A stretch of DNA of 64,000 bases, from NCBI GenBank assembly GCA_965371805.1, contig CBDUZW010000007.1, positions 56,119 through 120,118 on the forward strand, in the 5' to 3' direction. Of this stretch, positions 1 to 64,000 are shown one piece after another. Positions within the stretch are counted from its first letter, which is position 1; the number at the start of each line of letters is the position of its first letter. The notes under the pieces are model-generated. The model searched no databases and was not told the origin of the DNA. It was given only the letters and a program-made list of their open reading frames with translations. The stretch comes from an uncultured bacterium. GTDB taxonomy: Bacteria; Acidobacteriota; Aminicenantia; UBA2199. A program made the translations under genes and the position numbers.

Positions 1-191
1 TAATTTTTTGTATTTTTTTAAAGTATCAATTAACTCTTTATGTTCAAATTTTATATTTTTCATACTCACCATTTTAGCATTTTAAAAATATTATTAGAAC
101 TAAAGCTTCCACTATCACACTATGTGTTAATTTAGAATAAATTCTTACCTTTCCTCTATTTTTGAAGTGTAAGAATTCTATTGCTTTGGAA

Positions 192-1607
192 TTAATAGGA
201 ATTTATTAGATTTGCTAAAATTTTGATTGCATTTATAGTTTTATCAGTAACCGGAGCCCCACAACTTATTCTAATACAGTTTAGATATCGGTTGCTTGTA
301 GTAAATGCAACTCCGGGAACAATCCCGATGTTTTTTGCAAATGAATCTTCAAATAACTTTATACTATCAATATGAGAAGGTAGTTCCACCCAAAGATAGA
401 ATCCACCCAAAGGATTTGAAATCTTAATGTTTTTTGGAAATAGATCAATTATTTTATTTTTTATTTCATACATCTGCTCTGCTAATTTTTTACGGAATTT
501 TTTTATAAAAAAGTCATAGCCGCCTTTGTTTAAGAAATCTGCCATTGATTTCTGAAGAAGATTAACTCCTCCTAAGGATTCAGAAGATTTGATGAGTTCA
601 CATTGATGCAGGTATTTTCCAGCAATAATCCAGCCAATGCGTATGCCTGGGGAGATGGCTTTTGAAAATGATGAACAATATAAAACACGGTCTTTAGAAT
701 CAAAAGATCTAATCGATCTAAAATTATTTTGTGAATATCCAGTTTCAGAATAAATATCATTTTCAACAATTAAAAAAGCATATTTCTCAGATAATTCAAG
801 AATTTTCTGTTTATCATTTGTACTCATTATAAAACCCAAAGGATTTTGAAAAGAAGCTGATACAATACATATTTTAACTCTCTTTTTAGACACTACTTCT
901 TCTAAAATATTAAGATCAATACCTCTTATAGGATCTGTAGGGATTTCAATTACTCTTCGATTTAGATGTTTCAAAAGATTTATTAGTCCAAAAAACACAG
1001 GATTCTCAATGACAATAGTATCTCCTTCTTGTGTCGTTGAGCGAATTGCAAGACTTAACGCTTCCATACATCCATTAGTGATCATTATTTCTTCACTATT
1101 AACGGAGATTCCTTTATTAAATAAAAACTTTACTAATGCCTGCCTAAGCAATAAATTGCCTCTAAAAGGAGTATAGTTGCATAATAAATCAGGAAATTCT
1201 TTTGCATTTTGTGATATGGTTTTTTGAAGTTTCTTAACTGGTAAAATTGACTTGTCGGGAATTCCAGCACCAAATGAAATTATTTTTGGATTATTGCCTG
1301 CATCAATTACCCGATTCATTATAGATTTTTCTACTGGTAAACTTGATTTTAAGGAATAGTGTTCTTTTTGAGGTGTTGGGGATGGCCTTTTTATAGAGGG
1401 TTTTACAAAAAATCCCGATTTTTCAATAGCTTGAACAACACCTTGCATTTCAAGTTCTTGATAAGCTTGTTTTGCAACAGACATGGAACAATCAAACTGT
1501 TTTTGTATCTTACGAAGTGAAGGCAATTTTGTCCCAAAAGGAATAATGCTTTTTTTTATAGAATTTTGAATATACTCGATTATTTTTTCATATTTATAAG
1601 TTTTCAT
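192..1607 (-). CDS. MocR/GntR-family transcriptional regulator with C-terminal class I/II aminotransferase (PLP) domain
   Basis: The N-terminus has a GntR-type wHTH (…LPSLRKIQKQFDCSMSVAKQAYQELEMQGVV…). This is followed by an aminotransferase fold with a PLP-lysine context (SFSKAISPGIRIGW). It is divergent from the LysE exporter gene. Confidence 0.8.
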   Translation of the reverse strand: MKTYKYEKIIEYIQNSIKKSIIPFGTKLPSLRKIQKQFDCSMSVAKQAYQELEMQGVVQAIEKSGFFVKPSIKRPSPTPQKEHYSLKSSLPVEKSIMNRVIDAGNNPKIISFGAGIPDKSILPVKKLQKTISQNAKEFPDLLCNYTPFRGNLLLRQALVKFLFNKGISVNSEEIMITNGCMEALSLAIRSTTQEGDTIVIENPVFFGLINLLKHLNRRVIEIPTDPIRGIDLNILEEVVSKKRVKICIVSASFQNPLGFIMSTNDKQKILELSEKYAFLIVENDIYSETGYSQNNFRSIRSFDSKDRVLYCSSFSKAISPGIRIGWIIAGKYLHQCELIKSSESLGGVNLLQKSMADFLNKGGYDFFIKKFRKKLAEQMYEIKNKIIDLFPKNIKISNPLGGFYLWVELPSHIDSIKLFEDSFAKNIGIVPGVAFTTSNRYLNCIRISCGAPVTDKTINAIKILANLINSY

Positions 1608-1741
1608 TTTTTCTAAGCCCGCCTTTTTTTATTATATTCATAAATAACATTATAATCTGTTACCTAAAATAATTCAACAATTTGTATCTGTTATTCTTTT
1701 AGTAATCAAAGTATATTTATATAAAAATAAGGAGGATTATT

Positions 1742-2344
1742 ATGATTACAAACTTTATCTCATTGCCATTAATTACATTTAGTATATCTATGTGTATAAC
1801 ACCGGGTCCGAATAATGTAATGTTAGCATCATCAGGGGCAAATTATGGCTTTAAAAGAACAATTCCACACATTATCGGTGTTGAAATTGGGATGCTTTGT
1901 CTGTTTATTCTTTCAGCCTTTGGCTTGGGAATTATATTCACAGCCTACCCTGAAATTCAACTTATCATGAAAATATGCTCTTCAATTTATCTTCTATATT
2001 TTGCCTATAAAATTACTTTTGCAAAACGGGATATAAAAGAGACAAAAAAGAGACAAAAACCATTAAGTGTATTACAAGCTGCACTATTTCAAGTTATAAA
2101 TCCAAAGGCATTGATTATTATATCAAGTTCTTTATCATCTTTTACTAAAAGTGGAAAGGGATACTTGTCGTCAGCATGTGGAGTTATTATTGTTTTTGCT
2201 TTAATCTGTATACCATCAATATCAGTATGGGCCGGCTTTGGAAGTTTTTTAAGAAGATTTCTAAAAAGTAATATTGTTTTTCGTATTTTTAATGCCATTT
2301 TAGGATCTTTGACTGCATTATCGATTTTAATGATTATTAAATAA
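1742..2344 (+). CDS. LysE/RhtB-family amino-acid exporter
   Basis: 200 aa with ~6 TM segments and an N-terminal …ITPGPNN… motif typical of LysE/RhtB translocators. A strong RBS (AAGGAGG) sits 8 nt upstream. It is divergent from the MocR regulator. Confidence 0.8.
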   Translation: MITNFISLPLITFSISMCITPGPNNVMLASSGANYGFKRTIPHIIGVEIGMLCLFILSAFGLGIIFTAYPEIQLIMKICSSIYLLYFAYKITFAKRDIKETKKRQKPLSVLQAALFQVINPKALIIISSSLSSFTKSGKGYLSSACGVIIVFALICIPSISVWAGFGSFLRRFLKSNIVFRIFNAILGSLTALSILMIIK

Positions 2345-2365
2345 ACCTGAAAAAATAATTGATAA

Positions 2366-3514
2366 ATGAAAAATATAAAATCGCAAAGAACCCTATTTGA
2401 TATTCCTGACGAAATAGCATATTTCAACTGTGCAGGAAACTCACCGTTATTAAATGAATCGGTAACTAGACTTCACAAGGGTGTAAAGACTAAAAGCTAT
2501 CCATGGAAACGTACACCTGAAAGCTTCTTTAAAGATGCTGAAAGTATAAGACAATTGTCATCGAGAAATTTCGGTGGTACACCTGATGGTTTTGCAGTAA
2601 TTCCGGCTGCCAGCTATGGTATGAGTTCAGCTGCACGTGCTATTGAGCCTCAATTAAGGAACGGTGATAAAATTCTGCTTATCGAAGAAGATTTCCCAAG
2701 TGTTGCACTGCCATTTATTAGAGTTGCAAAAGAAAAAGGGGTTGAATTAATCACTGTAGCAACACCTGAAAATGGTAATTGGACAAATGCTATCAAAGAT
2801 AGACTTGATAAAAAAGTCAAAATTGTTGCTATTTCAGCCTGTCATTGGACAAATGGTGCATACATTGATTTATTTGAAATAAGACAGGCTTGTAATCTTA
2901 TAAACAGCCTTCTTATAATTGATGCAACACAGACATTAGGTGCTATGGAATTATCGATTGATAGAATAAAGCCCGATTTTCTTGTTGCTGCCGGTTACAA
3001 ATGGCTTCTTTGCCCGTATGGTTTTAGCCTCTTGTATGTTGATGAGAAGTTTAGAAACGAACGTCCTTTGGAAGAGACTTGGTTAGCAAGAGAAAATGCT
3101 GAAGATTTCGCTGCACTAGTGAATTATTCTGATATATATATGGGTGGGGCAAGAAGGTTTGATGTTGGTGAAAAATGTACACCAACTATTTTACCGGGTG
3201 CAATTGCCGCTTTAGAACAAATTAACAATTGGGGAATTCGTAATATTTCTAATTCCCTACTAACTATAAATAAGAGAATAATTAACAGTCTGGAGGAAAT
3301 TGGTTTCAAATGTTTAGATGAAAAATTCCGATGTCCTCATATGTTTGGAGCAAAAATTCCTGCTTCATACAAAGGTAATTTAGTCCTCGAATTAATGAAA
3401 TATAATATTTATATAAGCCAACGTGGTAATTCAATAAGATTTGCTCCGCATTTATATATTAACGAAAATGATATTGATAAGCTCATTAATACTTTGAAGC
3501 ACCTTGTTAATTAG
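2366..3514 (+). CDS. PLP-dependent aminotransferase class V-fold enzyme (cysteine desulfurase/isopenicillin-N epimerase-like)
   Basis: 382 aa with an AAGYKWLLCPYGFSLLYV segment (lysine in a class-V PLP enzyme context). It lies 21 nt downstream of the LysE gene on the same strand. Confidence 0.55.
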   Translation: MKNIKSQRTLFDIPDEIAYFNCAGNSPLLNESVTRLHKGVKTKSYPWKRTPESFFKDAESIRQLSSRNFGGTPDGFAVIPAASYGMSSAARAIEPQLRNGDKILLIEEDFPSVALPFIRVAKEKGVELITVATPENGNWTNAIKDRLDKKVKIVAISACHWTNGAYIDLFEIRQACNLINSLLIIDATQTLGAMELSIDRIKPDFLVAAGYKWLLCPYGFSLLYVDEKFRNERPLEETWLARENAEDFAALVNYSDIYMGGARRFDVGEKCTPTILPGAIAALEQINNWGIRNISNSLLTINKRIINSLEEIGFKCLDEKFRCPHMFGAKIPASYKGNLVLELMKYNIYISQRGNSIRFAPHLYINENDIDKLINTLKHLVN

Positions 3515-3585
3515 TGAAATGTTCAAACCTAGCTTAAATTAAAAAATGATATATTCTATGTCTATTAGTAAAAAAAATAAAAATT

Positions 3586-4686
3586 CTATTTTTTTGAAAT
3601 TTCTTTTTTGATTAATTTGTGAATCTTTCTTCTTATTTTGTTAAATGGCAGTGGCTTTACTTCCGGATGTATTCTATTTGATAAAATAATGAATTTATAT
3701 TCAGCCTTTGGTTCAAACCAGATCGAAACTCCTGTAAACCCATTATGTCCAATCGCTTTCCTTGAAATTCCTCTACCACCTGATGTTATAAATGATGAAT
3801 TTAATTTGAAACCAATTGTTCTATGACTCTTTTTAAAATGAGTTAAATTATTCCAGAACCATTTAGTGCTCTCTGCAGAAAGAATGGTTGCTGTCGAAGG
3901 ATAAAACTCATTTGAGAGCTTGAATATATCTATTGCAGATGAAAACAAACCTGCATTTCCAGAATTCCCGTTCAAATAGAAACTATTTGCATCATTGAGT
4001 TCTCCAACTAATAAATTCTCTCTCCAGGTAAATTTTTTTGATAATTCCTTAAATCTAATATCCTGCTCTGCCATTTCCTTTTCAAATTTATTTCCTAGTT
4101 CTGTGGGAGCACACATATTTTTTTTATCTTCAGGAACTTCTCCAATAAAAGAATCTTTTAAACCAAGTTTCCTAATAATTAAGTCTTCTACAATCTCTGC
4201 AAATGATAATTCATATATCTGTTCTAATATTTTCGAAATTATTATATAACCTACACAAGAGTAATTTACTTTTTTCCCGGATTTTGAGTTTAAAGCAAGG
4301 TTATTAAGCTGGACCATAAGGTCTTCCTCAAATAGATAAAACGGATACCATGCTGGTAATCCGGAAGTATGAGTAAGAAGATCTTTAATTGTAATTCTAT
4401 GAGAAAATTCAGGGAATATATCTGAGACTTCAGTAGAAAAAGACAGTTTACCTTTTTCTATAGTTCTCAATGTCAATAGTGAAGTTATTAAAGGTTTTGT
4501 TAGAGAGGCAAGATCATAAATAGTCCTATTTTTGAGTTCTTCTTTTTCGGGAAATATCGACCTGAATCCATAAACTTTGTCAATTAAAATCTCTTCCCCT
4601 TTTGCAACCAGTAATGAGATCCCTGGAACCAGCTCCTGGGTAATAAGTGAATTTATATATTTATCAATATTGATCAAATTAATCAT
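3586..4686 (-). CDS. Serine hydrolase, beta-lactamase/PBP4-like (class C beta-lactamase family esterase)
   Basis: Has an S-x-x-K nucleophile motif (DLASLTKPL) near the N-terminus. Size is 366 aa. Confidence 0.7.
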   Translation of the reverse strand: MINLINIDKYINSLITQELVPGISLLVAKGEEILIDKVYGFRSIFPEKEELKNRTIYDLASLTKPLITSLLTLRTIEKGKLSFSTEVSDIFPEFSHRITIKDLLTHTSGLPAWYPFYLFEEDLMVQLNNLALNSKSGKKVNYSCVGYIIISKILEQIYELSFAEIVEDLIIRKLGLKDSFIGEVPEDKKNMCAPTELGNKFEKEMAEQDIRFKELSKKFTWRENLLVGELNDANSFYLNGNSGNAGLFSSAIDIFKLSNEFYPSTATILSAESTKWFWNNLTHFKKSHRTIGFKLNSSFITSGGRGISRKAIGHNGFTGVSIWFEPKAEYKFIILSNRIHPEVKPLPFNKIRRKIHKLIKKEISKK

Positions 4687-4750
4687 TCCTTACATTTCTG
4701 TAAATAAAAATTTGTTTATTTTTTTAATATCTTATTTAACTAATAATATG

Positions 4751-5683
4751 TTACTTATTTTTAATTTTTTCAGCAATTTCAATTGCTAATTTTAGAGCCT
4801 TAGTTGCATCTTCTGCAGTTACATTATAGTTTGTTTTTGTTGTTATTGTTTTGTAAAAATTCATCCACAGGTTATATAAAGGTTCAACATTTTTGATTTC
4901 AGGTTTAATCTCAAAAATATTTCCGTCTTTCATTCCATACGTTTTTACTTCTTTAGTTTGATAATCAATAGAAAAATAACCACTCTTTTGAAATAACCTT
5001 AACTTTCTGGTTTTTGTTTGTGAAACTCTACTTGCAGTTATATTTGCAACTAAGCCTGAATTGAATTCAAGTCTTACATTTGCAATGTCAATTTTTTTTG
5101 AAATTATTGGAATACCAGCTACATCTAATTGCTTTACCCCACTCTTATCCCAGTTTAAGACAATATCAAGATCATGAATCATCAAATCCATGATCACATC
5201 AATATCCAATGAACGTGGAGAAAATGAGCCTAATCTCTGAATTTCAATAAATAATGGATCTTTTACTTTATGATTAACAAACTCAATAGCGGGATTGAAT
5301 CGTTCCAAATGTCCAACACCGAGTACAAGGTTATTTTTCTTTGCTAAATGCGTTAACTCTTCAGCCTGCTCTACAGTCTCTGCAATTGGTTTTTCAATGA
5401 GGACATGTTTATTCTTTTCTAAAAAGAACTTTGCAATTTCATAATGCTTTATTGTCGGAGTTGATACCATAACTGCATCAATTCCTTCCACCATATCCTT
5501 ATAATCAGAGAAAATCTTTATATCAGAATAATCTTTTGAAATATCAGATAATATTTTATCATCTGTATCCATAACTGATATAAGCTCTAACTCATTTATT
5601 GAATTTACCACTCTTAAGTGGTTCTTTCCCATTGATCCGGTACCTATTACTCCAATTTTCATTTTTTCCTTATTATTTACCAA
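4751..5683 (-). CDS. Gfo/Idh/MocA-family NAD(P)-dependent oxidoreductase (possible GnnA-like UDP-GlcNAc 3-dehydrogenase)
   Basis: N-terminal Rossmann motif MKIGVIGTGSMGKNH. Size is 310 aa. Its start overlaps the lpxA stop by 11 nt, which suggests translational coupling. Confidence 0.75.
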   Translation of the reverse strand: MVNNKEKMKIGVIGTGSMGKNHLRVVNSINELELISVMDTDDKILSDISKDYSDIKIFSDYKDMVEGIDAVMVSTPTIKHYEIAKFFLEKNKHVLIEKPIAETVEQAEELTHLAKKNNLVLGVGHLERFNPAIEFVNHKVKDPLFIEIQRLGSFSPRSLDIDVIMDLMIHDLDIVLNWDKSGVKQLDVAGIPIISKKIDIANVRLEFNSGLVANITASRVSQTKTRKLRLFQKSGYFSIDYQTKEVKTYGMKDGNIFEIKPEIKNVEPLYNLWMNFYKTITTKTNYNVTAEDATKALKLAIEIAEKIKNK

Positions 5684-6473
5684 AAGTTTTTAAAAAACCT
5701 CTTTTGGTTTTTGAGATAAAATCAATAATAATATTTGCTTCATCCGAATTATCAAATTTCTCTTTTATTTTGTCAACTGCCTGAGTCGTGTTCAAATCTG
5801 ACTTAAAGAATATATCAAATAAATCTCTTACTTTATGAATATACTCTCTGTCCATTCCATTTCTTAACATACCTATTGAATTTGTACCGTAAAGATTATA
5901 ATTATCCCTTGTTTGAGATATCTTTGCATATGGGAGTATATCCTGTAATACTATTGAATAACCACCAATATAAGAGTTTCTTCCTATTCTAACAAACTGA
6001 TGAATTGAAGAAAATGCTCCAACAACTGCAAAATCTTCAATTTCAACATGCCCTGCAAGAGTCGCGCCGTTTACAAGTTGAGTATTATTTCCAATCTGAC
6101 AATCATGTGCTACATGAGAATAGATCATAAAATAATTATTGTTTCCAATACGTGTATATGCTCCACCTTTTTTAGTACCTCTATTAATCGTAACAAATTC
6201 TCTTATTATATTATTATCTCCGATCTCAACAAACGTTTGATCATCACTGTTAAAAGTAATATCCTGAGGATCAGTTCCAATTACTGCATAGGAATATATT
6301 TTACAATTACTCCCTACTTTAGAATTCTTATCAACGGTGGAGTGATGTGATATTTCTGTATTATCACCAATAGTTACGTTTTCACCAATAATTGAGAAGT
6401 CACCAATGACAACATTTTTTCCGAGCTTTGCTGATTCATCAACAATAGCTGTAGGTGCAATGATAGTAGACAT
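5673..6473 (-). CDS. lpxA: UDP-N-acetylglucosamine O-acyltransferase LpxA
   Basis: Left-handed beta-helix hexapeptide repeats (…VVIGDFSIIGENVTIGDNTEISHH…) and an LpxA-type C-terminal helical domain. Size is 266 aa. It sits immediately after fabZ. Confidence 0.9.
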   Translation of the reverse strand: MSTIIAPTAIVDESAKLGKNVVIGDFSIIGENVTIGDNTEISHHSTVDKNSKVGSNCKIYSYAVIGTDPQDITFNSDDQTFVEIGDNNIIREFVTINRGTKKGGAYTRIGNNNYFMIYSHVAHDCQIGNNTQLVNGATLAGHVEIEDFAVVGAFSSIHQFVRIGRNSYIGGYSIVLQDILPYAKISQTRDNYNLYGTNSIGMLRNGMDREYIHKVRDLFDIFFKSDLNTTQAVDKIKEKFDNSDEANIIIDFISKTKRGFLKTFGK

Positions 6474-6910
6474 TATTTTTTCACCGACGACATTAGTGTC
6501 GCCTGAACTGCAATTTTTCCATCAACTCTTGCGATTCCTTCCATAATAGCAATACCGCTTCTTTCCCTTATTAATTGACATTCTAGATCTAATCTGTCAC
6601 CAGGTATTACAACTCTTTTAAATCTGGCTTTGTCAATTCCGGCAAAATATGCCATCCTGCTTTCAGGTGGAAGATCTTTTAAATAAAAGAAAGCTCCGAG
6701 CTGAGCCAGAGCTTCAATCATTAGAACTCCCGGAAAAACAGGATTTCCGGGAAAATGTCCATTAAACAAATCTTCATTTGAGGTTATATTTTTATAACCC
6801 TTAATTAATCCTGTTTCATCATCTATTTCCGTCACTCTATCAATTAATAAAAATGGATATCTATGAGGCAAAACTTCAACGATATCTTTGATCTCTTTAA
6901 TGTTTACCAT
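6473..6910 (-). CDS. fabZ: 3-hydroxyacyl-ACP dehydratase FabZ
   Basis: LPHRYPFLLIDRV … GHFPGNPVFPGVLMIEALAQ hot-dog motifs. Size is 145 aa. Confidence 0.9.
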   Translation of the reverse strand: MVNIKEIKDIVEVLPHRYPFLLIDRVTEIDDETGLIKGYKNITSNEDLFNGHFPGNPVFPGVLMIEALAQLGAFFYLKDLPPESRMAYFAGIDKARFKRVVIPGDRLDLECQLIRERSGIAIMEGIARVDGKIAVQATLMSSVKK

Positions 6911-6925
6911 TTTTTTAAATATTTA

Positions 6926-7429
6926 TTATTTCTTTATGGTTATTGCATCATATGCTTTAATTACATCTGCAGTTATCTCAACAGCTTTATCAAAATATGC
7001 TACATTCTGCATTTCCATAATTACTGTGAATCCTTTTGATTTTCCAACATTCTGAATTACAGGCATGATCTTTTTTAATAAACTCTGCATTTCTTTCTGA
7101 TATTTTGCTTGAAAATTTCTTTTTGAATCTTCATAAAATCTCTTAGCGGATGTCTGTTTATTTCTGAGAGTCTCTGACTTTTTTTCTCTTGCTGATGCAT
7201 TTAATGCTGGTGAGGCAAGTTCTTTTTCCAGGGCTTTAATTTCTTTTGCCATATTCTGCATTTTACCAGACATTTGTTTGTCAATATCTCCCATTTTTTT
7301 CATGAAAGCCTTTCCGCCTACTGAATTCTTTAATACTAATTGAGAATTAACTATACCAATTTTTGTTTCTGCGTAAGTAAAAACGGTTAGAACTACCATA
7401 ATAATTACAATACTTAATACTTTTTTCAT
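6926..7429 (-). CDS. skp: Periplasmic chaperone Skp/OmpH
   Basis: 167 aa with a signal peptide and a coiled-coil K/E-rich body. It lies between bamA and fabZ as in the canonical cluster. Confidence 0.75.
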   Translation of the reverse strand: MKKVLSIVIIMVVLTVFTYAETKIGIVNSQLVLKNSVGGKAFMKKMGDIDKQMSGKMQNMAKEIKALEKELASPALNASAREKKSETLRNKQTSAKRFYEDSKRNFQAKYQKEMQSLLKKIMPVIQNVGKSKGFTVIMEMQNVAYFDKAVEITADVIKAYDAITIKK

Positions 7430-7486
7430 TTTTAAACTCCTTTTTTAAGAAAAAAATTTTCTTATTCTATTATTTTTTTTTATTAA

Positions 7487-9808
7487 CTAAAACGATGGAC
7501 CAATTGCAAACTTAAATACAAAATTATTATCTTCAGAATAAAGCACTCTTGGATTATATGCGAATATTAACCTGAATGGGACATTGAGCATTGGTACAAA
7601 TATCTTTAATTCTGCTCCCATTGAAGAATAAATATTAGCTAAATCCATAGTTTGATGTTGTCCATATACATTTCCAAAATCTCCAAATAAATTAAAAGAA
7701 ATCTGTTCATTTAAATGGATCCTGTATTCAACATTCATGTAGAAAGATTTATCTCCACCAATTACGGCGCCTCTTTCATTTCTGGGTCCTATACGGTAAA
7801 CATCAAATCCACGAATTGATCTTTCTCCACCGAGAAAGAAATTCTCATAGAATGGAATTGTCTGCTCACCACCAAATCCCTTCATTTTTTGGTAAACAAA
7901 ATTTACACCGAATACATGAGATGTTTTGGGTATTTTAAAAAACTTAGTAAACTCAAATTTCAATTTATGCAGATTTAATGTCCCTCCAAGAAATCCACCT
8001 GAATATCTATAATTTAATAGAAATTTGATTCCTCTTGTAGGAAATAGAGGTGAATCTATTGTTGAGTAATATAAGGTTGGTGATAATGAAGAATTTTTTC
8101 TCCTCCCATCTGTATAATAATAACTTAAATATGAATTACTAAAATTTATATCATCACTTACTTCAGATATTTCAGTATCTTCAAAACTATATTGTAAAGT
8201 TGCTCCCCAAAATCTCCAGAATCTGGCAGATGAAGAAATATTAAAGCCAGTACCATCACTAGTGTACATATAAGGGTATCTCATTTTTCTTTTAAAAACA
8301 CTCAAACCAAGACTTGCGGGTAGTTGAAATATTCTTGGTTCTGTAAATGAGATACTATAGTTCTTTGTTCGGGTACCGGTTTTGATATTAACTCCAAAAG
8401 ACTCACCCATTCCAAGAAAGTTTTGAGTTTGATATCCAAGAGCAATAAACCATCCATCATATCCGCTATAACCCAGATTAAAATTTATCATTTGTCGGTT
8501 CATTTCCTTTACTTCTGCAGTAATATTTATCTTTTGCGGATCATCCGGGTCAGGTTTGATATCAGGCATTTTTTCAATTGTTACAAGCCCTAACTGCTTC
8601 ATTCGGGTAATAGATGCTTCAAGCATGTTTGAATTTAAAACCTTTCCTTCTCTTAAAAACCATTCTCTTCTGATAACATGATCCTTCGTAAATGTATTGC
8701 CTCTAAATTCCAACTTTCCTAGAAAAGTTATTTCTCCCTCATGAACCCTTATTGTCAAATCAACCTGCTTAGTTTCAGGATTAAGATTTTCTTCCGGGAC
8801 AACCTGACAATAGAAATATCCTATTGATCCATAAAACTTCCTTAAGTCCTCTATGTTTTTATTTCTCTTTTTTAAATTATATACTTTACCTTTTTGTAAA
8901 GTTATGAATCTTTTTAGAAACTCTGTCCTGACAATTTTATTTCCTTCAACATCCACATCTCTAAAAAAATACTTTGGGCCTAAATCAACAGGGATATCAA
9001 TCTTCATCATTTTTTTTACAGAACCAAAAACATTTTTTTTTGAAAAATATGAATATTTTGGATTTCCTATTTTTGCCTCTAAAAACCCCTTCTGTCTTAA
9101 ACGGAGAGTAACCTCTTTAAGGTCTTCTTCTATTTTATCCTTAGAAAAAGAATCTTTTCCAAGAATAGCATTTATAAGGGAGTGCTCTTTATTATTCTTT
9201 AATCCTCCCTTTAAAAATGATGCTGAAATAAGTTTTTTATCAATACCGGAAAAAGATATTTCCCCAATTCTAGTCTTAGACCCTTTTTTAACATTTATAG
9301 TTAACTCAACAGATGCCAATTTGAGATTCTCTTTAACATCAATTGATACACTTCCATCATTAAAACTCTTTTCAAGCATCATTTCTTGAATGATTTCTTC
9401 TATCATTTTCATTTTATGAGGGTGGTAATATGTATAGGTTGCAAGAGTTATATCTTTTTCCTGGAGTTTCTCTATTATATCTTTTTCACTGAATTTTTTA
9501 CTAGTGTTATAGATGATTTTGGAAATAACCGGGTTTTCTATAAAGGTAAAAGTAATCTGTTTTCCACCTTCAAGATTCTCTTCATCAATCTTTATGTTTT
9601 TAAAGAATCCAGTTTCCCAAAGTGTTTTAAAATCCTCTTTCAGCAAATTATCTGAATAAACACCATTTTCCTGCGTTTTAAGATAAAAAAGAATTGCGTC
9701 TCTAGAAACTTTTCTATTTCCTTTCAAAACGATTTTCTTTACCATATCTGCTTGAATTAGCAGCGTCATCTGAAGAATTATTAATAATATCAATACTGTT
9801 TTTTTCAT
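7487..9808 (-). CDS. bamA: Outer membrane protein assembly factor BamA (Omp85)
   Basis: 773 aa with a signal peptide, POTRA-like repeats and a C-terminal Omp85 beta-barrel ending in an aromatic residue (…FAIGPSF). Confidence 0.9.
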   Translation of the reverse strand: MKKTVLILLIILQMTLLIQADMVKKIVLKGNRKVSRDAILFYLKTQENGVYSDNLLKEDFKTLWETGFFKNIKIDEENLEGGKQITFTFIENPVISKIIYNTSKKFSEKDIIEKLQEKDITLATYTYYHPHKMKMIEEIIQEMMLEKSFNDGSVSIDVKENLKLASVELTINVKKGSKTRIGEISFSGIDKKLISASFLKGGLKNNKEHSLINAILGKDSFSKDKIEEDLKEVTLRLRQKGFLEAKIGNPKYSYFSKKNVFGSVKKMMKIDIPVDLGPKYFFRDVDVEGNKIVRTEFLKRFITLQKGKVYNLKKRNKNIEDLRKFYGSIGYFYCQVVPEENLNPETKQVDLTIRVHEGEITFLGKLEFRGNTFTKDHVIRREWFLREGKVLNSNMLEASITRMKQLGLVTIEKMPDIKPDPDDPQKINITAEVKEMNRQMINFNLGYSGYDGWFIALGYQTQNFLGMGESFGVNIKTGTRTKNYSISFTEPRIFQLPASLGLSVFKRKMRYPYMYTSDGTGFNISSSARFWRFWGATLQYSFEDTEISEVSDDINFSNSYLSYYYTDGRRKNSSLSPTLYYSTIDSPLFPTRGIKFLLNYRYSGGFLGGTLNLHKLKFEFTKFFKIPKTSHVFGVNFVYQKMKGFGGEQTIPFYENFFLGGERSIRGFDVYRIGPRNERGAVIGGDKSFYMNVEYRIHLNEQISFNLFGDFGNVYGQHQTMDLANIYSSMGAELKIFVPMLNVPFRLIFAYNPRVLYSEDNNFVFKFAIGPSF

Positions 9809-9993
9809 TTATACCTCAATTTATTAAACTTTACATAATAATCAATTATAAAAAAAAAGATTATCAAATTCAAGTTTAAAATATATCATATTTTTCTTAT
9901 AAATTCAATTGGTTTTATACTTACCATTTATATACGACACATTTTTTTAGATAAAAGTTTCAAAATTTTTATCCATTTTACTAATTTGGAAAT

Positions 9994-12066
9994 TTAATCA
10001 TTATTTATATTCAAATCCTTAGCAAGTAAATGTTTAAACCAAAATTTAACACTTTGCCTTGTAGAATGTACTCGTTTTTTACCACGCCATCCATGCCTTC
10101 CATCTGGATAAAGCATAAAAGAAAAATCTTTATTTAAATCCTGAAGTTTTGATAATAACTGGATTGAATTTTGTGGATGCACATTATCATCCATCTCTCC
10201 ATGCACAATATATAGTTTTCCCTTCAACATATCTGCATACTGCATGACAGAACCATTTTTATAACCTTCAGGATTTTCTTTCGGCATATCCATAAATCTC
10301 TCCACATAAACTGAATCGTAGAGTTTCCAATCAGTTACTGATGAGCTTGCAATCCCATGAGTAAAATAGTCTGCTCCCTTGGTTAAAGCCATACATGTAA
10401 CATATCCGCCATAGCTTCCGCCTGTAATTCCAATTTTTGTTAAATCTACAAAAGATTTTGTTCTTAACCATTTTACTGCAGCAATATAATCTTTCATCTC
10501 CCAATATCCAAGTTTTCTATGCATCATAGAAACCAACTTCTTTCCAAAATGACCGGATCCTCTATGATCTACTGAAAGTGTTATAATTCCATGTTGAGCC
10601 ATATAATAACTATAAAGTCTACTATAAGTATTATAAACTGATGCAGCGTTAGGACCTCCATATATTGATATCAAAACAGGATATTTTTTGTTTTTATCGA
10701 AATCTGGAGGAAGTATCCATTTTCCTGGAAGCATAAGTCCGCCTTCAGCAGGAATTTCAAGCATTTCTGCCTTTCCTAAATTCCAGTCATCAAAATTTTT
10801 AGCAGGACTGTCTCCAAGAGTTTTTCTAAGTTGTCCATTTATGGAATACAACTCAATTTTAGATGGAGATGATATATTGCTGTAGGTATCTATATAATAT
10901 TTAAATGTAGATGATATTTTAAACTTATGATATCCAGGTTTTTTTGATAGTTGTTTTAATCCTTTACCATTAAACCCCACTCTAAAGAGGTGATTATTTA
11001 TAGAACTTTTATTAAATCCAGAAAAATAGATATTTTTTTTTCTTTCATCTATTTTCTCTATGGCTCTAACTCTCCAGTTTCCACTAGTGATTCTGTTTAT
11101 TAATTTACCCTGCATACTATAGTGATATAAATGAGCCCATCCATCCTTATCTGACTTTAAAATAAATCCTTTATTTCCTTTTAAAATATGTAAATCTTCA
11201 AAAAACTCAACCCAGCTTTTTTGTTTTTCACTATAAACAAGCTTAGTCTTCCCAGTTTTCAAATTTACATTATAAATCACTAAATGGTCCTGTCCCCTAT
11301 TCATATCCTGAAAAAAGAGTTTTGTTCCTTCAGGATTCCACTTTGGAAATGAGATATATTTGTCTTTTCCCACACCTGTATCAACCCAGAGAAGGTTCCT
11401 ATTGTTTAAATCATAAACACCTAGTTTTACTTCAGGGTTTGGATCTCCTGGTTTTGGATAAGCTGTTACTTCCACATCACCATGAACACCCTTACTTCTT
11501 GTAAGTGTGAAATTTGGTACTTTATTATTATCAAATCTCAAGAATACAATTCTTCTGCTATCAGGAGACCACCAGAATGCTTTATAGTTTGATCTGCGGC
11601 CAAGAATTTCTTCATAATAGATCCACGAAGCATATCCATTAAAAATTTTATCAGAGCCATCTTTAGTTATTTTTTTTTCAACTCCGGTTTTTATGTTTTT
11701 TATGTATAAATTTCTATCTTTCGTAAAAGCTAGAGATTTTTTATCAGGTGAAAATGTCTGATTAATCATATTGTCACTCTTTTTTGCAAGAAAAGTATTT
11801 TGCATTTTATAAACTTTTTTCTTACCACTAACTGCATTAACAAGATAATTGAATCTATTCCCTTTATTGTCAGTCTCACTCTGAAGGAATTGTTTTGAAT
11901 CAACCCACTTAATAATAGAAGGGAGTGTTTTAAAGCAAGTTTCTCCTTTGCCTAAATAAACCTGCTTATAAGTTAGTTTTTTACTAAATAGACTCACTGT
12001 TCCAGTAAAAAAAGAGAAAATTAAAATGATAATTACTAAAAAAATAATTCCATACCTTACTTTCAT
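9994..12066 (-). CDS. S9-family dipeptidyl-peptidase (DPP IV-like) with N-terminal beta-propeller
   Basis: 690 aa with an N-terminal TM/signal segment and a GGSYGGY nucleophile elbow. The C-terminal alpha/beta hydrolase has D and H residues (…VHGEMDDNVHPQNS…). Confidence 0.8.
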   Translation of the reverse strand: MKVRYGIIFLVIIILIFSFFTGTVSLFSKKLTYKQVYLGKGETCFKTLPSIIKWVDSKQFLQSETDNKGNRFNYLVNAVSGKKKVYKMQNTFLAKKSDNMINQTFSPDKKSLAFTKDRNLYIKNIKTGVEKKITKDGSDKIFNGYASWIYYEEILGRRSNYKAFWWSPDSRRIVFLRFDNNKVPNFTLTRSKGVHGDVEVTAYPKPGDPNPEVKLGVYDLNNRNLLWVDTGVGKDKYISFPKWNPEGTKLFFQDMNRGQDHLVIYNVNLKTGKTKLVYSEKQKSWVEFFEDLHILKGNKGFILKSDKDGWAHLYHYSMQGKLINRITSGNWRVRAIEKIDERKKNIYFSGFNKSSINNHLFRVGFNGKGLKQLSKKPGYHKFKISSTFKYYIDTYSNISSPSKIELYSINGQLRKTLGDSPAKNFDDWNLGKAEMLEIPAEGGLMLPGKWILPPDFDKNKKYPVLISIYGGPNAASVYNTYSRLYSYYMAQHGIITLSVDHRGSGHFGKKLVSMMHRKLGYWEMKDYIAAVKWLRTKSFVDLTKIGITGGSYGGYVTCMALTKGADYFTHGIASSSVTDWKLYDSVYVERFMDMPKENPEGYKNGSVMQYADMLKGKLYIVHGEMDDNVHPQNSIQLLSKLQDLNKDFSFMLYPDGRHGWRGKKRVHSTRQSVKFWFKHLLAKDLNINND

Positions 12067-12327
12067 AAAAAACCTCCATTCGATTAGAAAATATTATACA
12101 ATATATAAAGAAGACTGCAAGAATAATAAGAATGTAACGCTTGATTTTTATTTAAAATAAATATCTTTATTTCATTGAATTCTATAATTTACCATAATAA
12201 CCCCTCCTGCTATTTTTTTTTTGAAGTGATAAAATTTTAAAAATTCAATAAGAATGAACATTCAAGTTCGATTCTTTATTTTGTAAAAATAAAATGTTAT
12301 AATATAGCATAAATTTATTTATGGAAT

Positions 12328-12708
12328 ATGAATCCAATAAAACAAAAAATTATGATCTTCGTTGGTTTTGTGTCAATATTAATCGGAGTCTTAGGCATTT
12401 TTATCCCCCTACTTCCAACAACACCTTTTTTGCTATTATCCGGATTTCTCTTTTCAAAAAGTTCATCTAAATTTCATTACTGGTTATTGAATCATAAATA
12501 TCTAGGGAAATATTTAAAAAACTATTCTGAAAAAAAAGGCATACCTATTAAAGCAAAACTATTAACAATCTTATTATTGTGGATAACAATAACAACATCA
12601 GCTATATTAATTGTTGATGTTATTTGGGTAAAATTTTTATTATTAATTATCGCAATTGCTGTTACAGTTCATTTAATAGTTATCCCTGTATATAAAGAAA
12701 AAAAATAA
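12328..12708 (+). CDS. DUF454/YbaN-family inner membrane protein
   Basis: IPLLPTTPFLLLSGFLFSKSS…HYWLLNHKY is the signature of the YbaN family. Size is 126 aa. Confidence 0.7.
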   Translation: MNPIKQKIMIFVGFVSILIGVLGIFIPLLPTTPFLLLSGFLFSKSSSKFHYWLLNHKYLGKYLKNYSEKKGIPIKAKLLTILLLWITITTSAILIVDVIWVKFLLLIIAIAVTVHLIVIPVYKEKK

Positions 12709-12732
12709 AATAATTATTATAACAGCGCTGGA

Positions 12733-14283
12733 CTATATTAATATTCCAGCTCCAGGTCCAACTGGAATCCCAATCAGCATCCATATTATAAGAAGTATTG
12801 TCCATAATATAAAGAATACTATACTATATGGGAGCATCAGAGCAATGACTGATCCTATCCCGGCTTTTCTATCATATTTTTCAACAAAAGCGACTATCAA
12901 TGCAAAATAGGACATCATTGGAGCTATAATATTTGTAGTACTATCCCCGATCCTATAAACAACCTGAACAAATTCAGGACTGTATCCGATCAACATAAAT
13001 AATGGAATAAACACCGGAGCCATTATTGCCCACTTAGCCGATGCGCTCCCCATAATAAGGTTAAGTAAAGCAGATACTATAATAAACATTACCATCAATG
13101 GAATTCCTCCCAATCCGGTTGCTTTCAATCCCTCTGCTCCCTTTACAGCGACAATGAGACCAATTTTTGTCCAATTAAAAAATGCGACGAATTGAGCCGC
13201 AAAAAACACAAGTACAATATATGATCCCATAGAGTTCATAGATTTTGCCATCCCCTTCATGAGATCCTTATCACTTTTTATTGTTTTTGCTCCAATTCCA
13301 AATGCAACACTAAGTATTACACCAAGCATAAAAATGACTGCAACAATACCCTTAAAAAGTGGAGATTTTAATATACTTCCTGTTGCAGGATCTCTCAGAA
13401 AACCATTTGCCGGCAAAATACCCAATAAAATAATTACAAAAACGATACTCATCGCAATCAATGTAAAGCGTAAGCCTCTTCTTTCCAGATCAGTCAGCTC
13501 ATCAAGTTTATCCGTATTCTCATCCTTAATTGGTAGTTCATTATTATTTTCGGTTTTTTTCAGTCTTGGTTCTACAATTTTTTCAGTAACAAAAGTACCT
13601 GCAAAAGTAATTAAGAATGTTGATGCCACCATAAAATAATAATTACAGGCAGGATTTACTAAATAAGCAAGATCTACTATATGAGCAGCTTCTTCTGAGA
13701 TTCCAGATAAGAGAGGATCAATTGTACCTAATAATAGATTGGCACTATATCCTCCAGAGACCCCAGCAAAGGCTGCTGCCAATCCGGCAAGAGGGTTTCT
13801 CCCTACTGACTTGAATATTATAGCTGCAAGGGGGACCAGTAGAACATACCCTACTCCACTTGCAATATTCGACATAACTCCTGCAAAAACGATTACCATT
13901 GTAAGATATCTTGGAGGCGCAGAGAGCACTAGTTTTTTTAGTGCAGCACCGATCAGTCCGGTACTCTCAGCAAGACCAATACCCAACATCGCGACCAATA
14001 CAGTACCAAGAGGTGCAAACCCTGTAAAATTCTTGACCATCTGAGAGAGGATTCTATGCAATCCATCTATAGTCATCAAACTTATAGGTTTAATTACTTC
14101 CTTTGTCCCCGGATGAATAACAGAAAGATCCAGTCGAACGACCAGTTCAGATATCAAAATGATAAGAACAGCAAAAATTGCAAACAAAGTCGCAGGATGA
14201 GGCAGTGCATTTCCTATTTTTTCAACTAGATCCAAAAACCTAGCAACCATGTTCCTTGAACCAATTTTTTTTATATCATTCAT
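12733..14283 (-). CDS. AbgT-family transporter (p-aminobenzoyl-glutamate/dipeptide-type)
   Basis: 516-aa polytopic membrane protein with an N-terminal …[26 protein letters not shown]… segment characteristic of AbgT/MtrF. Confidence 0.75.
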
Positions 14284-14749
14284 TTTCTATCTCCATTTCT
14301 TTTGTATCCCTATCTTTCCAGTATAAACAAAATTCAAATTCACTTTCATTGAATCTGGTTTTAAAAGCCTTTTTATTTTTAATTTCACTATTGATCATAC
14401 AGAATTTCTTCTTCTGGTCAAATTTTTCACATTGATAGCAGAGAGTTTGAAAAGATGGATTTTCAAGGATCGTTTTTCTAAACTCCATTCTTTTATTTCT
14501 CTCGAATAACTCCTGAGAAATGGTTTGACTTTTTTCATTTTTCTGCTCTTTGGACCCTTTAATTGCTGATATAATTAATAATGCTGCCCCAACTCCAAAA
14601 GGTATTTTATATAAGTATCCATTAAAAATACTCTCTCCGGACAGTGATTCCAATATTAAGCCAAAACTACCTACTATCAGCGCGACTTTAAATCCTATCC
14701 AGGTCCAAAGCTGCTTGTCTTTAAAAATCGCATCAAAATAATACCCCAT
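14276..14749 (-). CDS. Hypothetical small membrane protein with C-terminal Cys cluster
   Basis: 157 aa with two predicted TM helices and a CYQCEKF…FC…FC cluster. It overlaps the AbgT start by 8 nt, suggesting an operon. Confidence 0.4.
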
Positions 14750-14774
14750 CTCTATCCTATTAGTTCTATCTCCT

Positions 14775-16862
14775 TTATTTTCCCATCAATTTCTTATAGA
14801 GATATACATAACCCAAAGTGGCCATGTATGCATGTTGTTTGTTATTTGCAGCTCCACCATGACCACCTTCAATATTTTCATAATAGTATACCTTATGACC
14901 CTGCTCAATCATTCTCGCAACCATTTTTCTAGCATGTGCAGGATGAACTCTATCATCTCTTGTTGATGTAGTAAAAAAGACTTCAGGGTAATTTATCCCT
15001 TTTTTTACATTATGATAAGGGGAATATTTTTTTATATAATTCCACATCTCCGGTTTATCAGGATCTCCATATTCAGCAGCCCAGCTGGCTCCTGCAAGAA
15101 GTTTTGTGTATCTCTTCATGTCTAATAATGGAACCTGACAAACTACCGCATTAAACAGATCAGGTCTAAGTACAAAAACAGCTCCTACAAGAAGGCCGCC
15201 ATTACTTCCTCCCTGAATTCCTAATTTTTTGGGAGATGTAATCTTTCTTTTTATAAGATCTTCTGCAATAGCTATAAAATCTTCAAAAGATTTCAATCTA
15301 TTCAATTTTAAAGCCGCCTGATGCCATTTTGGTCCAAATTCTCCACCACCTCTGATGTTTGCCAAAACATATACTCCATCATTTTTCAACCACGCATTTC
15401 CAACTGTGCCTGAATAGAAAGGTTGTTCAGATACTTGAAAACCTCCATAACCATAGAGTAAAGTAGGATTATTTCCATCGAGTTTTAAATCCTTTCTCTT
15501 TATAATAAAGTAAGGCACCTTTGTTCCATCCTTGGAAATAGCCATATTCTGTTTTACATCAAATGGAGATGCATCAAACAAGACTGGTGCACTTTTAAGG
15601 AGTTCTTTTTGTTCAGATTTCCCGGAAACCATATAAAGACTTGAAGGAGTTAAGAAATTTTTAAAGTTTACAAAAAAATCATCACTCTTTTCATTAGTAT
15701 TAAATACTGATAAAGTTCCATTGGATTTAATTATAATTTCAGTTTTATCCCAATTTCCTTTTTTATTTTTTGAGTATTTAAAGAGTTTATTTACAACATT
15801 ATCTAAAACTGTCACAAGAATATAATTCTTTGTTGTATTGATTCCACCAATTGACATCCTATCTGTTGGCTGTATTAGAAGTTTAAAATTCATTATGTTT
15901 TTTATAAGATCCTCTAAGGAACCAAGAAGCACTGAACCCTGTTTAAAAGTTATATCATCTAACTTATAGTCACTTTTCAACTTTATTAATACTTGCTTTT
16001 TAAATATACCTAAAAAATCTGCATCAAGAGGAATCTTCAATTCAATAAGCTTCCCTTTCTTTAATATAAATTTCTTTGATTTGTAAAAAGTTATCCCTTC
16101 AAGAACAAAATCAATATTGCCTTCCTCACTGAAAGATCTTCCTGCATATGCCCATATTGATTTTTCACTTGCTTCATATATCGTTTTTGCATTCTTTAAA
16201 GGAGTTCCTCTTTTCCAAATTTTCACAATTCTTGGATATCCTGATTTTGTAAGACTCCCTTTACCAAAATCTGTGCCAACAAAAACAGTATCCTTATCAA
16301 TCCATCCAATATTTGATTTTGCCTCAGGCAGATAAAAGCCATCTTTGACAAATTCTTTTTTTGCTATATCAAATTCTCTTACAACTTTCGCATCTGCTCC
16401 ACCAACAGATAGATTTATAAGACAAATATTATAATCAGGATAGAGTCGATCCATTCCTTTATAAACCCAATTTTTGTTTTCTTTTTTAGCAAGGGCATCA
16501 ATATCTAATATAATTTCCCATTTTGGATCTTTTTTTTTATACTCTTCAAGAGTAGTTCTTCTATAAACCCCTCTCTGATGCTTGGCATCCTTCCAGAAAT
16601 TATAAAAATATTTCCCGATTTTTGAAGCATAGGGAATTCTCTTTTTAGAGTCATATATGCTTAGAAGTCTTTTATTTAATTCAATAAAACCAGGAACTTT
16701 TTCTAAAACACCTGTCGTTTCTGCATTTATCTGCTTAACCCAATCCAACGATTTTTTAGCCTCAACTTTTTCAAGCCATAGATATGGGTCTTTTTCTGTC
16801 TCTGCATAAGCCATATTAAAACCTAATAAAAAAACCAGTAAAACTATAAAACATTTATTCAT
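14775..16862 (-). CDS. Prolyl oligopeptidase (S9A prolyl endopeptidase), secreted
   Basis: A signal peptide is followed by the DPYLWLE start typical of POP family enzymes. It has a GGSNGGLL nucleophile motif and a C-terminal catalytic domain. Size is 695 aa. Confidence 0.85.
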   Translation of the reverse strand: MNKCFIVLLVFLLGFNMAYAETEKDPYLWLEKVEAKKSLDWVKQINAETTGVLEKVPGFIELNKRLLSIYDSKKRIPYASKIGKYFYNFWKDAKHQRGVYRRTTLEEYKKKDPKWEIILDIDALAKKENKNWVYKGMDRLYPDYNICLINLSVGGADAKVVREFDIAKKEFVKDGFYLPEAKSNIGWIDKDTVFVGTDFGKGSLTKSGYPRIVKIWKRGTPLKNAKTIYEASEKSIWAYAGRSFSEEGNIDFVLEGITFYKSKKFILKKGKLIELKIPLDADFLGIFKKQVLIKLKSDYKLDDITFKQGSVLLGSLEDLIKNIMNFKLLIQPTDRMSIGGINTTKNYILVTVLDNVVNKLFKYSKNKKGNWDKTEIIIKSNGTLSVFNTNEKSDDFFVNFKNFLTPSSLYMVSGKSEQKELLKSAPVLFDASPFDVKQNMAISKDGTKVPYFIIKRKDLKLDGNNPTLLYGYGGFQVSEQPFYSGTVGNAWLKNDGVYVLANIRGGGEFGPKWHQAALKLNRLKSFEDFIAIAEDLIKRKITSPKKLGIQGGSNGGLLVGAVFVLRPDLFNAVVCQVPLLDMKRYTKLLAGASWAAEYGDPDKPEMWNYIKKYSPYHNVKKGINYPEVFFTTSTRDDRVHPAHARKMVARMIEQGHKVYYYENIEGGHGGAANNKQHAYMATLGYVYLYKKLMGK

Positions 16863-16882
16863 ATATTTCCTCCATTAAAATC

Positions 16883-18166
16883 TTATTTATTCTTAAATTT
16901 ATACAATAATTCAAACCGAAGCCAGTGATATGAAGAGGCACCTTTCAGATAAAAATTACCAGGCTTAAATGTCTCAAATACCATATGTCCTGTTAAGGAA
17001 GAGTTCAACTTTACATTTAGTTTGGAAGTAAACAAAACCCCTCTATTCCTACCTGCTCCGCTTAAAAAGCCATCTTTAATCTTTGAATATTCAGGTGCAT
17101 TCAGTAAATGAGCGGCCATATTTAATCCAATTTTTTTTGAAACATTTATCTTAACTCCGGCATAGAGAGAAGTGAGATTTGACCAATTTGCGACACCATT
17201 CTCTTTAATTAGTGTATAAATATATGATTCACTCCATTTTGGCCATCGTGAAAAAAGCGGGTCCCAGCCTTCATGTTTTTCTGTTTTTTGATCATCACCA
17301 CTTAAATAAATTCCGCCCAATGTAAATACAGGACCTGATTTTTCCTGACTCAGATTATAATCCAGGTGATAATAGCCTCCAAATGCAGATCGCTTAGCAT
17401 CCCCAATATAACCAGTCTGAAAAGCAGCTTCAGTTGTAAGAGAGATGTTTTTTTTAAAATGAATTATTGACCTTAATCCATATGTATTAATACCGGATGT
17501 ATTGACAGTAGATTCTATGTTTTTTGTGTTTTTCCTAATATAGTATGATTCAATATTTATATCTCTAAAAATACCTGAGTAATAGACGCCAAATCCTTCT
17601 TCCGGCAGTTCAATTAAATTCTTATCTCTTGAATTTATGATTGGCAGTAAATCATCATTTACATCCTGAAATCCATAAAAAAGTGTGATTTTGCCTGTAT
17701 TAAGTTTATAATCTGCTCGAAGTGCATTAAAATATACTGATCTGGAACCATCCAGTGGATGATAATCCAATAAGACAAAGCCTTCACCCATTATAATATT
17801 CTGTCGGCCGGCAGTAATTGAAAATGGCAGCCCAAACAGTTTACTAAGTTTTACAAATAATTGATCAAAAATAATTTCATCAACATTAAAATCTCTGTTT
17901 TCCGGAAGAAAGTAGACCCTATTTTCATTGGTGAGTTTAAACTTAAAGTCAAAATTTGACAAGGGTTTCCAACTAAGTGAAAAAGTTGTTTTTTGTCTGG
18001 TAAAGGAAAACTTATCATTGAGATCATTATCAAGATCAATAGCATTATCCCAGGTTACATATCGAACTCTTTCTGTAAATTCAAAATTCAGTTTTTCAGA
18101 TCCATAAAAGAATCCTGTAAACAGTGTTATAACAATAATAAATAGTGCTTTCCGATGCATTTTCAT
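16883..18166 (-). CDS. Hypothetical outer-membrane beta-barrel protein
   Basis: Has a signal peptide. Alternating amphipathic strands run throughout and are rich in Y/F/G/N. Size is 427 aa. Confidence 0.45.
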   Translation of the reverse strand: MKMHRKALFIIVITLFTGFFYGSEKLNFEFTERVRYVTWDNAIDLDNDLNDKFSFTRQKTTFSLSWKPLSNFDFKFKLTNENRVYFLPENRDFNVDEIIFDQLFVKLSKLFGLPFSITAGRQNIIMGEGFVLLDYHPLDGSRSVYFNALRADYKLNTGKITLFYGFQDVNDDLLPIINSRDKNLIELPEEGFGVYYSGIFRDINIESYYIRKNTKNIESTVNTSGINTYGLRSIIHFKKNISLTTEAAFQTGYIGDAKRSAFGGYYHLDYNLSQEKSGPVFTLGGIYLSGDDQKTEKHEGWDPLFSRWPKWSESYIYTLIKENGVANWSNLTSLYAGVKINVSKKIGLNMAAHLLNAPEYSKIKDGFLSGAGRNRGVLFTSKLNVKLNSSLTGHMVFETFKPGNFYLKGASSYHWLRFELLYKFKNK

Positions 18167-18291
18167 TTCCTCTTTTTATATTGATTTATAAATTAATTTC
18201 TTAAATATAATTATACACAAAAATTGAATTAAAATCTATTCTATAATACAAAGAGTGAATATTATATAAAAAAAATAATAAAAAATTTAAT

Positions 18292-18308
18292 TTGTAACAA
18301 TTGGTACA
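18292..18308 (+). promoter_or_regulatory. Candidate operator (imperfect palindrome TTGTAAC-AATT-GGTACA) upstream of hcp
   Basis: Near-palindromic GTAAC-N4-GGTAC lies ~50 bp upstream of the hcp start. It resembles GTAAC-N4-GTTAC-type HcpR/CRP-FNR sites with one mismatch. Confidence 0.25.
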
Positions 18309-18359
18309 GACTTTATCCAGACATAGGTATAAAATCCACAGATTAAAAAGGAGGAAAAC

Positions 18360-20012
18360 ATGAGTATGTTTTGTTATCAATGTCAGGAAGCTGCAAAAGG
18401 AACTGGATGCACTGGTTCTATTGGAGTTTGTGGAATAAGCGATAAGTCAATAAATTTACAGGACTTATCAGTATATTTATTAAAGGGTCTCTCTTTGTTC
18501 AGTAATAAAGCAAGAGAATTAGGTAAAAACAGTATTAAAGTAGACAGGTTTATAACCGACACACTATTTGCAACTATTACAAATGCGAATTTTACTACAG
18601 AATATTTTATTGATACCATTAAAAAAGGTTTTGAATTAAGAGAAGAATTAAAAAGCCTTATTACAGAAGCAGGCGGCACATTCGAAGATATTCAACATGA
18701 TTCTTCACAGTGGACAGCTGATTCGGAAGAAGATTTTCAAAAAAAAGCTGAAGTGGTTGGAAGTGAGATAGATGCACCGGATGAAGATACCAGATCGCTA
18801 AGAGCTTTAATTCTATACGGTCTTAAAGGAGTTGCAGCCTATATGCAGCATGCAACGAATCTGGGTTATGAAAAACAGGAACTTTATGCATTCATGCAAA
18901 AAGCCCTTGCTTCACTTACAGATGATTCTATATCAACAGATGATAATATTGCCATGGTTTTAAAAACCGGAGAAAATGCAGTTGGTGCAATGGCTCTACT
19001 GGATCAGGCAAATACTGAATCTTATGGCAACCCGGAAATAACAGAAGTAAATATTGGTGTGGGAAAAAATCCAGGTATTTTAATCTCAGGTCATGATCTT
19101 AAAGACATGGAAGAACTCTTAAAACAAACAGATGGTACCGGAGTTGACGTTTACACCCATAGTGAAATGCTGCCGGCAAATTACTATCCGGCATTTAAGA
19201 AATACAGTCACTTTGTTGGTAACTATGGCAATGCATGGTGGAAACAGGATAAAGAGTTTGATTCATTTAATGGTCCAATTCTTATGACAACAAACTGTAT
19301 TACACCGGTAAAAAAAAGTTATGAAAATAGAATTTTTACAACAGGAGTCGTTGGATATCCAAATGTAAAACATATTGATGAAGTTGACAAGAAAAAAGAT
19401 TTTTCAGAATTAATCACATTGGCAAAAAAATGTGACGCACCTGTAGAACTGGAAACAGGGAAAATAATCGGTGGTTTTGCACATGATCAGGTAATGAAAC
19501 TGGCTGACAAAGTCGTTGATGCTGTTAAATCAGGTGCAATAAAGAGATTTGTGGTTATGGCAGGTTGTGACGGTAGACAGAATTCAAGAGGTTATTTTAC
19601 TGATGTTGCCAAAACACTACCAAAAGATTCTATTATTTTGACAGCAGGTTGTGCAAAGTATAGATATAATAAACTGGATCTTGGAGATATTGGCGGAATT
19701 CCAAGAGTACTTGATGCCGGTCAATGTAATGACTCTTATTCACTTGCTTTAATTGCATTAAAATTAAAAGAGGTATTTGAATTGAATGATATCAATGATC
19801 TACCAATATCATTTGATATAGCATGGTATGAACAGAAAGCTATTGCAGTTTTACTCGCATTACTGCATCTCGGAGTTAAAGGGATCAGATTAGGACCCAC
19901 ACTTCCAGCATTCTTATCACCAAATGTTGCAAAGATTCTTGTTGATACTTTCAATATTAAACCAACTGGAGATGTTAACGAAGACGTAAATGCCATGATG
20001 GCAGGAAATTAA
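18360..20012 (+). CDS. hcp: Hydroxylamine reductase / hybrid-cluster protein
   Basis: N-terminal [23 protein letters not shown] cysteine cluster, 550 aa. An RBS (AAGGAGG) lies upstream. Confidence 0.92.
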
Positions 20013-20018
20013 TAAATT

Positions 20019-20062
20019 TGCAGGAAGACAGTAGATTCTGTCTTCCTGCAATTCTTATTCAA
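20019..20062 (+). terminator. Rho-independent terminator after hcp
   Basis: Perfect 12-bp inverted repeat GCAGGAAGACAG…CTGTCTTCCTGC, followed by a T-rich tract. Confidence 0.6.
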
Positions 20063-20206
20063 AAGAGCTAAAATCAATAAAATAGTTTTTTTTTCAACTC
20101 TACAAGATTCAATATTTTCCTATGAATTCACTTTCATGAAGAATTCATTTGCAAATATTGTATTATTTTTTTTTGCTAAATTTCTAATTTCCAGGGTGTA
20201 AGAGTA

Positions 20207-20605
20207 TTACTTTATAATCCCATTTAAATAAAACCATTTACCTGATTCTTTAATAAATTCACTCACTTCAGTCATAGCTCCTGGAAAACCATCTTTAATA
20301 AAGCGTACGTAAAAAGTAACATAACCGGTATCGTCTGATTCTGTTCCCATATTTGTATCCTGAATTTCTAAACTGGTCCATTTTATTTCAGGATCATTGG
20401 GTATAACTTCAGGCCGTGTTGATGGATGCCAGGTATCCTCAATAAATGAATCTCTTCCTTTCATATAAGCACAATATCTTGCCCTCATAAGTAAAAGGGC
20501 TGTCTTAGGATCTTTACTTCCCTTATGATAAGGTTTACAACATTCCTTATAGTTTTTCCCTGAATGACAGGGACAATTACCAGTTGCTCTATTTTGTTTT
20601 CTCAT
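20207..20605 (-). CDS. SEC-C metal-binding domain protein (YchJ/UPF0225-like)
   Basis: N-terminal CPCHSGKNYKECC SEC-C motif. Size is 132 aa. Confidence 0.65.
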   Translation of the reverse strand: MRKQNRATGNCPCHSGKNYKECCKPYHKGSKDPKTALLLMRARYCAYMKGRDSFIEDTWHPSTRPEVIPNDPEIKWTSLEIQDTNMGTESDDTGYVTFYVRFIKDGFPGAMTEVSEFIKESGKWFYLNGIIK

Positions 20606-20798
20606 TAGTCTATAACTCCAATAAAATTATAGTCCTACTTCAAAGGATTGTCAATATTTTAATTATTTTATCTGTTTGGCTCTCAAATAGATAAACATTA
20701 TCTGTAGCTTTAAATAAGATATTTTATTTATAAAGTACATTTTGTAAATAATTTTGCATATAACAAATTGTACTTTCACAATTTAATATATTCCTATT

Positions 20799-21137
20799 CT
20801 AATATACCCTAAAAACAACTAATCCGGTTAATCCTCTAAAAATACCAGTTGTTGCAACAAGGGCGAAAAACCAGTTAATTCCGGGGAATTTTAGATAAAT
20901 TATTGCCATTGCCATCATTACTAATATTGAGTAAAAACTATCAGTCTTATGTACTAACTGCATATCTCTCTCATCAGGATCATATTTCAGGTGTGTTGTA
21001 ATTAAGCCAATCAGGAATGGGAAAAATGACAATAATATTCCTGTAACAGCTCCAAATTTAAGCATTAAGGGATAGGCAATGATCCCGGATAACAATTGTG
21101 TACTAAACATCCAATAAAAATTTCCTTTTAATTTCAT
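20799..21137 (-). CDS. Small integral membrane protein (DUF2975-like partner of HTH regulator)
   Basis: 112 aa with 3-4 TM helices. It overlaps the upstream XRE-HTH gene by 4 nt. Confidence 0.45.
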   Translation of the reverse strand: MKLKGNFYWMFSTQLLSGIIAYPLMLKFGAVTGILLSFFPFLIGLITTHLKYDPDERDMQLVHKTDSFYSILVMMAMAIIYLKFPGINWFFALVATTGIFRGLTGLVVFRVY

Positions 21138-21343
21138 TTTTCTTCTCCTTTTAAATAAAATACTTCCTCAACATGTGTTTTAAAAAAAGCTGCAATTTTA
21201 AGTGCAGATAATACAGAGGGTACAAATTTTCCTTTTTCAACTGAATTAATTGTCTGCCTGCTTAAGTTAACCTCTTTAGCCAATTGCTCTTGAGTAATAT
21301 TTCCTTTTGCTCTCCAAACCTTTAAATTATTTTCTATATCCAT
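21134..21343 (-). CDS. XRE/Cro-C1-type HTH transcriptional regulator (YozG-like)
   Basis: 69 aa. …ITQEQLAKEVNLSRQTINSVEKGK… is a classic HTH_XRE motif. Confidence 0.8.
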   Translation of the reverse strand: MDIENNLKVWRAKGNITQEQLAKEVNLSRQTINSVEKGKFVPSVLSALKIAAFFKTHVEEVFYLKGEEK

Positions 21344-21606
21344 ATACCACCTCCTACCAAATCAATAGTAATGTATTTTTTACTTTTTGTCAAGTTTGTT
21401 TTACGTTTTGTCTTCTACGCTTGTCTTTTAAAACAAAATAGAGATGAACATTTTATAGAATAATAAAAATCAGATCCTCTTAGTCCAACAAAGATGTTTT
21501 TTTGATTTTTTTTAGTAGAGAAAAAGAACTACTATATCATTATATATTTGAGTTGAATAAGTCTTTATAGAATACTTTGAAAAAAAATTATAAAATCTAA
21601 TTGTAT

Positions 21607-22770
21607 TTAATTATATTTCACAATAACAAAAATATCTGTATTGCCAAATAGTTTTCCGTGATTTGCAAGTTCTATTTTAAGTGTGAAATTTTTTCCTGCA
21701 GGGACAATATCGGTAATATCCAGAGGAGCAAGTTTTCGGTCATCATCTATAGTTTTTGATTTAACACCTATGCCGCCTTTAATACCAGGAAAGTTCTTGT
21801 CATTTATAATAATGGTATCATCAACTGCCCAATTTTCCATTCCACTAAAGTCACCTGATATAAAGACCTTCTGGTCTTCATTGCGAAAAACCTTGACACT
21901 TTTTGTTATATATTTCCATCTAAACTGTCTTTCTTTATTTAAAGGATGACTACTTCTTACTTTAAGAACTGATCTGTCAAAGACCTTATAGTCATTTACT
22001 TTAACTAATCTAAATTCAAGGATTGTTTCATCTCTTTTTACTTTTAAGTCAATAAAATCAATTTTCCGAGAATAAAGTTTGTCTCTCTCTTGATTTAACT
22101 CAGTTCCATTTATGATTTTTTTCCCATTTGCTTCAGTTAAGACATCGCCTTTTTTTATTCCACCATTAAAAAAAACTCCTCCTGGAGTAATACGCATGAT
22201 CTGAATTCCATCCTTAGTCTCTTTCCAATTCACACCATACATTTTGCTGTTTCCACAAACAATATAATTAATTTTTGGTTTTTTGTTTAACTCTTTACTT
22301 ATCTCAGGTTTATCATCTTCTGCAATTACTTCTGAGATTTCCTCTGTTTTTTCATCATTCTTTATATTCTTACTTTCAGTTTTATCAACATTATTTTTAG
22401 GATCTTTAACTAAATTCTTCTTATCTTCTTCTACTTTGTTTTCAATCAACTCAGGTTTTGTTTTCTTCTCATCCTTTTTAATTATTGGTTTTACCTCAAT
22501 TTTTTCGGAATCATCAGAAGTCAAATTCAGTAAATACAAAAAAGAAACAATTAACAATGGCAATACAATAAAAAAAACAGTTTTTTTGAAACGTGATTTT
22601 ATAGCAATTGCATCATTATCAATATATCTATATGAGCAGTTTGAGCATTCGTAAACAAAAGCAGGAATAAAAAGAGCTATCGCTTTTTCCCGAAAATTTG
22701 GATCTGATTTTGACAAAGAAAAACTTTGGCAATTAGGGCATCTGAAAAATTTATCAATTTCAAGTGTCAT
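21607..22770 (-). CDS. Zinc-ribbon / single-TM / PDZ-domain protein (anti-sigma-factor-like architecture)
   Basis: N-terminal CPNCQS…CSNCSY zinc ribbon, then a TM helix and a K/E/D-rich low-complexity linker. A PDZ-like segment follows (GIQIMRITPGGVFFNGGIKKGDVLTEANGKKI). The C-terminal domain is unknown. Confidence 0.5.
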   Translation of the reverse strand: MTLEIDKFFRCPNCQSFSLSKSDPNFREKAIALFIPAFVYECSNCSYRYIDNDAIAIKSRFKKTVFFIVLPLLIVSFLYLLNLTSDDSEKIEVKPIIKKDEKKTKPELIENKVEEDKKNLVKDPKNNVDKTESKNIKNDEKTEEISEVIAEDDKPEISKELNKKPKINYIVCGNSKMYGVNWKETKDGIQIMRITPGGVFFNGGIKKGDVLTEANGKKIINGTELNQERDKLYSRKIDFIDLKVKRDETILEFRLVKVNDYKVFDRSVLKVRSSHPLNKERQFRWKYITKSVKVFRNEDQKVFISGDFSGMENWAVDDTIIINDKNFPGIKGGIGVKSKTIDDDRKLAPLDITDIVPAGKNFTLKIELANHGKLFGNTDIFVIVKYN

Positions 22771-22852
22771 ATCAAATTAAGTTTACAAAATAAATAATAA
22801 AAAATCAAGTAAAAAGATGAGATTTTCACTTTTTATATCTCTTTGAGTTTAG

Positions 22853-23368
22853 TTATTCCACTACTAAAAGGTTATGTCCGGCTAAAATGTTTTCCCCTTC
22901 TTTGACCCCGATTGATTTTATTACCCCGGATATAGGAGATCTGATTTCATTTTCCATTTTCATAGCCTCATGAATTAGAATGATATCGTTCTCTTTTACA
23001 AAGTCACCTACATTAAAGTATATTTTCCTTATACTTCCAGGAATAAAGCTCATGACAATACCAGATCTTTTTGCTTTAATTTTCTTTTCTTTATAATAAA
23101 ACAATTTATCGATTTTTAATAATGAGGAAGGAAAGAATTCTCCATTAACAAAGATTCCAGTAGGATAACCATCACTATCTTTAATGATTTCAACCTGATA
23201 GAGTTTGTTATCAATAAACATTGAATGTACCTCATCTCCATCAGTCTTTCCAATTAAAACTTTTTGAATTTTTTTATTTACCTTTATATCCGTTTCCGAA
23301 TGAAATGTTGCATGATTGGCAACCTCAACATCAAAGTTTTTTTTATTGATTTGAAATTTATATTTCAT
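22853..23368 (-). CDS. Biotin carboxyl carrier protein (biotinyl domain) with N-terminal extension
   Basis: C-terminal EAMKMENEI biotinylation motif. There are ~100 aa of N-terminal sequence of unknown function. Size is 171 aa. Confidence 0.8.
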   Translation of the reverse strand: MKYKFQINKKNFDVEVANHATFHSETDIKVNKKIQKVLIGKTDGDEVHSMFIDNKLYQVEIIKDSDGYPTGIFVNGEFFPSSLLKIDKLFYYKEKKIKAKRSGIVMSFIPGSIRKIYFNVGDFVKENDIILIHEAMKMENEIRSPISGVIKSIGVKEGENILAGHNLLVVE

Positions 23369-23376
23369 TGTTCACC

Positions 23377-24870
23377 TCAAAACCTGTTTATTAGCCGCTT
23401 AAAAAAACCAGGTTGTTTCATCTTTTCAAGTTTAGCTTTATAATTCTTTTTTCTATTCTCCATATGAAAAATAGAAGACAAAAGTGTAGCAGCAATATTC
23501 ATATCGTTTTCACTTTTTTCCATTTTTGAAAAATCGCATTTCAGGTTAATAAAATCTATTATTGTATCTCCTAAATTCAGTGATTTGTTATTTAAAAGAT
23601 GTTTTAAAAAATTCAGGTTTGTCTGGACACCCCTGATCACAATATTATCAAGAAATGTCTTCATATCTCTTATAGCGACTACTCTTTTTTTAGAAAATGT
23701 TAATATTTTACCAATATATGGGTCATAAAAAGGAGAAATCTTAGCTCCATGATATAGATTTGTTTTAAAAATATTACGAATTGTTGAATAATGGAAAAAA
23801 TCTGTAATAACTCCTGAAGAAGGTACAAAACTCTCATACGGGTTTTCTGCCATTAATGATGCTAAAATAACATGGAATTTTGGTTCCACTATCCTGACAC
23901 CTTCAACCTTATGTAATAATTCGCCATTAGAGATTGCAAACTGTTTTTTTATAAAATTGGCAATCTCATGTACTTCAGAAATTAGAGTATTAATCTGAAA
24001 AGTTGGATTTATTTCTGAAAAATAAACCTTTGCTTTTGTTTTCTCCAATATAAAATCAACATATCCAAAACCAGAGTAATTTATTTGTTCAATAATTTTT
24101 TGAGAATCTGAATATATTTTTTTCCTTAACTCAGGCATCAGGTTTACTGATGGAGATTCTTGAAATATCTTCTGGAATCTTCTTTGAATTGAGGATTCAA
24201 TCTCTGGTAAAAAGAGGATGTTACCCTTTATGTCACGGAAAAATGGAACCTCTATTTCATGAGCAAAAGGCAAATATTCCTCTATTATTATTCCTGATTT
24301 TCTGTTTCCTTCATTTCTCAGCATATTTTCAATTTTTTCTAAAACATCACCAATAAAATCAGCAACTTTAATCCCCTTACCACCATACCCACAGTTTGGC
24401 TTAATAATAACTGGAAATTTGAAATCTTTAATTGCAGAATCAATATCTGCTAATTCTTTAATAATAATAGATCTTTTTACTGTATCCAAGCCAATAGATT
24501 CTGCAATTCCTAATAAACTTTCTTTATTCTGAACTGTCTTTAAAACAATTGGGTCGGGACCAATGAAGGCAATATTGTTTTTTTTGCATAATTCAGCAAA
24601 TTCAGGACTCTCAGATAAGAAACCATATCCGGGATGAATGTAGTCAACATCAAGTTCAACAGCCTTTTCTATAATAGAGTTCATGTCAAGATAACTATCC
24701 TCAAGCTTGGATGAGAAAAATTTATAGCTCTTGTCTGCCAGTTTAACAGGTAAGGATAATGAATCTTCAGGCGAGTGAAGTAAAATTGTCTCAAGTCCAA
24801 GACTATTTAATGAGTTAATTATATCTAAGGCAATTACACCTCTATGTGGTATTAAAACTTTTTTTTTCAT
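23377..24870 (-). CDS. accC: Biotin carboxylase subunit (ATP-grasp) of acyl-CoA carboxylase
   Basis: HPGYGFLSE motif and the ATP-grasp fold. Size is 497 aa. It lies between the carboxyltransferase and BCCP genes. Confidence 0.85.
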   Translation of the reverse strand: MKKKVLIPHRGVIALDIINSLNSLGLETILLHSPEDSLSLPVKLADKSYKFFSSKLEDSYLDMNSIIEKAVELDVDYIHPGYGFLSESPEFAELCKKNNIAFIGPDPIVLKTVQNKESLLGIAESIGLDTVKRSIIIKELADIDSAIKDFKFPVIIKPNCGYGGKGIKVADFIGDVLEKIENMLRNEGNRKSGIIIEEYLPFAHEIEVPFFRDIKGNILFLPEIESSIQRRFQKIFQESPSVNLMPELRKKIYSDSQKIIEQINYSGFGYVDFILEKTKAKVYFSEINPTFQINTLISEVHEIANFIKKQFAISNGELLHKVEGVRIVEPKFHVILASLMAENPYESFVPSSGVITDFFHYSTIRNIFKTNLYHGAKISPFYDPYIGKILTFSKKRVVAIRDMKTFLDNIVIRGVQTNLNFLKHLLNNKSLNLGDTIIDFINLKCDFSKMEKSENDMNIAATLLSSIFHMENRKKNYKAKLEKMKQPGFFKRLINRF

Positions 24871-24879
24871 ATCTGACTC

Positions 24880-26433
24880 CTATAGCGGGATATTCCCATG
24901 TTTTTTTGGAGGATTCTTTAAATTTTTATTTTCAAGAGATTCAAGCGCCTTTATTAATTTTGGACGAGTCTCAACTGGAAGAATTATATCATCAATATAT
25001 CCAAATGAAGCTGGGAGTTTTGGGTTTGCAAATTTTTCCTTATACTCAGAGATAAGTCTCTCACGCATTGTTTCAGGTTGTTCAGCAGTAGAGATGTCTT
25101 TTTTGAATATAACATTTATTGCGCCCTGAGGCCCCATAACTGCTATTTCTGCAGTGGGCCAGGCATAAACTATATCTGCACCAAGATGCTTTGAGCTCAT
25201 TACAATATATGCACCACCATAAGATTTTCTTGTTATTACTGTGAGTTTTGGAACAGTTGCTTCTGCGTAGGCATAAATAAGCTTTGCACCATGTTTGATT
25301 ATTCCTGCCTGTTCCTGATCCCTTCCAGGAAGAAATCCCGGAACATCAACAAAACTAACCAGTGGAATATTAAAAGCATCACAAAACCTGATAAATCTTG
25401 CCGCTTTCAAAGATGCATGAACATCTATGGTACCAGCAAAAACAGCCGGGTTATTTGCAATAATACCAACATTTCTCCCACCTAACCTTGAAAAACCGAC
25501 CACTATGTTTTCTGCATAGCGTTGATGAACCTCAAAAAATTTTTCATCATCAACAATAGTCTTGATTAACCCCTTAACATCATAAGGTTTATTTGGATTT
25601 GCAGGAACAATTTCATTTAATTTTTCATCCATTCTGTCAAAAGGATCCATAGAATCAAAATGTGCAGGCATATCAGCATTTGATGACGGAATATATGTCA
25701 GCAATTCCTTTACCATATCCAGTGTGTTTTTTTCGTCATTTCCTACAAAATGAGTTACACCGGAGATTGATGCATGAGAGTCAGCTCCTCCTAGTTCTTC
25801 AAATGTAACCTCTTCTTTATTAACCGCTTTAATTACCTCAGGACCTGTTACAAACATATGAGACTTTTTATCAACCATAAAAACAAAATCAGTAATTCCA
25901 GGTGAATAAACTGCTCCACCGGCACATGGTCCCATAATTACAGATATCTGAGGAATAACTCCTGAAGAAATGGTATTTCTATAAAAAATATCTCCATAGC
26001 CTGCAAGACTGTTTATTCCTTCCTGTATCCTGGCACCACCTGAGTCATTTATTCCTATAAAAGGAGCTCCTGCTTTTAATGCAAGATCCATAACATTTAC
26101 TATTTTTTTTGCATGCATCTCACCAAGTGATCCACCAAGAACAGTAAAATCCTGTGAATATATATATACAATTCTATCATTTACTTTTCCATAGCCAGTA
26201 ATTACGCCATCTCCCATAAACTTTTTCTTCTCAAGACCGAAGTTGGATGAATGATGTTGAATATAACCTTGAAGTTCAACAAAAGTTCCTGGATCAAAGA
26301 AATATTCAATTCTCTGTCTGGCAGTTAATTTCCCCTGATCATTCCTTTTTTTAAGCTTATCAAGACCACCGGCGGCATCTTTTTCTGCTCTTAACTTAAT
26401 TAATTCCTTAATCTTGTTTTTCATATTTGACAC
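24880..26433 (-). CDS. Acyl-CoA carboxylase carboxyltransferase subunit (propionyl-CoA carboxylase beta / methylmalonyl-CoA carboxyltransferase family)
   Basis: Size is 517 aa. N-terminal …LTARQRIEYFFDPGTFVELQ… and a duplicated crotonase-like CT fold typical of the PccB/MmdA family. Confidence 0.85.
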   Translation of the reverse strand: MSNMKNKIKELIKLRAEKDAAGGLDKLKKRNDQGKLTARQRIEYFFDPGTFVELQGYIQHHSSNFGLEKKKFMGDGVITGYGKVNDRIVYIYSQDFTVLGGSLGEMHAKKIVNVMDLALKAGAPFIGINDSGGARIQEGINSLAGYGDIFYRNTISSGVIPQISVIMGPCAGGAVYSPGITDFVFMVDKKSHMFVTGPEVIKAVNKEEVTFEELGGADSHASISGVTHFVGNDEKNTLDMVKELLTYIPSSNADMPAHFDSMDPFDRMDEKLNEIVPANPNKPYDVKGLIKTIVDDEKFFEVHQRYAENIVVGFSRLGGRNVGIIANNPAVFAGTIDVHASLKAARFIRFCDAFNIPLVSFVDVPGFLPGRDQEQAGIIKHGAKLIYAYAEATVPKLTVITRKSYGGAYIVMSSKHLGADIVYAWPTAEIAVMGPQGAINVIFKKDISTAEQPETMRERLISEYKEKFANPKLPASFGYIDDIILPVETRPKLIKALESLENKNLKNPPKKHGNIPL

Positions 26434-26732
26434 TCCTGTTTTCTTAACCCATCGAATTAATACGCTATTTTATAATTTTTTAAACTAAATTGCAAATTTG
26501 GTTATATATATATCACTATATAATTATCCAGTTTTTAATTATTTTAAAGGAAAGAATTTTTAGATTTTTTAATTGTAATATTCGATCTATGTACTAATAG
26601 TAATAAAATAGCTATACATTATTTTACTCGATAATATATAGTATCCCAATATCAAATCTAAATATTTAATATTAAAAATTTCTAAGATAGACTTTTAACA
26701 AACACTACAAACATATCTAAGATCAACTAAAA

Positions 26733-27689
26733 TTATTTTTTTTCATTATTATTCTTCAAAAATGTTTTTATATTTTTTTTAATTTCTTCTGGTTGTTCAA
26801 TCCATGAATAATGTCCTGCTTTTTCAACAAATACCAATTTTGAGTCCTTATAATATCGAGATAAAGTTTGCGCTTTAGATTCGCCAAGCGGGTCCTGTCT
26901 TCCATGTAATATCAATACAGATCCTTTAAATTTTGGATCCTTTTGCGAAAGGTCAAGACCTCTTTTTTTGATATCAGACCATATCCACTGTCCCATTTCA
27001 AAGTTAAAATCAGAGTCTTTCATTGTTTCAGTAACAAATAATGATTTTTCACGATCATAAAAATATCCAGGCATTCTTGCCTTGATTCTTTCAACCAAAC
27101 TATGCTTAGGATACTTTTTTTTTCTTTTTGGGTCATTCCAGAAATCAAATTTTTTATGATCAACTGCCTGCATCCTGGAGGTGATATTATCCAGAAAGTG
27201 TCCAAAACCACTGGTATTTAAGCCCATTGAACCTAAAAGGATTAATGAAGAAGTCGATTGAGGATAATAATGTGCATAAAGCGATGCCACAAAACCACCG
27301 TAGGAAAACCCCAGAACATCCCATTTGTCTACTCCTATTTTCTTTCTAATCTGTTCAAAATCTTTTAAAGTTAGGGAGATTGATATGCTTGTTTCGTTAT
27401 AAATTTTGGGGGAAGATTTACCGGTTCCCCTCTGATCAACTAAAATGCATTGGGCAGTTTTCGATAATACTTCACACAAACTTAAATAGCGATCTGACAC
27501 ATCTCCAGGTCCCCCACCAATTATCAGTATTGGTTTCCCCTCACCAAAAGTCCTATAATATATATCAAGCCCATTCGAATTTACTTTCTGATATTGATTT
27601 GGATAAATAGAAATAATTCCCACTCCTATTATCATAATCATAATTAATATCTTTTTATTCATAACTCCCTCCATTCTTATTCTGAGCAA
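26733..27689 (-). CDS. Secreted alpha/beta hydrolase (proline iminopeptidase/S33-like)
   Basis: GFSYGGF nucleophile elbow and a signal peptide. The likely true start is MNKKIL at ~27662. Confidence 0.7.
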   Translation of the reverse strand: MLRIRMEGVMNKKILIMIMIIGVGIISIYPNQYQKVNSNGLDIYYRTFGEGKPILIIGGGPGDVSDRYLSLCEVLSKTAQCILVDQRGTGKSSPKIYNETSISISLTLKDFEQIRKKIGVDKWDVLGFSYGGFVASLYAHYYPQSTSSLILLGSMGLNTSGFGHFLDNITSRMQAVDHKKFDFWNDPKRKKKYPKHSLVERIKARMPGYFYDREKSLFVTETMKDSDFNFEMGQWIWSDIKKRGLDLSQKDPKFKGSVLILHGRQDPLGESKAQTLSRYYKDSKLVFVEKAGHYSWIEQPEEIKKNIKTFLKNNNEKK

Positions 27690-27996
27690 TTGCCCTTATA
27701 TTTTTCTTTTCCGGAGTACTAATTTGAAGATCAATTCCATCCATTGCAACATTTATTTTATAGTCTTTCTGAAGTAGATAGGTTCCACAATAGGTTTTTA
27801 ATATATCTTTATTTATTGATACTCCCTTTAACCGCAAATCTGGTTGCACATTCTTTCCTTTAGCGAGTGATATCAGGTCCCGATTTATCTGACTTTCCTA
27901 AAACAGGAATACTAATAACCAAAGTAATTGTAATAATCCATCCAACTATCTTTAAATAAAAAATTTTATTCATAACCTCTCCAATTTTAATCCCAT

Positions 27997-29250
27997 TCAT
28001 TTAATTAAAACTTTCATAACAACAATCCCTTTTTTCTTACTCCCTTTTCCCTGGGTATCAGCGATAAAATAGAAAAAATCATCCACTAAAACTCCAGTAG
28101 TAGGGGCTCGCAGATCATCTGTATTCTTTTCAAAAATTTCGCAGCTTTTAATATGATTCGCATCTTTATTTAGTGAAAACCTGCTAACCTGAGTCAATAA
28201 TTCATTCTGAACCGCATATAACTGATTGTTTTTAAAATACAATCCATCAATCCCGAAGGTATGAAAACCAGGTTCCTGAGTTAATAAAGTCACGGATTTT
28301 GTTTTTATGTCTATTTTAAAGATTCCGATATTGGAAGTTGTAAAAATTGCTTTCCCATTTTCTGAAACTGTAATTCCATTGGGACCAGTCAGCAATTTAC
28401 TCTTTAAAAAAAGTTCAAATGAATTTGAATTTTGAGAAATTTTATATATCCCACCGCCTCCTGTATTAGTGACAAAGATATCACCACCAGGATGAATGAC
28501 AAGATCATTAAACATATGATGGCCCTCATCTGAAGACAATTGATATTTTTTAATCAATTTCCCCGTTGAGAGATCATATTTAAATATTCCAGTCCTGAGA
28601 CGACTCTCACCATTTGAACAGGCCCATAGAACACGGCTGACCGGATCTATATGAATCCCGTTCACCCAGCCTAATCCATCCTCTTTGGACTTATGGGTAA
28701 AACTAACTGAATTCCCGAAGGGATCAACTTTGACTATTTTGAAATCACTTCCCAGATAAAACATTTTTTCAACCGGGTCATAGGCAATACCTTCTGTACC
28801 AATTTTTTTGTCTTTTACAACAAATGCAACCTGACTTTTATGAACAGGTTTATCAGAAATTTTCATAATATCCATAATTTTCTTAAACTCTCTTTTTTTC
28901 CGTAGAGAAGTTAAGAGAGGATCATTTCCAGGATGAATTTTAAGCCACCTTATATTTGACGTATATCCAAGTTTAGCCGCTTTCTTCAAATATTTAAAAG
29001 CAGTTTCATTATTTCCCAGTCTTTCATTCAGTCGGGCCATCAAGTAATTTAGCACCGGATGATCTGGAACAACTTTTAAAGCCTCCCTACAAAATTTCAA
29101 AGATGACCGGCATTCAGCCTCAGAACTGGCTGACAGCGCTTTTTTCTGATTTTGATAATAATTCTCATCAATCTGTCCATACAGAGCTAAACAACAAATC
29201 AACCAAGTAATTATAAGAACTGTATTATTAAACTTAGAATATTTTATCAT
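27997..29250 (-). CDS. Secreted TPR + six-bladed beta-propeller (SMP-30/NHL-like) protein
   Basis: Has a signal peptide and N-terminal TPR-like helices. The C-terminus carries repeated beta-propeller-like blades. Size is 417 aa. Confidence 0.45.
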   Translation of the reverse strand: MIKYSKFNNTVLIITWLICCLALYGQIDENYYQNQKKALSASSEAECRSSLKFCREALKVVPDHPVLNYLMARLNERLGNNETAFKYLKKAAKLGYTSNIRWLKIHPGNDPLLTSLRKKREFKKIMDIMKISDKPVHKSQVAFVVKDKKIGTEGIAYDPVEKMFYLGSDFKIVKVDPFGNSVSFTHKSKEDGLGWVNGIHIDPVSRVLWACSNGESRLRTGIFKYDLSTGKLIKKYQLSSDEGHHMFNDLVIHPGGDIFVTNTGGGGIYKISQNSNSFELFLKSKLLTGPNGITVSENGKAIFTTSNIGIFKIDIKTKSVTLLTQEPGFHTFGIDGLYFKNNQLYAVQNELLTQVSRFSLNKDANHIKSCEIFEKNTDDLRAPTTGVLVDDFFYFIADTQGKGSKKKGIVVMKVLIK

Positions 29251-29400
29251 TATATCTCCTTAAATCATTCTTTCCTAAATCTAGTATACGGTATTTTCCA
29301 TAAAATGATTCATCCCAAATAACCTTCTTAGATCAACTCTTATATAAATATTAAAATTTAAATATTGTAAAAGAGAATCTTTCATTTTTTTACAGTTTAA

Positions 29401-30681
29401 TTATTTTTTATTATTTTTTTTTATATGCTCTAACATTTTAACCGCATCATTATGACGTGGCTGTATTTTTATCGATTTCTTGTAAAAACTAACTGCTTTT
29501 TTAATATCTCCTTTCTTAAAATAGGCTGAACCTAAACGATTATAAAAAAAATATGCATTTCGATAAACTTTTATACAGAATTTTAACAATTTTATGCAAT
29601 CAGATATTTTGTTCTTGTCTAATAAATAAGCTGCGAATTTATCTAGCATATAGGGACTGGCATTATATTCCTTTTTTTTTTGTTTTACCATCTTGGCATG
29701 AATTTTAGTTACAGCTTTAATACCTCCTTTTTTATAGGCTCGATAATATTCTGCTTTTGCAGATTTAACAGTATATTTTATTCCTTTAAATCCATAATAA
29801 ACCTGATAGATCCAATCTTCTGTTGCACTCTCTTTATAATTTCTCATTCTTTGTCTTAAAATTTTTCTTTTTATCATCGTTTTCACATTAGTACCTTTTT
29901 CTATCTCTTTGCGAATAATTTCCGTTGAATCCTCAAGTGTTTTCTGCCATACTCTCATTTGCCCCATATTCATATCACGGCCATGACCTGAGATAATTTT
30001 CGTATTATCCGGAAGTAAGTCCAAAGCCTTTTTTACAACTGCAGCGTATTTTGAGCAATCCCCGCTTCGGCCATCATATGAAGGAAGGCGCATACCATAT
30101 GCGTCATCACCTAGATATGCATATCCTGATTTTGTAAAGTGCACCATAATATCATTGTCTGTGTGCCCACCGGCAATTGAAATTATTCGTATTTCTTCAC
30201 CGTTAAAATTAATTGAATGGGAATCTGTTAAAGTGATATCCGGGAAAGCATGTCCTGGGTATTCTTGGAGAATACGGCAATCAGCCTTCATCCTGGATTT
30301 TAATTTTTTATGACCAATTATAATAGGATCCTTTCCAAAAATAAAATTACCGCCTACATGGTCAATATGTTCATGAGTTGATATAATGTAGATCGGTTTC
30401 GCATTTCCAAGTTTTTTTAATTCTTCCACAAACTTTTCTGCAGTTGCTTTAAAACCAGTATCTACCAATAATAAGCCATCTTTTCCAATAAATGCCATCG
30501 TATTAACACCAAAATCAGCATTAAAAGTAATTTTGTAAAGTTTTTCAGTTAACTTAGTGACTCTTACTTTTGTCTGGCTTTGACCATAATTAAATGCTAA
30601 AGAACCAAAAACAAAAAGCAGCAATAAAAAAATTTTAAACAATTTCATGATTTTTCTCCTTGAATAATTTTTTTCATCCAC
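29401..30681 (-). CDS. Secreted MBL-fold metallo-hydrolase with C-terminal TPR domain
   Basis: HEHIDHVGG (HxHxDH) metallo-beta-lactamase motif, a signal peptide and C-terminal TPR-like repeats. Confidence 0.75.
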   Translation of the reverse strand: MDEKNYSRRKIMKLFKIFLLLLFVFGSLAFNYGQSQTKVRVTKLTEKLYKITFNADFGVNTMAFIGKDGLLLVDTGFKATAEKFVEELKKLGNAKPIYIISTHEHIDHVGGNFIFGKDPIIIGHKKLKSRMKADCRILQEYPGHAFPDITLTDSHSINFNGEEIRIISIAGGHTDNDIMVHFTKSGYAYLGDDAYGMRLPSYDGRSGDCSKYAAVVKKALDLLPDNTKIISGHGRDMNMGQMRVWQKTLEDSTEIIRKEIEKGTNVKTMIKRKILRQRMRNYKESATEDWIYQVYYGFKGIKYTVKSAKAEYYRAYKKGGIKAVTKIHAKMVKQKKKEYNASPYMLDKFAAYLLDKNKISDCIKLLKFCIKVYRNAYFFYNRLGSAYFKKGDIKKAVSFYKKSIKIQPRHNDAVKMLEHIKKNNKK

Positions 30682-31157
30682 ATCTCTTTCATTTTAATAT
30701 TCATATCAACAATATTACCACTTTTTATATTTTTTTCATCCTTCCCGATAGGATTGGACACATTAAATTATTTTTTTTTAGATTTCCTATATTTGTTATA
30801 GAAATTCCATTATTTTTTTTGGACATTTTCAGAAAATATAATTATGATTATTGATTTTTAATTAATAAACTAGGTGTTTTACTGTATTTCTCTTAGAGTA
30901 AATGTAATCTGAATTATTCAAAATTTACCTTTCAAATTGAAAATAGTCGTATATCTAATAAAGATAATTTATCTTAAAAGTGATCCTTATTATTATATTT
31001 CTTAATTCTATTGTTTCTTGCCGGCTTTATAATTTACTTCTTTTTTCTTATTACATTTACGATATATAACAATAAAAAACGACTTCTATTTCAAGCACTA
31101 TTCCTATACGTTTACATTTATTAAAAACATTCTCCTCAAGATATTATGAGCTACATT

Positions 31158-32267
31158 TTATCTTAACGTTATACCTTTTAAATCTTCAAATTTTGCTTTA
31201 ATACCCCAGCCGCCGAAACTTTCAGAGATAGCAAACCATAATTCATTATTCCCTTTTTTCAGGGACAGAAATAAGTCATCAAAATATCCTATGGTACCAA
31301 GATAACGGTAGTCCCGTGAGCGATAAAAATTATTCCCTGAATAAAGCAATCTATCATTTAAATACACTTTCACAAAATCACTATAGCCAAAACTTATCTT
31401 TTTTGTAATTGCCGATTCAGCAAAAACAATAACCTTTGCAAAGACTGTATTGTTATCTTTAGTTAATTTATTAACCCTCGCAAGATTTACAGTTCCAGAA
31501 TTTTCAGAATCCATGATAGCCCAATTTGTATTCTTTTTGACCATTTTTTCAAGCTTTACTATATTATTAAGAACTTTATTATTAAAACTTTTTGATATTG
31601 ACCACTTTCTAACTGTTCCTGCAGGAATTGGAAGCAATGTTTTCGGTTTTGATTTTAATTCAGGTTTATCTATATTTTTGAAGCTGAAATCAGCTATATG
31701 CGCAGGTGCAAAATTATTTACCTTAATACCTACCTTACCTGCTTTTAACTCTCTCTTCATTTCATTTATCACTAAGACAGGTTTTTTCATATCATCAATA
31801 TAAATTTCGCCTCTTTTCCCCGAGACAATTATTTTAACATGCATCCATTTGTTAAATTTATATTTAACCGCGGCACCATATCCATCTCCATGATAAAGCT
31901 GCCAACCGGCTAAACCATTAAATATTGGTGTATACTGATTTGCATCAGGATTACCTGACTGATGAGCACGCATATAAAATTCTTCATAATTTTCCAAATC
32001 CTGCAATCGCCAGACGGCTCCATTAAAGCCACGTCTATTTTCAAAATTTACATCATATTCAATTATTCCATTTTTAAAGTTTGAATCCTTGATAAATGCA
32101 ATCCCACCCTGAAGAAATAAACTATCTTTTTCCATAAATTTCTCTTGTTTGGTAATTCTGGCTGTAATCTCCCACCGATCAGAATTAAAAGGAATAACCT
32201 GAGCAAAAACCATTGAATTGAAAATAATAATTAAACTTAGTATCATAACATTGACTTTATTTTTCAT
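31158..32267 (-). CDS. Secreted hypothetical protein (possible concanavalin-like/DUF1080-type domain)
   Basis: Has a signal peptide. Size is 369 aa. No catalytic motif is recognisable. Confidence 0.4.
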   Translation of the reverse strand: MKNKVNVMILSLIIIFNSMVFAQVIPFNSDRWEITARITKQEKFMEKDSLFLQGGIAFIKDSNFKNGIIEYDVNFENRRGFNGAVWRLQDLENYEEFYMRAHQSGNPDANQYTPIFNGLAGWQLYHGDGYGAAVKYKFNKWMHVKIIVSGKRGEIYIDDMKKPVLVINEMKRELKAGKVGIKVNNFAPAHIADFSFKNIDKPELKSKPKTLLPIPAGTVRKWSISKSFNNKVLNNIVKLEKMVKKNTNWAIMDSENSGTVNLARVNKLTKDNNTVFAKVIVFAESAITKKISFGYSDFVKVYLNDRLLYSGNNFYRSRDYRYLGTIGYFDDLFLSLKKGNNELWFAISESFGGWGIKAKFEDLKGITLR

Positions 32268-32448
32268 TGCATAGCCTCCTTAAGACAAGATTGCAAAATT
32301 CTTTTTCCCAGTTCATGTTAATAATAAAAAAAAAAAAATCATGAGTCAATAGCTGAAATCAAAAAATTAATATTAAAAGCAATTATAAATACAAATTTGA
32401 CAAGTATATAAATTTAGAATAATATTTTCTATTATATAGGGGTATTAA

Positions 32449-35400
32449 ATGACAAAAAAAATATTTTTAACATTATTAATCTCTTTGATTCTATTTATAC
32501 AGATATTTCCAGAGATAAAAGACAGTAAAATATCAACTACAGACAGTATAACCAGCTTCACTCATAATGAATGGAAGAAAAGTACTAAGCACTATGAATA
32601 TATAAATTTAAAAGTGGGTGAGCTTTATAAACTGACCGGAAAAATTAAAACCGAAAATGCGTTAACTAATGCAATTGACAGATATCCAACCTCTGTTGCA
32701 GCCTGCTTGACAATGGAATCTTTCCCCTTCACAAACCACTCCCCTGCAGTTGGAGATACAACAGACTGGAAGGAAGTTTCTATTCAGTTTATCGCAACAA
32801 AATCAAAGGACAGAATCCGTGTACATTTAGGATTTAATGGAAAGGCAATGGGAAAGGCCTGGTTTAAAGATTTAAAGCTTGAAAAGTCATCTGATATATC
32901 TACATATATCCCGCCACAGACAGTAAAATGGTTCAATAAGGCCTATCGATATGATGACAGGGGCTGGATATTTGTTCATATTGAAGGTAAACCCTATAAT
33001 AGAGGTTATCAATATGGATACTTGCTATCAGAAGAGATAGTTTCTTATATAAAAAAACTTGCCTATTCTGAAGATAAGGATAATTCAGTAAGAGGCTGGA
33101 ACCAGTTACGAAGGTTTACCGATGCAATAATGCTGAGAAGATATGAAGATGAGTATCTTGAAGAGATGAAAGGTATTGCAGATGGGGCAAAAAAGAATGG
33201 TGCGAAATTTTCAGGTAGAGATATTGACTTAATTGACATTGTTACTTTAAATTCATATACTGATATCGATTCAGTAAATGGCGCTTTAAGAAAAACGGCC
33301 AATTCAATAAGTGGAAGAAATTTTTTCAAAACAGAGGATGAGCTTAATATTCCACTTAAACAACATAAATGCTCCGGTTTTTTAGCCAATGGGCCTGCCA
33401 CAAAAGATAATAAAATTGTATTCGGACAGATATTCATGTGGGGCGGATATACAGGGGTTCACTGGAATGTTATATGTGACCTTGTTCCTGAAAAAGGCAA
33501 TAGAATCGTTTATGAAACCTATCCCGGCGGTATCCACTCCGGAGCAGATTTTTATATTAATAGTGCCGGGATAATGATGGGTGAAACGACTGTATCTCAA
33601 ACACCTTTCAATCAGGATGGAACACCTCAATCAAACAGGATTAGAAAAGCAGCTCAATATGCAAATTCAATCGATGATGTTGCAAAGATATTAAAACATA
33701 AAAATAATGGAATGTATACAAATGACTGGCTCATTGGTGATACAAAAACAAACGAGATCGCAATATTCTTATTAGGAACCAATAAGACAAAAATGTGGCG
33801 GAGTAAAAAGGGAAATTTCCCAAATGGGACAAAGGGATTTCTATGGAGCAATAATAATAATAAGGATCCTGAAGTAAGAAAAGAATATATTCCAAACAAA
33901 GACAATGCTCCATTTGACCTCGTATTCAGACCCTGGAACAGGGATATTGCCTTCAATGAATTCTTTAAGAAAAAGAATGGTATTATTGACTCTATCGAAG
34001 GCGTAAACCTCTGGGCATCTTCCCCTATTAACAGGTCTCATGCCTGTGATGGAAAAATTACAACAACAGAGATGGCAAATAACCTGACTTTCTTAGCTCA
34101 TTTTGGTAAGGTAACACTAAGAGGAAAATTCCCTCATCCGGATAACCGACTTCTAAGAGCGTATCCTGGTGCGACACCTCATCTTTCTCTTGGATATTCA
34201 ACAGCAAGTCCGATTTTTATTACAAAAAAACTGATCGATCAGAAGGGACAGATAAAAGTTGAAAAAACAGAAAAAGAGCTGGATTCGGACTATAAAAACA
34301 TCAAAGATGTCATAACATATTCTAATAGATCATTATGGTTTAATACTGTCTTTCCTGCTTCCAATAAGGAAAACTGGTTTATCAGTGCAACAGCTTCTTA
34401 TTGGCGAATTCTAAAATATCTTCCAGATACAGATAAGAAAGCATATAAATATTTGACTGACCAACTATCTAAACTTGATATTTCATTAAATTATACAATA
34501 AATAGAGAGGGTGATCTGCAGGTAGTCTCAGCTAAAAGAAAATATGATGGATATAATAATTATCAGATTCCAAGAATTAAAGGAACTTATCTGCTGCATC
34601 AACTCAGGTTAAATGTAGGAAATAAGAAATTCTCAAAAATAATGAATGCAATTCATGATAAATATAAGAACAAAAAAATAAGCAATTCAAATATTATCTC
34701 AATTGCAGAAAATATATCAGGTAAAAAGCTGAACTCTTTTATTAATCAGTGGATTGACAAAAAAGGATTCCCATCCACTACTCTTAAAATTGACAAAATT
34801 GAAAAAACCAAAGGTGGTAAATGGAATCTGTCTATCTCAACCCTTCAAAACAAAGAATTATTCCATTTTTATACTGATATTTTAATAAGAACTAAAAATG
34901 AAAATATAATAAAGAAAATTGAAATTAATAAAAAAAACCAGATGGCAAAATTTGAATTAAATTCAAAACCTGAAAAGGTAATTTTTAATCATGGAAACCA
35001 TATACCTGAAAAAAGAGAGTCATATTATATATGGTCAAATTTTTATGATGATTTCTCAAATATTAAAATAGTCTATGGCACTAAGAGACAAATTGAAGCT
35101 AACCATACATTTGCTTTAAAATTCCAAACAGCAATCGCTGACCGTTATTCAGAAGTCTTTTCACCTATTTTTAAGGATAATGAGATTTCAAAAGATGATA
35201 TATCAAATTCAGATCTAATTCTACTAGGTGGTACTTCAGACAATACCCTCACTAAAGATATTACTGATCTAATAAAAAATAAGTATAAACTGAAAACCGG
35301 AAAAAACTATTTTAAATGGCAGGATAAAACTTATGGAAGCTGGGATGATGGGCTTTTCCTTGTAATACCTAATCCTTATAATAAGAAAAAGATTATTTAC

Positions 35401-35520
35401 TTGATCATTTCAAACTCTGCATTGCAGCTATATCATATGACAAATAAATTCCCAAGAAATGTTAAATCCTGGTCAATATATAAAAAAGAAAAAATAATCA
35501 AAAATGGATACCATAAATAA
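32449..35520 (+). CDS. Large secreted multi-domain protein; putative Ntn-hydrolase (C45-like) region plus degenerate M1-aminopeptidase-like segment
   Basis: 1023 aa with a signal peptide. A …QHKCSGFLANG… Cys-Ser site resembles Ntn/C45 self-processing sites. Later, YQIPRIKGTYLLHQLRLNVGNKKF…SGKKLNSFINQWIDKKGFP follows the M1 post-HEXXH Y-KG…W…G-P pattern, but no HEXXH is present upstream of it. Confidence 0.45.
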   Translation: MTKKIFLTLLISLILFIQIFPEIKDSKISTTDSITSFTHNEWKKSTKHYEYINLKVGELYKLTGKIKTENALTNAIDRYPTSVAACLTMESFPFTNHSPAVGDTTDWKEVSIQFIATKSKDRIRVHLGFNGKAMGKAWFKDLKLEKSSDISTYIPPQTVKWFNKAYRYDDRGWIFVHIEGKPYNRGYQYGYLLSEEIVSYIKKLAYSEDKDNSVRGWNQLRRFTDAIMLRRYEDEYLEEMKGIADGAKKNGAKFSGRDIDLIDIVTLNSYTDIDSVNGALRKTANSISGRNFFKTEDELNIPLKQHKCSGFLANGPATKDNKIVFGQIFMWGGYTGVHWNVICDLVPEKGNRIVYETYPGGIHSGADFYINSAGIMMGETTVSQTPFNQDGTPQSNRIRKAAQYANSIDDVAKILKHKNNGMYTNDWLIGDTKTNEIAIFLLGTNKTKMWRSKKGNFPNGTKGFLWSNNNNKDPEVRKEYIPNKDNAPFDLVFRPWNRDIAFNEFFKKKNGIIDSIEGVNLWASSPINRSHACDGKITTTEMANNLTFLAHFGKVTLRGKFPHPDNRLLRAYPGATPHLSLGYSTASPIFITKKLIDQKGQIKVEKTEKELDSDYKNIKDVITYSNRSLWFNTVFPASNKENWFISATASYWRILKYLPDTDKKAYKYLTDQLSKLDISLNYTINREGDLQVVSAKRKYDGYNNYQIPRIKGTYLLHQLRLNVGNKKFSKIMNAIHDKYKNKKISNSNIISIAENISGKKLNSFINQWIDKKGFPSTTLKIDKIEKTKGGKWNLSISTLQNKELFHFYTDILIRTKNENIIKKIEINKKNQMAKFELNSKPEKVIFNHGNHIPEKRESYYIWSNFYDDFSNIKIVYGTKRQIEANHTFALKFQTAIADRYSEVFSPIFKDNEISKDDISNSDLILLGGTSDNTLTKDITDLIKNKYKLKTGKNYFKWQDKTYGSWDDGLFLVIPNPYNKKKIIYLIISNSALQLYHMTNKFPRNVKSWSIYKKEKIIKNGYHK

Positions 35521-35600
35521 GTAGAGAAATAAGATGTTTTTAAATAGATTATTTTAAAATACCTTAATTTTGTTTTTATTTACAACTGAATTTTAAAAAT

Positions 35601-35981
35601 TTATTCTATATTTTCTAAGAATATTCTTCTCTTCTCTTCTTTATGATTTTGTCTGTATAGTATAGCAACATTACCTATTAAACCACATAATTCAGTTCTG
35701 GTCTTTGTTGCAAGCTCTGCTGATAATTCTTTTTTTTCTTCTTTAAAACCCTGAAATTTCACTTTTATTAATTCATGAACCTCTATTGCATCATTTACAG
35801 CAATAATAAGATTTTCAGTTATTCCATTTTTTCCTATAAAAACAACAGGTTCCAGCCCATGGGAAAGCCCTCTTAAATATTTTTTTTCTTTTCCAGTTAA
35901 ATTCATTTTATCCTCTTGTAGTATTATATCATATTTTTTACAACTCGTCTTTCGAAAAGAAACCAAGGTGTAATTGACCAA
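35601..35981 (-). CDS. YhbY/CRM-domain RNA-binding protein
   Basis: MNLTGKEKKYLRGLSHGLEPVVFIGKNGIT… is a YhbY family signature. Size is 126 aa. Confidence 0.7.
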   Translation of the reverse strand: MVNYTLVSFRKTSCKKYDIILQEDKMNLTGKEKKYLRGLSHGLEPVVFIGKNGITENLIIAVNDAIEVHELIKVKFQGFKEEKKELSAELATKTRTELCGLIGNVAILYRQNHKEEKRRIFLENIE

Positions 35982-35990
35982 AAAATCATT

Positions 35991-36551
35991 TCAATTCAAA
36001 AAATGTTTATAGTCCTCTGGGGTATTTATATTTAGTAAATTATCCTCTTTCTGCAATATTAAAAATTTAGTTTTACAGAGAGGATATAAATCAATTATTT
36101 TTCTGATTCCCGAGCTTAGAAGGGTATTTATTCTGGAGATTACAGATTTATTATAAACAGCAAAAAGAGGTTCATATTGGCCACTAGATGTTTTGGGAAC
36201 TACAATATCAAACTCTTTTGAGAAAGAAATTATTTCTTTTAATAAACTTAGATCAATATTTGGGATATCAGTTGCAATGAAGAAAACAGTTTCATTTGAA
36301 GCAGCTTTAAGTCCTGATAGTATTCCCCTTAAAGGGCCTTCTCCCTCCTGTTCATCAATAACTATTGTGTAATCAGAAAATAAACCTGCATTCTTCTTCG
36401 AAACACTTATTAAAATCTCATCAAAATGAGGTTCTAATTGCTCATATACCAAGTCTATCAGCTTTTCTCCATTTATCTCCAAAAAAGCTTTATCCCTCTT
36501 CATCCGAGTACTTTTCCCACCAGCAAGTATGATAGCTGTCTTAGACTTCAT
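35991..36551 (-). CDS. mobA: Molybdenum cofactor guanylyltransferase MobA
   Basis: N-terminal AIILAGGKSTRMKRDKAFLEINGEKLID nucleotidyltransferase motif. Size is 186 aa. Confidence 0.8.
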   Translation of the reverse strand: MKSKTAIILAGGKSTRMKRDKAFLEINGEKLIDLVYEQLEPHFDEILISVSKKNAGLFSDYTIVIDEQEGEGPLRGILSGLKAASNETVFFIATDIPNIDLSLLKEIISFSKEFDIVVPKTSSGQYEPLFAVYNKSVISRINTLLSSGIRKIIDLYPLCKTKFLILQKEDNLLNINTPEDYKHFLN

Positions 36552-36689
36552 GGTTTACATTGTGACCCAGAGTATGGTTGAACCCATACTCTGAATAATC
36601 TCTCAGTTCTTTAAAAATCGGATCATTGCCTATATTTTCTATTATAAAATCCACAAAATAATCTTTAAAACACATTTTTTCTGGATAAT

Positions 36690-38078
36690 TTATGTTCCCA
36701 TTATTTTTTCGATTTCTTCAATAGTTTTAGGTATTGGTTTTCCAAGAACTCTTGATCCATCTTTAGTGACAAGAATGTCATCTTCAATTCTAATCCCGCC
36801 GAATCCAATATATTCTTCAGCTTTAGAATAATTTATATATTCGGAAAATTTATTTTCTTTCTTCCATTGTTTTATCAGATCAGGTATAAAATATATTCCA
36901 GGCTCAACAGTCACAACATTCCCGACTTCAAGCTCTTTTCCCAGTCTTAAAAATGCAAGTCCAAATTGATCACTTCTTTTTATATCTTTATCATATCCAA
37001 CAAAATTCTCACCAAGCGATTCCATATCATGTACATCAAGCCCAATCATATGTCCTAATCCATGAGGAAAAAATAGAGCATGTGCACCATTTTTTACTAT
37101 ATCTGAAACATTTCCTTTTAAAAAGCCCAGATCTTTTAGACCGGAAGCAATAACTTCAGCAGACATAAGATGGATATCTTTATTTTTTATGCCCGGCTTT
37201 ATCTCTTGAATTGCCTTCTCCTGTGAATCTAATACAATTTGATAGATCTCCCTCTGTTTTTGAGTGAATTTTCCTCCAACAGGGAAGGTTCTTGTAATAT
37301 CTGAAGCATAGTATTCCGGAGATTCAGCTCCTGAATCGACAAGAAGCAGATCGCCTTCATTTAATACATTTCCATGATAATGATTATGAAGTGTCTCTCC
37401 ATTTTTTGTCAATATTATTGGAAATGAATAATGACTTCCTCTTTGTGACAAAATACCTTCCATTTTTCCAACAAGTTGCTGTTCAATCATCCCGGCTTTT
37501 GTTTTGGACATAATCATACTTAACATCTCATAAGAGATATCAAGCGCTTTTTCAATCTCTTTTATCTCCAAATCTGATTTAATATTTCTGAGTTCTACAA
37601 CTGCATTGATTAATTCTTCTGACACAAAATCATTTCCAAATGAAGCCCTTACACCTAATATTCTTTCAATTTCTAACACAATATCTGCTTTATATGGAGG
37701 AAGATAATGAATTTTTCTTCCTTTTTGTATTGCATCTTTCAATGTTTTTTCAATTTTACTTTTCTCTCCAATACCCTCAGTTCCAATCATTTTTGCCAAA
37801 TCAGAAACAGTAGGCATCTGTCCCATCCATATAATATCATCCATATCAAAATCATCTCCATAAAGATAATCTTTTCCTCCATCAATATCTATTACACCTG
37901 CAAACCCAGGTTTATCGATACCAAAAAAATAAAGAAAATTGCTGTCCTGACGGAAAGGAAGCTGATTTGCCCTGTAATTCATTGGACTATCTATATTACC
38001 GGGGAAATATACCAATCCACTCTTCATTTTTTTTCTTAAATCCCTTCTTCTTTCTTCATAAATTTCTTTATTGAACAT
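36690..38078 (-). CDS. Xaa-Pro aminopeptidase (M24B, PepP/prolidase-like)
   Basis: HGLGHMIGLDVHD metal-ligand motif and the pita-bread fold. Size is 462 aa. Confidence 0.85.
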   Translation of the reverse strand: MFNKEIYEERRRDLRKKMKSGLVYFPGNIDSPMNYRANQLPFRQDSNFLYFFGIDKPGFAGVIDIDGGKDYLYGDDFDMDDIIWMGQMPTVSDLAKMIGTEGIGEKSKIEKTLKDAIQKGRKIHYLPPYKADIVLEIERILGVRASFGNDFVSEELINAVVELRNIKSDLEIKEIEKALDISYEMLSMIMSKTKAGMIEQQLVGKMEGILSQRGSHYSFPIILTKNGETLHNHYHGNVLNEGDLLLVDSGAESPEYYASDITRTFPVGGKFTQKQREIYQIVLDSQEKAIQEIKPGIKNKDIHLMSAEVIASGLKDLGFLKGNVSDIVKNGAHALFFPHGLGHMIGLDVHDMESLGENFVGYDKDIKRSDQFGLAFLRLGKELEVGNVVTVEPGIYFIPDLIKQWKKENKFSEYINYSKAEEYIGFGGIRIEDDILVTKDGSRVLGKPIPKTIEEIEKIMGT

Positions 38079-38265
38079 ATGTATCTCCTTTTTTTTATTA
38101 ATAATATTACCGTAATTTTTTTTCTAAATCAAGGATTTAAATAATTAATAATCATTAAAAATAATTAATAAATTAACAAACTTCATATTGACATAACTTT
38201 TTATTATGACTATAATATCCAATAGTCTATATTAAATAATATAGATTAAATATATAATTTAGGAG

Positions 38266-39267
38266 ATGATAATGAAGAAAATTTTTATCGTAACACTTAT
38301 TTTACTATTCTCAGTAATAACATTGAGCGCTGGGAATGTTTATTTTAAAGGACTTATCCAAAATTGGTTCTCTTTTACAGATCAGGCTGTTGACGACAGC
38401 AGTGCTTATGGATTTACAAATAAGAGATTTAGATTTATCCCATACGGAACATTTGGCAAAAATATTAAATGGGGAATTCACTTTTATGCAGATAGAGGAG
38501 CCGCTGTCTCTTTTTTTGATGCATATATTGATTACAAATTTTCAGATCAGTTTTCATTAAAGATAGGAAAATTTGCTGCTCCCGGTTCTATTTCAGGTGC
38601 ATTAACATCATCAGGCGCACTTGACCTGATTGAACGAGCACCAATTTCTATGATCTGGGGTGGAGGCAGTGCCTTACACGGATATAGAGCTTTTGGGGTC
38701 CAGGCACATGGAAATCTAATGGATGGGAAAATTCATTATGCTGTAATGTTAGCAAATCCAACAACAACAGCTTATTTTACTCCTTCTATTAAAGCTAATT
38801 CATACGTAAATGATGCAAAAGGAATGACTGTTTGGAGTAGACTTGAAGCAAAACCAATGAAGGGTCTAAGATTAGGAGGTTTCTTTGGAAGTGGTACATC
38901 AACTGATTCATCAAGTGTTGAAATAAAGAGAAGTTCTTATGGAGCGCACCTTTTCTATAAAAAGAATGCAATAAATTTCAAACTTGAATATATTGGTGGA
39001 GATAATGGTGGTATTGATTATAGTGGAATGTATGCAATATTTGGATACAAATTAGGCAAAAAATTTGAGTCAGTGGTCAGATATGACTTTGTAACACCTA
39101 AAGACAGTGGAGAAAAATATACTAACTTCTCACTTGGTATCAATTATTTCTGTAGTAAAAGAATTAAATATCAGCTAAACTATGTTTTAAGAAACGAAGA
39201 ACTCGTTGATGTAGCAAATAATATTTTTTATATTAATTTTCAGTATTCTTTTAATAGTAAAAAATAA
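38266..39267 (+). CDS. Outer-membrane porin-like beta-barrel protein
   Basis: Has a signal peptide and alternating beta-strand pattern. Size is 333 aa. Confidence 0.45.
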   Translation: MIMKKIFIVTLILLFSVITLSAGNVYFKGLIQNWFSFTDQAVDDSSAYGFTNKRFRFIPYGTFGKNIKWGIHFYADRGAAVSFFDAYIDYKFSDQFSLKIGKFAAPGSISGALTSSGALDLIERAPISMIWGGGSALHGYRAFGVQAHGNLMDGKIHYAVMLANPTTTAYFTPSIKANSYVNDAKGMTVWSRLEAKPMKGLRLGGFFGSGTSTDSSSVEIKRSSYGAHLFYKKNAINFKLEYIGGDNGGIDYSGMYAIFGYKLGKKFESVVRYDFVTPKDSGEKYTNFSLGINYFCSKRIKYQLNYVLRNEELVDVANNIFYINFQYSFNSKK

Positions 39268-39326
39268 ATATTCTCAAATAACCATAATAAGTCTAAAACT
39301 TTTTTTTTAGGCTTATTATAGATTTA

Positions 39327-39530
39327 TTATCTTTCCCAATCTTTCATATCATATTTTTTCCACTTATTCATAATCCAGTCTGGAAGTTCAGTTTCAGAGT
39401 CTGATTCATCCCAGTCAATTTCTTCAGAAACCAGATCTTTAGAATTGTCTTCTTCGAGGTCTCGAAAAATACTACGGTAATTAATATACCCACCCTCATT
39501 AAGAATCATTCTTAAGTTTTTTTTTTCCAT
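39327..39530 (-). CDS. Small acidic hypothetical protein downstream of vapC
   Basis: 67 aa with a strongly acidic D/E/W-rich C-terminus. It lies 14 nt after the vapC stop on the same strand. Confidence 0.35.
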   Translation of the reverse strand: MEKKNLRMILNEGGYINYRSIFRDLEEDNSKDLVSEEIDWDESDSETELPDWIMNKWKKYDMKDWER

Positions 39531-39544
39531 TTTATTCCTCCCTT

Positions 39545-39946
39545 TTATATTTTTTTTACAATAGATATATCAAGCTTTTCAAAACTATTATCTACCGTCA
39601 GAATCTTTGATATTTTTCGATCTCTTGTCTCTTCTGAGATTAGTATTTTTTTAATATTAATAGAGGGGTATTTTTTATAAAGCGCCATAACCCTATAGAA
39701 AAAATCTCCCTTCTCTACATAAAATATATAATTACTTAATATTGCAATTATATAGTTATAGATTATATCTCTATTAAGCTTATATTTATTTTCCAGTATC
39801 TCAACTACTTCACTGATTGTTTGTATTGGAACAAAAACCTTTTCACGTTTTTCCTTTAAACTGTAAAACAGTTTCTTTACCACCATCATGTCTTTGTCAG
39901 ACGTGAACAAACCAATAAAGAAAGATGTGTCAACAGAAAATTTCAT
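39545..39946 (-). CDS. vapC: PIN-domain ribonuclease toxin VapC
   Basis: N-terminal MKFSVDTSFFIGLF is a PIN-domain acidic start. Size is 133 aa. It sits 3 nt after the antitoxin gene. Confidence 0.75.
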   Translation of the reverse strand: MKFSVDTSFFIGLFTSDKDMMVVKKLFYSLKEKREKVFVPIQTISEVVEILENKYKLNRDIIYNYIIAILSNYIFYVEKGDFFYRVMALYKKYPSINIKKILISEETRDRKISKILTVDNSFEKLDISIVKKI

Positions 39947-39949
39947 TTT

Positions 39950-40156
39950 TTATTTTGTATCCTTCCCATTTTTATAATCTAAAAGTGTCCCAAAATATTT
40001 TTCTATTCCTTCATATTTTTTGATAATAAGTTTTTCATTAACTAGTTCAAAAATTATATTGTCTCCTATTTTTGCATCAAGATAATCCCTGACTTTTTTA
40101 GGAAGAGTTAATTGTCCCTTACTTGTCATTTTCGACTTACTAAAAATACTCTCCAT
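39950..40156 (-). CDS. vapB: AbrB/SpoVT-type antitoxin VapB
   Basis: MTSKGQLTLPKKVRDYLDAKIGDNIIFE is a swapped-hairpin AbrB/MazE fold signature. Size is 68 aa. Confidence 0.75.
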   Translation of the reverse strand: MESIFSKSKMTSKGQLTLPKKVRDYLDAKIGDNIIFELVNEKLIIKKYEGIEKYFGTLLDYKNGKDTK

Positions 40157-40203
40157 ACTATCTTTTTTCTCCTTACTTTATGTTTACACCATAAAAAAAT
40201 AAA

Positions 40204-40245
40204 AGTCAAGGAAATATTGACTTTTTTATAAAAAAATAATAGAAT
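40204..40245 (+). promoter_or_regulatory. Sigma70-like promoter (TTGACT-N17-TAGAAT) with overlapping inverted repeat AGTCAA-N7-TTGACT upstream of feoAB
   Basis: The -35 TTGACT (40217-40222) and -10 TAGAAT (40240-40245) are spaced exactly 17 bp apart. The -35 forms the right arm of a 6-bp-arm palindrome, a possible metalloregulator operator. Confidence 0.4.
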
Positions 40246-40286
40246 TAAAAAGTTAGTCTCGGCTAACATTTTGGAGAAAACTAATT

Positions 40287-42758
40287 ATGTTGTTATCAGA
40301 ACTAAAACAGGGAGAAAGCGCTTATATAATAAAAGTAAAAGGCAGAGGTGCTTTTAGAAAAAGAATAATTGAGATGGGATTTGTATCTGGCAAAGAAATC
40401 ACTGTAACCAGATATGCTCCACTCTCCGACCCTATTGAATATAATATTCTTGGGTATAGCGTCATGTTAAGAAAAAGTGAAGCCAATTTAATTGAGATTT
40501 CTAAATCAAACCAGAATCTAAATGGGAATTATGAGGGACTTATTTCAGGCAAGGAAAAACTTGGAAATGGAGTAAACAGCAAGGTAATTAATATAGCACT
40601 TGTTGGCAATCCAAATTGCGGAAAAACAACTTTTTATAATTTTGCTTCAGGATCAAAAGAAAGAGTTGGAAATTATAGCGGTGTAACTGTTGGCTCAAAA
40701 ACTGCCTCATATAAAATTGACGATCATACATTTAATATAGTAGATCTTCCAGGGACATACTCTATCTCAGCTTATTCACCAGAAGAATTATTTGTACGGA
40801 GGCATATTCAAAATGAACTCCCTGATATTGTAATAAATGTTATAGATGCTTCAAATCTTGAAAGAAATCTTTATCTTACAACACAATTAATTGATATGGA
40901 TATCAAAGTAATAATTGCATTAAATATGTATGATGAACTCTTGATCAAAGGTGATAAATTTGATTACATCAGCCTTGGTGAGATGATAGGCTGCCCAATA
41001 GTTCCAACTGTAAGCACAAAAGGAAAGGGCATTAAAGAGCTTTTTAGAAGAGCCATTCAAGTCTATCATGACGAGGATAAAAGCGTAAGACATATTCATA
41101 TTAATTATGGCAATAATATTGAGGAAGCGATATCAGTTATCCAGAATAAAATCAGAGAATCTGAAAACCAGGATCTCCGGGACAGAATTTCAACCAGATT
41201 TCTTGCAATCAAATTACTTGAAAAAGACAATGATACAATTAGAGTCATTTATAAGAACTGTAAAAATTTCAAAGGCATTAATCTTACAGTAAAAAAAGAA
41301 ATAGATAAACTTGAAGAATTATTAAAAGAGGACAGTGAGACACTTATCACTGATGCCAAATATGGTTTTATTTCCGGTGCTTTAAAAGAAACATATAAAT
41401 CCGGGCCAATTGACAGGAGAGAATTAACAGACAAAATCGACACAGTTGTCACCAATAAGTTTTTCGGCTTCCCCTTTTTCATGATAAGTATGTGGTTAAT
41501 GTTTCAGATAACATTTACTGTTGGCGAATATCCAATGCACTGGTTAGAGGATTTTGTAAGCTTTTTTTCTAATTCAATATCTGTTTATATGTCTTCAGGT
41601 ATGCTGAAAGATCTTTTAATCGAAGGTGTTATTGGTGGCATTGGTGGTGTTATCGTCTTTTTGCCTAACATTCTTTTATTGTTTCTATTTATATCTTTAT
41701 TAGAAGATACGGGATATATGGCAAGAGTTGTGTTTATCATGGATAAGATAATGCATAGATTTGGCCTTCATGGAAGATCTTTTATCCCCCTGATAATGGG
41801 CTTTGGATGTAATGTCCCGGCAATTATGACGACCCGTACAATTGAAAGCAGGAACGACAGGATGGTTACAATGCTGGTGAATCCATTTATGTCCTGTGGA
41901 GCCAGGCTCCCTGTTTATGTTTTAATGATAAGTGCATTTTTTCCAAATAACTCTGGAACCGTGTTATTTTCAGTTTATATAACAGGAGTAGCCGTTGCTC
42001 TGGGTATGGCCGTTATATTTAAAAAAACTTTATTCAGGGAAAAAGACATCCCATTTGTTATGGAGCTTCCCCCTTACAGATTCCCTACAGTAAAATCTTC
42101 TGTTAAACATATGTGGAACAATGGCAATCAATATTTAAAAAAAATGGGATCAGTCATTTTGATCTCTTCAATAATAATATGGGCACTGGGATATTTTCCA
42201 AGAGAAACAAAACATTCAACAAACTATAACAAACAAATTATGACTTTAAAAAATAAAGGTCAGAGCTCTGGTCCAATAATAAAAAAAGAAATAAGCCGTC
42301 TGGAATTGAGAAAAGAGAGTGAGAGGCAGGAAAATTCATATATTGGAAAGCTTGGCAAGTTTATTGAACCCGTTATCAAACCATTGGGTTTTGATTGGAA
42401 AATAGGCGTAAGTATTATTACCGGAATAGCAGCAAAAGAGATTGTTGTGAGTACAATGGGAGTTCTATATCATGCAGAAATTAACGCTGACGAGAACAGT
42501 AAATCATTAATAAAGAGATTAAAAGCTCATAGATATAAAACAGGACCTAAAAAAGGTAAACCTGTTTTTACACCTCTTGTTGCTTTTGGATTTATGGTTT
42601 TCATACTACTATACTTCCCCTGTATTGCTGCAATTGCGGCAATAAGGAGAGAATCAGGAAGTTGGAAGTGGGCAGTTTTTACAGCAGTATATTCAACTGT
42701 CCTTGCCTGGCTCTTCGCATTCGGCATATACCAGATTGGAAGTATATTCATCATATAA
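40287..42758 (+). CDS. feoB: Ferrous iron transporter, FeoA-FeoB fusion
   Basis: N-terminal FeoA SH3-like domain. Then a G-domain with IALVGNPNCGKTT (G1) and DLPGTYS (G3), and a C-terminal polytopic membrane domain. Size is 823 aa. Confidence 0.9.
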   Translation: MLLSELKQGESAYIIKVKGRGAFRKRIIEMGFVSGKEITVTRYAPLSDPIEYNILGYSVMLRKSEANLIEISKSNQNLNGNYEGLISGKEKLGNGVNSKVINIALVGNPNCGKTTFYNFASGSKERVGNYSGVTVGSKTASYKIDDHTFNIVDLPGTYSISAYSPEELFVRRHIQNELPDIVINVIDASNLERNLYLTTQLIDMDIKVIIALNMYDELLIKGDKFDYISLGEMIGCPIVPTVSTKGKGIKELFRRAIQVYHDEDKSVRHIHINYGNNIEEAISVIQNKIRESENQDLRDRISTRFLAIKLLEKDNDTIRVIYKNCKNFKGINLTVKKEIDKLEELLKEDSETLITDAKYGFISGALKETYKSGPIDRRELTDKIDTVVTNKFFGFPFFMISMWLMFQITFTVGEYPMHWLEDFVSFFSNSISVYMSSGMLKDLLIEGVIGGIGGVIVFLPNILLLFLFISLLEDTGYMARVVFIMDKIMHRFGLHGRSFIPLIMGFGCNVPAIMTTRTIESRNDRMVTMLVNPFMSCGARLPVYVLMISAFFPNNSGTVLFSVYITGVAVALGMAVIFKKTLFREKDIPFVMELPPYRFPTVKSSVKHMWNNGNQYLKKMGSVILISSIIIWALGYFPRETKHSTNYNKQIMTLKNKGQSSGPIIKKEISRLELRKESERQENSYIGKLGKFIEPVIKPLGFDWKIGVSIITGIAAKEIVVSTMGVLYHAEINADENSKSLIKRLKAHRYKTGPKKGKPVFTPLVAFGFMVFILLYFPCIAAIAAIRRESGSWKWAVFTAVYSTVLAWLFAFGIYQIGSIFII

Positions 42759-42768
42759 GGAAAATAAA

Positions 42769-42927
42769 ATGGATTTTCAACAAATTATAGTATCAGTTAT
42801 AGTAGCATCAGCCATTGTTTTTACAATCTACAGTTTTGTTAAAACAATATTCAAAAAAGATAAAAATGCCAGTTCATGTGGTACTTGTCCATACAGTACT
42901 AAAGAAGGCGCCTGTACTAAGAATTAA
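42769..42927 (+). CDS. FeoB-associated Cys-rich small membrane protein
   Basis: MDFQQIIVSVIVASAIVFTIYSF (TM helix) followed by CGTCPY…GACTKN. It lies immediately after feoB. The ORF track extends it to 42703, but the MDFQQ start at 42769 is more plausible. Confidence 0.55.
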   Translation: MDFQQIIVSVIVASAIVFTIYSFVKTIFKKDKNASSCGTCPYSTKEGACTKN

Positions 42928-43006
42928 ATATATTTTTTCAAACATATAAATTTGAAAAATTAAATATGAATGAAAAATATGATATAAAAACATCAGGAGA
43001 AATTAA

Positions 43007-44059
43007 ATGAAATTATACTATTTATTTTTACTTATTCTTATGTTTTCTATATCATGCTCAAAACCGGATAATACTAAATTAGTAAAAAAATCAAGTGACC
43101 AATTGAAAGATGGACTCTATGCAGATTTGGACACTCAAAAAGGTAAGATATTAATAGAGTTGGAATTTAAGAATGCTCCTTTAAGTGTTACAAATTTTGT
43201 TGGTCTTGCTGAAGGAACAATAAAAAACAAACATAAAAATCGTGGTATTCCATTTTATGATGGTGTTAGTTTTCACAGGATAGTTGATAATTTTGTTATT
43301 CAAACTGGTGACCCGCAGGGAGATGGAGAAGGCGGTCCAGGATACAGTTTCCCGATTGAGTTAACACCTGAATTAAAACATGACGTTGCTGGCACAGTAG
43401 GAATGGCACGTGACACGAACCCGGATTCAAATGGGAGTCAATTTTACATAACCCATAGGGCAACTCCCCATCTGGATGAAAGCTATATTGTATTCGGCAA
43501 AGTAATTAAAGGTCTAAAAACTGTAAATAAAATTAAAAAAGGGGATATTTTAAAAGCTGTCAAAATAATCAGGATCGGAAAAACAGCACAAGAATTTAAA
43601 GCAGATGATCCGAAATTTGCAATATTAAAAGAAATACAACTTAATAAAAATAGAATCAGAATTCAGCAAAACAAACTTTATGTAAAAAAAAGAACAGAGC
43701 AAATTCTTACAATTTTAAAAGAGAGTAAGATGAATAAAACAACGAGTGGGTTGGAATATATTATAATTAAAAATGGAAATGGCAGAAAGATAAAAGAGGA
43801 TAAAACCCATAAGGCTCAATTTATTGGTTTCACTAAAGACAAAAAAACAATTAGAAGTTCATACCTTAAAGGTGTCCCCTACCTTTTTAGACTTAAGTCA
43901 GAAACTTTAAATAAAGGGTTAAAAGAATCATTTCAAGATATGACCTTAGGTGAGAAAAGAATAGTAATAATCCCACCCCATTTAAATATAGATCAGACAA
44001 AAACAAAGAAAGATAGAATCAAAACGAATATGATCTATGAACTTGAATTGATTCTATAA
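43007..44059 (+). CDS. Lipoprotein peptidyl-prolyl isomerase with cyclophilin and FKBP-like domains
   Basis: Lipobox …FSISCS. It has a cyclophilin core (FHRIVDNFVIQTGDPQGDGEGGPGYSFPIE) and an FKBP-like C-terminal domain (GLEYIIIKNGNG…GEKRIVIIPP). Confidence 0.8.
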   Translation: MKLYYLFLLILMFSISCSKPDNTKLVKKSSDQLKDGLYADLDTQKGKILIELEFKNAPLSVTNFVGLAEGTIKNKHKNRGIPFYDGVSFHRIVDNFVIQTGDPQGDGEGGPGYSFPIELTPELKHDVAGTVGMARDTNPDSNGSQFYITHRATPHLDESYIVFGKVIKGLKTVNKIKKGDILKAVKIIRIGKTAQEFKADDPKFAILKEIQLNKNRIRIQQNKLYVKKRTEQILTILKESKMNKTTSGLEYIIIKNGNGRKIKEDKTHKAQFIGFTKDKKTIRSSYLKGVPYLFRLKSETLNKGLKESFQDMTLGEKRIVIIPPHLNIDQTKTKKDRIKTNMIYELELIL

Positions 44060-44127
44060 ATTATTCTATTTCAAATAAATAGTACTGAGTATTTTTCAGA
44101 TACTTATTCTTTTATGTTAATTCAATT

Positions 44128-45420
44128 CTATTTTGCAACTGCAGGTCTTACCGGTGGTTTGGTAAAAAACCATAAAATCATACCTACGACGCAGGAAACG
44201 GCTATAAAATAAAACGCTTTATTCCAATCAGCTCTTTCAAGACTTCCACCAACCAGTACTTTAGCCACTTGTGGACCAAAATATCCTGCTGCCCCCCATC
44301 CTGTATAAACCCATGCATAATTTAAACCAACATTTTTTAAACCATAATAATCTGCTGTTATTGAAGGCATTGTCCCTAAAAAACCACCATAAGAAAATCC
44401 CATTAAGGATACCCCAATCGCATAAACTAAATATGAATTTGCATTGGGCAAGACAAATACCAGGGCGATTAGTTGGAGTGCAAATGCGACATATATCACA
44501 TTTTTCCTGCCTATTTTATCAGACAGGGAACCTAAAACAGGTCTTCCCAGGCCATTAAATATGCCCAATACCATAATGACTGAACCTGCAATGACAGGTG
44601 TTAACAGAACAATATTTTGTCCAAATGGCGATGCCTGAGAAATAACCATAAGTCCGCCCCCTGTTCCAATTAAAAACACCAGCCAGATCAGATAGAAAGG
44701 GAGAGTGCTCAGCATCTCTTTCGCTGAATAATTATATGAAGTAGCAGTATTCTTGATTTTATTAGTTGACGCTTTAATTTTATTTTTTAACTTTGCTGAT
44801 AAAGGTGGTGTATACCCCTCTGGAGGATTTTTAAGAATGAGTCCGCAAGCAGTGATAATTGTTCCGAACACCAATCCAAATATAAGAAATGTATTCCAGA
44901 CACCAAATTTTTCTATGAGTATCGGTCCGCCCATACCACCAAAAATAGACCCGGCGCCCATTCCCATTACAACTAACCCACTCATAAGTCCCCGTTTTTC
45001 CGGATACCATTTTAATGCTGTGGCAAGTGGCGTTACATACCCTGCCCCCATTCCAATGCCTGCAATTAGAGAGAAAGAAATTATCATTCCAACCTGGGTA
45101 TCTCCAATAAATTTTATTAAAATAAATCCTAACCCCATCATAATTCCTGAGAAAACTGCAACAGGTTTTGGTCCTACTTTATCCTGCCATCTTCCTGCAA
45201 ATACCATAGCAATTGTAAAGATTACGATACTCAGCTGAAACGGCAGTGTCGTCTGGTCGGATGTCCACCCTAACTTCTGTAAGGGTTTCGCAAAAACTGA
45301 CCATGAATATACATTTCCAATACATAACATCATAAATATCCCGGCAATAGGATATTTTATCCTTCCTTTCACATTTGTAGTTTCTTTAGTACTTTCATTT
45401 TTAACGTTGTTCATTGACAT
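44128..45420 (-). CDS. MFS transporter, oxalate/formate antiporter (OFA) family
   Basis: 430 aa with 12 predicted TM helices. The N-terminal …YPIAGIFMMLCIGNVYSWSVF… segment is typical of OFA family members. Confidence 0.75.
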   Translation of the reverse strand: MSMNNVKNESTKETTNVKGRIKYPIAGIFMMLCIGNVYSWSVFAKPLQKLGWTSDQTTLPFQLSIVIFTIAMVFAGRWQDKVGPKPVAVFSGIMMGLGFILIKFIGDTQVGMIISFSLIAGIGMGAGYVTPLATALKWYPEKRGLMSGLVVMGMGAGSIFGGMGGPILIEKFGVWNTFLIFGLVFGTIITACGLILKNPPEGYTPPLSAKLKNKIKASTNKIKNTATSYNYSAKEMLSTLPFYLIWLVFLIGTGGGLMVISQASPFGQNIVLLTPVIAGSVIMVLGIFNGLGRPVLGSLSDKIGRKNVIYVAFALQLIALVFVLPNANSYLVYAIGVSLMGFSYGGFLGTMPSITADYYGLKNVGLNYAWVYTGWGAAGYFGPQVAKVLVGGSLERADWNKAFYFIAVSCVVGMILWFFTKPPVRPAVAK

Positions 45421-45657
45421 AAAATAACTCCTTTATTTAAATATAACTGTAATACTAAGACATTTAAAATATTCAAGTCTAAGTTCAACATCTTCAACAA
45501 AAAAAATCCTGTCTGAATTATTGACAATTACAATTTAACTACTATTTATATATATCTCGATGACTTTCTGGCTTTAATTCATTCTATATATTAATAAAAA
45601 TCATTATACTATATCCTGATGATAAAGTCTGTATATTGAATTGATAATATAAATGAA

Positions 45658-47898
45658 CTATCTTAAAGAAAATGTATATATTTTTTTTGTTTCATGTTTT
45701 GCATAATCTCTTACTTTGATCGTTATTACATTTTTTCCTTTTCTTAAGGCACTTAAATCTTTAATCCTGACCCTGCTCCAGTCCGGATCAAATTCATCCT
45801 CGATTTGCTTTCCATTTAAGGTTATCTCGATGGTATTATCATTTATACCTTTTCCCCTGTCAGTCAATATTACAGTCAGAAATTTTACAGACTTTATTTT
45901 CTTTCTTTTAGGTTTATAAAACTTTATTTTAGGAGGAAATATATCACGCATTAATGCAAAGGTTCCAGAAGACCTAAGCTTTCTACTGAATGTATTCTTT
46001 GCTTTATTATATATTGAATAGACGGCACCCCATCTCTTTCTTTTATGATTATATTTAAAAATACTTACTTGAAATGGTTTTGGGACCTCTTTCTTTATTT
46101 TATAATTTACAATATCCAGAAAGGGAAAATGATAAGGGCTCAAGTCAAATTGAGTAGAAAGTATGGGAAATTTAGACTCAAGAAGTACCTTTTTTACAAG
46201 CAGGTTCCGGGGCTCTCTAACACTCTTTTTAGCAAAATATGCCTCAAACTCATCCCATTGAAAGTTTTGTGTTTTTCCAAATTCCAGCGGGATAATTTTA
46301 ATGTTTTTTGACATCTTTGAATATATCTTACCATTATTTTTCAAAGAGAAGTTTAACATCAAATCTGTTTCACTATTCAATGGTTTAAATACAAAATATA
46401 TGCCATCTTTACTGAAATTTGGATCTATCTCAAGTTCATCACTTCCCTGTATTACTTTTAATGCTATATTTTCAGATGTAATTTTCTTATTTATAATTTT
46501 AATATATATATCATCTCTATTGATAATCGTCTCAAAAACAACATCTTTATTTTCGGACCATTCAGCACTATTTATTGAAAACTTTTTTTCGAAATATACA
46601 GACTCATTTTTTTTTATTTTAAACTGAACAAACTTTACATCCTCATTATGAACATTCAATCTTAAATTTCTATCTAAAATCACTTCATTTGAGTCCATAC
46701 TTCCTTTAAACAGGACTGCAAATTGTTCATCTAATAATCTTACTTCAATTTTATCAGAACCGGTACAATCAAACTCTTTGATGCTAATTACTATTGACCC
46801 CTTCTCCAATTCTATATTTCCGACGCTTATAACCGGATTCTTTACTTTGGTAAAAGGAATATTTCCAGTCGAAAAATTGCCAAAATAATCAGTTACTTTG
46901 ATACTGAGTCGGTGTCGTCCCAATTGCAGGTTATTAATAACATCGTTTAAGTAAGTTTTTCTTTTTTCTAGATCAAATCCTTTCTGAAAGAACAGATTAT
47001 AGAAGTAAAAACTTGAGCTGGTTTTAAAAAGATCAAACATAAACCCTATTTGGTTATTATCATCTCCTATGAAAAGATCATTCTGTATTTCAAAATATGG
47101 TGTCCCATCTATTGAAGCAATGATATTATAAGGAGATACCCTATGACCTGAGTCATTGACATCAAATGTATTTAAAATAATATCGAATGCGCCTGTAATA
47201 ATCAGAGGTTGTTCTAATTTATAATTTCCCGTTCCATCAGATATAAATTTAAAAAAATGACTTCCTATTTCCCCATCAATGAGTGACCTTCCAAAAGGTT
47301 TAAATATTGCAGCCCTTATAACAGGCAATTTAATGTCATTTCCTGGATATTCAAAAAACGGCAATGAATTGACTGCTCTATACTTTTCATCTCTAACCTC
47401 AACATGGAGATGCGGATATCCAGAACCAGTCTGCCCTGAAAACCCAATTATTTCACCTTTTTTATAGAATAATTTAGTAGTTAAAAAATAATTTCCAAAA
47501 TATTTTTTCCCTTTTTTTTTTTGAACACTTCTTAATATATTTTCCAATTTTTGTTCAAATCTATCTAGATGAAAATATGTAGAAACTCTCTGGTCTTTAT
47601 GTTTAAGAAATAATGCTCTTCCACTGCCCCGCTTTACAACTCTTATCTTATATATTTCACCATCAGAAATTGCATGAACCGGATATCCTGTTTTTTGATA
47701 TGTCTTAAGATCAAGACCTGCATGGAAATGCCCTCCCCTGTATTCTTGAAACGTAGCACTTAGTCCATTAAAAATCTTAAGAGGCCATTGATATTTAACT
47801 TGATCTTCAGTATAAATTTGTGATATAAAAACAAGATTGAGGAAAACAAAAAAAAAAATAGACTTAGTTCTTATTGATTGACTTTCTGCGGTCTCCAT
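45658..47898 (-). CDS. Large secreted M23 (LytM-type) metallopeptidase-domain protein
   Basis: Has a signal peptide. HFHAGLD (HxxxD) and HLHVEV (HxH) motifs lie in the first ~170 aa. About 570 aa of C-terminal beta-rich sequence of unknown function follows. Confidence 0.7.
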   Translation of the reverse strand: METAESQSIRTKSIFFFVFLNLVFISQIYTEDQVKYQWPLKIFNGLSATFQEYRGGHFHAGLDLKTYQKTGYPVHAISDGEIYKIRVVKRGSGRALFLKHKDQRVSTYFHLDRFEQKLENILRSVQKKKGKKYFGNYFLTTKLFYKKGEIIGFSGQTGSGYPHLHVEVRDEKYRAVNSLPFFEYPGNDIKLPVIRAAIFKPFGRSLIDGEIGSHFFKFISDGTGNYKLEQPLIITGAFDIILNTFDVNDSGHRVSPYNIIASIDGTPYFEIQNDLFIGDDNNQIGFMFDLFKTSSSFYFYNLFFQKGFDLEKRKTYLNDVINNLQLGRHRLSIKVTDYFGNFSTGNIPFTKVKNPVISVGNIELEKGSIVISIKEFDCTGSDKIEVRLLDEQFAVLFKGSMDSNEVILDRNLRLNVHNEDVKFVQFKIKKNESVYFEKKFSINSAEWSENKDVVFETIINRDDIYIKIINKKITSENIALKVIQGSDELEIDPNFSKDGIYFVFKPLNSETDLMLNFSLKNNGKIYSKMSKNIKIIPLEFGKTQNFQWDEFEAYFAKKSVREPRNLLVKKVLLESKFPILSTQFDLSPYHFPFLDIVNYKIKKEVPKPFQVSIFKYNHKRKRWGAVYSIYNKAKNTFSRKLRSSGTFALMRDIFPPKIKFYKPKRKKIKSVKFLTVILTDRGKGINDNTIEITLNGKQIEDEFDPDWSRVRIKDLSALRKGKNVITIKVRDYAKHETKKIYTFSLR

Positions 47899-47903
47899 AG
47901 ATA

Positions 47904-48845
47904 TTATTTCTCAATAACCTTTAAATCTATAAGTATATTTTTCTCAATAAGTGTTTTAAGATCATTATATTTCATATATTTTTTTTCGGTAAACTGCAAA
48001 AAACTCCGGTTTAGAATACCGGTATTATTATTTATGAATATCCATCCCTTTAGGGAAGAAGAAAGTACTTTCTTATCCGGACTTTTTGGGTTTTTTGGAA
48101 TAATAAGAGTATTCAATTTGTTTTTTGTAAGAGAATCTATCGCGTATTCGCCTTCAAACGGAAACTGTGAAGAAAAAGATTGTCCAATTTTTTTTGCACT
48201 CTCGGGATAATTTAAAAAAAAGTAGCCAATGATAATTCTTATTTTTTCAAGATATTCATCTGTCAAAATAGATTTCAATGACTCATTTTCTTTAAAAAAA
48301 AGATCAAAGTCTATGCCAATTAATCCAAAATCTGAAGTTTTAATAGGTATCTCTTTACCTATAATCGAATCAAGGATTTTTATCTGGGGATTTAAATGTT
48401 TCTCATTATTTCCTGAATTATAGTCGACATTAACTCCTGGCCCGGGTGTATTTATACTGAGTTTAGCTATCTTGAAATTGAATAATGTCCCTTCCGCATC
48501 TTTCCCTGTTTTCGATAAACTTCCACTAAAATTAAAATCAGTAGGAATCGTAATGAATTTTTTCTGATCTTTCGTGTCAGGCATTATCTTAATTTCAATT
48601 TCAATATTCCCGTCAAACTCAAATAATTTTCCATCAGGAATATTGTCAAAAGAATATTTTATTAATACAGGCTCTACAGGTTTTAATCCCGTTTCAGGTT
48701 TGTCGCTTCTCTTCAGTACGGTTTCCAGCTGTTCATTTTTTACTTTATTAGAACAGGAAAAAAGAAAAACTACCAAAACAATTGAAACCATTAATAACAT
48801 TTTTTTATTTAAAAACATATATTTCTCCAAGATCAATAAAGTCAA
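47904..48845 (-). CDS. Hypothetical lipoprotein
   Basis: Lipobox LFSCSNK. Size is 313 aa. It ends 6 nt before the M23 gene start, so the two are probably co-transcribed. Confidence 0.45.
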   Translation of the reverse strand: MTLLILEKYMFLNKKMLLMVSIVLVVFLFSCSNKVKNEQLETVLKRSDKPETGLKPVEPVLIKYSFDNIPDGKLFEFDGNIEIEIKIMPDTKDQKKFITIPTDFNFSGSLSKTGKDAEGTLFNFKIAKLSINTPGPGVNVDYNSGNNEKHLNPQIKILDSIIGKEIPIKTSDFGLIGIDFDLFFKENESLKSILTDEYLEKIRIIIGYFFLNYPESAKKIGQSFSSQFPFEGEYAIDSLTKNKLNTLIIPKNPKSPDKKVLSSSLKGWIFINNNTGILNRSFLQFTEKKYMKYNDLKTLIEKNILIDLKVIEK

Positions 48846-48884
48846 TTATAGCATATATCAGAGAAAAGTTGTAATATAATAATA

Positions 48885-49325
48885 ATGATGATATCATTCA
48901 ATATAGGAGCAAAAATGAGTATTGAAAAAATTACAGAAGAACTTATAAATATTAGAAAAGATGCAGCTGAAATATCTAGTGGAGTTCTTGAACCACTCCC
49001 CTATGAAAATGATAATAGAAACACATGGATAGAAATAGAAAACCCTGAGTTTACCTCTCTATGTCCAAAAACCGGTTTACCTGATTTTGGAAAAATAAAA
49101 ATCTCATATCTTCCTAATAAACATATAGTAGAATTAAAATCTTTAAAATACTATTTCCTCCAATTTAGAAATGCAGGGATCTTCTATGAAAATCTAACTA
49201 AAATGATCCTCTCACATCTGGTAGCTGTATTAAAACCTTTTGAATTAAAGGTTGAATCAGATTTTTCTTCAAGAGGAGGTATAACATCAAAAGTAATTTC
49301 TAAATATAAAATGGAAGAAAAATAA
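48885..49325 (+). CDS. queF: NADPH-dependent 7-cyano-7-deazaguanine reductase QueF (type I)
   Basis: EFTSLCPKTGLPDFGKIKISY (catalytic Cys motif) and ELKSLKYYFLQFRN (QueF motif). The true start is probably MSIEKI at ~48915. Confidence 0.85.
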   Translation: MMISFNIGAKMSIEKITEELINIRKDAAEISSGVLEPLPYENDNRNTWIEIENPEFTSLCPKTGLPDFGKIKISYLPNKHIVELKSLKYYFLQFRNAGIFYENLTKMILSHLVAVLKPFELKVESDFSSRGGITSKVISKYKMEEK

Positions 49326-49327
49326 GA

Positions 49328-50131
49328 ATGGACTATCAGGAATATATAAATATATTTAAAACTAAGAATGAATATATTACAAAAACCAGTTCCAAACCAT
49401 CTTTTATTCACAAAATAATCAGAAAGAATAAATTCTGGTTCTATTATAGATTTGCAAGAGTTATAATAAATGGAGCAAATGTCGCAAAAAAAGGACTTTA
49501 TGATAAAGCTGCATGGATAGTAAATTCTCTAAATAATGTTATGCTGATTGAGCAGAGTGGAGGAGAATTTCATATTGAAGGTATGGAAAATCTTAGAGAA
49601 GATACTGACAAAGGAATGGTTATAGTTGCAAATCATATGAGTACACTTGAGACAGTTGTTTTACCTTCAATCATCCAGACAAATAGAAATGTTACCTTCG
49701 TTGTAAAAGATACTCTTGTAAAGAATAATACCTTTGGTTATATCATGAGAGCTACAGACCCGATAGTTGTCGGAAGAAAAAGCGCAAGAGAAGATCTTGA
49801 GCATGTATTAAAAAGTGGAGAGGAAAAATTAAGAAAAGGAATATCTTTAATCATTTTTCCTCAAAGTACAAGAGACTCAGTTTTTGATCCAAAAGGTTTT
49901 AATACTCTTGGTATAAAGCTTGCAAAACGTGCAAATGTTAAAGTTATTCCATTGGCAATAAAAACAGACTTTTGGGGAAATGGAAAATTTATAAAGGAAA
50001 TCGGAAAAATAGATCCAAAAAAAAAAATATATTTAACCTTTGACAAGCCTATGGGGATAACAGGAAATGGTAAGGAAGAACATAAAAAAATCGTTGATTT
50101 TATAAGTCAAAAACAGGAAGAGTGGAAATAG
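49328..50131 (+). CDS. Lysophospholipid (1-acyl-sn-glycerol-3-phosphate) acyltransferase family protein
   Basis: …VANHMSTLETVV (HX4D/E-like motif) and …FPQSTRD block. Size is 267 aa. It lies 3 nt after queF. Confidence 0.7.
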   Translation: MDYQEYINIFKTKNEYITKTSSKPSFIHKIIRKNKFWFYYRFARVIINGANVAKKGLYDKAAWIVNSLNNVMLIEQSGGEFHIEGMENLREDTDKGMVIVANHMSTLETVVLPSIIQTNRNVTFVVKDTLVKNNTFGYIMRATDPIVVGRKSAREDLEHVLKSGEEKLRKGISLIIFPQSTRDSVFDPKGFNTLGIKLAKRANVKVIPLAIKTDFWGNGKFIKEIGKIDPKKKIYLTFDKPMGITGNGKEEHKKIVDFISQKQEEWK

Positions 50132-50141
50132 ACTTCGTTTC

Positions 50142-50501
50142 TCACTTAATATAATTTAAAAATTTACTTTTATAAAAACTAATACCTGCAATTATCCCAA
50201 TCAAATCAAATAAAATATCCTTTACTGAAAAATTCCGTGTAGGTACGAATAATTGATGTACCTCATCTAAAACACTTAATAAAAGTAAAAAAAGTAAAGA
50301 TAAAAACAGTTTTTTGGATCCTCCATTTTTTACTATCCTCATAAATAAAAAAGATAAGAGAAAGAATTCAATAAAATGAGGAATAATATCAGGAATCCCT
50401 GAAGGCAATTCTGATACAGTTCTCCCAGACATATAAAAGATAATAGAATAGACAAGAGCAAAAGGCATAAAGCGAAATAAAATATATTTAATCATTTTCA
50501 T
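50142..50501 (-). CDS. VanZ-family membrane protein
   Basis: 119 aa with 4 TM helices and a conserved …DEVHQLFVPTR… segment. Confidence 0.65.
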   Translation of the reverse strand: MKMIKYILFRFMPFALVYSIIFYMSGRTVSELPSGIPDIIPHFIEFFLLSFLFMRIVKNGGSKKLFLSLLFLLLLSVLDEVHQLFVPTRNFSVKDILFDLIGIIAGISFYKSKFLNYIK

Positions 50502-50589
50502 CGAATATTATATCACCATCCCCTACCCGAATCAATTTATATAAAACCTGAAATAAGTAACATCTATCGATAAAAAGTGTAGAAATAAG

Positions 50590-50860
50590 GTGTCAGAAGG
50601 TTTTATAAAAAAGTAATAACTATGTCACGGATTTTTGTAAAGTTTTATGGCGCAGAAGGTTTGTGCTTATCGATTCAAAATTTGAAAGTTCAAGCTAAAA
50701 CATCAAATATTCAAATTTGGAAGATGAGAAGTGCGAAAATGCTGTGCCAGAAATTTTTCAAAAAACCACAGGCATACTAATAAGTATGTCGCGGATTTTT
50801 TGGGAACTTTATGGTCAGCAGATTTGTGCTTATCCATTCAAAATTTGAATATTTGATGTT
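50590..50860. repeat. Tandem duplication (~150-160 bp unit, ~1.7 copies) each carrying palindrome TTCAAAATTTGAA
   Basis: 50592-50697 and 50742-50860 align at ~85% identity, for example TATGTCACGGATTTTTG…TTTGTGCTTATCGATTCAAAATTTGAA versus TATGTCGCGGATTTTTTG…TTTGTGCTTATCCATTCAAAATTTGAA. They abut the 3' end of tRNA-Leu. Confidence 0.6.
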
Positions 50861-50862
50861 AA

Positions 50863-50947
50863 TGCCGGAGGAGGGACTTGAACCCTCACAAGGATAAACC
50901 CCGTCGGATTTTGAATCCGGTGCGTCTGCCAATTCCGCCACTCCGGC
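50863..50947 (-). tRNA. tRNA-Leu (anticodon CAA)
   Basis: The reverse complement reads GCCGGAGTGGCGGAATTGGCAGACGCACCGGATTCAAAATCCG…GGTTCAAGTCCCTCCTCCGGCA. It has a 7-bp acceptor stem, anticodon loop UUCAAAA and a long variable arm (type II). No CCA is encoded. Confidence 0.85.
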
Positions 50948-51288
50948 AATAAGTGGTAATTATAGTTCCAATTGAAATATATGTCAATTAGAAAAGTAGT
51001 TGAAAAAAAATTCATTCTATATTTGTAATCGAAATTATAAATTGAAAAGAAAACACTTAAAAACAATGATTAAATGCAAGAATCAAAAAAACAAAACTTC
51101 GTCACCTATCGGCACAAAAGTTACCCGAAGTTTTACTTTTTTATTTATTGTTTTTTATTTTAGATTTTATAGGCAAGTCTATATGTTCGAGCTTTATTTA
51201 AAAATTTCCTTCTTTTGTATTTCACAATCGCTAAGAATTTTAGATAAAATACCAACTCCAATAGTTTCATTTGAATGGAATTTGTTTT

Positions 51289-51326
51289 TGGCCTGACACC
51301 TTTTTCATGACACCTTTTTCAAAACC
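51289..51326 (+). repeat. Direct-repeat motif GCCTGACACCTTTTTCA (tandem 2 copies), left copy
   Basis: GGCCTGACACCTTTTTCATGACACCTTTTTCA occurs here and a third copy lies at 53082-53099. Confidence 0.5.
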
Positions 51327-51821
51327 AGTTGGCAGAATTTTTTGGCACCTCTATCCCAAACATTAGTATGCACTTCCCTAACATATTGAAGGAACAGGGC
51401 TGCAGGAAGTTTCAGTTATTAAGAATTTTTTAACAACTGCCTCAGATGATAAAGAAGGAATATGAGGAACAAAGGTGTTTTTTTTTGGATTCTCTGATTA
51501 AATAAAAATCCTTACTCAAAAGATCTTCTTAGAACTTTTTTAAAGCTTAGTTATTTGTAAAATCTCCATCATAATATAAATAAGATTGTGGAGGAATAAA
51601 ATTTTTATTTAAAAGATAAGGATCCAGTGCATTTTTTTACTTTATAAAAGTACTTATTTTTATTGCTACTCCATCTTCAGTATTTTTATAATAATCGAAA
51701 AATCTTTCCTTTTCAATATACCCGATTGAATTATACTCATCTCATAATTTATCCGGTGTTTCTTTAATAATATTTCCTATTTTTTATCATATATGATAAG
51801 CTACAAACTTAGGAGGATCAG

Positions 51822-52346
51822 ATGATGTCAATGATGGGATTAATGGGTTTTGCGCCCTTTATTATTTATTTTATTGTACCACTTTTCGCCTTTGCCTATA
51901 TTTTTTTAAAATGGCGCTCATACAGAGACGGATTGCCTCAAGATCCTGAACTTGGAAAAAAAGTTATTCTCTACTATTTTAAGACTATCTCATTTCACCT
52001 GATTCTAATTTCACTCACCCTTATTTTTTCAAACCTTTTAAAAGGGGATTTCAAAGATAATTTTTTATCCGGAATTGGAATCTTGATCGGAAGCTCAATA
52101 ATATATACAATTCACATTTTTATAATAAACAAGATTTTTAATAACACTCAGACTTATTTTGTCTCCAGATTCTATAATGGTTTTAACTTTGTTTTAGTTG
52201 GTCTTATAGGTATGACCGGTATTATCGTTACGACTACTTTACTTGTGAAAGGGAAATTCGTTGATCTTCAGCTGCCAATTTCAGCATTAATTATTTATGG
52301 AACAGCATGGGTTTGGCTGGGATCAACTTTTATCAAGAAAAAGTAA
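51822..52346 (+). CDS. Hypothetical 4-TM membrane protein
   Basis: 174 aa with a good RBS (AGGAGGA). It is flanked by the direct repeats. Confidence 0.5.
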   Translation: MMSMMGLMGFAPFIIYFIVPLFAFAYIFLKWRSYRDGLPQDPELGKKVILYYFKTISFHLILISLTLIFSNLLKGDFKDNFLSGIGILIGSSIIYTIHIFIINKIFNNTQTYFVSRFYNGFNFVLVGLIGMTGIIVTTTLLVKGKFVDLQLPISALIIYGTAWVWLGSTFIKKK

Positions 52347-52362
52347 TATAGGATAAATCAAA

Positions 52363-52860
52363 ATGGATCAGGAAATATTTAATATTCAGCAGGCACATAA
52401 TAGGGAATATTATCATGAGTTATGGAAAAAAGCCAAGGAAGAGAATTATAAAAATAGTTCTGATGAGGAAAAGCTTATCATGGAAATTATGCTTGAACAT
52501 GAGGAGGAGTATTTTATTTTTTTTGAAAATTTAGACTTATTAAAGGAACATGAATTTGATCCGGATGAAGAGGAAAATCCTATTATGCATATTACTATAC
52601 ATCAAATCGTAGAGAATCAGCTTAGAAATAAAGAACCTATTGAGGTTTACCAATTCCTATTGGCAATGAATAAAAAGAAATGTCCTCGACATGAAACCAT
52701 TCATCTTATCTCTCGAATCTTCATCCAAATATTTTTCAAAACATTGAAGTATAAAGTTCCATTTGATAAAAAAAAATATGTTTTTTTATTAAAAAAATAC
52801 AAAACCCGTAAACCTGAAAATATTTTTCAATTAATAGAAAATGATGAAGAAGAAAATTGA
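52363..52860 (+). CDS. Hypothetical acidic cytoplasmic protein (DUF1841-like motif NPxxHxxxHxxVENQL…HExIHxI)
   Basis: 165 aa with an E/D-rich N-terminus. The …NPIMHITIHQIVENQLRNKEPIEV…CPRHETIHLISRIF… segment matches my recollection of a conserved small-protein family. It starts 16 nt after the preceding gene. Confidence 0.45.
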   Translation: MDQEIFNIQQAHNREYYHELWKKAKEENYKNSSDEEKLIMEIMLEHEEEYFIFFENLDLLKEHEFDPDEEENPIMHITIHQIVENQLRNKEPIEVYQFLLAMNKKKCPRHETIHLISRIFIQIFFKTLKYKVPFDKKKYVFLLKKYKTRKPENIFQLIENDEEEN

Positions 52861-53079
52861 TTAAAAAAGTAGTCAATTATGAATCAAAATAGAAATCTAT
52901 TTTGCGAAGATAATATTATTCCCACAAATCTGTACTCAGATATTTTAAACCGGAGTCATTTATGATAGTTGCAATAATTTTACCTTTTAATGGCCCTTTT
53001 AATTTGAACCGGGCCGGAGTTTTACTTTTTTACTTCTTTAATATTTATTAGCTTTCATTGTCTTTAGATGAGCGGGTCA

Positions 53080-53100
53080 TTTTTTGCCTGACACCTTTTT
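53080..53100 (+). repeat. Direct-repeat motif GCCTGACACCTTTTTCA, right copy
   Basis: TTGCCTGACACCTTTTTCAC matches the 51289-51326 repeats. The two flank the 51.8-52.9 kb cassette. Confidence 0.5.
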
Positions 53101-53430
53101 CACTCCGAAAAGCAATTTAATTTGATAGAGAAAACTGTTATTATCAGTCCATCAATATCCAAACAGCCGGAAGCGAATGAATACAGTTCACCCATAGAGA
53201 AGTTTCTTTTTGATTTCTTTATTGAAAACAGGAAATTAAAAATTATGTAAGATTCCGAAGCAATAAATACTGTAAAGAATGCAATTACCTCTGGCAGAAT
53301 CAATATCTCCTCTTTATATTCTTATGCAGTCCGCAAATAGGATACTTTTAAGTGCCAGTCCAGATCTAATTTCAGGGGCTAGTCTTATTGGTTTATTGAC
53401 AATAATTCTATTATTTGTTAAAAATTAGTT

Positions 53431-54417
53431 ATGATAAAAAACAATCAACTTATAATTTATCAGACTGAGGATGGGAAAGTTAAAATTGAAACTCATTTTG
53501 AGAATGAAACCGTTTGGCTAAACATAGAACAAATATCAGAATTATTTCAAAAATCCCGTTCTACAATTAATGAGCATATTCTTAATATCTATAAAGAACA
53601 GGAGCTTGATCAAGCACCTACAATGAGAAAAATCGGAATTTCCGGTTTTTCTACTAAACCTACCAACCATTATAATCTTGATGTGATAATTTCAGTAGGT
53701 TACAGAGTGAAATCTCATAGAGGTGTTCATTTTCGTAAATGGGCAACAGCACTTATTAAAGAGTATTTGATAAAGGGCTTTGCAATGAATGATGAACTGC
53801 TTAAAGAGGCCGGAGGCGGGAATTATTTTGATGAATTACTGGCCAGAATACGTGATATCCGTTCATCTGAAAAAGTGTTCTGGCGTAAGGTTTTAGACAT
53901 TTATGCCACTAGTATTGATTATGATGCAGATACAGAACAATCTGTAATGGTTTTTAAAACCATACAAAACAAAATGCATTGGGCAGCTCATGGTGAAACA
54001 GCTGCTGAAACAGTTTATAAGAGGGTTGATTCTTCAAAAGAGCATCTAGGATTAACTAACTTTAACGGTGAAATACCAACAAAAAATGAGGCTGAAATCG
54101 CTAAGAATTACCTTTTAAAAGATGAATTAGATATATTAAACAGAATGGTAACAGCATTTCTGGAAATTGGAGAAATTCAGGCATTAGACCGTAAACCTAT
54201 GTACATGAAAGATTGGATTAAGCAGCTTGATACATTCCTGCAAATGACAAATAAAAATATTTTAAAAAATTCGGGTACTATCAGCCATAAAAAGGCTGTA
54301 GAAAAAGCTCACAGAGAATACGAAGTTTATAAAGAAAAAACAAAGAATAGGATTACGCAGATTGAAAAGGATTTTATGAAACAAATTGAGAAGAAAACGA
54401 AAGGTCTGAAAAATTGA
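53431..54417 (+). CDS. RhuM-family virulence/mobile-element-associated protein
   Basis: The N-terminal …IIYQTEDGKVKIETHFENETVWLNIEQISELFQKSRSTINEHI… resembles the RhuM family signature. Size is 328 aa. Confidence 0.7.
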   Translation: MIKNNQLIIYQTEDGKVKIETHFENETVWLNIEQISELFQKSRSTINEHILNIYKEQELDQAPTMRKIGISGFSTKPTNHYNLDVIISVGYRVKSHRGVHFRKWATALIKEYLIKGFAMNDELLKEAGGGNYFDELLARIRDIRSSEKVFWRKVLDIYATSIDYDADTEQSVMVFKTIQNKMHWAAHGETAAETVYKRVDSSKEHLGLTNFNGEIPTKNEAEIAKNYLLKDELDILNRMVTAFLEIGEIQALDRKPMYMKDWIKQLDTFLQMTNKNILKNSGTISHKKAVEKAHREYEVYKEKTKNRITQIEKDFMKQIEKKTKGLKN

Positions 54418-54483
54418 AGTTTACAGAAGAAAAATTTAAATAAATTCTGTCTGTCCCCTTTCTCTTAGTTTTTTCAAATATAC

Positions 54484-55296
54484 TTATTTAACAGGGACAA
54501 ATCTCCATGAAACAATACCGCCTTTTTCATTTTTATATGACCCTTTAAGCGTATAGCCGGATGATGGGAGGGCAATCTCGAAGGCTTCAGCTGCGATACT
54601 TTCCCTGGAGGGATTTCTTACCGCTTCAGGGAACATCTCTTTAAGGAGTTCAGGAAAAGCTATTTTCCTATTATGATCCTCCATTTTATTTATTAATGCC
54701 TTTGTAATTTTCAGCCTTGAGTACGATTCTACACCCACTCCGGATTCACCCAGTTCTACATCATCAATACCCGGAGTGATTCTCAATGAATATGTCCCCC
54801 TGCTGTAATTGAACTGGAGATTATTTATATAATGTTCCGGCTCGATCTTTTCACTTCCTTTTCCGTCCGTCATGTACACTATTACCGCCTCTCCCAATTT
54901 TGAAATGTTTAGAATTGAAACGTTATATTTTACTTTTCCCTGCCCTACAAATTTATCTTCCCATCCTACTAATTCACCTTCCTCCCCTTCCAATTTACTT
55001 TCACTTCTTTTTAAGGGTCTAAAGGTCACCGTCCCGTCTATTCTGACCGTCTCAACTGTTTTACCGTATAATCCCTTTAATTTTAAAAAGGTGACGCTGT
55101 TATCGTAAAAACTTTCATTGAGATCAAGTTTATAGTGAATCTCACCTTTCCATTTTTTAATACTTTTAAATCTCGCCTTTCCTCTCTGTTGTGGAGGATT
55201 TGATCCTTCCGCTATTTCGAATAGGAGAAAAAATGAGCCAATAAGAAACATAATAAACAGGTTCCGGGAAAACAAAATTTTTTTTTTTTTAACCAT
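54484..55296 (-). CDS. Hypothetical secreted protein (GC-rich island)
   Basis: Has a signal peptide. Size is 270 aa. Its GC content is much higher than the window baseline. Confidence 0.45.
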   Translation of the reverse strand: MVKKKKILFSRNLFIMFLIGSFFLLFEIAEGSNPPQQRGKARFKSIKKWKGEIHYKLDLNESFYDNSVTFLKLKGLYGKTVETVRIDGTVTFRPLKRSESKLEGEEGELVGWEDKFVGQGKVKYNVSILNISKLGEAVIVYMTDGKGSEKIEPEHYINNLQFNYSRGTYSLRITPGIDDVELGESGVGVESYSRLKITKALINKMEDHNRKIAFPELLKEMFPEAVRNPSRESIAAEAFEIALPSSGYTLKGSYKNEKGGIVSWRFVPVK

Positions 55297-55506
55297 GACC
55301 CTTCCTCCAAATTATTATTAAATATAACACTCCTTTCCTAAAAGGAGAATCTCTTTATTGTAATAAAACATTCTAGTATAAAAAACTTATTTTCTCAGCC
55401 AGATTAAGTGGAAATTCTTCAGTCTTTGATCTGCACTTTGTACATTGCAATGGGTAAACTTTATAAACTTTGTAAATTAGATGCTGGTTGATTACGGAGA
55501 AAGGGA

Positions 55507-56019
55507 TTAGCGAAGTTTTCCAACATCATCCAGGCGGATTAGATGGAAGGTTTTTCCATCCCAATGTGCTGCTACTTCTGCACCTTTATGTGCAAGAGCA
55601 TAGCATGCACCAGCATCTACACCAGCTCTCTTAGCAAATCTAATTCCACGCTTTGGAAAAATCTCGAGCAAAGGTCCGAACTTGCCTTTCTCAGAAAGAA
55701 TTGCAATACCAGCTGCTGAGATCTCTTTCTTTTTCTGGAACTTGGCCAGGGCAGTCATCATCTTTTCCGGAGTTAAATTGGGAAAGGGTTGCATGAATGC
55801 AAGTGCCTTTTTGTAGTTCTTTGCATCCAATGAAGTATTGAGATCATGTAGAATGGATACTATGGCTTCTTTAGTAGGCTTAACAGACTCTCCGTCGGTC
55901 TTTGAAACTGTTGAATCCCAAGACGACTCACATCCACACACCCCAAGAAGCAAGGTTAATGTTAAAACTACAAAACTGACAGTATAAACGTTTTTTGATA
56001 AATTTCTTAGAAAATCCAT
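55507..56019 (-). CDS. Hypothetical lipoprotein (GC-rich island)
   Basis: Lipobox-like LLLGVCGCESS. Size is 170 aa. About 48% GC. Confidence 0.45.
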   Translation of the reverse strand: MDFLRNLSKNVYTVSFVVLTLTLLLGVCGCESSWDSTVSKTDGESVKPTKEAIVSILHDLNTSLDAKNYKKALAFMQPFPNLTPEKMMTALAKFQKKKEISAAGIAILSEKGKFGPLLEIFPKRGIRFAKRAGVDAGACYALAHKGAEVAAHWDGKTFHLIRLDDVGKLR

Positions 56020-56223
56020 AATTTGTCATACCTCCAATTTTTTCATATTAAAAAGTTACTACAAAAAAAATTTTATTGCAAATCCATTTTATTAAAACTC
56101 ATTTGAAATAAATTAAATAATAGGCTTATTTTTATTGACTTTATTTATTTATTTTTTTAGAATGCAGATATTATGTATCAGCAATGCCGGAATGATATGA
56201 AGGTATTCCCTGGAGGATAAATC

Positions 56224-58800
56224 ATGAAGCCTAAGAACATTAAGAGAATACTATTTATTATTTCTGTGTTTTTGATTGGGACAGTGATTCTGCTGCCTGT
56301 CAAGAATAGAAAACTCAGTCAAACTGAATTGGCAGAACTTCGTGATGCCAAAACAGTTCAGGTTATTATTGAACCTGTTACGGGAAATACAAAGAAGGTG
56401 AAATTTCCAATTAGAGAGACAATCAAAAAAATGCTGATCCCGGCAGGATTAAAATATACCGCTGCTAATGGGGCTATGGTTTTTAAGATAAAGTTAACTG
56501 CTCGTGCTCTCTCTCGTAATTATTCAAGATTCGGGTTTGGAGGTGGGCGAAAAGGGTATACAGGTGCCAGTATATCTGGGAATATTATCGTTTTAAAAGG
56601 AATGAAACAGTTTTTCAAATACAATTTTTCAGGCAGTGTCGGCACCTCTTATTCGATCTTATCAGGTTCTTATAAGTATCCCTCATCTGCTCCCTTTTCT
56701 AAAGCTTTTTTGAAATCAACCTTTCAAAATAAAGTCATGGATATCATAATAAATATTCAGGAGAAACAAATCCCTTTGCTGATCCGGTATTTTAAAAGTT
56801 CTAATTTCCGAATCCGTAAAGCTGCCATTGAAAAGATGTCCTTAACTAAAGATACTGCTGTATTGAGTTTTATATATCTTGCTTTAAAGGATAAAACAAA
56901 TGAAGTTAGGACTTCAGCAGCTAAGGCACTTGGACGATTTGCTGATCCCGAAAGTTTAAAACCACTCTTATCCATATTGGACGATAAGAGTAAAGCAGTC
57001 AGAACTGCAGTTCGCAGTGCCCTATTTAAAATAGACAGGAATTGGCGGAATTTGGAAGCCTGTAAAAAATTGGTACCTGTCTGGATTATTGCTCTGAAAG
57101 ACAAAAGCAGCCTAATCGTTGCTGGTGCCGTTGATGCTTTGAACGAAATTTCTGATCAAAGGGTTGTAAAGCCATTAATTATTGCCTTAATGAACAATTA
57201 CTCAACCAGAAAGAAAATTATAAAAGTCCTGAATAAAAAATACTCAGGTTGGAGAAGTGGACCTGAAGCTACAGAGGCGATATCTGTTTTTTTATTAGTC
57301 TTGAAAGGCCCGGATAAAAAAAAGAAAAACAATGCTATACAGGCGCTGGGTGAATTGGGCGGACCGATTGTTCAACAGCAACTTATAAAAACTGCAACAA
57401 GTGATCCTGTTTCATCGATAAGGGGCAGTGCACTCTCAATCTTATCAAAAAAATATCCTGACTGGGGAAAATCGAAAGAGGCAGTTAAAAATGTTCCCTC
57501 CCTGATAAAAGATCTGAGAAAACCCTCTTCAGATCTCAGATACCAGTCAGTTAAAGCCCTTGACGTGATTAATGATCCGCGCGCCATCCCCTCCCTGATC
57601 AGACTTATAAAGGATAAAAACTCCAGAGTCAGTAGTGCCGCATTAAATGCACTGAAAGATATCGATGATCCCCGTATTATCAAAACACTTGCCCAAATGT
57701 TAAAGAGTAATAATTATAGAATCAGAGAAAAGGCAATTTCAGCATTAATGAAACGGGATGATCCGAAGGCAGTTGATTTGCTGATCGGGGCGGCAAAAGA
57801 CAGAAAATATTCAATCAGGATAAAGGCCATAAATGGGCTGGTTAAAAAGGAGGATTCCCGTATAAACAAAATTCTCCTGGATGCATTAAAAGACACTAAT
57901 TATAAGATCAAAACGGCTGCGATTTCTGCCCTGGGTAAAAGAAAGGAGACCCTGGCCATTAAGCCCCTGCTAAAACTTCTTAAGGATAAGAATGCAAGAT
58001 TGAGGAATTCTGCCAGTTATGCCCTGAAAGGAATGGTTGATCTCTGTACGGTTGATACCCTTTTAGAATTGACAAAAAGTGACAGTTCAAGTTTAAAACT
58101 TTCTGCGTTAACTGCACTTGGCAAATATGACAGCCCCAAAGTTATTGAACTGCTAATTAAATCTATGAAAGATAAGAATTCCAATATCAGGCTAAAGGCG
58201 GTTGGGGCACTGGGAAAAATAGATAATGAGCGAACTGTAAAACCTCTTATAGCAGCACTTCAGGACAAATACTATAAGGTCAGAGAAGTTGCTGTAAAAA
58301 GCCTTGGAAAAAGAAAAGAAGTCCGGGCTGCAGCTGCTCTTTTAATGCTTTTAAAAAGTAAAAAAACAGTAGTGAAAAAATCCAGGTACTATAAAAAACG
58401 CAGGGTGACAACTCACCGTTCAAAAATTAGGAATACTGTTTTCAATGCATTGGAGAATATGGCTGAAGATCTACCGGCAAAACTTCTTTTGGATCAAATT
58501 AGAGAGAATAATTATAATATGAAGTACAAATTAAAAAAATTAGCCATAAAAACAGAGGATCCGGAGGCTGCAAACATCTATATCACTGCTTTGAAGGATG
58601 ATAATAGATCAGTTGTCCAGGTTCTAATCGAAATACTTGGAAGCCGCAAAGAACGTAAAGCAATAGAACCGCTTATCGAAAAACTGAAAAGTAGCGACAG
58701 AGGCATAAAAAAAAGTGCCTCTTATGCATTAAAATCTATCACTGGTAAAAATTACAAAACAAAATACAAGAAATGGAAAAAATGGTGGAAAAAAAAATAG
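56224..58800 (+). CDS. Membrane-anchored PBS-lyase-type HEAT-repeat protein with Lys/Trp-rich C-terminal tail
   Basis: N-terminal TM anchor. About 17 repeats fit the pattern …DPRAIPxLIxLLKDKNxxVRxxAxxALGK…. The C-terminus is …YKKWKKWWKKK. Size is 858 aa. Confidence 0.8.
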   Translation: MKPKNIKRILFIISVFLIGTVILLPVKNRKLSQTELAELRDAKTVQVIIEPVTGNTKKVKFPIRETIKKMLIPAGLKYTAANGAMVFKIKLTARALSRNYSRFGFGGGRKGYTGASISGNIIVLKGMKQFFKYNFSGSVGTSYSILSGSYKYPSSAPFSKAFLKSTFQNKVMDIIINIQEKQIPLLIRYFKSSNFRIRKAAIEKMSLTKDTAVLSFIYLALKDKTNEVRTSAAKALGRFADPESLKPLLSILDDKSKAVRTAVRSALFKIDRNWRNLEACKKLVPVWIIALKDKSSLIVAGAVDALNEISDQRVVKPLIIALMNNYSTRKKIIKVLNKKYSGWRSGPEATEAISVFLLVLKGPDKKKKNNAIQALGELGGPIVQQQLIKTATSDPVSSIRGSALSILSKKYPDWGKSKEAVKNVPSLIKDLRKPSSDLRYQSVKALDVINDPRAIPSLIRLIKDKNSRVSSAALNALKDIDDPRIIKTLAQMLKSNNYRIREKAISALMKRDDPKAVDLLIGAAKDRKYSIRIKAINGLVKKEDSRINKILLDALKDTNYKIKTAAISALGKRKETLAIKPLLKLLKDKNARLRNSASYALKGMVDLCTVDTLLELTKSDSSSLKLSALTALGKYDSPKVIELLIKSMKDKNSNIRLKAVGALGKIDNERTVKPLIAALQDKYYKVREVAVKSLGKRKEVRAAAALLMLLKSKKTVVKKSRYYKKRRVTTHRSKIRNTVFNALENMAEDLPAKLLLDQIRENNYNMKYKLKKLAIKTEDPEAANIYITALKDDNRSVVQVLIEILGSRKERKAIEPLIEKLKSSDRGIKKSASYALKSITGKNYKTKYKKWKKWWKKK

Positions 58801-58886
58801 ATCTTAAAATTCTATTTTGTAATTTAAACCAAGCAATTCCTGTTTATCACAAAAATGATAAAATAACAAAAAGAGCTAATGGATCA

Positions 58887-59789
58887 TTATTTCTCCCAGA
58901 CAATTCGAAATCCTAAACCGCTATCATTATAATTAACTCCATGACCGCCACGAACTGTAGTTCTTACTGTTTTGGGACCGCAATACCAGCCTCCACCCCT
59001 GAATGTATTTCCGTTTCCGGTTAATGGACCTTTTGGATTTACCTTTTCAGACTTTAAATAATAGTCCTTCTGATATTGATCACGACACCATTCCCACACA
59101 TTTCCAGCCATATCCATTACATTATAAATTGAGGCACCGGCAGGATAGGTTCCAACTGGTGAAGTATACCCAAATCCATCATCTATAGATTTATCACCCC
59201 AACCTTTTATTTTCATATTAACATCTTCACAATTCAATTTATCTCCTGACAATTTACTGTTTCCCCAGGGATATGTTCGGCCATCAGTTCCCCGGGCTGC
59301 TTTTTCCCATTGAGCTTCAGTAGGAAGATATATCTTTTTCCCGGTTTTTTTAGATAACCATTTACAAAACATCTTGGCATCACCGGAGGTAATTAAAACG
59401 ACCGGATGACTGTCTTTCTGCAGAAAACCGGGGTTTTTCCAGTTTGCTGTCTTAACATTTGTCCATTTCCCATTAACCAGAAGAGAGGCGCTTCCTTTTT
59501 TTTCAACTTCGGTTATATATTTCGCCTCCTTAACGAATTTTTTAAACTGACCAACTGTTATTTCATGTTTTGAAATAGAATATGTATCAAGTATAACATC
59601 ATGCACTGGACCTTCATTCTTCCACCTGTTTTTTACATTGGAACCCATTTCGAATTTTCCTGCAGGAATTTTCACCCAGTCAATTTGTAAGACCTTTTTA
59701 TCGAATTGCATCTCTTTTGAATCCAGAGCAAATTGAATCTGGACAAATAAAACCATGATCAGTACTAATAAAATTGCTTTTGTTCTCAT
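58887..59789 (-). CDS. Secreted FGE-sulfatase-domain (SUMF1/formylglycine-generating-enzyme family) protein
   Basis: Has a signal peptide and the motifs …GPVHDVILDTYSISKHEITVGQF…, …GNVWEWC… and …RGGGW…. Size is 300 aa. Confidence 0.8.
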   Translation of the reverse strand: MRTKAILLVLIMVLFVQIQFALDSKEMQFDKKVLQIDWVKIPAGKFEMGSNVKNRWKNEGPVHDVILDTYSISKHEITVGQFKKFVKEAKYITEVEKKGSASLLVNGKWTNVKTANWKNPGFLQKDSHPVVLITSGDAKMFCKWLSKKTGKKIYLPTEAQWEKAARGTDGRTYPWGNSKLSGDKLNCEDVNMKIKGWGDKSIDDGFGYTSPVGTYPAGASIYNVMDMAGNVWEWCRDQYQKDYYLKSEKVNPKGPLTGNGNTFRGGGWYCGPKTVRTTVRGGHGVNYNDSGLGFRIVWEK

Positions 59790-60208
59790 AACTTCTCCTT
59801 TTTTATTTAATATATCTAAGATAATTATTTAATCATCTTTTCATACCTCAAACAATAGGTAATTTTTCTCATTTTCAAAAATTTAAAACTCTATTTAGAT
59901 GACAAATGTAACGAAAGTGCTATTTCAGATTTATTTTATCGAGTGAAACAAAAAATAGATTTTTTCACTTCTCCTCCTCAGGGCTTTAATACTAATATAG
60001 AAATTTTTAAGTTAAAACATCTAAAGTCCTTCATACAAAAGGCATTCGCTTGTTATTTTATTTCATTGAATTTTTATTACAAGTATATTTTACTAAATTT
60101 CATTAACCTATTAAAAAATCAGCTTCTTTAATATATGTATTAGTACGGTTATAAAAAATAAATGGGGCTCTGATAATCTAAAATTTGAAACATTTAAACA
60201 TTTGCAAA

Positions 60209-62404
60209 TTATTGATCTTTATCAAATAGATCACTTACTTCAGCTAAAGTTAAAGTATTCTTATATACTTTTATCTCATCAATATAACCCACAAATCTTG
60301 AACTTCCATTTCGGTATGATCCGAAATTAAAGTCTCCATTATTAACCGTATTTGAAGATGCCCTCAATGTAGCCCTTATAGAAGTAATTAATGGGTCTGT
60401 AACAGAGCTGGATAATTCGGTTATATAAATTTTAACCCTTGATGCAGGTATAGTCGTATTCCCCGTAATACCGCTTCCATCATATGTAAGGGCTACATGG
60501 TACCATCTATTTGTGAGTATTTCAGTATTATTCAATACATGAATTCTCCTACCGTTATTATTCCCATTTTGCCTCATGGTAAAATTGACTGCAAAATTAT
60601 TACTACCCACTTCCTTAACATCTAAAAACCAACCTCGACCATTATTTCCATTTGAAATTTTAGATATTAGCGTATATTCTCTGTTGGTATTAATAGAAGG
60701 CATTTTAAACCAGAGGGAGATTGAAAACTGATCTGTTGGCTCAAAATCAAAATCATCTCCAAATTCTACATATCCGTTATTGCCCCCATCGCAGTAAATG
60801 GCCTTTCCCCGGATATTATTAGTATCCCATAAACGGTCAATATTATTCATATTTACCAGTGTACCATTTATTTCCGGAGCATAATTTAGAAAACCGGATC
60901 CATACACAGTGGGACCATCCCCCTCTTCAAAGGACCACCAGACAAATTCACCAGTGGCAACCGGGGGTATTTCATGAACCAGAAGATGATGAAAACTTGT
61001 ATAGTGGTTTCCATCCCAGCTTCTCAAACCCGGCATTCCGTCTGTAAATGCGTTATCTGTAAAATTAAATCTCTCTATACCGTCAACCTTAATAATATGC
61101 CTTAATCCCGTAACAGTTATTGAAATCTGATGAGATGACTCAAAAACATCAGGGAATTCTGCAAGACTCATAATACGAGTTTGAAATGGAGCTTGTTCCT
61201 CTCCGCTATAAACTCTTCTAACGACAAAAGCAACTCTTCCTCCACTGGTAAGCCCCGGATCATATTGAAAACAATATCCGGAAATTAGTTCCTGTCCATC
61301 ACTTCTATAGTAGATGCCATAACCTCTCCCCTGATGTAAGGTTGCATTTACCTCCAGTCTGTAATCTTCCCAGTCGGCTCTACCAAAAGCAGCTCTATGC
61401 TCTCCATCGCCTTCTGCCCAGAAATTTCCATTATTGTCAGAAGCCCATGTTGCTCCTGGAATAATTGAGTTTATAGGTGAATATGAAGCTGAATCGGGAT
61501 CTGGTTCATCAGTACTATAGAAGGTTCTTTCAAAAAAAGGAGCATCAGGTGTAGTTGAGTCTCCATAAAAATTGACATTAAAAGGAGATCCCCCATTGAG
61601 GCTGGCAATTTTATGATATTCGTTATCAGCGGTAGCGAAATATCTATGGCCCACAGGGATTTTAATACCAGGCGCAGGAGTCTGGGTTCCATATACACCC
61701 AATGCTGTTGTTATAGTTGTAGTAAAAATGGTTCCAGTTCCATCAGGATAGTGTATATTTAAATCTTCATTATCATATGTTGTTATAACATCCCTGCTAT
61801 TTTTGTATTTAAACTCACCTTGAACATATGTCCATACTTCATTTTCTTTGATTTTTAATTCATCGATATCATCATCATTTGGATTTAAGCGGTCATAGAT
61901 ACCATCCTCTCCCCCACTGGCTATAGTTACAGGCCAGGCAATAGATGCCAGAGTACCGATAGGATTGCCATTATTATCATGGTAAAAAAAAGGATTCCCC
62001 CATGCATCAAGAGTGGCAACATAAGCTCCATTATTCTGATTGTCTTTCAGATAGGGACCTCGCCACCCAAACCATACATTATTTTGCTTAATAAATGAAG
62101 GATATGCTCCCTGTTCAAAAAGATCTATCAGACTTGCAGGCAGTACACCAAGATCTCCAATAAAGCCAAAGGAACTTCTAACTTTATTAATCAAAATATC
62201 TGGATTCCCAACAATCACATTCTTGAGATTATGGATTTTTTTAGTAGTAATATTTATTCTATTTACAGGTACTTTTTGTAAAAACAGGGGAATCGCAATC
62301 GTTACTGCAACTGTAATAACCAGGACAATAAGCATTACAGCAATGGCAGCAATTCCAGAATTTTTTTGTTTTTTTTCTTTGTTATTTCTCATCCTAACCC
62401 ACAT
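60209..62404 (-). CDS. GspG-like pseudopilin domain fused to large C-terminal region with LamG (concanavalin-like lectin) domain
   Basis: N-terminal hydrophobic anchor KNSGIAAIAVMLIVLVITVAVTIAIP. A GspG-core-like segment follows (WRGPYLKDN…LDAWGNPFFYHDNNGNP…SGGEDGIYD, compare the PulG …DPWG..Y…SLGPDG motif). The C-terminus carries a LamG-like domain (…NNGYVEFGDDFDF…FSISLWFK…). Size is 731 aa. The start could be at MRNNKE. Confidence 0.6.
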   Translation of the reverse strand: MWVRMRNNKEKKQKNSGIAAIAVMLIVLVITVAVTIAIPLFLQKVPVNRINITTKKIHNLKNVIVGNPDILINKVRSSFGFIGDLGVLPASLIDLFEQGAYPSFIKQNNVWFGWRGPYLKDNQNNGAYVATLDAWGNPFFYHDNNGNPIGTLASIAWPVTIASGGEDGIYDRLNPNDDDIDELKIKENEVWTYVQGEFKYKNSRDVITTYDNEDLNIHYPDGTGTIFTTTITTALGVYGTQTPAPGIKIPVGHRYFATADNEYHKIASLNGGSPFNVNFYGDSTTPDAPFFERTFYSTDEPDPDSASYSPINSIIPGATWASDNNGNFWAEGDGEHRAAFGRADWEDYRLEVNATLHQGRGYGIYYRSDGQELISGYCFQYDPGLTSGGRVAFVVRRVYSGEEQAPFQTRIMSLAEFPDVFESSHQISITVTGLRHIIKVDGIERFNFTDNAFTDGMPGLRSWDGNHYTSFHHLLVHEIPPVATGEFVWWSFEEGDGPTVYGSGFLNYAPEINGTLVNMNNIDRLWDTNNIRGKAIYCDGGNNGYVEFGDDFDFEPTDQFSISLWFKMPSINTNREYTLISKISNGNNGRGWFLDVKEVGSNNFAVNFTMRQNGNNNGRRIHVLNNTEILTNRWYHVALTYDGSGITGNTTIPASRVKIYITELSSSVTDPLITSIRATLRASSNTVNNGDFNFGSYRNGSSRFVGYIDEIKVYKNTLTLAEVSDLFDKDQ

Positions 62405-62659
62405 GATGTTAATATGAAGTTTGACTATTATTATTGTTCATAGTCATTTTATCTTCATAAATTTGATTCTAAATGAATGAAATTGAGAAGTCAACACCTG
62501 TTTAAATGATTTTTACTTTTTTAAGGATCAACTGATAAAAAAACAGGTGATTTTAATAATTTACGCTACTTCCAGAATTCCGCTATTGACAAAAGGTAAG
62601 CTATAAATTATAACTATATTTAATTAAAAAAAAAATTATTGTTTTGGAGGATTTACTAT

Positions 62660-64000
62660 ATGAGTAATATTGGAAATTATGAAGAAAGGTATGAAAATTT
62701 CACATGGGATCTGGCAAAAGCTGAACTTGGATATAAGGATGGAGACAGTATCAACATTGCTGAATACTGTTCTGACAGAATTTGTAATTTAGGAAATGGA
62801 GAAAAAACATCTCTGATCTGGCAGGGAAATGCGGGTCAAACTAAAAAATATTCTTTTAATGATCTTAGATTATTAACGAACACTTTTGGATCATTTTTAA
62901 ATGGATTAGGGCTTAAAAACGGAGATAGAATAAGTTTATTTCTAGACAAAGTACCTGAATTATATATTGGATTCCTGGGAATCCTGAAAATGGGTGGAGT
63001 TGCCCAACCGCTCTTTTCTGCATTTGGAGGAGAATCACTTCATACCAGATTAGAGGATGGAGGCACAAGTGCTATTATTACCCAGAAAAAACATATTGGT
63101 AAAGTTAGAAAAATCATAAATGAGCTTCCGGAACTTAAACATATTATACTGATTGACGATGATGAAAAAAAGCCACTGAGAGAAAGGGAAGCTGCCTTCT
63201 CAATGGATAAAGCAGAAAAAGTTGAGAATTATGAAGCTTATAAAACAAACGCCGAAAGTCCATCAGTATTACATTATACTTCTGGAACTACCGGCAAACC
63301 CAAAGGCGCTCAACATGTACATTATTCATTAATATCACAGTATATTACAGCAAAATATGTGCTTGATCTAAAAGAAGATGATATTTACTGGTGCACAGCA
63401 GATCCAGGTTGGGTAACAGGAACTTCTTATGGAATAATTGGAGCCTGGGCAAATGGGATAACACAATGTGTCCTGGATGCTGGTTTTAAATCAGATAGCT
63501 GGTACAAATTTATTGAAGAACAAAAGATCACAATCTGGTATTCTGCACCGACTGCTATTAGGTCTCTTATGAAAGATGGGAAAGAAGTTGCTGATCAATA
63601 TAATCTTTCATCTTTAAGACATCTCTGCAGTGTTGGTGAACCTCTAAATGCTGAGGCGGTATTATGGTCAACAGATACATATGGACTCACATTTCATGAT
63701 ACTTACTGGCAAACAGAGACAGGCAGCATGATGATCTGTAATTATCCTGGAATGAAGATAAAACCTGGCTCCATGGGAAAACCATTTCCCGGAATTGAAG
63801 CGACTGTTGTTGATATAAAAACGCATGAACCTATAACGGAACCTGGAATTGTTGGACTAATAGCTTGTAAACCAGGATGGCCTGCAATGTTCAGAACTTA
63901 CTGGAATAATAAAGAAGTGTATGATAGTAAATTCAAGAATGGATGGTATATATGCGGAGACAGAGCCAGCATTGATGAGGACGGATATTACTGGTTTGTA
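62660..64000 (+). CDS. acs: Acetyl-CoA synthetase / acetate-CoA ligase (AMP-forming), 3'-truncated at window edge
   Basis: ATG at 62660 is preceded by GGAGG. Translation begins MSNIGNYEERYENFTWDLAKAEL… and contains the YTSGTTGKPKG AMP-binding motif. The frame is open to position 64000. Confidence 0.85.
   Translation, partial: MSNIGNYEERYENFTWDLAKAELGYKDGDSINIAEYCSDRICNLGNGEKTSLIWQGNAGQTKKYSFNDLRLLTNTFGSFLNGLGLKNGDRISLFLDKVPELYIGFLGILKMGGVAQPLFSAFGGESLHTRLEDGGTSAIITQKKHIGKVRKIINELPELKHIILIDDDEKKPLREREAAFSMDKAEKVENYEAYKTNAESPSVLHYTSGTTGKPKGAQHVHYSLISQYITAKYVLDLKEDDIYWCTADPGWVTGTSYGIIGAWANGITQCVLDAGFKSDSWYKFIEEQKITIWYSAPTAIRSLMKDGKEVADQYNLSSLRHLCSVGEPLNAEAVLWSTDTYGLTFHDTYWQTETGSMMICNYPGMKIKPGSMGKPFPGIEATVVDIKTHEPITEPGIVGLIACKPGWPAMFRTYWNNKEVYDSKFKNGWYICGDRASIDEDGYYWFV

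Follow-up and report, generated by a model that had tools for sequence, protein, structure and literature searches.

An 8.1-kb block of DNA (positions 54400–62500 of a 64-kb window, the window being the whole stretch analysed) carries five genes and is richer in GC than the DNA around it. A sequence-only reading had proposed that this block was transferred horizontally as one unit and that its products form a surface-display or adhesion system with no characterised counterpart. The question is whether the five genes do belong together, in origin and in function. The results point, with a probability of roughly 60%, to a mosaic accessory region of five unrelated envelope-associated genes and not to a single transferred functional module. 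The block is a fairly ordinary accessory region with an orphan lectin-tipped pilin.

Gene content

All five open reading frames of the block were confirmed (Table 1), and the earlier domain calls (HEAT, FGE and LamG within the block, RhuM beside it) were upheld. Exactly one N-terminal hydrophobic segment is present in each of the five proteins. As had been proposed, this is consistent with all five products being exported or membrane-anchored; hydropathy and motifs were used to assign export, anchoring and lipoprotein status. The genes lie in mixed orientation and form at least three transcription units; a gap of 419 nt separates the LamG and FGE-like genes. Promoter-like sites were seen for the HEAT gene (TTGACT-17-TAGAAT at 56135–56163) and for the LamG gene (62494–62466).

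Table 1 Features of the block and its left flank (aa positions refer to the 731-aa protein)
Feature	Position	Strand	Evidence or remark
tRNA-Leu(CAA)	50862–50948	-	ARAGORN; Rfam 55.6 bits; context only
RhuM-family gene	53431–54417	+	PF13310, E 1e-101; borders the block on its left; context, outside the block
270-aa protein, predicted N-terminal signal/anchor helix	54484–55296	-	small uncharacterised family
170-aa predicted lipoprotein (…LLLGVCGC…)	55507–56019	-	C-terminal domain of ~125 aa; widespread uncharacterised family
858-aa HEAT-repeat protein	56224–58800	+	HEAT_2, E 3.8e-78, 8 stretches
300-aa FGE-fold (SUMF1/EgtB/PvdO-like) protein	58887–59789	-	PF03781, E 3.8e-58
731-aa modular pseudopilin (putative)	60209–62404	-	Laminin_G_3, E 5.9e-18
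Class-III-like signal and alpha1 helix	aa 1–45		
GspG-like head	about aa 46–185		
Beta-sandwich	about aa 186–289		
DUF1080/ConA-like module	about aa 290–480		
LamG module	about aa 481–731		

Base composition

The GC content of the block is 36.0% against 31.3% in the rest of the 64-kb window, an excess of 4.6 points, and is the highest of any 8.1-kb stretch of the window (+3.3 SD). Lines of 60 nt with at least 42% GC make up 22% of the block and 6% of the DNA outside it. The claimed jump to 42–48% was not confirmed for the block as a whole: the four lines cited for it do have 41.7–48.3% GC, but these are local peaks and the block as a whole stays well below them. The low-GC 'core' chosen as the reference was also partly wrong, as acs (62660 to the end of the window) has 36.9% GC and two transporter genes have 37.7% and 38.8%. 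A tetranucleotide analysis, which had been suggested together with the GC scan, was run over the window: the distance is maximal at 54–58 kb but equally high at 60–64 kb, acs included.

GC at third codon positions (GC3) was compared over the 41 window genes analysed, with the 64-kb window as background (mean 0.243 ± 0.031). Values in the block were 0.354 (270-aa), 0.333 (170-aa), 0.341 (HEAT), 0.302 (FGE-like) and 0.261 (LamG), which places four genes 2–3.6 SD above the mean and leaves the LamG gene host-like against this background. The 270-aa, 170-aa and HEAT genes are the top three of the 41 and are the only ones that are clearly atypical, the FGE-like gene being weakly so. In the LamG gene the GC excess lies wholly in the first and second codon positions (GC1 and GC2). 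Against this window the compositional deviation is real but modest, and it fits part of the block being of foreign origin.

The strongest alternative is that the region is native and vertically inherited, its GC raised by amino-acid composition and by weak codon bias in exported proteins of low expression. It would account for the agreement in GC between the block genes and acs and the two transporter genes, for the confinement of the LamG excess to GC1 and GC2, and for a tetranucleotide deviation that covers acs too; mobility genes are also absent from the window scans. The HEAT and LamG proteins have their nearest homologs at 47% and 50% identity, about as far off as for a flanking gene of housekeeping type (51%), and these two genes may therefore have been inherited vertically. 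A native origin for the whole block is nevertheless rather unlikely. The three genes of highest GC3 are adjacent, a copy of the 270-aa gene with 89% identity lies in a different neighbourhood, this gene holds its own GC across hosts, and the three full-length orthologs of the HEAT protein (40–47% identity) all come from genomes, on contigs, of 43–49% GC. Under the preferred mosaic reading, the 270-aa, 170-aa, HEAT and, less clearly, FGE-like genes would have been gained piecemeal from GC-richer donors and partly ameliorated.

Genomic context and co-occurrence

The original proposal was of one island transferred to a site beside tRNA-Leu, with five genes that work together in a new system for surface display or adhesion. 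The block does resemble tRNA-linked genomic islands in being an accessory cluster of apparently atypical composition a few kb from a tRNA gene and beside a RhuM gene, with long AT-rich intergenic regions adjoining it, and its top rank in GC and the hydrophobic segment on every product would suit such an origin. The context is, however, not the typical one that had been described. The 3′ end of the tRNA-Leu gene (50862) is directed away from the block, which lies 3.5 kb off with three genes between, and no second copy of its 31-nt 3′ segment was found within the window with up to 3 mismatches allowed. No att-like repeats were found at the block edges, where the short, AT-rich repeats do not exceed chance level (one of them, D13, matches at 19 of 23 nt in AT-rich DNA). 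Pfam scans of all window ORFs of at least 150 aa and of three intergenic fragments (the three longest stop-to-stop, 73–98 aa) detected no integrase, recombinase or integrase remnant, in agreement with the initial remark that none was visible, and the window ORFs scanned also yielded no transposase, sulfatase or pilus machinery. Relative to known islands the shift in composition is small and the cargo does not form a coherent unit. The LamG gene is host-like in GC3.

A system specific to this lineage could easily go unseen elsewhere, since the organism has no close relative in the databases: every window protein tested, BamA included, is a singleton cluster at 90% identity, and the best hit of a genome scan was 51% identical and without synteny. 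More distant organisms were used to look for co-occurrence of the block genes, a check that the sequence-only reading had suggested for HEAT, FGE and pseudopilin-LamG triads. Among ~26 related loci (5 + 3 + 3 + 15), all from distant organisms, no two of the five block families were found side by side. The LamG orthologs (5 contexts) have no HEAT or FGE gene nearby, the HEAT orthologs (3 distinct contexts) lack the other four block genes, and neither the 270-aa protein's homologs, in 3 contexts, nor the relatives of the FGE-like protein, at 15 loci, have other block genes nearby. Lipoproteins encoded upstream of the HEAT orthologs are unrelated to the two small proteins of the window. Each block family thus occurs elsewhere in its own, differing neighbourhood. 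Together with the mixed orientation, the separate transcription units and the 419-nt gap, this makes a single transferred surface-display system highly improbable; in the mosaic reading, five envelope-associated genes would be united here in a combination that is visible nowhere else at present.

Least likely of all is the view that RhuM nucleated a defence or conflict island in which the HEAT and FGE-fold proteins serve as sensor and effector components: the RhuM gene does match the PADLOC candidate defence family PDC-S05 (E 1.7e-142), a role as toxin components in defence loci has been suggested for RhuM-like proteins (PMC3710099) and the HEAT protein partially matches PADLOC HEAT models, but the latter matches are repeat-level only (residues 488–646 against a 1972-position model), the other four proteins have no PADLOC match, export or anchor signals on all five are atypical of cytoplasmic defence effectors, and no nuclease, ATPase or restriction-modification genes were found nearby.

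The pilin-LamG protein

The 731-aa protein is the only block product whose function can be read, and its modelled fold suggests a modular minor (pseudo)pilin. Its N-terminus, MWVRMRNNKEKKQKNSG|IAAIAVMLIVLVITVAVTIAIPLF, has the features of a class III signal, in which a short, charged leader with a final Gly precedes some 20 hydrophobic residues; a single hydrophobic segment lies at residues 13–47. Gly17 is kept in at least 90% of the LamG family, whose N-termini read G|[IV]xx[LI]E ahead of a hydrophobic helix; the corresponding stretch of the window protein is SG|IAAIA. At mature position +5 it has Ala, where about 26 of the ~30 readable family N-termini have Glu and three (P0016, P0029 and P0030) have Gly.

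The motif W-x-GPYL … D-x-WGNP, which is typical of the GspG head, was read in the sequence. A profile of the family gave weak matches to the N-termini of geopilin and GspG, and one member (P0006) bears the JGI label 'pseudopilin PulG'; no above-threshold match to Pfam T2SSG was obtained for the 731-aa protein. In the AF2 model (pLDDT 85.9) an N-terminal helix (16–42) is followed by the head and beta-sandwich modules. Foldseek matched this model with CBM66 (TM 0.78), laminin LG, neurotoxin Hc-N and PilC (7oa8, E 1.2e-6).

In all five contexts examined, the LamG ortholog is the third gene of an operon, after a T2SSG-like gene and a gene for a 270-aa pilin. The N-terminal 190 aa of the window protein are paralogous to the pilin encoded by the second of these genes (E 1e-19 to 1e-25). 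The organisms that carry the three-pilin operon are related uncultured diderm bacteria. No gene for a pilin partner, prepilin peptidase, ATPase, platform or secretin was found in the 64-kb window. The LamG gene, which appears compositionally native, may be a copy of that operon's third gene that was relocated or orphaned.

A resemblance to the pseudopilins of type II secretion (T2SS) is seen in the hydrophobic alpha1 helix, the GspG head motif and the weak GspG profile matches, but the window protein has about five times the size of GspG, the major pseudopilin, and there are no T2SS genes within the window or at the relatives' loci. In type II secretion the cap pseudopilin GspK lacks Glu5, and the loss of Glu5 in the window protein parallels this.

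The pilin-LamG fusion does, contrary to the original claim, have a characterised counterpart: PilC of Streptococcus sanguinis, a modular lectin minor pilin (PDB 7oa8; PMC9934059). In both proteins a beta-sandwich and ConA-like lectin modules are grafted onto a pilin moiety. PilC and two other minor pilins share a three-gene operon, an arrangement that the relatives of the window protein also show, and one PilABC subunit is also without Glu5. The two differ in that no sequence homology is detectable beyond the fold, in the signal motif (G|FTLIE in PilC, SG|IAAIA here), and in that the window protein carries a GspG-like head and a pair of ConA-like modules, belongs to a diderm organism and stands alone, with partner pilins and machinery absent from the window.

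The protein would be inserted into the inner membrane through its class-III-like N-terminus and would then join a type IV filament or pseudopilus at its tip. There, to judge from fold and architecture, the two ConA-like lectin modules may be presented for glycan binding, as in S. sanguinis PilC. Loss of Glu5 would fit a capping position or a lower dependence on filament packing.

The remaining proteins

The FGE-like protein has the full-length FGE-sulfatase fold, its PF03781 match spanning profile positions 4–255 of 255, and a signal-like hydrophobic segment at its N-terminus. Among solved structures its best relatives are FGEs of bacteria and human (E 1e-30 to 1e-32), while the closest metagenome relatives are merely 36% identical. 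True FGEs have two catalytic copper-binding cysteines, arranged as C-x4-C in …GGSxxCxxxxCxRYR…. Alignment with the FGE structures 2q17 and 6muj showed that the first cysteine is kept (RGGGWYC) and that the segment with the second is deleted (RGGGWYCGPK---TVR), so the protein cannot act as a canonical copper-dependent formylglycine-generating enzyme. A sulfatase domain, which would mark an FGE substrate, was likewise not found in the window ORFs scanned. Most likely this is an exported binding protein or other non-FGE member of the fold. Of the non-FGE members of the FGE/SUMF1 family, which include PvdO, PorK/GldK and the EgtB C-domain, PvdO was rejected on its NCBIfam score (111 against a cut-off of 500), and PorK/GldK of the T9SS on a TIGR03525 score of 104 bits against a cut-off of 350, with a match to the C-terminal part only and no lipobox Cys. 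The protein falls far under every NCBIfam equivalog cut-off.

The HEAT-repeat protein, which also matches the HEAT and HEAT_PBS profiles, has one hydrophobic anchor at the N-terminus, where a region of ~190 aa is conserved, as well as the repeats and a cationic/aromatic C-terminal tail ending in ...KYKKWKKWWKKK. It would serve as a membrane-anchored repeat scaffold. NblB, CpcE and CpcF were considered as identities; the scores are far under the cut-offs and no functional subfamily applies.

The 270-aa protein has no match in Pfam, NCBIfam, PADLOC or PHROG, but 12 homologs at 52–85% identity were found. The closest of these, on L106, is 89% identical in DNA over a region confined to window positions 54481–55397, that is, the gene and about 100 bp, with unrelated flanks; homology ends 3 nt past the stop codon, within the short spacer preceding RhuM. 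The GC of the gene stays at 35–37.5% on contigs of about 30% and of 40–43% GC. Of the block genes it was probably the last to be acquired. A poor AF2 model (pLDDT 42) suggests no more than a beta-rich protein, which is probably secreted.

The two small products would thus be a probably secreted beta-rich protein and a lipoprotein. The latter, the 170-aa protein, is encoded by a gene of 41.1% GC and also has no match in Pfam, NCBIfam, PADLOC or PHROG. Some members of its family are fused to other domains, MacB_PCD and SecDF_P1_head in one protein and a sub-threshold TPR_19 in another; the remaining eight fused members tested have no Pfam match, and these partners yield no functional lead. The family comprises 216 representative clusters at E ≤ 1e-3, and a lipobox-like motif is present in 55 of its 114 short members.

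Genes and composition of the block

ORF and domain scans agreed with all five gene calls that had been made in the block (54400-62500) by a sequence-only reading, which took it for a horizontally transferred surface-display or adhesion island. Each of the five proteins has one hydrophobic 19-mer region, at its N-terminus. The genes are of mixed orientation and occupy at least three transcription units, with a gap of 419 nt between the LamG and FGE-like genes. The HEAT and pilin-LamG genes are each preceded by a promoter-like site; the two sites are separate, share identical hexamer pairs (TTGACT-17-TAGAAT) and are the best sigma-70-type matches in the block among those upstream of a gene start. 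With 41 sites of this type found and 31 +/- 6 expected, the identity of the two may be a coincidence in AT-rich DNA.

Features of the block and its surroundings
Feature	Position	Strand	Remarks
PlsC-type acyltransferase gene	49328-50131		adjoins tRNA-Leu
Partial direct copy of hairpin half	50614-50686		73-nt half; matches 50778-50849
Terminal inverted repeats of hairpin element	50699-50722 and 50837-50860		24 nt, 96% complementary
tRNA-Leu(CAA)	50862-50948	-	
Repeated intergenic motifs	51125-51321 and 53014-53102		CCGRAGTTTTACTTTTTTA and TTTTTKGCCTGACACCTTTTTCA
Second copy of TTTTTKGCCTGACACCTTTTTCA motif	51299-51321		partial (78%), overlapping
174-aa membrane protein and DUF1841 genes	51822-52860		
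Edge repeat pair	54376-54398 / 62473-62495		19/23 nt
270-aa protein	54484-55296	-	no known family
170-aa protein	55507-56019	-	no known family; lipobox-like LLLGVCGC
Promoter-like site, HEAT gene	56135-56163	+	
858-aa HEAT-repeat protein	56224-58800	+	HEAT_2 E 3.8e-78, eight stretches; C-terminus …KYKKWKKWWKKK
300-aa FGE-sulfatase-fold protein	58887-59789	-	E 3.8e-58
731-aa protein	60209-62404	-	C-terminal Laminin_G_3 domain, E 5.9e-18
Promoter-like site, pilin-LamG gene	62494-62466	-	
acs-like AMP-binding gene	62660 to window end		36.9% GC

The window is 31.9% GC overall, and the block 36.0% against 31.3% for the remainder. The jump to 42-48% GC claimed for the block had been taken from four 60-nt lines; these do lie at 41.7-48.3%, but they are local peaks, and the jump reduces to a shift of ~5 points. 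Lines at >=42% GC make up 22% of the block against 6% outside it, and 500-nt windows within it range from 29% to 42%. The low-GC core used for comparison was partly wrong, as it included acs, and two transporter genes in the window reach 37.7% and 38.8%. Gene by gene, GC content in the block is 37.2-41.1%, compared with 32.2 +/- 2.5% in the remaining 36 ORFs analysed.

GC3 is the measure with least influence from protein composition. The 270-aa (0.354), 170-aa (0.333) and HEAT (0.341) genes have the three highest values in the window, and the FGE-like gene has 0.302; the window stands at 0.243 +/- 0.031. At 0.261 the pilin-LamG gene resembles the host, its GC excess being confined to codon positions 1 and 2. 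Sliding analysis of the window confirmed the block as its top 8.1-kb stretch for GC (maximum 36.0%, start 53601; mean 31.7%, SD 1.3); tetranucleotide distance, which peaks at 54-58 kb, is equally high at 60-64 kb, acs included. The compositional deviation of the block is therefore real, far weaker than had been stated, and uneven across it.

Relatives of the block genes in their own contexts

Twelve homologs of the 270-aa protein were found (52-85% identity). Its gene shows 89% DNA identity to a metagenome contig, L106 (Logan SRR28415870, 3632 bp), over window positions 54481-55397 only, a match spanning the gene and ~100 bp upstream. Similarity stops 3 nt past the stop codon on the RhuM side; on the upstream side the contig ends 135 nt beyond the aligned part. 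The gene is 37.6% GC in the window and 37.5% in L106, the rest of which is 29.5%, and its homologs at loci L107 and L108 are 35.1% GC on contigs of 40-43%. The gene thus retains a GC content of its own in GC-poorer and GC-richer hosts alike, and this, with its changing neighbourhoods, suggests movement of an orphan gene between genomes of different GC content. No other block genes were present in these three loci. L106 is the only database sequence close to anything in the window; its other genes have no window homolog, and two encode Lys-rich secreted-looking proteins, one with a WYPGNE x4 repeat.

Three full-length orthologs of the HEAT protein (40-47% identity) were found, in loci of 43-49% GC that contain no FGE, LamG, 170-aa or 270-aa homologs. 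Lipoproteins upstream of two of them were considered as kin of the window's small proteins and rejected (hhalign probability <1%). The HEAT protein is, by its sequence, a generic repeat scaffold with a predicted N-terminal anchor.

The FGE-fold protein carries a signal-like segment at its N-terminus, and its full length can be aligned with FGEs of bacteria and human (E 1e-30 to 1e-32). It keeps the first catalytic Cys, but the segment with the second is deleted (RGGGWYCGPK---TVR vs RGGSYLCHDSYCNRYR), and its scores fall far short of all NCBIfam equivalog cut-offs (PvdO, GldK, EgtB, SenA). Its assignment as an FGE was rejected, and the name should not be used; no sulfatase gene is present in the window. 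A metagenome scan returned distant relatives only (<=36% identity), and none of the 15 loci has a block-gene homolog nearby. The 170-aa protein is a member of an unannotated, widespread family of lipoproteins (216 representative clusters), and fusion partners of its domain gave no functional lead.

A probable mosaic rather than a single module

No two block families occur together in the five LamG contexts, the HEAT and 270-aa loci or the 15 FGE-like loci. For the left part of the block, indirect evidence points to piecemeal acquisition: the 270-aa gene keeps its own GC and the HEAT orthologs all come from GC-richer genomes. We therefore favour, at a probability of roughly 60%, a mosaic accessory region without its own mobility machinery or sign of joint function. 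Three or four genes would have been gained separately from GC-richer sources, and the lectin-pseudopilin gene would be compositionally native, orphaned, and adjoining these acquisitions.

The next best explanation, that the block is native in origin throughout, has perhaps one chance in four. All window proteins tested, BamA included, are singletons at 90% identity among ~15 billion proteins, and a genome scan with the flanking acyltransferase gave 80 loci (44-53% identity, mixed phyla), none syntenic with the window; the best match in species-representative genomes had 51% identity. The acyltransferase homologs are labelled Bacteroidales, Desulfosporosinus, Ruminiclostridium, Aminicenantes, Omnitrophota and others; this flat, phylum-independent identity suggests that exchange of the gene family is itself widespread.

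A single transferred surface-display system, as the sequence-only reading had it, is improbable. The five proteins do share an N-terminal hydrophobic region, but their five-gene combination was seen at no related locus read and, as far as homology searches go, appears to be confined to this locus. This speaks against inheritance of the genes together as a functional system. Likewise, the proposed triad of HEAT, FGE and pilin-LamG genes was not found in the loci of any of these relatives. The seeming five-gene surface module dissolves once orthologs are viewed in their own contexts, and the value of this result is mostly corrective. The kinds represented here, modular pilins, non-catalytic FGE-fold proteins, HEAT scaffolds and variable chromosomal regions, were already known.

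The block had also been credited with a typical island context, and this did not survive inspection. The usual insertion point of integrative elements is the 3' end of a tRNA; that of tRNA-Leu points toward the VanZ and acyltransferase genes, away from the block, and its 3' segment occurs only once in the window. Three genes, encoding the 174-aa membrane protein, the DUF1841 protein and RhuM, intervene before the block. The sole repeat pair at the block edges lies in AT-rich DNA and is at chance level, as 15 kb contain 54 families of this kind. A search for signs of insertion (att-like repeats, remnants of an integrase) gave nothing: no integrase, transposase or remnant was found in window ORFs of >=150 aa or in the three longest stop-to-stop AT-rich intergenic fragments, in agreement with the earlier remark that no integrase is visible. 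Rfam matched the tRNA alone over 49-64 kb.

RhuM (E 1e-101) has a match in PADLOC, the candidate family PDC-S05, and a role as toxin component in defence loci has been proposed for it (PMC3710099); its presence marks the neighbourhood as plastic. That the block itself is a defence island is very improbable, since the defence (PADLOC) and phage (PHROG) libraries gave nothing meaningful for its five proteins, only repeat-level HEAT matches and a generic FGE-fold PHROG.

A hairpin element of ~162 nt abuts the 3' end of tRNA-Leu (within 50614-50860, minus-strand 3' side), and the short direct repeats noted earlier are the partial direct copy beside it. Folded as RNA, the 263-nt stretch containing it (50600-50862) gave -60 kcal/mol (z = -6.0). 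It has no Rfam match and no further copies in the window, and could be MITE-like, or a structured 3' trailer or terminator. The 174-aa/DUF1841 gene pair is bracketed by repeated short intergenic motifs, suggesting that it is perhaps a small inserted or duplicated-boundary unit in its own right.

A putative modular pseudopilin and its relatives' three-gene operon

The 731-aa protein and its relatives' operon are the sole part of the block likely to be of specialist interest. Its 32 homologs (33-50% identity) come from metagenomes or MAGs only. In all five contexts read (six loci, L001-L006, of which L002 and L003 are two contigs with the same arrangement) the LamG gene is the third of a compact operon, after a T2SSG-like pilin of ~200 aa (GFTMIE) and a pilin of ~270 aa (GFT[IML][GL]E), with no HEAT or FGE gene nearby. 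No counterparts of genes 1 and 2 were found in the window by tblastn. Gene 2 matches just the N-terminal 190 aa of the 731-aa protein (E 1e-19 to 1e-25) and is therefore a paralog rather than a counterpart; on this similarity, gene 3 would seem to be a duplicate of gene 2 to which lectin modules were later added. The gene 3 signal at these loci is non-canonical (G|[IV]xx[LI]E[LVM]M), unlike the signals of genes 1 and 2, which are canonical and of GFT[ML]IE type.

The N-terminus of the window copy (…KKQKNSG|IAAIAVMLIVLVITVAVTIAIPLF) follows the family pattern of charged leader, Gly and hydrophobic helix. Glu is present at +5 in ~26 of ~30 readable homolog N-termini, and the window copy has Ala. 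A GspG-like W-x-GPYL … D-x-WGNP motif can be read directly in its head, and the family profile matches geopilin and GspG N-termini weakly.

Structure prediction succeeded for this protein (AlphaFold, 29 homologs, mean pLDDT 85.9) but not for the 270-aa protein, whose model (13 homologs, pLDDT 42) ruled out a fold search. The 731-aa model has a helix (16-42), a small alpha/beta head, a beta-sandwich (~186-289) and two lectin-like jelly-roll modules (~290-480 and 481-731). Foldseek against the PDB gave CBM66 (TM 0.78 on target), laminin LG domains, clostridial neurotoxin Hc-N, a GH43 arabinanase CBM and PilC of S. sanguinis (7oa8, E 1.2e-6). Motifs and model together identify the protein as a putative modular pseudopilin.

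PilC is a minor pilin that carries an Ig-like module and a glycan-binding ConA-like lectin module. Its operon encodes three pilins, and models place it at the tip of the pilus in a complex that has one Glu5-less subunit (PMC9934059). The pilin-LamG protein, counted earlier in a system said to have no characterised counterpart, thus has a characterised precedent, and its relatives' genes likewise lie in a three-pilin operon. By analogy, the 731-aa protein may present its lectin modules at a filament tip. GspK, which caps, also lacks Glu5, and the loss of Glu5 is compatible with a capping position. No partner pilins or filament assembly genes lie within the 64-kb window. One MAG (GCA_964502145.1) carries both a 45%-identical LamG ortholog and a 50%-identical copy of the acyltransferase that flanks the block in the window, in keeping with a LamG family that is part of the lineage's own repertoire.

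Rather tentatively, the operon (a GspG-like pilin, a 270-aa pilin, and a ~720-aa pilin with a beta-sandwich, two ConA-like modules and a G|[IV]xx[LI]E signal) could encode an undescribed type IV filament tip-adhesin complex in an uncultured diderm lineage. The window copy would then be a derived, stand-alone form without Glu5 and its two partners, possibly a cap supplied in trans or a filament-independent membrane-anchored lectin. With this small family of very large modular pseudopilins, seen in metagenomes only and carrying two lectin-like modules each, the "modular pilin" idea reaches beyond S. sanguinis to uncultured diderm bacteria.

Remainder of the window

Positions 1-49000 indicate a diderm host, probably a peptide-fermenting anaerobe. 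The genes here include BamA, Skp/OmpH and an LpxA-like acyltransferase for the envelope, and DPP-IV and prolyl oligopeptidases and aminopeptidase P among peptidases. Also present are a hybrid-cluster (prismane) protein, a FeoAB fusion, the carboxyltransferase, biotin carboxylase and biotin-carrier subunits of a biotin-dependent carboxylase, and a 1023-aa protein with a phospholipase-B-like domain.

Follow-up and report, generated by a model that had tools for sequence, protein, structure and literature searches.

The locus and its gene pair

Two convergent genes lie side by side in the 64-kb window, by which we mean the whole stretch of DNA analysed here. The first, on the + strand (56224..58800), encodes an 858-aa HEAT-repeat protein, assigned from its ORF, Pfam, its orthologues and an AF2 model. 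The second, on the - strand (58887..59789), encodes a 300-aa FGE-like protein of the SUMF1/EgtB/PvdO superfamily, probably secreted, assigned from its ORF, Pfam, PDB matches and an analysis of its active site. The two stop codons face each other across an AT-rich spacer of 86 bp (58801..58886). The sequence-only reading of this DNA had described the two ORFs in this arrangement, and the ORF list and Pfam agree with it. No terminator-like site was called in the spacer, and the stability of its RNA fold was not above that of shuffled sequences (z = -1.6). Since the genes are convergent, a common transcript is impossible.

The window also contains genes for BamA and LpxA, and its housekeeping carboxyltransferase is closest to Aminicenantes MAGs (77-83% identity). 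Five genes at 54.4-62.4 kb have signal sequences and a slightly higher GC content in common, and this run may be loosely co-functional.

The HEAT-repeat protein and its family

The HEAT protein would begin with a signal peptide or signal anchor (aa 1-26, MKPKNIKRILFIISVFLIGTVILLPV, 56224..56301, + strand), read from a hydrophobic segment at aa 9-26 and a predicted helix at aa 3-23. One of its orthologues carries a cleavage site of the LSA-QA type. Next comes a conserved, non-HEAT alpha/beta domain (aa ~27-181, 56302..56766, + strand), recognised by profile, Foldseek and AF2 and containing the motifs GYTGAS.SG and PSSAPF. Sequence searches of Pfam and the PDB gave no match to this N-domain. Its best structural matches in Foldseek were LptE, CsgG, HpaA and FlgT, all envelope proteins of diderm bacteria, although these matches are weak (TM 0.33-0.41, with a moderate-confidence model of the isolated domain at pLDDT 66), sequence similarity to them is undetectable and the domain is fused here to a HEAT solenoid. 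In the full-length AF2 model the N-domain has a pLDDT of 75-89. The models weakly suggest a domain of the LptE/CsgG type.

The solenoid (aa 182-840, 56767..58743, + strand) is composed of about 21 two-helix repeats of the HEAT/PBS-lyase type. It was detected by Pfam as HEAT_2 in eight stretches (258 bits against a gathering threshold of 27.7, 3.8e-78) and as HEAT_PBS (92.7 bits against 20.9, 2.4e-27). A repeat period of about 31 aa, already seen by the sequence-only reading, is recovered by autocorrelation, with self-similarity peaks at lags 31, 62, 93 and 124 and a lag-31 value of 0.37 against a mean of -0.71 (sd 0.19), that is, about 5.7 sd. The AF2 model (mean pLDDT 85.9) has 42 helices, corresponding to the same ~21 repeats. 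The solenoid is broken by a Lys/Arg-rich loop (aa 714-730, 58363..58413, + strand) that is predicted to be disordered (pLDDT <50) and is variable or deleted in one relative (P0124). Orthologues align over the full length with 38-47% identity.

The 31-aa HEAT_PBS repeat is common to the PBS-lyase HEAT-like proteins of the NblB, CpcE/CpcF and YibA type, whereas the N-terminal alpha/beta domain and a C-terminal W..WW signature are additions of the HEAT protein with respect to NblB/CpcE/CpcF. We rejected an assignment to NblB, CpcE or CpcF, as the NCBIfam scores (140.6 against 300, 107.4 against 330 and 89 against 220, respectively) are far below the cut-offs and a phycobilisome context is missing. 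Another PBS-lyase HEAT-like protein, MXAN_1397, has been found among the inner-membrane lipoproteins of Myxococcus (PMC3222651).

A helix at the end of the protein bears the family signature (aa 844-858, ...KYKKWKKWWKKK, 58753..58797, + strand), defined by orthologue alignment and AF2, which predicts helix at aa 844-857 with a pLDDT of 57-65. The motif proper starts at ITG (aa ~839), and the protein reads ALKSITGKNYKTKYKKWKKWWKKK where the family has AL..ITG..[FY]G.[DN]...W..WW..NK, so that the whole signature is present. The stretch KYKKWKKWWKK is identical in five orthologues, in which the codons differ by synonymous AAA/AAG changes. The sequence-only reading had pointed out the KKWKKWWKKK tail of this protein. 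The tail is indeed there, but as a C-terminal signature it is shared by a large family whose net charge at this point is near neutral, and what is particular to the subfamily is the polylysine character alone.

We defined this family by an N-terminal signal or anchor, the N-domain, HEAT repeats in varying number and an ITG..FG.....W..WW..NK end. The N-domain profile collected 393 cluster representatives at E<=1e-3, and the window protein, which has the motifs Y-[TS]-G-A..S-G and P-S-x-A-P-F, matched a 24-sequence family profile at 3e-60. HEAT_2 is found in 93 of the 104 N-domain proteins scanned, and W..WW occurs within the last 45 aa of 95/149 N-domain proteins, against 0/120 and 2/69 in the controls. 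The HEAT protein is thus a member of a large unnamed family. According to our reading of the sequences this family is exported: an N-terminal hydrophobic segment is present in 123 of 149 members, and a lipobox-like motif accompanies it in 25 of these. With such a segment in the window protein as well, and with an N-domain weakly resembling LptE/CsgG, an envelope or membrane association of the HEAT protein is plausible. In this respect, the earlier proposal of a membrane-associated scaffold finds support; the tail, on which it also leaned, is no peculiarity of this protein.

What the terminal helix does can be considered from its geometry. It would be amphipathic, with one face made of a Tyr and three Trp and the remainder of lysines, and this layout could therefore serve either to cap the solenoid or to contact an anionic membrane surface. 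It is conceivable that the W..WW motif serves specifically to sort the protein or insert it into the membrane, instead of being a structural cap, although we think this is rather doubtful. The motif is strongly conserved and found at the extreme C-terminus every time, with N in 73/95 and K in 67/95 cases after WW. HEAT proteins that lack the N-domain can have it too (of 51 complete ORFs with the signature, only 19 contain the N-domain), the aromatic residues line up on a single side of the helix (interfacial hydrophobic moment 0.66), and the lysines of the tail are under selection in the subfamily of the HEAT protein. However, the W..WW stretch, itself predicted to be helical, follows the last pair of HEAT helices without a break, its upstream half AL..ITG..FG.D resembles a modified final repeat, and no recurrent sorting machinery was observed in the neighbourhoods.

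A broader proposal would be that these proteins form a large undescribed envelope family of diderms, comprising at least 393 clusters at 50% identity, with an LptE/CsgG-like N-domain that has no Pfam model and a terminal aromatic-faced helix acting as a dedicated membrane-docking or sorting element, while the FGE-like neighbour of the window protein is not involved. We regard this as a tentative possibility.

An FGE fold without the catalytic cysteine pair

The FGE-like protein consists of a signal peptide and an FGE domain only. The Sec-type signal peptide (aa 1-22, MRTKAILLVLIMVLFVQIQFAL, 59724..59789, - strand) is a prediction by eye. The FGE-sulfatase/C-type-lectin-fold domain (aa 37-298, 58896..59681, - strand), delimited by the Pfam envelope and by alignment to human and S. 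coelicolor FGE, covers positions 4-255 of the 255 in profile PF03781 (3.8e-58). True FGEs are its best PDB matches (1.5e-32), and it has the same full-length fold as FGE/SUMF1 from S. coelicolor, M. tuberculosis and T. curvata (1.5e-32 to 1e-28). The fold-core motifs LPTEAEWE, GNVWEW, RGG and GFR are kept.

The active site is different. In FGE, the cysteine pair corresponding to human C336/C341 (C-x4-C) binds the catalytic copper (10.1101/2021.05.21.445229; PMC2459300). The active-site segment reads RGGGWYCGPK--TVR in the FGE-like protein versus GGSYMCHRSYCYRYR, so that only the first cysteine is kept: Cys270 (nt 58980-58982), which aligns with human C336 and is the only Cys of the segment. 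A Cys at this position is found only in the FGE-like protein and its two closest homologues, and the C341 equivalent is missing from the FGE-like protein and from 119/119 relatives, as an alignment-free check also indicates. The NIWQG(E/R)FP segment of the substrate groove is not conserved either, Trp included; the aligned position has LNCEDVNMKIKGWGD. Having lost both the Cys pair for copper binding and the groove for the substrate, the protein is unable to make formylglycine, and we rejected it as a formylglycine-generating enzyme. This agrees with the earlier description of the protein as a non-canonical paralogue. We also found no Cys-type sulfatase in the 64-kb window, either by a six-frame scan for [CS]x[PA]xRx4[TS]G or by searching 38 ORFs with PF00884, as the sequence-only reading had anticipated. 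The analysis covered this window of the source genome, and sulfatases or trans-acting partners may be encoded in other parts of it. FGE/SUMF1 thus differs from the FGE-like protein in its second copper Cys and in NIWQGEFP; for the FGE-like protein the window contains no sulfatase partner, and it would be Sec-exported in a bacterium.

The idea that it is an oxidase acting on a surface protein found no support. A working redox enzyme in a wider sense, whether a true FGE whose sulfatases have their genes elsewhere or, following proposals for PvdO or EgtB-like enzymes, an oxidase with a different substrate, seems to us quite improbable. Apart from the similarity to genuine FGEs, it could be argued that Cys270 is retained in the closest homologues and that one relative (P0024) is encoded 1.5 kb from a sulfatase. 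But that relative has no Cys at all in its active-site segment, and the window protein has no second copper ligand, no conserved groove, no sulfatase in the window and no DinB/iron domain of the EgtB kind (no DinB_2 by Pfam). The NCBIfam equivalog scores, without exception far under the cut-offs, point the same way. PvdO and PorK/GldK, exported FGE-fold proteins without FGE activity, are the top NCBIfam matches, and both were rejected as assignments: PvdO (NF051459) scored 110.9 bits against a cut-off of 500, with no pyoverdine genes in the window, and the T9SS ring lipoprotein PorK/GldK (TIGR03525) 104 against 350, with neither a lipobox or lipoprotein Cys in the protein nor T9SS genes in the window. 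The sulfoxide synthases EgtB (76 against 360), SenA (74 against 420) and OvoA (48 against 400) were rejected as well. Cys270 could still take part in some other thiol chemistry.

A secreted binding module is the most likely reading of the FGE-like protein. A precedent is human pFGE/SUMF2 (PDB 1y4j, matched at 7.5e-25), likewise an FGE fold whose catalytic cysteines are lost and a non-enzymatic binder. The FGS sensor or neutralising domains of bacterial conflict systems (TIR-FGE, kinase-FGE, vWA-FGE and DGR targets) have also been described as non-enzymatic binders (PMC7159879, Kaur et al. 2020). TIR-FGE fusions, many from Aminicenantes, are 50-54% identical to the FGE-like domain and are its closest relatives after two orthologue-like homologues; the FGE-like protein differs from them in being stand-alone, with a signal peptide and without an effector or NTPase domain.

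These relatives raise the question of whether the protein acts in conflict or defence, either by conferring Tsi3-like immunity or as an FGS binder that is secreted and 'neutralising', on a small island beside RhuM. Tsi3-type FGE-like proteins also lack the Cys pair and serve as T6SS immunity proteins, Tsi3 acting through binding (10.1101/2021.05.21.445229). A RhuM gene is indeed 4.5 kb away (PADLOC PDC-S05, 1.7e-142), and a tRNA-Leu and a slight GC rise are close by. Nevertheless, PADLOC was blank for the FGE-like protein and its immediate neighbours. No T6SS effector or toxin gene adjoins the FGE-like gene, no T6SS, effector, NTPase, TIR or reverse-transcriptase genes were seen, no integrase was found, the region is bounded by a housekeeping acetyl-CoA synthetase and the contexts of the relatives are unrelated. 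A variable protein of a DGR (Mtd/TvpA-type) was rejected too, since a sensitive blastn search of the window with the gene as query found no repeat above 43 nt, and hence no template repeat, and no RT was present among the scanned ORFs. We consider a role in defence unlikely.

No conserved linkage between the two genes

The adjacency of the HEAT and FGE-like genes is seen in the window only. An FGE gene was absent within +-10 kb of the HEAT orthologues at four independent loci, and the FGE profile gave no match, even at E<=1, over 79 loci of the wider family (543 kb), while it recovered the window gene and the genes at two other FGE-side loci at ~1e-111 or better. In total, 0/84 other family loci have an FGE neighbour. 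Conversely, a HEAT neighbour was missing at all five FGE-side loci, and a HEAT-FGE fusion was missing among 342 proteins (120 FGE relatives, 73 HEAT relatives and 149 N-domain proteins), although the sequence-only reading had mentioned such fusions from other bacteria. The HEAT gene has no conserved or recurrent neighbour of any kind. The functional or evolutionary association put forward by the sequence-only reading was to be given up, as fixed beforehand, if it was not enriched across genomes, and this is what these counts indicate. The HEAT/FGE adjacency is a single occurrence, within chance expectation.

Consequently, it is very improbable that the two proteins form a functional pair, for instance a scaffold and a modifying enzyme representing the split form of a fused HEAT-FGE architecture. 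Such a pair is suggested by the 86-bp distance, by the apparent export of both proteins and by the way in which HEAT and FGE stand in for each other at the C-terminus, behind the same TIR and kinase N-terminal modules and likewise on cyanobacterial orthocaspases (PMC7475262). It is largely refuted by the missing conservation, even FGE homologues at 76-80% identity being in unrelated contexts, and by the convergent orientation. As both proteins appear to be exported, it is not impossible that they touch each other physically in the periplasm.

We favour, with a probability of roughly three in four, the explanation that the two genes are unrelated, each with its own transcription, the HEAT protein being an envelope binding scaffold and the FGE-like protein a secreted non-enzymatic binder. 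They would be chance convergent neighbours in a run of genes for exported proteins on the chromosome of a low-GC diderm that probably belongs to the Aminicenantes. The HEAT protein would be carried across the inner membrane, or tethered to it, by its signal peptide or anchor; its small N-domain would be followed by the solenoid, most likely a binding scaffold, and by the terminal helix. The FGE-like protein would be a stand-alone C-type-lectin-fold domain, most likely a module binding a ligand or another protein.

In summary, the HEAT/FGE pairing as originally posed carries little weight, being a one-off adjacency. The FGE-like gene is one of thousands of bacterial genes for FGE-fold proteins without the catalytic cysteines, for which a 'sulfatase-modifying' annotation and the pathway hypotheses built on it should be avoided. 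The by-product of some value, of modest novelty and the only one, is the unnamed family itself, since many bacterial HEAT-repeat proteins turn out to have in common an N-terminal domain of envelope type and the sharply conserved C-terminal W..WW signature, a concrete motif for localisation work. The N-domain/HEAT/W..WW family is common across lineages from sediment and groundwater, and defining it would give several hundred protein clusters a better annotation.

The HEAT/FGE-like gene pair and its lack of conserved linkage

The HEAT-repeat gene (56224..58800, + strand, 858 aa) and the FGE-like gene (58887..59789, - strand, 300 aa) are convergent ORFs whose stop codons are 86 bp apart. The first product matches HEAT_2 in Pfam (3.8e-78, eight stretches), as well as HEAT and HEAT_PBS, while the second matches FGE-sulfatase (PF03781, 3.8e-58) over residues 37-298, covering the entire profile. 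The convergent pair described in the sequence-only reading is present, on opposite strands and with the domains named there. The absence of a sulfatase near the pair also holds for the window, where a six-frame scan gave no sulfatase signature and none of the 38 scanned ORFs matched PF00884. Since the ORFs, the domains, the repeat period, the tail and the absence of a sulfatase all check out, the observation itself is confirmed. A bidirectional terminator within the 86-bp spacer was not supported.

The sequence-only reading also raised an association of the two genes. As they are convergent, co-transcription is impossible. Full-length HEAT orthologues (38-47% identity) are found on five contigs, which stem from four independent sources (loci L003, L004, L005/L006 and L007). 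At none of these loci is there an FGE-domain gene within 10 kb of the HEAT orthologue, and no neighbour of any kind is common to them and the window. Scanning metagenome contigs for the HEAT C-terminal signature yielded 79 further loci, 543 kb in total, in none of which was there a match to an FGE profile constructed from 120 relatives, even at E<=1. As a positive control, this profile picked up the window gene and its two close homologues, each with an E-value of about 1e-111 or lower. Clustering of 513 neighbour ORFs of the HEAT-signature loci revealed no recurring partner gene; the sole recurrent group was the HEAT family itself (87 ORFs in 70 loci), sometimes arranged in tandem arrays. From the FGE side, no HEAT neighbour was found for the two closest FGE-like homologues (76-80% identity) or for three stand-alone relatives on long contigs. 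A HEAT and FGE fusion was likewise absent among 120 FGE relatives, 73 HEAT relatives and 149 proteins carrying the N-terminal domain of the HEAT protein (N-domain). With no linkage from either side and no fusion, a meaningful, functional HEAT/FGE pair is not supported, and the association is not enriched across genomes.

Among the relatives listed (P0006-P0120; P0131, P0157-P0166), proteins with a TIR or Ser/Thr-kinase module at the N-terminus have either FGE-like domains or HEAT repeats fused to it, and none has both. This distribution suggests that HEAT and FGE-like domains are interchangeable C-terminal sensor modules on TIR/kinase proteins. Both have been listed as accessory domains of cyanobacterial orthocaspases (review, PMC7475262), and they resemble alternative modules rather than partners.

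Concerning the upstream side of the HEAT gene, the divergent gene of ~170 aa found there is not conserved, and the corresponding gene in L005/L006 is an aminotransferase-like fragment. In L003 and L004, which come from one metagenome, a lipoprotein-like gene of 320-331 aa with no Pfam match (L003:8991..9986 and L004:60..1022; copies 63% identical) precedes the HEAT orthologue by 15-19 bp. No such gene was found in the window, L005 or L007.

The FGE-like protein

The top PDB sequence matches of the FGE-like protein are genuine FGEs (S. coelicolor, 1.5e-32; human, 5.5e-30), followed by pFGE/SUMF2, PvdO and PorK. FGE catalysis needs two copper-binding active-site cysteines (bioRxiv 10.1101/2021.05.21.445229; PMC2459300). 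The active-site segment reads RGGGWYCGPK--TVRTT in the FGE-like protein and GGSYMCHRSYCYRYR in human FGE. The first cysteine is Cys270, common only to the two closest homologues; D, S, Y or N occupy this position in the remaining relatives. The second is missing in the FGE-like protein and in 119/119 relatives, and an alignment-free check concurs. Fold-core motifs are conserved, and the NIWQGEFP groove segment is not. All NCBIfam equivalogs score far under their cut-offs (PvdO 111/500, GldK 104/350, EgtB 76/360). The protein is therefore a non-canonical paralogue, as first proposed, with its second cysteine absent and its groove segment not conserved, while its suggested role as oxidase of a surface protein finds no support.

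At minimum, this protein would not generate formylglycine. "FGS" domains are regarded as C-type-lectin-fold binders and not as enzymes (PMC7159879), and Tsi3, an FGE-like protein also devoid of the cysteine pair, acts purely through protein binding (10.1101/2021.05.21.445229). Because the catalytic residues are lost and this literature points to binding, we infer that the FGE-like protein is probably a secreted non-catalytic binding module.

A Sec-type signal sequence, read from the sequence, is directly followed by the FGE domain. The two closest homologues are longer (519 aa) and carry an extra N-terminal domain of ~240 aa with a weak DUF4292 match. No remnant of this domain is present in the window; the shortness of the window gene is therefore genuine, and the idea of a visible pseudogene was rejected. 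Neither was a DGR-like template repeat for this gene found in the window. The next-closest relatives are TIR-FGE fusions of the FGS type (50-54% identity), several of them from Aminicenantes.

A 286-aa FGE-like relative (P0024, contig ENA ERZ1426593) is encoded in a run of glycoside-hydrolase genes, with a PF00884 sulfatase 1.5 kb downstream. As its active-site segment contains no cysteine at all, this sulfatase was discounted as a sign of FGE activity, and the proximity is either a coincidence or a non-catalytic association. Genes for DUF5128 (NHL-like propeller) proteins flank FGE-like genes in two of five FGE-side loci (L001:4828..5988, L001:8748..9827 and L089:9470..10675); there are none in the window.

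The HEAT protein family and its C-terminal tail

In the HEAT protein, residues 1-26 form a hydrophobic signal or anchor; the L007 orthologue has a cleavage site of the LSA-QA type. The protein continues with the conserved non-HEAT N-domain (aa ~27-181, motifs GYTGAS.SG and PSSAPF) and the HEAT solenoid (aa 182-840), and ends in a predicted helix bearing the Trp/Lys tail (aa 844-857, AlphaFold2 model). The repeat period of ~31 aa noted from the sequence is borne out by the self-similarity of residues 190-845, which peaks at lags 31, 62, 93 and 124 (~5.7 sd above the mean at lag 31), and by the AlphaFold2 model (mean pLDDT 85.9), with 42 helices and ~21 two-helix repeats. The solenoid is interrupted by a Lys/Arg-rich insertion, KSKKTVVKKSRYYKKRRVTTHRSKIR (58363..58413, aa 714-730), predicted to be disordered (pLDDT <50) and shortened in the orthologue P0124.

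The N-domain matches neither a Pfam family nor a PDB sequence. Its profile, compared to 1.84 billion representatives, retrieved 393 proteins of 80-1087 aa at E<=1e-3, of which 128 also pass E<=1e-10. HEAT_2 is present in 93 of 104 scanned N-domain proteins; an N-terminal hydrophobic segment occurs in 123 of 149 and a lipobox-like motif in 25. When the isolated N-domain was modelled (pLDDT 66), the top PDB fold matches were LptE, CsgG, HpaA and FlgT, all periplasmic envelope proteins. Because the TM-scores are only 0.33-0.41, this weak likeness provides a lead to a putative fold and not a result. Among 185,579 species-representative genomes of GTDB, the sole HEAT orthologue found is that of L007, an Aminicenantes MAG. 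Two convergent N-domain HEAT genes occupy L007:9986..14177, and another locus of the family (L086:2..8857) contains four successive same-strand HEAT genes (281+, 827, 1053 and 774 aa), all with W..WW ends.

The Trp/Lys-rich tail reported from the sequence is present, the protein ending in KYKKWKKWWKKK. The W..WW motif falls within the last 45 residues of 95 of 149 N-domain proteins, against 0/120 FGE relatives and 2/69 other HEAT proteins, and the tail consensus in the N-domain family is AL.kITGqdFGeD..KWqkWWekNK. The signature is also found in HEAT proteins without the N-domain; of 51 complete ORFs with the signature, only 19 have this domain. These sequence comparisons place the HEAT protein in a large family whose hallmarks are the N-domain and this C-terminal signature.

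Net charge around the W..WW motif varies across the family (mean +1.3, range -3 to +8), while KYKKWKKWWKK is invariant in the subfamily of the window protein, where it is kept via synonymous AAA/AAG changes. For this reason, the Trp triad is a family-wide trait and the polycationic tail a selected trait of the subfamily. That the polylysine would be a product of AT-rich composition was rejected, since the lysines are kept in loci of 42-49% GC. In a helical-wheel projection of the tail, its Tyr and three Trp residues lie inside a 120-degree arc. We tentatively raise the possibility, at well under even odds, that the HEAT protein represents an undescribed envelope family in which the W..WW terminus serves specifically for membrane docking or sorting. 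That the tail helix serves sorting or docking, rather than capping the solenoid, we consider unlikely.

Chromosomal surroundings and biological meaning

The window represents an ordinary piece of a diderm bacterium's chromosome, with genes for BamA, LpxA, acetyl-CoA carboxylase subunits, FeoAB, peptidases and tRNA-Leu, and an acetyl-CoA-synthetase-like gene at its end. The top named matches of the housekeeping carboxyltransferase (77-83% identity) are from "Candidatus Aminicenantes" MAGs, with one labelled Omnitrophota. Both genes of the pair lie in a run of five successive genes (54484..62404), each with an N-terminal hydrophobic signal or anchor, which encode two unknowns of 270 and 170 aa, the HEAT protein, the FGE-like protein and a Laminin_G_3 protein. 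The GC content of this run is 0.37-0.41, compared to 0.31-0.36 for housekeeping genes (BamA, FeoB, carboxyltransferase). These exported-protein genes may form a patch that had a history of its own. No integrase was observed.

The Laminin_G_3 gene (60209..62404, - strand, 731 aa) is located 419 bp upstream of the FGE-like gene on the same strand. Its product has a pilin-like hydrophobic N-terminus, a C-terminal Laminin_G_3/ConA-like domain and a weak match to the TafC fimbrial protein (34 bits, cut-off 410), with no homologue in the loci of FGE-like relatives. A RhuM-family gene (53431..54417; Pfam 1.1e-101), which PADLOC assigns to the candidate defence family PDC-S05 (1.7e-142), lies 1.8 kb upstream of the exported-gene run and ~2.5 kb from tRNA-Leu(CAA) (50862..50948); a DUF1841 gene is found at 52363..52860. 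PADLOC gave nothing specific for the HEAT protein or the FGE-like protein.

Both proteins would be exported, the HEAT protein probably acting as an envelope-tethered binding scaffold and the FGE-like protein as a soluble periplasmic or extracellular binder. Each gene represents a further case of a known protein type, and the locus itself would not surprise a specialist; its modest novelty is an unnamed family of exported HEAT proteins.

Follow-up and report, generated by a model that had tools for sequence, protein, structure and literature searches.

Modular pilins, which consist of an N-terminal pilin module and one or more further domains without a specific link to pilus biology, are widespread, and PF13385 and PF13620 are among the modules most commonly grafted onto them (Raynaud et al. 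2021, PMC8179133). PilC of S. sanguinis, the experimentally studied example, consists of a pilin, an Ig domain and a ConA lectin and is a tip-located glycan binder (PMC9934059). It is co-encoded with small partner pilins, and PilA stabilises it. Other systems also offer points of comparison. The GspG/PulG/XcpT/EpsG proteins (T2SSG, PF08334) are the major pseudopilins of type II secretion, about 140-150 aa long. GspK, the tip minor pseudopilin of E. coli, exceeds the other pilins of its set in size, has an additional domain and presumably caps the filament jointly with GspI and GspJ, which are smaller pilins. The PilY1/PilC non-pilin tip adhesins of type IVa pili are large adhesins presented at the tip through minor pilins. 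About type IV pili specifically in Aminicenantes, nothing specific was found in the literature.

The gene reported here lies on the minus strand at 60209-62404 (stop codon 60209-60211) of the window, i.e. the whole 64-kb stretch of DNA that was analysed. It is a genuine open reading frame: in the ORF list it has an ATG start and an intact frame of 731 aa, and the public data contain a 100% identical protein (P0001) and 32 further homologues. Its AF2 model has a mean pLDDT of 85.9. With a GspG-like module followed by Ig-like, CBM66-like and Laminin_G_3 domains, the protein is a modular pilin of the kind already described. It stands out only by what is missing: the pair of partner pilin genes that usually accompany it, and the conserved Glu at position +5 (Glu+5) of the assembly helix. 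The module order is that of PilC (PDB 7OA7/7OA8), pilin, Ig-like and concanavalin-A-like lectin, and a location at the filament tip is proposed for both proteins. However, PilC is a monoderm protein whose pilin part is unusually short, which has a single lectin and which is encoded inside the pil machinery locus, whereas the 731-aa protein comes from a diderm (Aminicenantes-like) lineage, has a full GspG-type head and two lectins, lacks both an N_methyl match and Glu+5, and is unlinked from the machinery. The likeness is limited to the fold: the full model matches PilC (7oa8) in Foldseek with E 1.2e-6, but sequence homology between the two is undetectable.

The pilin module and its N-terminus

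The preliminary description placed a GspG-like core at the N-terminus and suggested checking it with HMM searches, together with a search for Laminin_G_3. The latter family was recovered (see below), while Pfam T2SSG and N_methyl gave no match to the 731-aa protein even at E<=10. Likewise, no pilin HMM of Pfam or NCBIfam matched the whole protein or its N-terminal 200 aa (NCBIfam PilA_Myxo reached only E 0.11), the N-terminal 200 aa had 0 phmmer matches among PDB sequences, and Foldseek with the model of residues 1-290 found only beta-sandwich folds in the PDB and no pilin. The family member P0018 scores 13.6 bits for T2SSG, under the cut-off of 21. Taken literally, this negative pilin result is the one that the preliminary description had named as refuting it, but more sensitive tests overturned it and bore out the GspG-like core. 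In hhalign, residues 1-183 matched E. coli GspG at 97.4% (E 9.6e-12) over 135 columns, which covers 135 of the 145 residues of GspG, and 52 unrelated sequences used as negative controls gave at most 0.9%. A helix-free query (residues 45-185) still reached 80.5% (E 1.3e-5), and similarity to GspG extends about 120 residues past the helix; GspH, GspI, GspJ and GspK were matched via the helix only, or not at all.

Searching 1.84e9 representatives by phmmer with residues 1-290 gave 897 relatives. Among 10 short relatives (143-167 aa, E ~1e-12 to 1e-13), nine belong to Pfam N_methyl and/or T2SSG, and 8 of the 10 pass the N_methyl cut-off, as does B, a small paralogous pseudopilin described below. 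When the subfamily profile was compared with the PDB, the matches were restricted to pilins and included, through the head, the GspG-type crystal structures 2kep, 3gn9, 1t92, 3fu1 and 4lw9; in both the family and the subfamily profile, the alpha1 part matches only pilin alpha1 helices. On the strength of the profile-profile comparison, the direct phmmer relatives and the paralogues, and with Pfam T2SSG and N_methyl silent, we assign residues 1-183 to a GspG-type pilin module. The 731-aa protein is taken as a carrier of a predicted GspG fold and not as a GspG orthologue, because it is five times larger than GspG, has no T2SSG match, is encoded outside any gsp operon and lacks Glu+5.

The globular head (residues 66-183; 61856..62209, minus strand) contains the motifs FGFxGDxGxLP, WxGxxGPY, DxWG, SxGxDG and DDI. 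The W-GPYLK, D-WGNP-Y and SGGEDG motifs noticed earlier are present and in register with E. coli GspG, where DPWGNdY corresponds to DAWGNPFFY of the 731-aa protein, SaGPDG to SGGEDG and eDDI to DDDI; GPY, DxWGN.Y, S.G.DG and DDI are shared with the GspG/PulG/XcpT/EpsG proteins. All of 29 homologues share W114, G116, P117, Y118, D133 and W135, and at least 90% of them have G136; the head retains 27 of 29 consensus positions.

The leader (residues 1-17; 62354..62404, minus strand) is short and basic, reads MWVRMRNNKEKKQKNSG before the following I, and ends with Gly17 at -1 of the predicted prepilin-peptidase site (KNSG/I, the slash marking cleavage). An alternative start at Met5 is possible. At least 90% of the 29 homologues have Gly17, whose counterpart in the alignment with E. 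coli GspG is Gly-1; cleavage after this residue is predicted. The alpha1 assembly helix follows (residues 18-65; 62210..62353, minus strand), modelled by AF2 as helices at residues 16-42 and 49-65. Residues 18-42 contain no charged residue, and Pro39 is Pro+22, matching GspG and B; the alpha1 register (Gly-1, Pro+22) is that of the GspG/PulG/XcpT/EpsG proteins. Because 25 uncharged residues stand with Gly-1 and Pro+22 in the GspG register, the hydrophobic stretch is predicted to be of pilin type and not a cleaved Sec signal, the outcome that would have told against the preliminary description. A different reading is very improbable, namely that the protein is simply Sec-secreted and either binds carbohydrate or resembles a glycoside hydrolase, its hydrophobic stretch being a cleaved signal or a chance likeness. 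The direct pilin HMMs do fail, and a homologous DUF1080+LamG protein in locus L010 does have a Sec-type signal, but a 25-residue hydrophobic run exceeds a Sec h-region, the register from Gly-1 to Pro+22 is identical to that of GspG, the similarity to GspG continues far beyond the helix and the direct relatives are Pfam pilins.

The cleavage-site context, KNSG/IAAIA, has Ala22 at +5, so the motif is non-canonical and without Glu+5, just as described earlier. Glu+5 is normally required for pilin assembly. The family consensus is G/xxxxE, with Gly-1, Glu+5 and Pro+22; among 29 aligned homologues 24 have Glu at +5, four have Ala or Gly (the window's copy, P0016, P0029 and P0030) and one is truncated N-terminally. 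Since the consensus has Glu+5, the Ala of the window's copy is taken as a derived loss. The alpha1 helix is also the least conserved module of this copy (10 of 13 consensus positions, rank 25 of 29).

The C-terminal extension and related lectin modules

The extension of about 550 aa is predicted to contain three domains, two of which are sugar-binding by type. It had been described as a LamG domain; this domain is indeed there, joined by an Ig-like domain and by a further ConA-like module that resembles CBM66/DUF1080.

The first domain is a putative Ig-like or CarboxypepD_reg-like beta-sandwich spacer (residues 184-290; 61535..61855, minus strand). Foldseek matched the model of residues 1-290 to DUF3823, CnaB-type and sortase-pilin domains (best E 7.5e-4), and these matches, which are reported without query ranges, probably fall on residues 184-290. 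Pfam CarboxypepD_reg occurs at the same position in relatives of the pilin module, and the Ig-like domain is also present in B.

The second domain (residues 291-485; 60950..61534, minus strand) is predicted to be a CBM66- or DUF1080 (3keto-disac_hyd)-like lectin module of ConA fold. In Foldseek it matches the CBM66 of B. subtilis levanase SacC (4azz/4b1m; TM 0.78, rmsd 2.7-3.0, 20% identity), but here a pilin carries the module, in place of a glycoside hydrolase. Pfam PF06439 scores 14.8 bits on the 731-aa protein, below its cut-off of 26.8, which is exceeded in modules that are 42-55% identical (L010, 30.9 bits; L012, 38.3 bits; L014, 43.0 bits). The module retains 56 of 57 consensus positions.

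The third domain, a LamG lectin module (residues 486-731; 60212..60949, minus strand), begins at an invariant WW.FEEG and retains all 38 of its consensus positions. Laminin_G_3 (PF13385), the one domain that Pfam and NCBIfam recognise in the protein, matches residues 541-724 with 65.9 bits against a cut-off of 27.6, over profile positions 2-151 of 151, and the profile of the region matches pappalysin LG, tetanus Hc-N and an arabinanase CBM. We rejected an assignment to the TafC family fimbrial proteins (NCBIfam NF052521), which scored 34.2 bits against an equivalog threshold of 410 and in the LamG region (488-729) only; Tafi are archaeal (haloarchaeal) Tat-dependent fimbriae (PMC11821415).

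Related lectin modules of other phyla occur on other pilins or adjoin T2SSE/T2SSF genes. For example, N_methyl+DUF1080 pilins of about 295 aa adjoin a T2SSE-type ATPase in L012, L013 and L014; Pfam confirmed the ATPase in L012 (Response_reg-MshEN-T2SSE), and in L013 and L014 it showed up in tblastn as a match to GspE. In L010/L011, the DUF1080+LamG protein with a Sec signal is the last gene of a pilin operon with T2SSF. Coming right after the minor pilins, it has an operon position analogous to that of PilY1; PilY1 itself is a non-pilin with a C-terminal beta-propeller, whereas the 731-aa protein is a pilin without a propeller. CBM66-like and LamG modules are thus found again on other pilins, or as a protein of their own that ends a pilin operon, which points to a glycan-binding unit that type IV filaments could reuse.

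Homologous loci and the solitary copy in the window

About 30 homologues were found, in MAGs that are of Aminicenantes/Acidobacteriota type or unclassified. Of the 14 distinct loci of the family with a readable upstream side, 12 have a small pseudopilin gene immediately upstream, mostly within a cassette A-B-C, in which C corresponds to the 731-aa protein. The cassette is complete in L001, L002/L009, L003, L006, L024, L026 and L027, and A is cut by the contig end in L025; L007 and L008 have B-C only, and a B-type gene stands directly upstream in the short contigs L028 and L029. A and B exceed the Pfam T2SSG/N_methyl cut-offs (31-32 bits for T2SSG in A), and B is paralogous to residues 1-280 of C (E 1e-18 to 1e-28). 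The paralogues are nested: A is a pilin, B is a pilin with the Ig-like domain, and C is a pilin with the Ig-like domain and two lectins.

The window's copy of C is solitary. In the 64-kb window, tblastn with A and B and a regular expression for the canonical N-terminus of pilins gave nothing else, and the window contains neither A nor B and no prepilin peptidase, assembly ATPase, platform protein or secretin. There are no gsp genes in the window or near the cassette loci, and GspC/D/L/M are near none of the loci. This last observation tells against the idea that the protein caps a type II secretion-like pseudopilus, in which case its lectins would not form an adhesin on the outside but would act in the periplasm, e.g. 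by engaging cargo that is glycosylated or a polysaccharide. The head is specifically GspG-like and not PilA-like, and one homologue is named ‘pseudopilin PulG’ by JGI, which fit this idea. We nevertheless consider it improbable, as heads of T2SSG type are likewise frequent among the minor pilins of type IVa and the modular pilins of many phyla, and related lectin pilins have MshE-type ATPases and pilin operons as neighbours instead of gsp operons.

Among the loci sampled, C has Glu+5 in each of the 8 with partner A, and Ala or Gly at +5 in each of the four that lack A and have a readable upstream side (the window and L005, which represent a sub-lineage of ~30% GC, and L007 and L008), a co-occurrence that represents only 2-3 independent events. 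These data equally allow a self-sufficient filament cap (see below) and a pilin that has been exapted into a membrane-anchored lectin without need of a filament. In the latter case the protein would stay unpolymerised in the inner membrane, anchored by alpha1 with the helix cleaved or uncleaved, and bind glycans in the periplasm or envelope. The loss of Glu+5, alpha1 as the only module below family conservation, the absence of A and B where 12 other loci have at least B, and the lack of machinery within 64 kb are consistent with such an exaptation. Still, we regard it as unlikely: Gly-1, Pro+22 and the complete GspG-like head have been kept and would be superfluous for a simple membrane anchor, GspK is an assembled pilin without Glu+5, and the L007 and L008 copies without Glu+5 still have B. 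Besides, machinery and partner genes are frequently unlinked from pilin genes.

We also asked whether the solitary gene is foreign or decaying. It had been assigned to a GC-rich island, and we rejected a foreign island as its origin: the GC content of the gene is 0.372 (vs 0.318 +/- 0.028), but its GC3 of 0.261 (vs 0.236 +/- 0.032) is native-like, and only neighbours at 54.4-59.8 kb have raised GC3. A tRNA-Leu gene at 50862-50948 has its 3' end pointing away from the region, so it offers no obvious integration site. The best sigma-70-like promoter match (TTGACT-17-TAGAAT; 62466..62494, minus strand), a consensus match only, lies about 60 nt upstream of the ATG; the 14 such sites in the region are not above the number in shuffles (15.2 +/- 3.9). 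No intrinsic terminator for the gene was found in the promoter/terminator scan, and no Shine-Dalgarno sequence is obvious at the gene. Being solitary, without Glu+5 and without these two signals, the gene might be read as a stranded remnant of an A-B-C cassette on its way to a pseudogene. Such decay is highly unlikely, and we rejected it on conservation: the frame is intact, GC3 is host-adapted, the two lectin modules lack one consensus position between them, and the copy keeps 143 of 150 family-conserved positions (rank 5 of 29). Because these positions are kept, the gene appears to be under constraint and not decaying.

Proposed function and implications

Taken together, the 731-aa protein is probably a modular type IV pilin of the pseudopilin class, a subunit that sits at the tip of a type IV filament and binds glycans there. 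The 25-residue hydrophobic helix would insert it into the inner membrane, a prepilin peptidase would remove the leader, and a type IV filament machine, whose genes would lie elsewhere in the genome, would extract it. Because of its load of about 550 aa, we propose that it would be incorporated as the first, distal subunit, so that the two lectin modules at the fibre tip could bind polysaccharide or glycan surfaces. In most relatives, the smaller pseudopilins A and B probably form a tip or priming complex with C.

The arrangement of GspK with GspI and GspJ parallels that of A, B and C, and GspK likewise lacks Glu+5 (G/VALLI). GspK has no sequence similarity to the 731-aa protein (hhalign 0.7%), and its extra domain is an alpha-domain inserted in the head, in contrast to C-terminal lectins. 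In the window's copy, the non-adjacent partners and Ala+5 would fit a subunit with nothing above it, as in GspK. More tentatively, although this is unlikely, the solitary copy without Glu+5 could be a self-sufficient filament cap. If the co-occurrence reflects function and not shared ancestry, Glu+5 of C would be needed only for docking under A, and in lineages that lack A the lectin pilin would have shifted to the uppermost position of the fibre. Such lineages would provide a natural experiment on the role of Glu+5 during filament initiation.

Current concepts are unchanged by this protein; its value lies in the annotation and in a candidate for studies of tip complexes and of Glu+5. Censuses based on signatures (IPR012902/N_methyl) miss such proteins, whereas profile methods clearly recognise the 731-aa protein as a pilin. 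The nested paralogues A, B and C illustrate the stepwise accretion of domains. In conclusion, the modular-pilin principle, in which a pilin serves to display a grafted functional module at a fibre tip, is extended to an uncultured, saccharolytic-type diderm lineage (Aminicenantes/Acidobacteriota), and the glycan-binding unit would be relevant to sediment and subsurface bacteria that attach to polysaccharide particles.

The N-terminal pilin module

The ORF list of the window gives 731 codons without interruption on the minus strand (60209-62404), and a public 120.6-kb contig encodes an identical protein (P0001). The preliminary description had read it as a GspG-like core fused to a lectin-bearing extension with a LamG domain. 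The LamG part was seen directly, as Laminin_G_3 (residues 541-724; 65.9 bits against a cut-off of 27.6) is the only above-threshold Pfam domain. T2SSG and N_methyl gave no match even at E<=10 with the isolated N-terminal 200 aa, the best pilin model in the NCBIfam scan was a PilA model with merely E 0.11, and phmmer against PDB sequences returned zero matches. Read literally, the lack of a significant Pfam or NCBIfam pilin match speaks against the pilin part of that description, which was therefore examined with other methods.

Five lines of evidence back the N-terminal module as a GspG-type pilin. A search of a 5.8-billion-protein database returned 33 homologues (29 full-length), which align to a consensus of G|xxALExMVV...TIAVPLFL, with Gly-1, Glu+5 and Pro+22 relative to the predicted cleavage site, and the invariant FGFxGDxG..P, W.GxxGPY and DxWG downstream of the hydrophobic stretch. 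The window protein has Gly17 and Pro39 (+22), with Ala in place of the family's Glu, so the cleavage motif is indeed non-canonical, as had been noticed. By hhalign, the profile of family residues 1-185 matched the E. coli K-12 GspG sequence (from NC_000913) with 97.4% probability (E 9.6e-12; 135 of 145 residues covered), pairing DPWGNdY with DAWGNPFFY, SaGPDG with SGGEDG and eDDI with DDDI, and the match persisted when the hydrophobic helix was taken out (45-185; 80.5%, E 1.3e-5). GspH and GspJ matched through the helix alone, GspI and GspK gave no match to this profile, and the 52 unrelated proteins used as negative controls reached at most 0.9%. Residues 1-290 had 897 phmmer relatives among 1.84 billion cluster representatives at E<=1e-3 (184 at E<=1e-10), and nine of ten short relatives (143-167 aa, covering residues ~15-145; E ~1e-12 to 1e-13) carry Pfam N_methyl and/or T2SSG. 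In the PDB, a profile of the window's module and these relatives matched type IV pilins and pseudopilins exclusively, and its head region only the alpha1-truncated GspG-type crystal structures 2kep, 3gn9, 1t92, 3fu1 and 4lw9. Finally, the AlphaFold2 model (pLDDT 86 overall and 89 over 1-290) shows helices at 16-42 and 49-65, then a small beta head.

Judged from its sequence, the window protein is clearly homologous to pilins despite lacking two formal signatures, Glu+5 and the N_methyl HMM. A GspG orthologue was considered and rejected on size, operon and HMM grounds. Besides, two in-frame ATGs (Met1 and Met5; 62390-62404, minus strand) both lack a clear Shine-Dalgarno sequence, and the leader may thus really measure 13 aa instead of 17.

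Lectin modules of the extension and beside other filament genes

The extension consists of three modules. The Ig-like sandwich (residues 184-290) has Foldseek matches to DUF3823, CnaB and sortase-pilin domains, and Pfam CarboxypepD_reg occupies this position in relatives of the pilin module. Residues 291-485 superpose (TM 0.78, rmsd 2.7 A) on CBM66, with which B. subtilis levanase binds fructan; the DUF1080/3keto-disac_hyd score of the window protein is sub-threshold, and modules 42-55% identical to this one score above the cut-off. LamG (486-731) follows. Among the Foldseek matches of the full model is S. sanguinis PilC (7oa8; E 1.2e-6), a characterised lectin pilin. Extensions of further relatives of the pilin module are Calx-beta with beta-helix, fn3 with IgGFc-binding, or CarboxypepD_reg.

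Similar lectin modules lie beside other type IV filament genes, an independent tie to such filaments. Proteins of ~295-350 aa at four loci (L012, L013, L014 and L017) have a pilin-pattern N-terminus and a C-terminal DUF1080 module, sharing only lectin modules with the window protein; N_methyl and DUF1080 were confirmed by Pfam in L012 and L014, the two scanned. At L012 (6444-10420), L013 (1778-5318) and L014 (7288-10417) the pilin gene adjoins an ORF of ~790-850 aa that matches GspE and, in L012, is by Pfam a Response_reg-MshEN-T2SSE ATPase. The DUF1080/CBM66-like modules of these ~295-aa pilins share 47-55% identity with the middle module of the window protein. A gene for a small Cys-rich protein stands directly upstream of the pilin gene in L012 and L013.

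In Syntrophaceae/Smithella (L010, cluster at 304-11233, and L011) the order is T2SSF, a sigma-54 activator (1538-2851 in L010), two small pilins with N_methyl, three minor-pilin-like genes and a 451-aa protein. The last, with a Sec-type signal, DUF1080 and LamG, is homologous to window residues 283-729; it is not a pilin and occupies the position of PilY1 in minor-pilin operons. For the window protein, with its GspG-type module, a Sec-secreted CBM protein is very improbable.

Pilin cassettes in relatives and the solitary window copy

In relatives, the large LamG protein (C) is commonly encoded with two paralogous pilins. The complete cassette occurs at seven distinct loci (L001, L002, which is the same place as L009, L003, L006, L024, L026 and L027), and also at L025, where the contig end cuts A. 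A (184-212 aa) matches Pfam T2SSG at 31-32 bits and also N_methyl; B (260-286 aa) has the canonical N-terminus GFT(L/M)xE, N_methyl at 26-27 bits and T2SSG at about 21. L007 and L008 hold a B-C pair, and L028, the locus of the closest full-length homologue, a cut B. By tblastn (E 1e-18 to 1e-28), B is paralogous to residues 1-280 of C, and A has kinship with B and C alike, so the genes are nested: pilin, pilin with Ig, and pilin with Ig and two lectins. No filament machinery genes adjoin any of these cassettes. A sigma-54-dependent activator gene (5978-7498) lies upstream of the pair in L007, and together with that of L010 hints at sigma-54/PilR-like control of these two pilin sets.

Three variants of 467-490 aa (P0155, P0159 and P0161) share the pilin and Ig modules of C and end in one different beta domain, without LamG. 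The sole fetched locus of this class is L029, in which a B-type gene stands directly upstream of the 490-aa P0155 (1010-2482).

The window contains neither A nor B. On the upstream side, 290 bp separate the pilin gene from a divergently oriented gene for an AMP-binding enzyme, and downstream lies an FGE-sulfatase-domain gene. The suggested search for a prepilin peptidase and assembly ATPases, made within the 64-kb window, found none among all 46 sizeable ORFs, nor T2SSF, a secretin or PilMNO. The only other solitary copy, L005, comes from a Candidatus Aminicenantes MAG, also of about 30% GC, and has Gly at +5. C has Glu+5 at all sampled loci with A, and Ala or Gly at every locus where A is absent and the upstream side readable (window, L005, L007 and L008), a pattern that represents merely two or three independent events. 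As P0155, which comes closest to the window copy in the pilin module (52%), has both Glu+5 and an upstream B, the changes in the window copy are lineage-specific. With this solitary state, an exapted, membrane-anchored lectin is conceivable, if rather unlikely.

The gene is not in decay, and a degenerating remnant is scarcely credible: the protein retains 143 of the 150 positions conserved at least 80% across the family, which ranks it fifth of 29; these comprise 38 of 38 in LamG and 56 of 57 in the CBM66-like module, among others. Only alpha1 falls below the family norm (10 of 13; rank 25 of 29).

QueF is encoded at a distance of 7-11 kb from the large pilin gene in the window (48885-49325, plus strand, opposite to the pilin gene), L001 (21592-22161) and L025 (9812-10273), which could be residual synteny or coincidence; downstream gene order in L026 equals that of L025 to the end of the fetched stretch.

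Host context and probable role

The window carries a BamA-OmpH-FabZ-LpxA cluster, and those BamA relatives that bear a name, at 56-60% identity, belong to Acidobacteriota and Candidatus Aminicenantes, so the host is a diderm. Public metagenomes contain relatives of BamA (7487-9808, minus strand) that are 81-87% identical; the nearest full-length homologue of the big pilin is only about 50% identical, and its homologues number 33 against >430 BamA relatives, so either its distribution in the host lineage is patchy or its sampling there is poor.

The gene had been assigned to a GC-rich island. Its GC, 0.372, exceeds the mean of the window (0.318 +/- 0.028) by ~2 SD, yet at GC3 the gene (0.261) differs by less than 1 SD from the native value (0.236 +/- 0.032), so the assignment is weak and a foreign origin is unsupported. 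Raised GC3 (0.30-0.35 versus 0.24 elsewhere) is confined to the neighbours at 54.4-59.8 kb, which may therefore be a small acquired segment. After tRNA-Leu(CAA) (50862-50948, minus strand), whose 3' end faces away from this segment, come genes for DUF1841, RhuM-family and two unannotated exported proteins, then for an 858-aa HEAT-repeat protein and an FGE-sulfatase-domain protein (noted at 53431-54417, plus strand, and 54484-59789).

GspG-type homology, domain composition, the conserved linkage of relatives to a pair of pseudopilin genes, and retained constraint are established here. Prepilin peptidase requires Gly-1 and can do without Glu+5, a residue that pairs with the N-terminus of the next subunit up the filament and that the tip subunit GspK naturally lacks, as its E. 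coli sequence shows. On these grounds, the window protein would most likely be cleaved after Gly17, enter a type IV filament as its distal subunit and display its two lectin modules for attachment to glycans. A place in the filament body is unlikely because of the ~550-aa load, an argument of bulk also made for S. sanguinis PilB and PilC (PMC8179133, PMC9934059). That the protein caps a T2SS-type pseudopilus, rather than a filament for attachment, is improbable.

PF13385 and PF13620 are among the modules most often grafted on pilins (PMC8179133), and PilC is the studied example of pilin, Ig and ConA-lectin in one protein (PMC9934059). The window protein newly joins this class of pilins with grafted modules; mildly new are a carrier of GspG type bearing two lectin modules, the nested paralogues and the solitary state without Glu+5.
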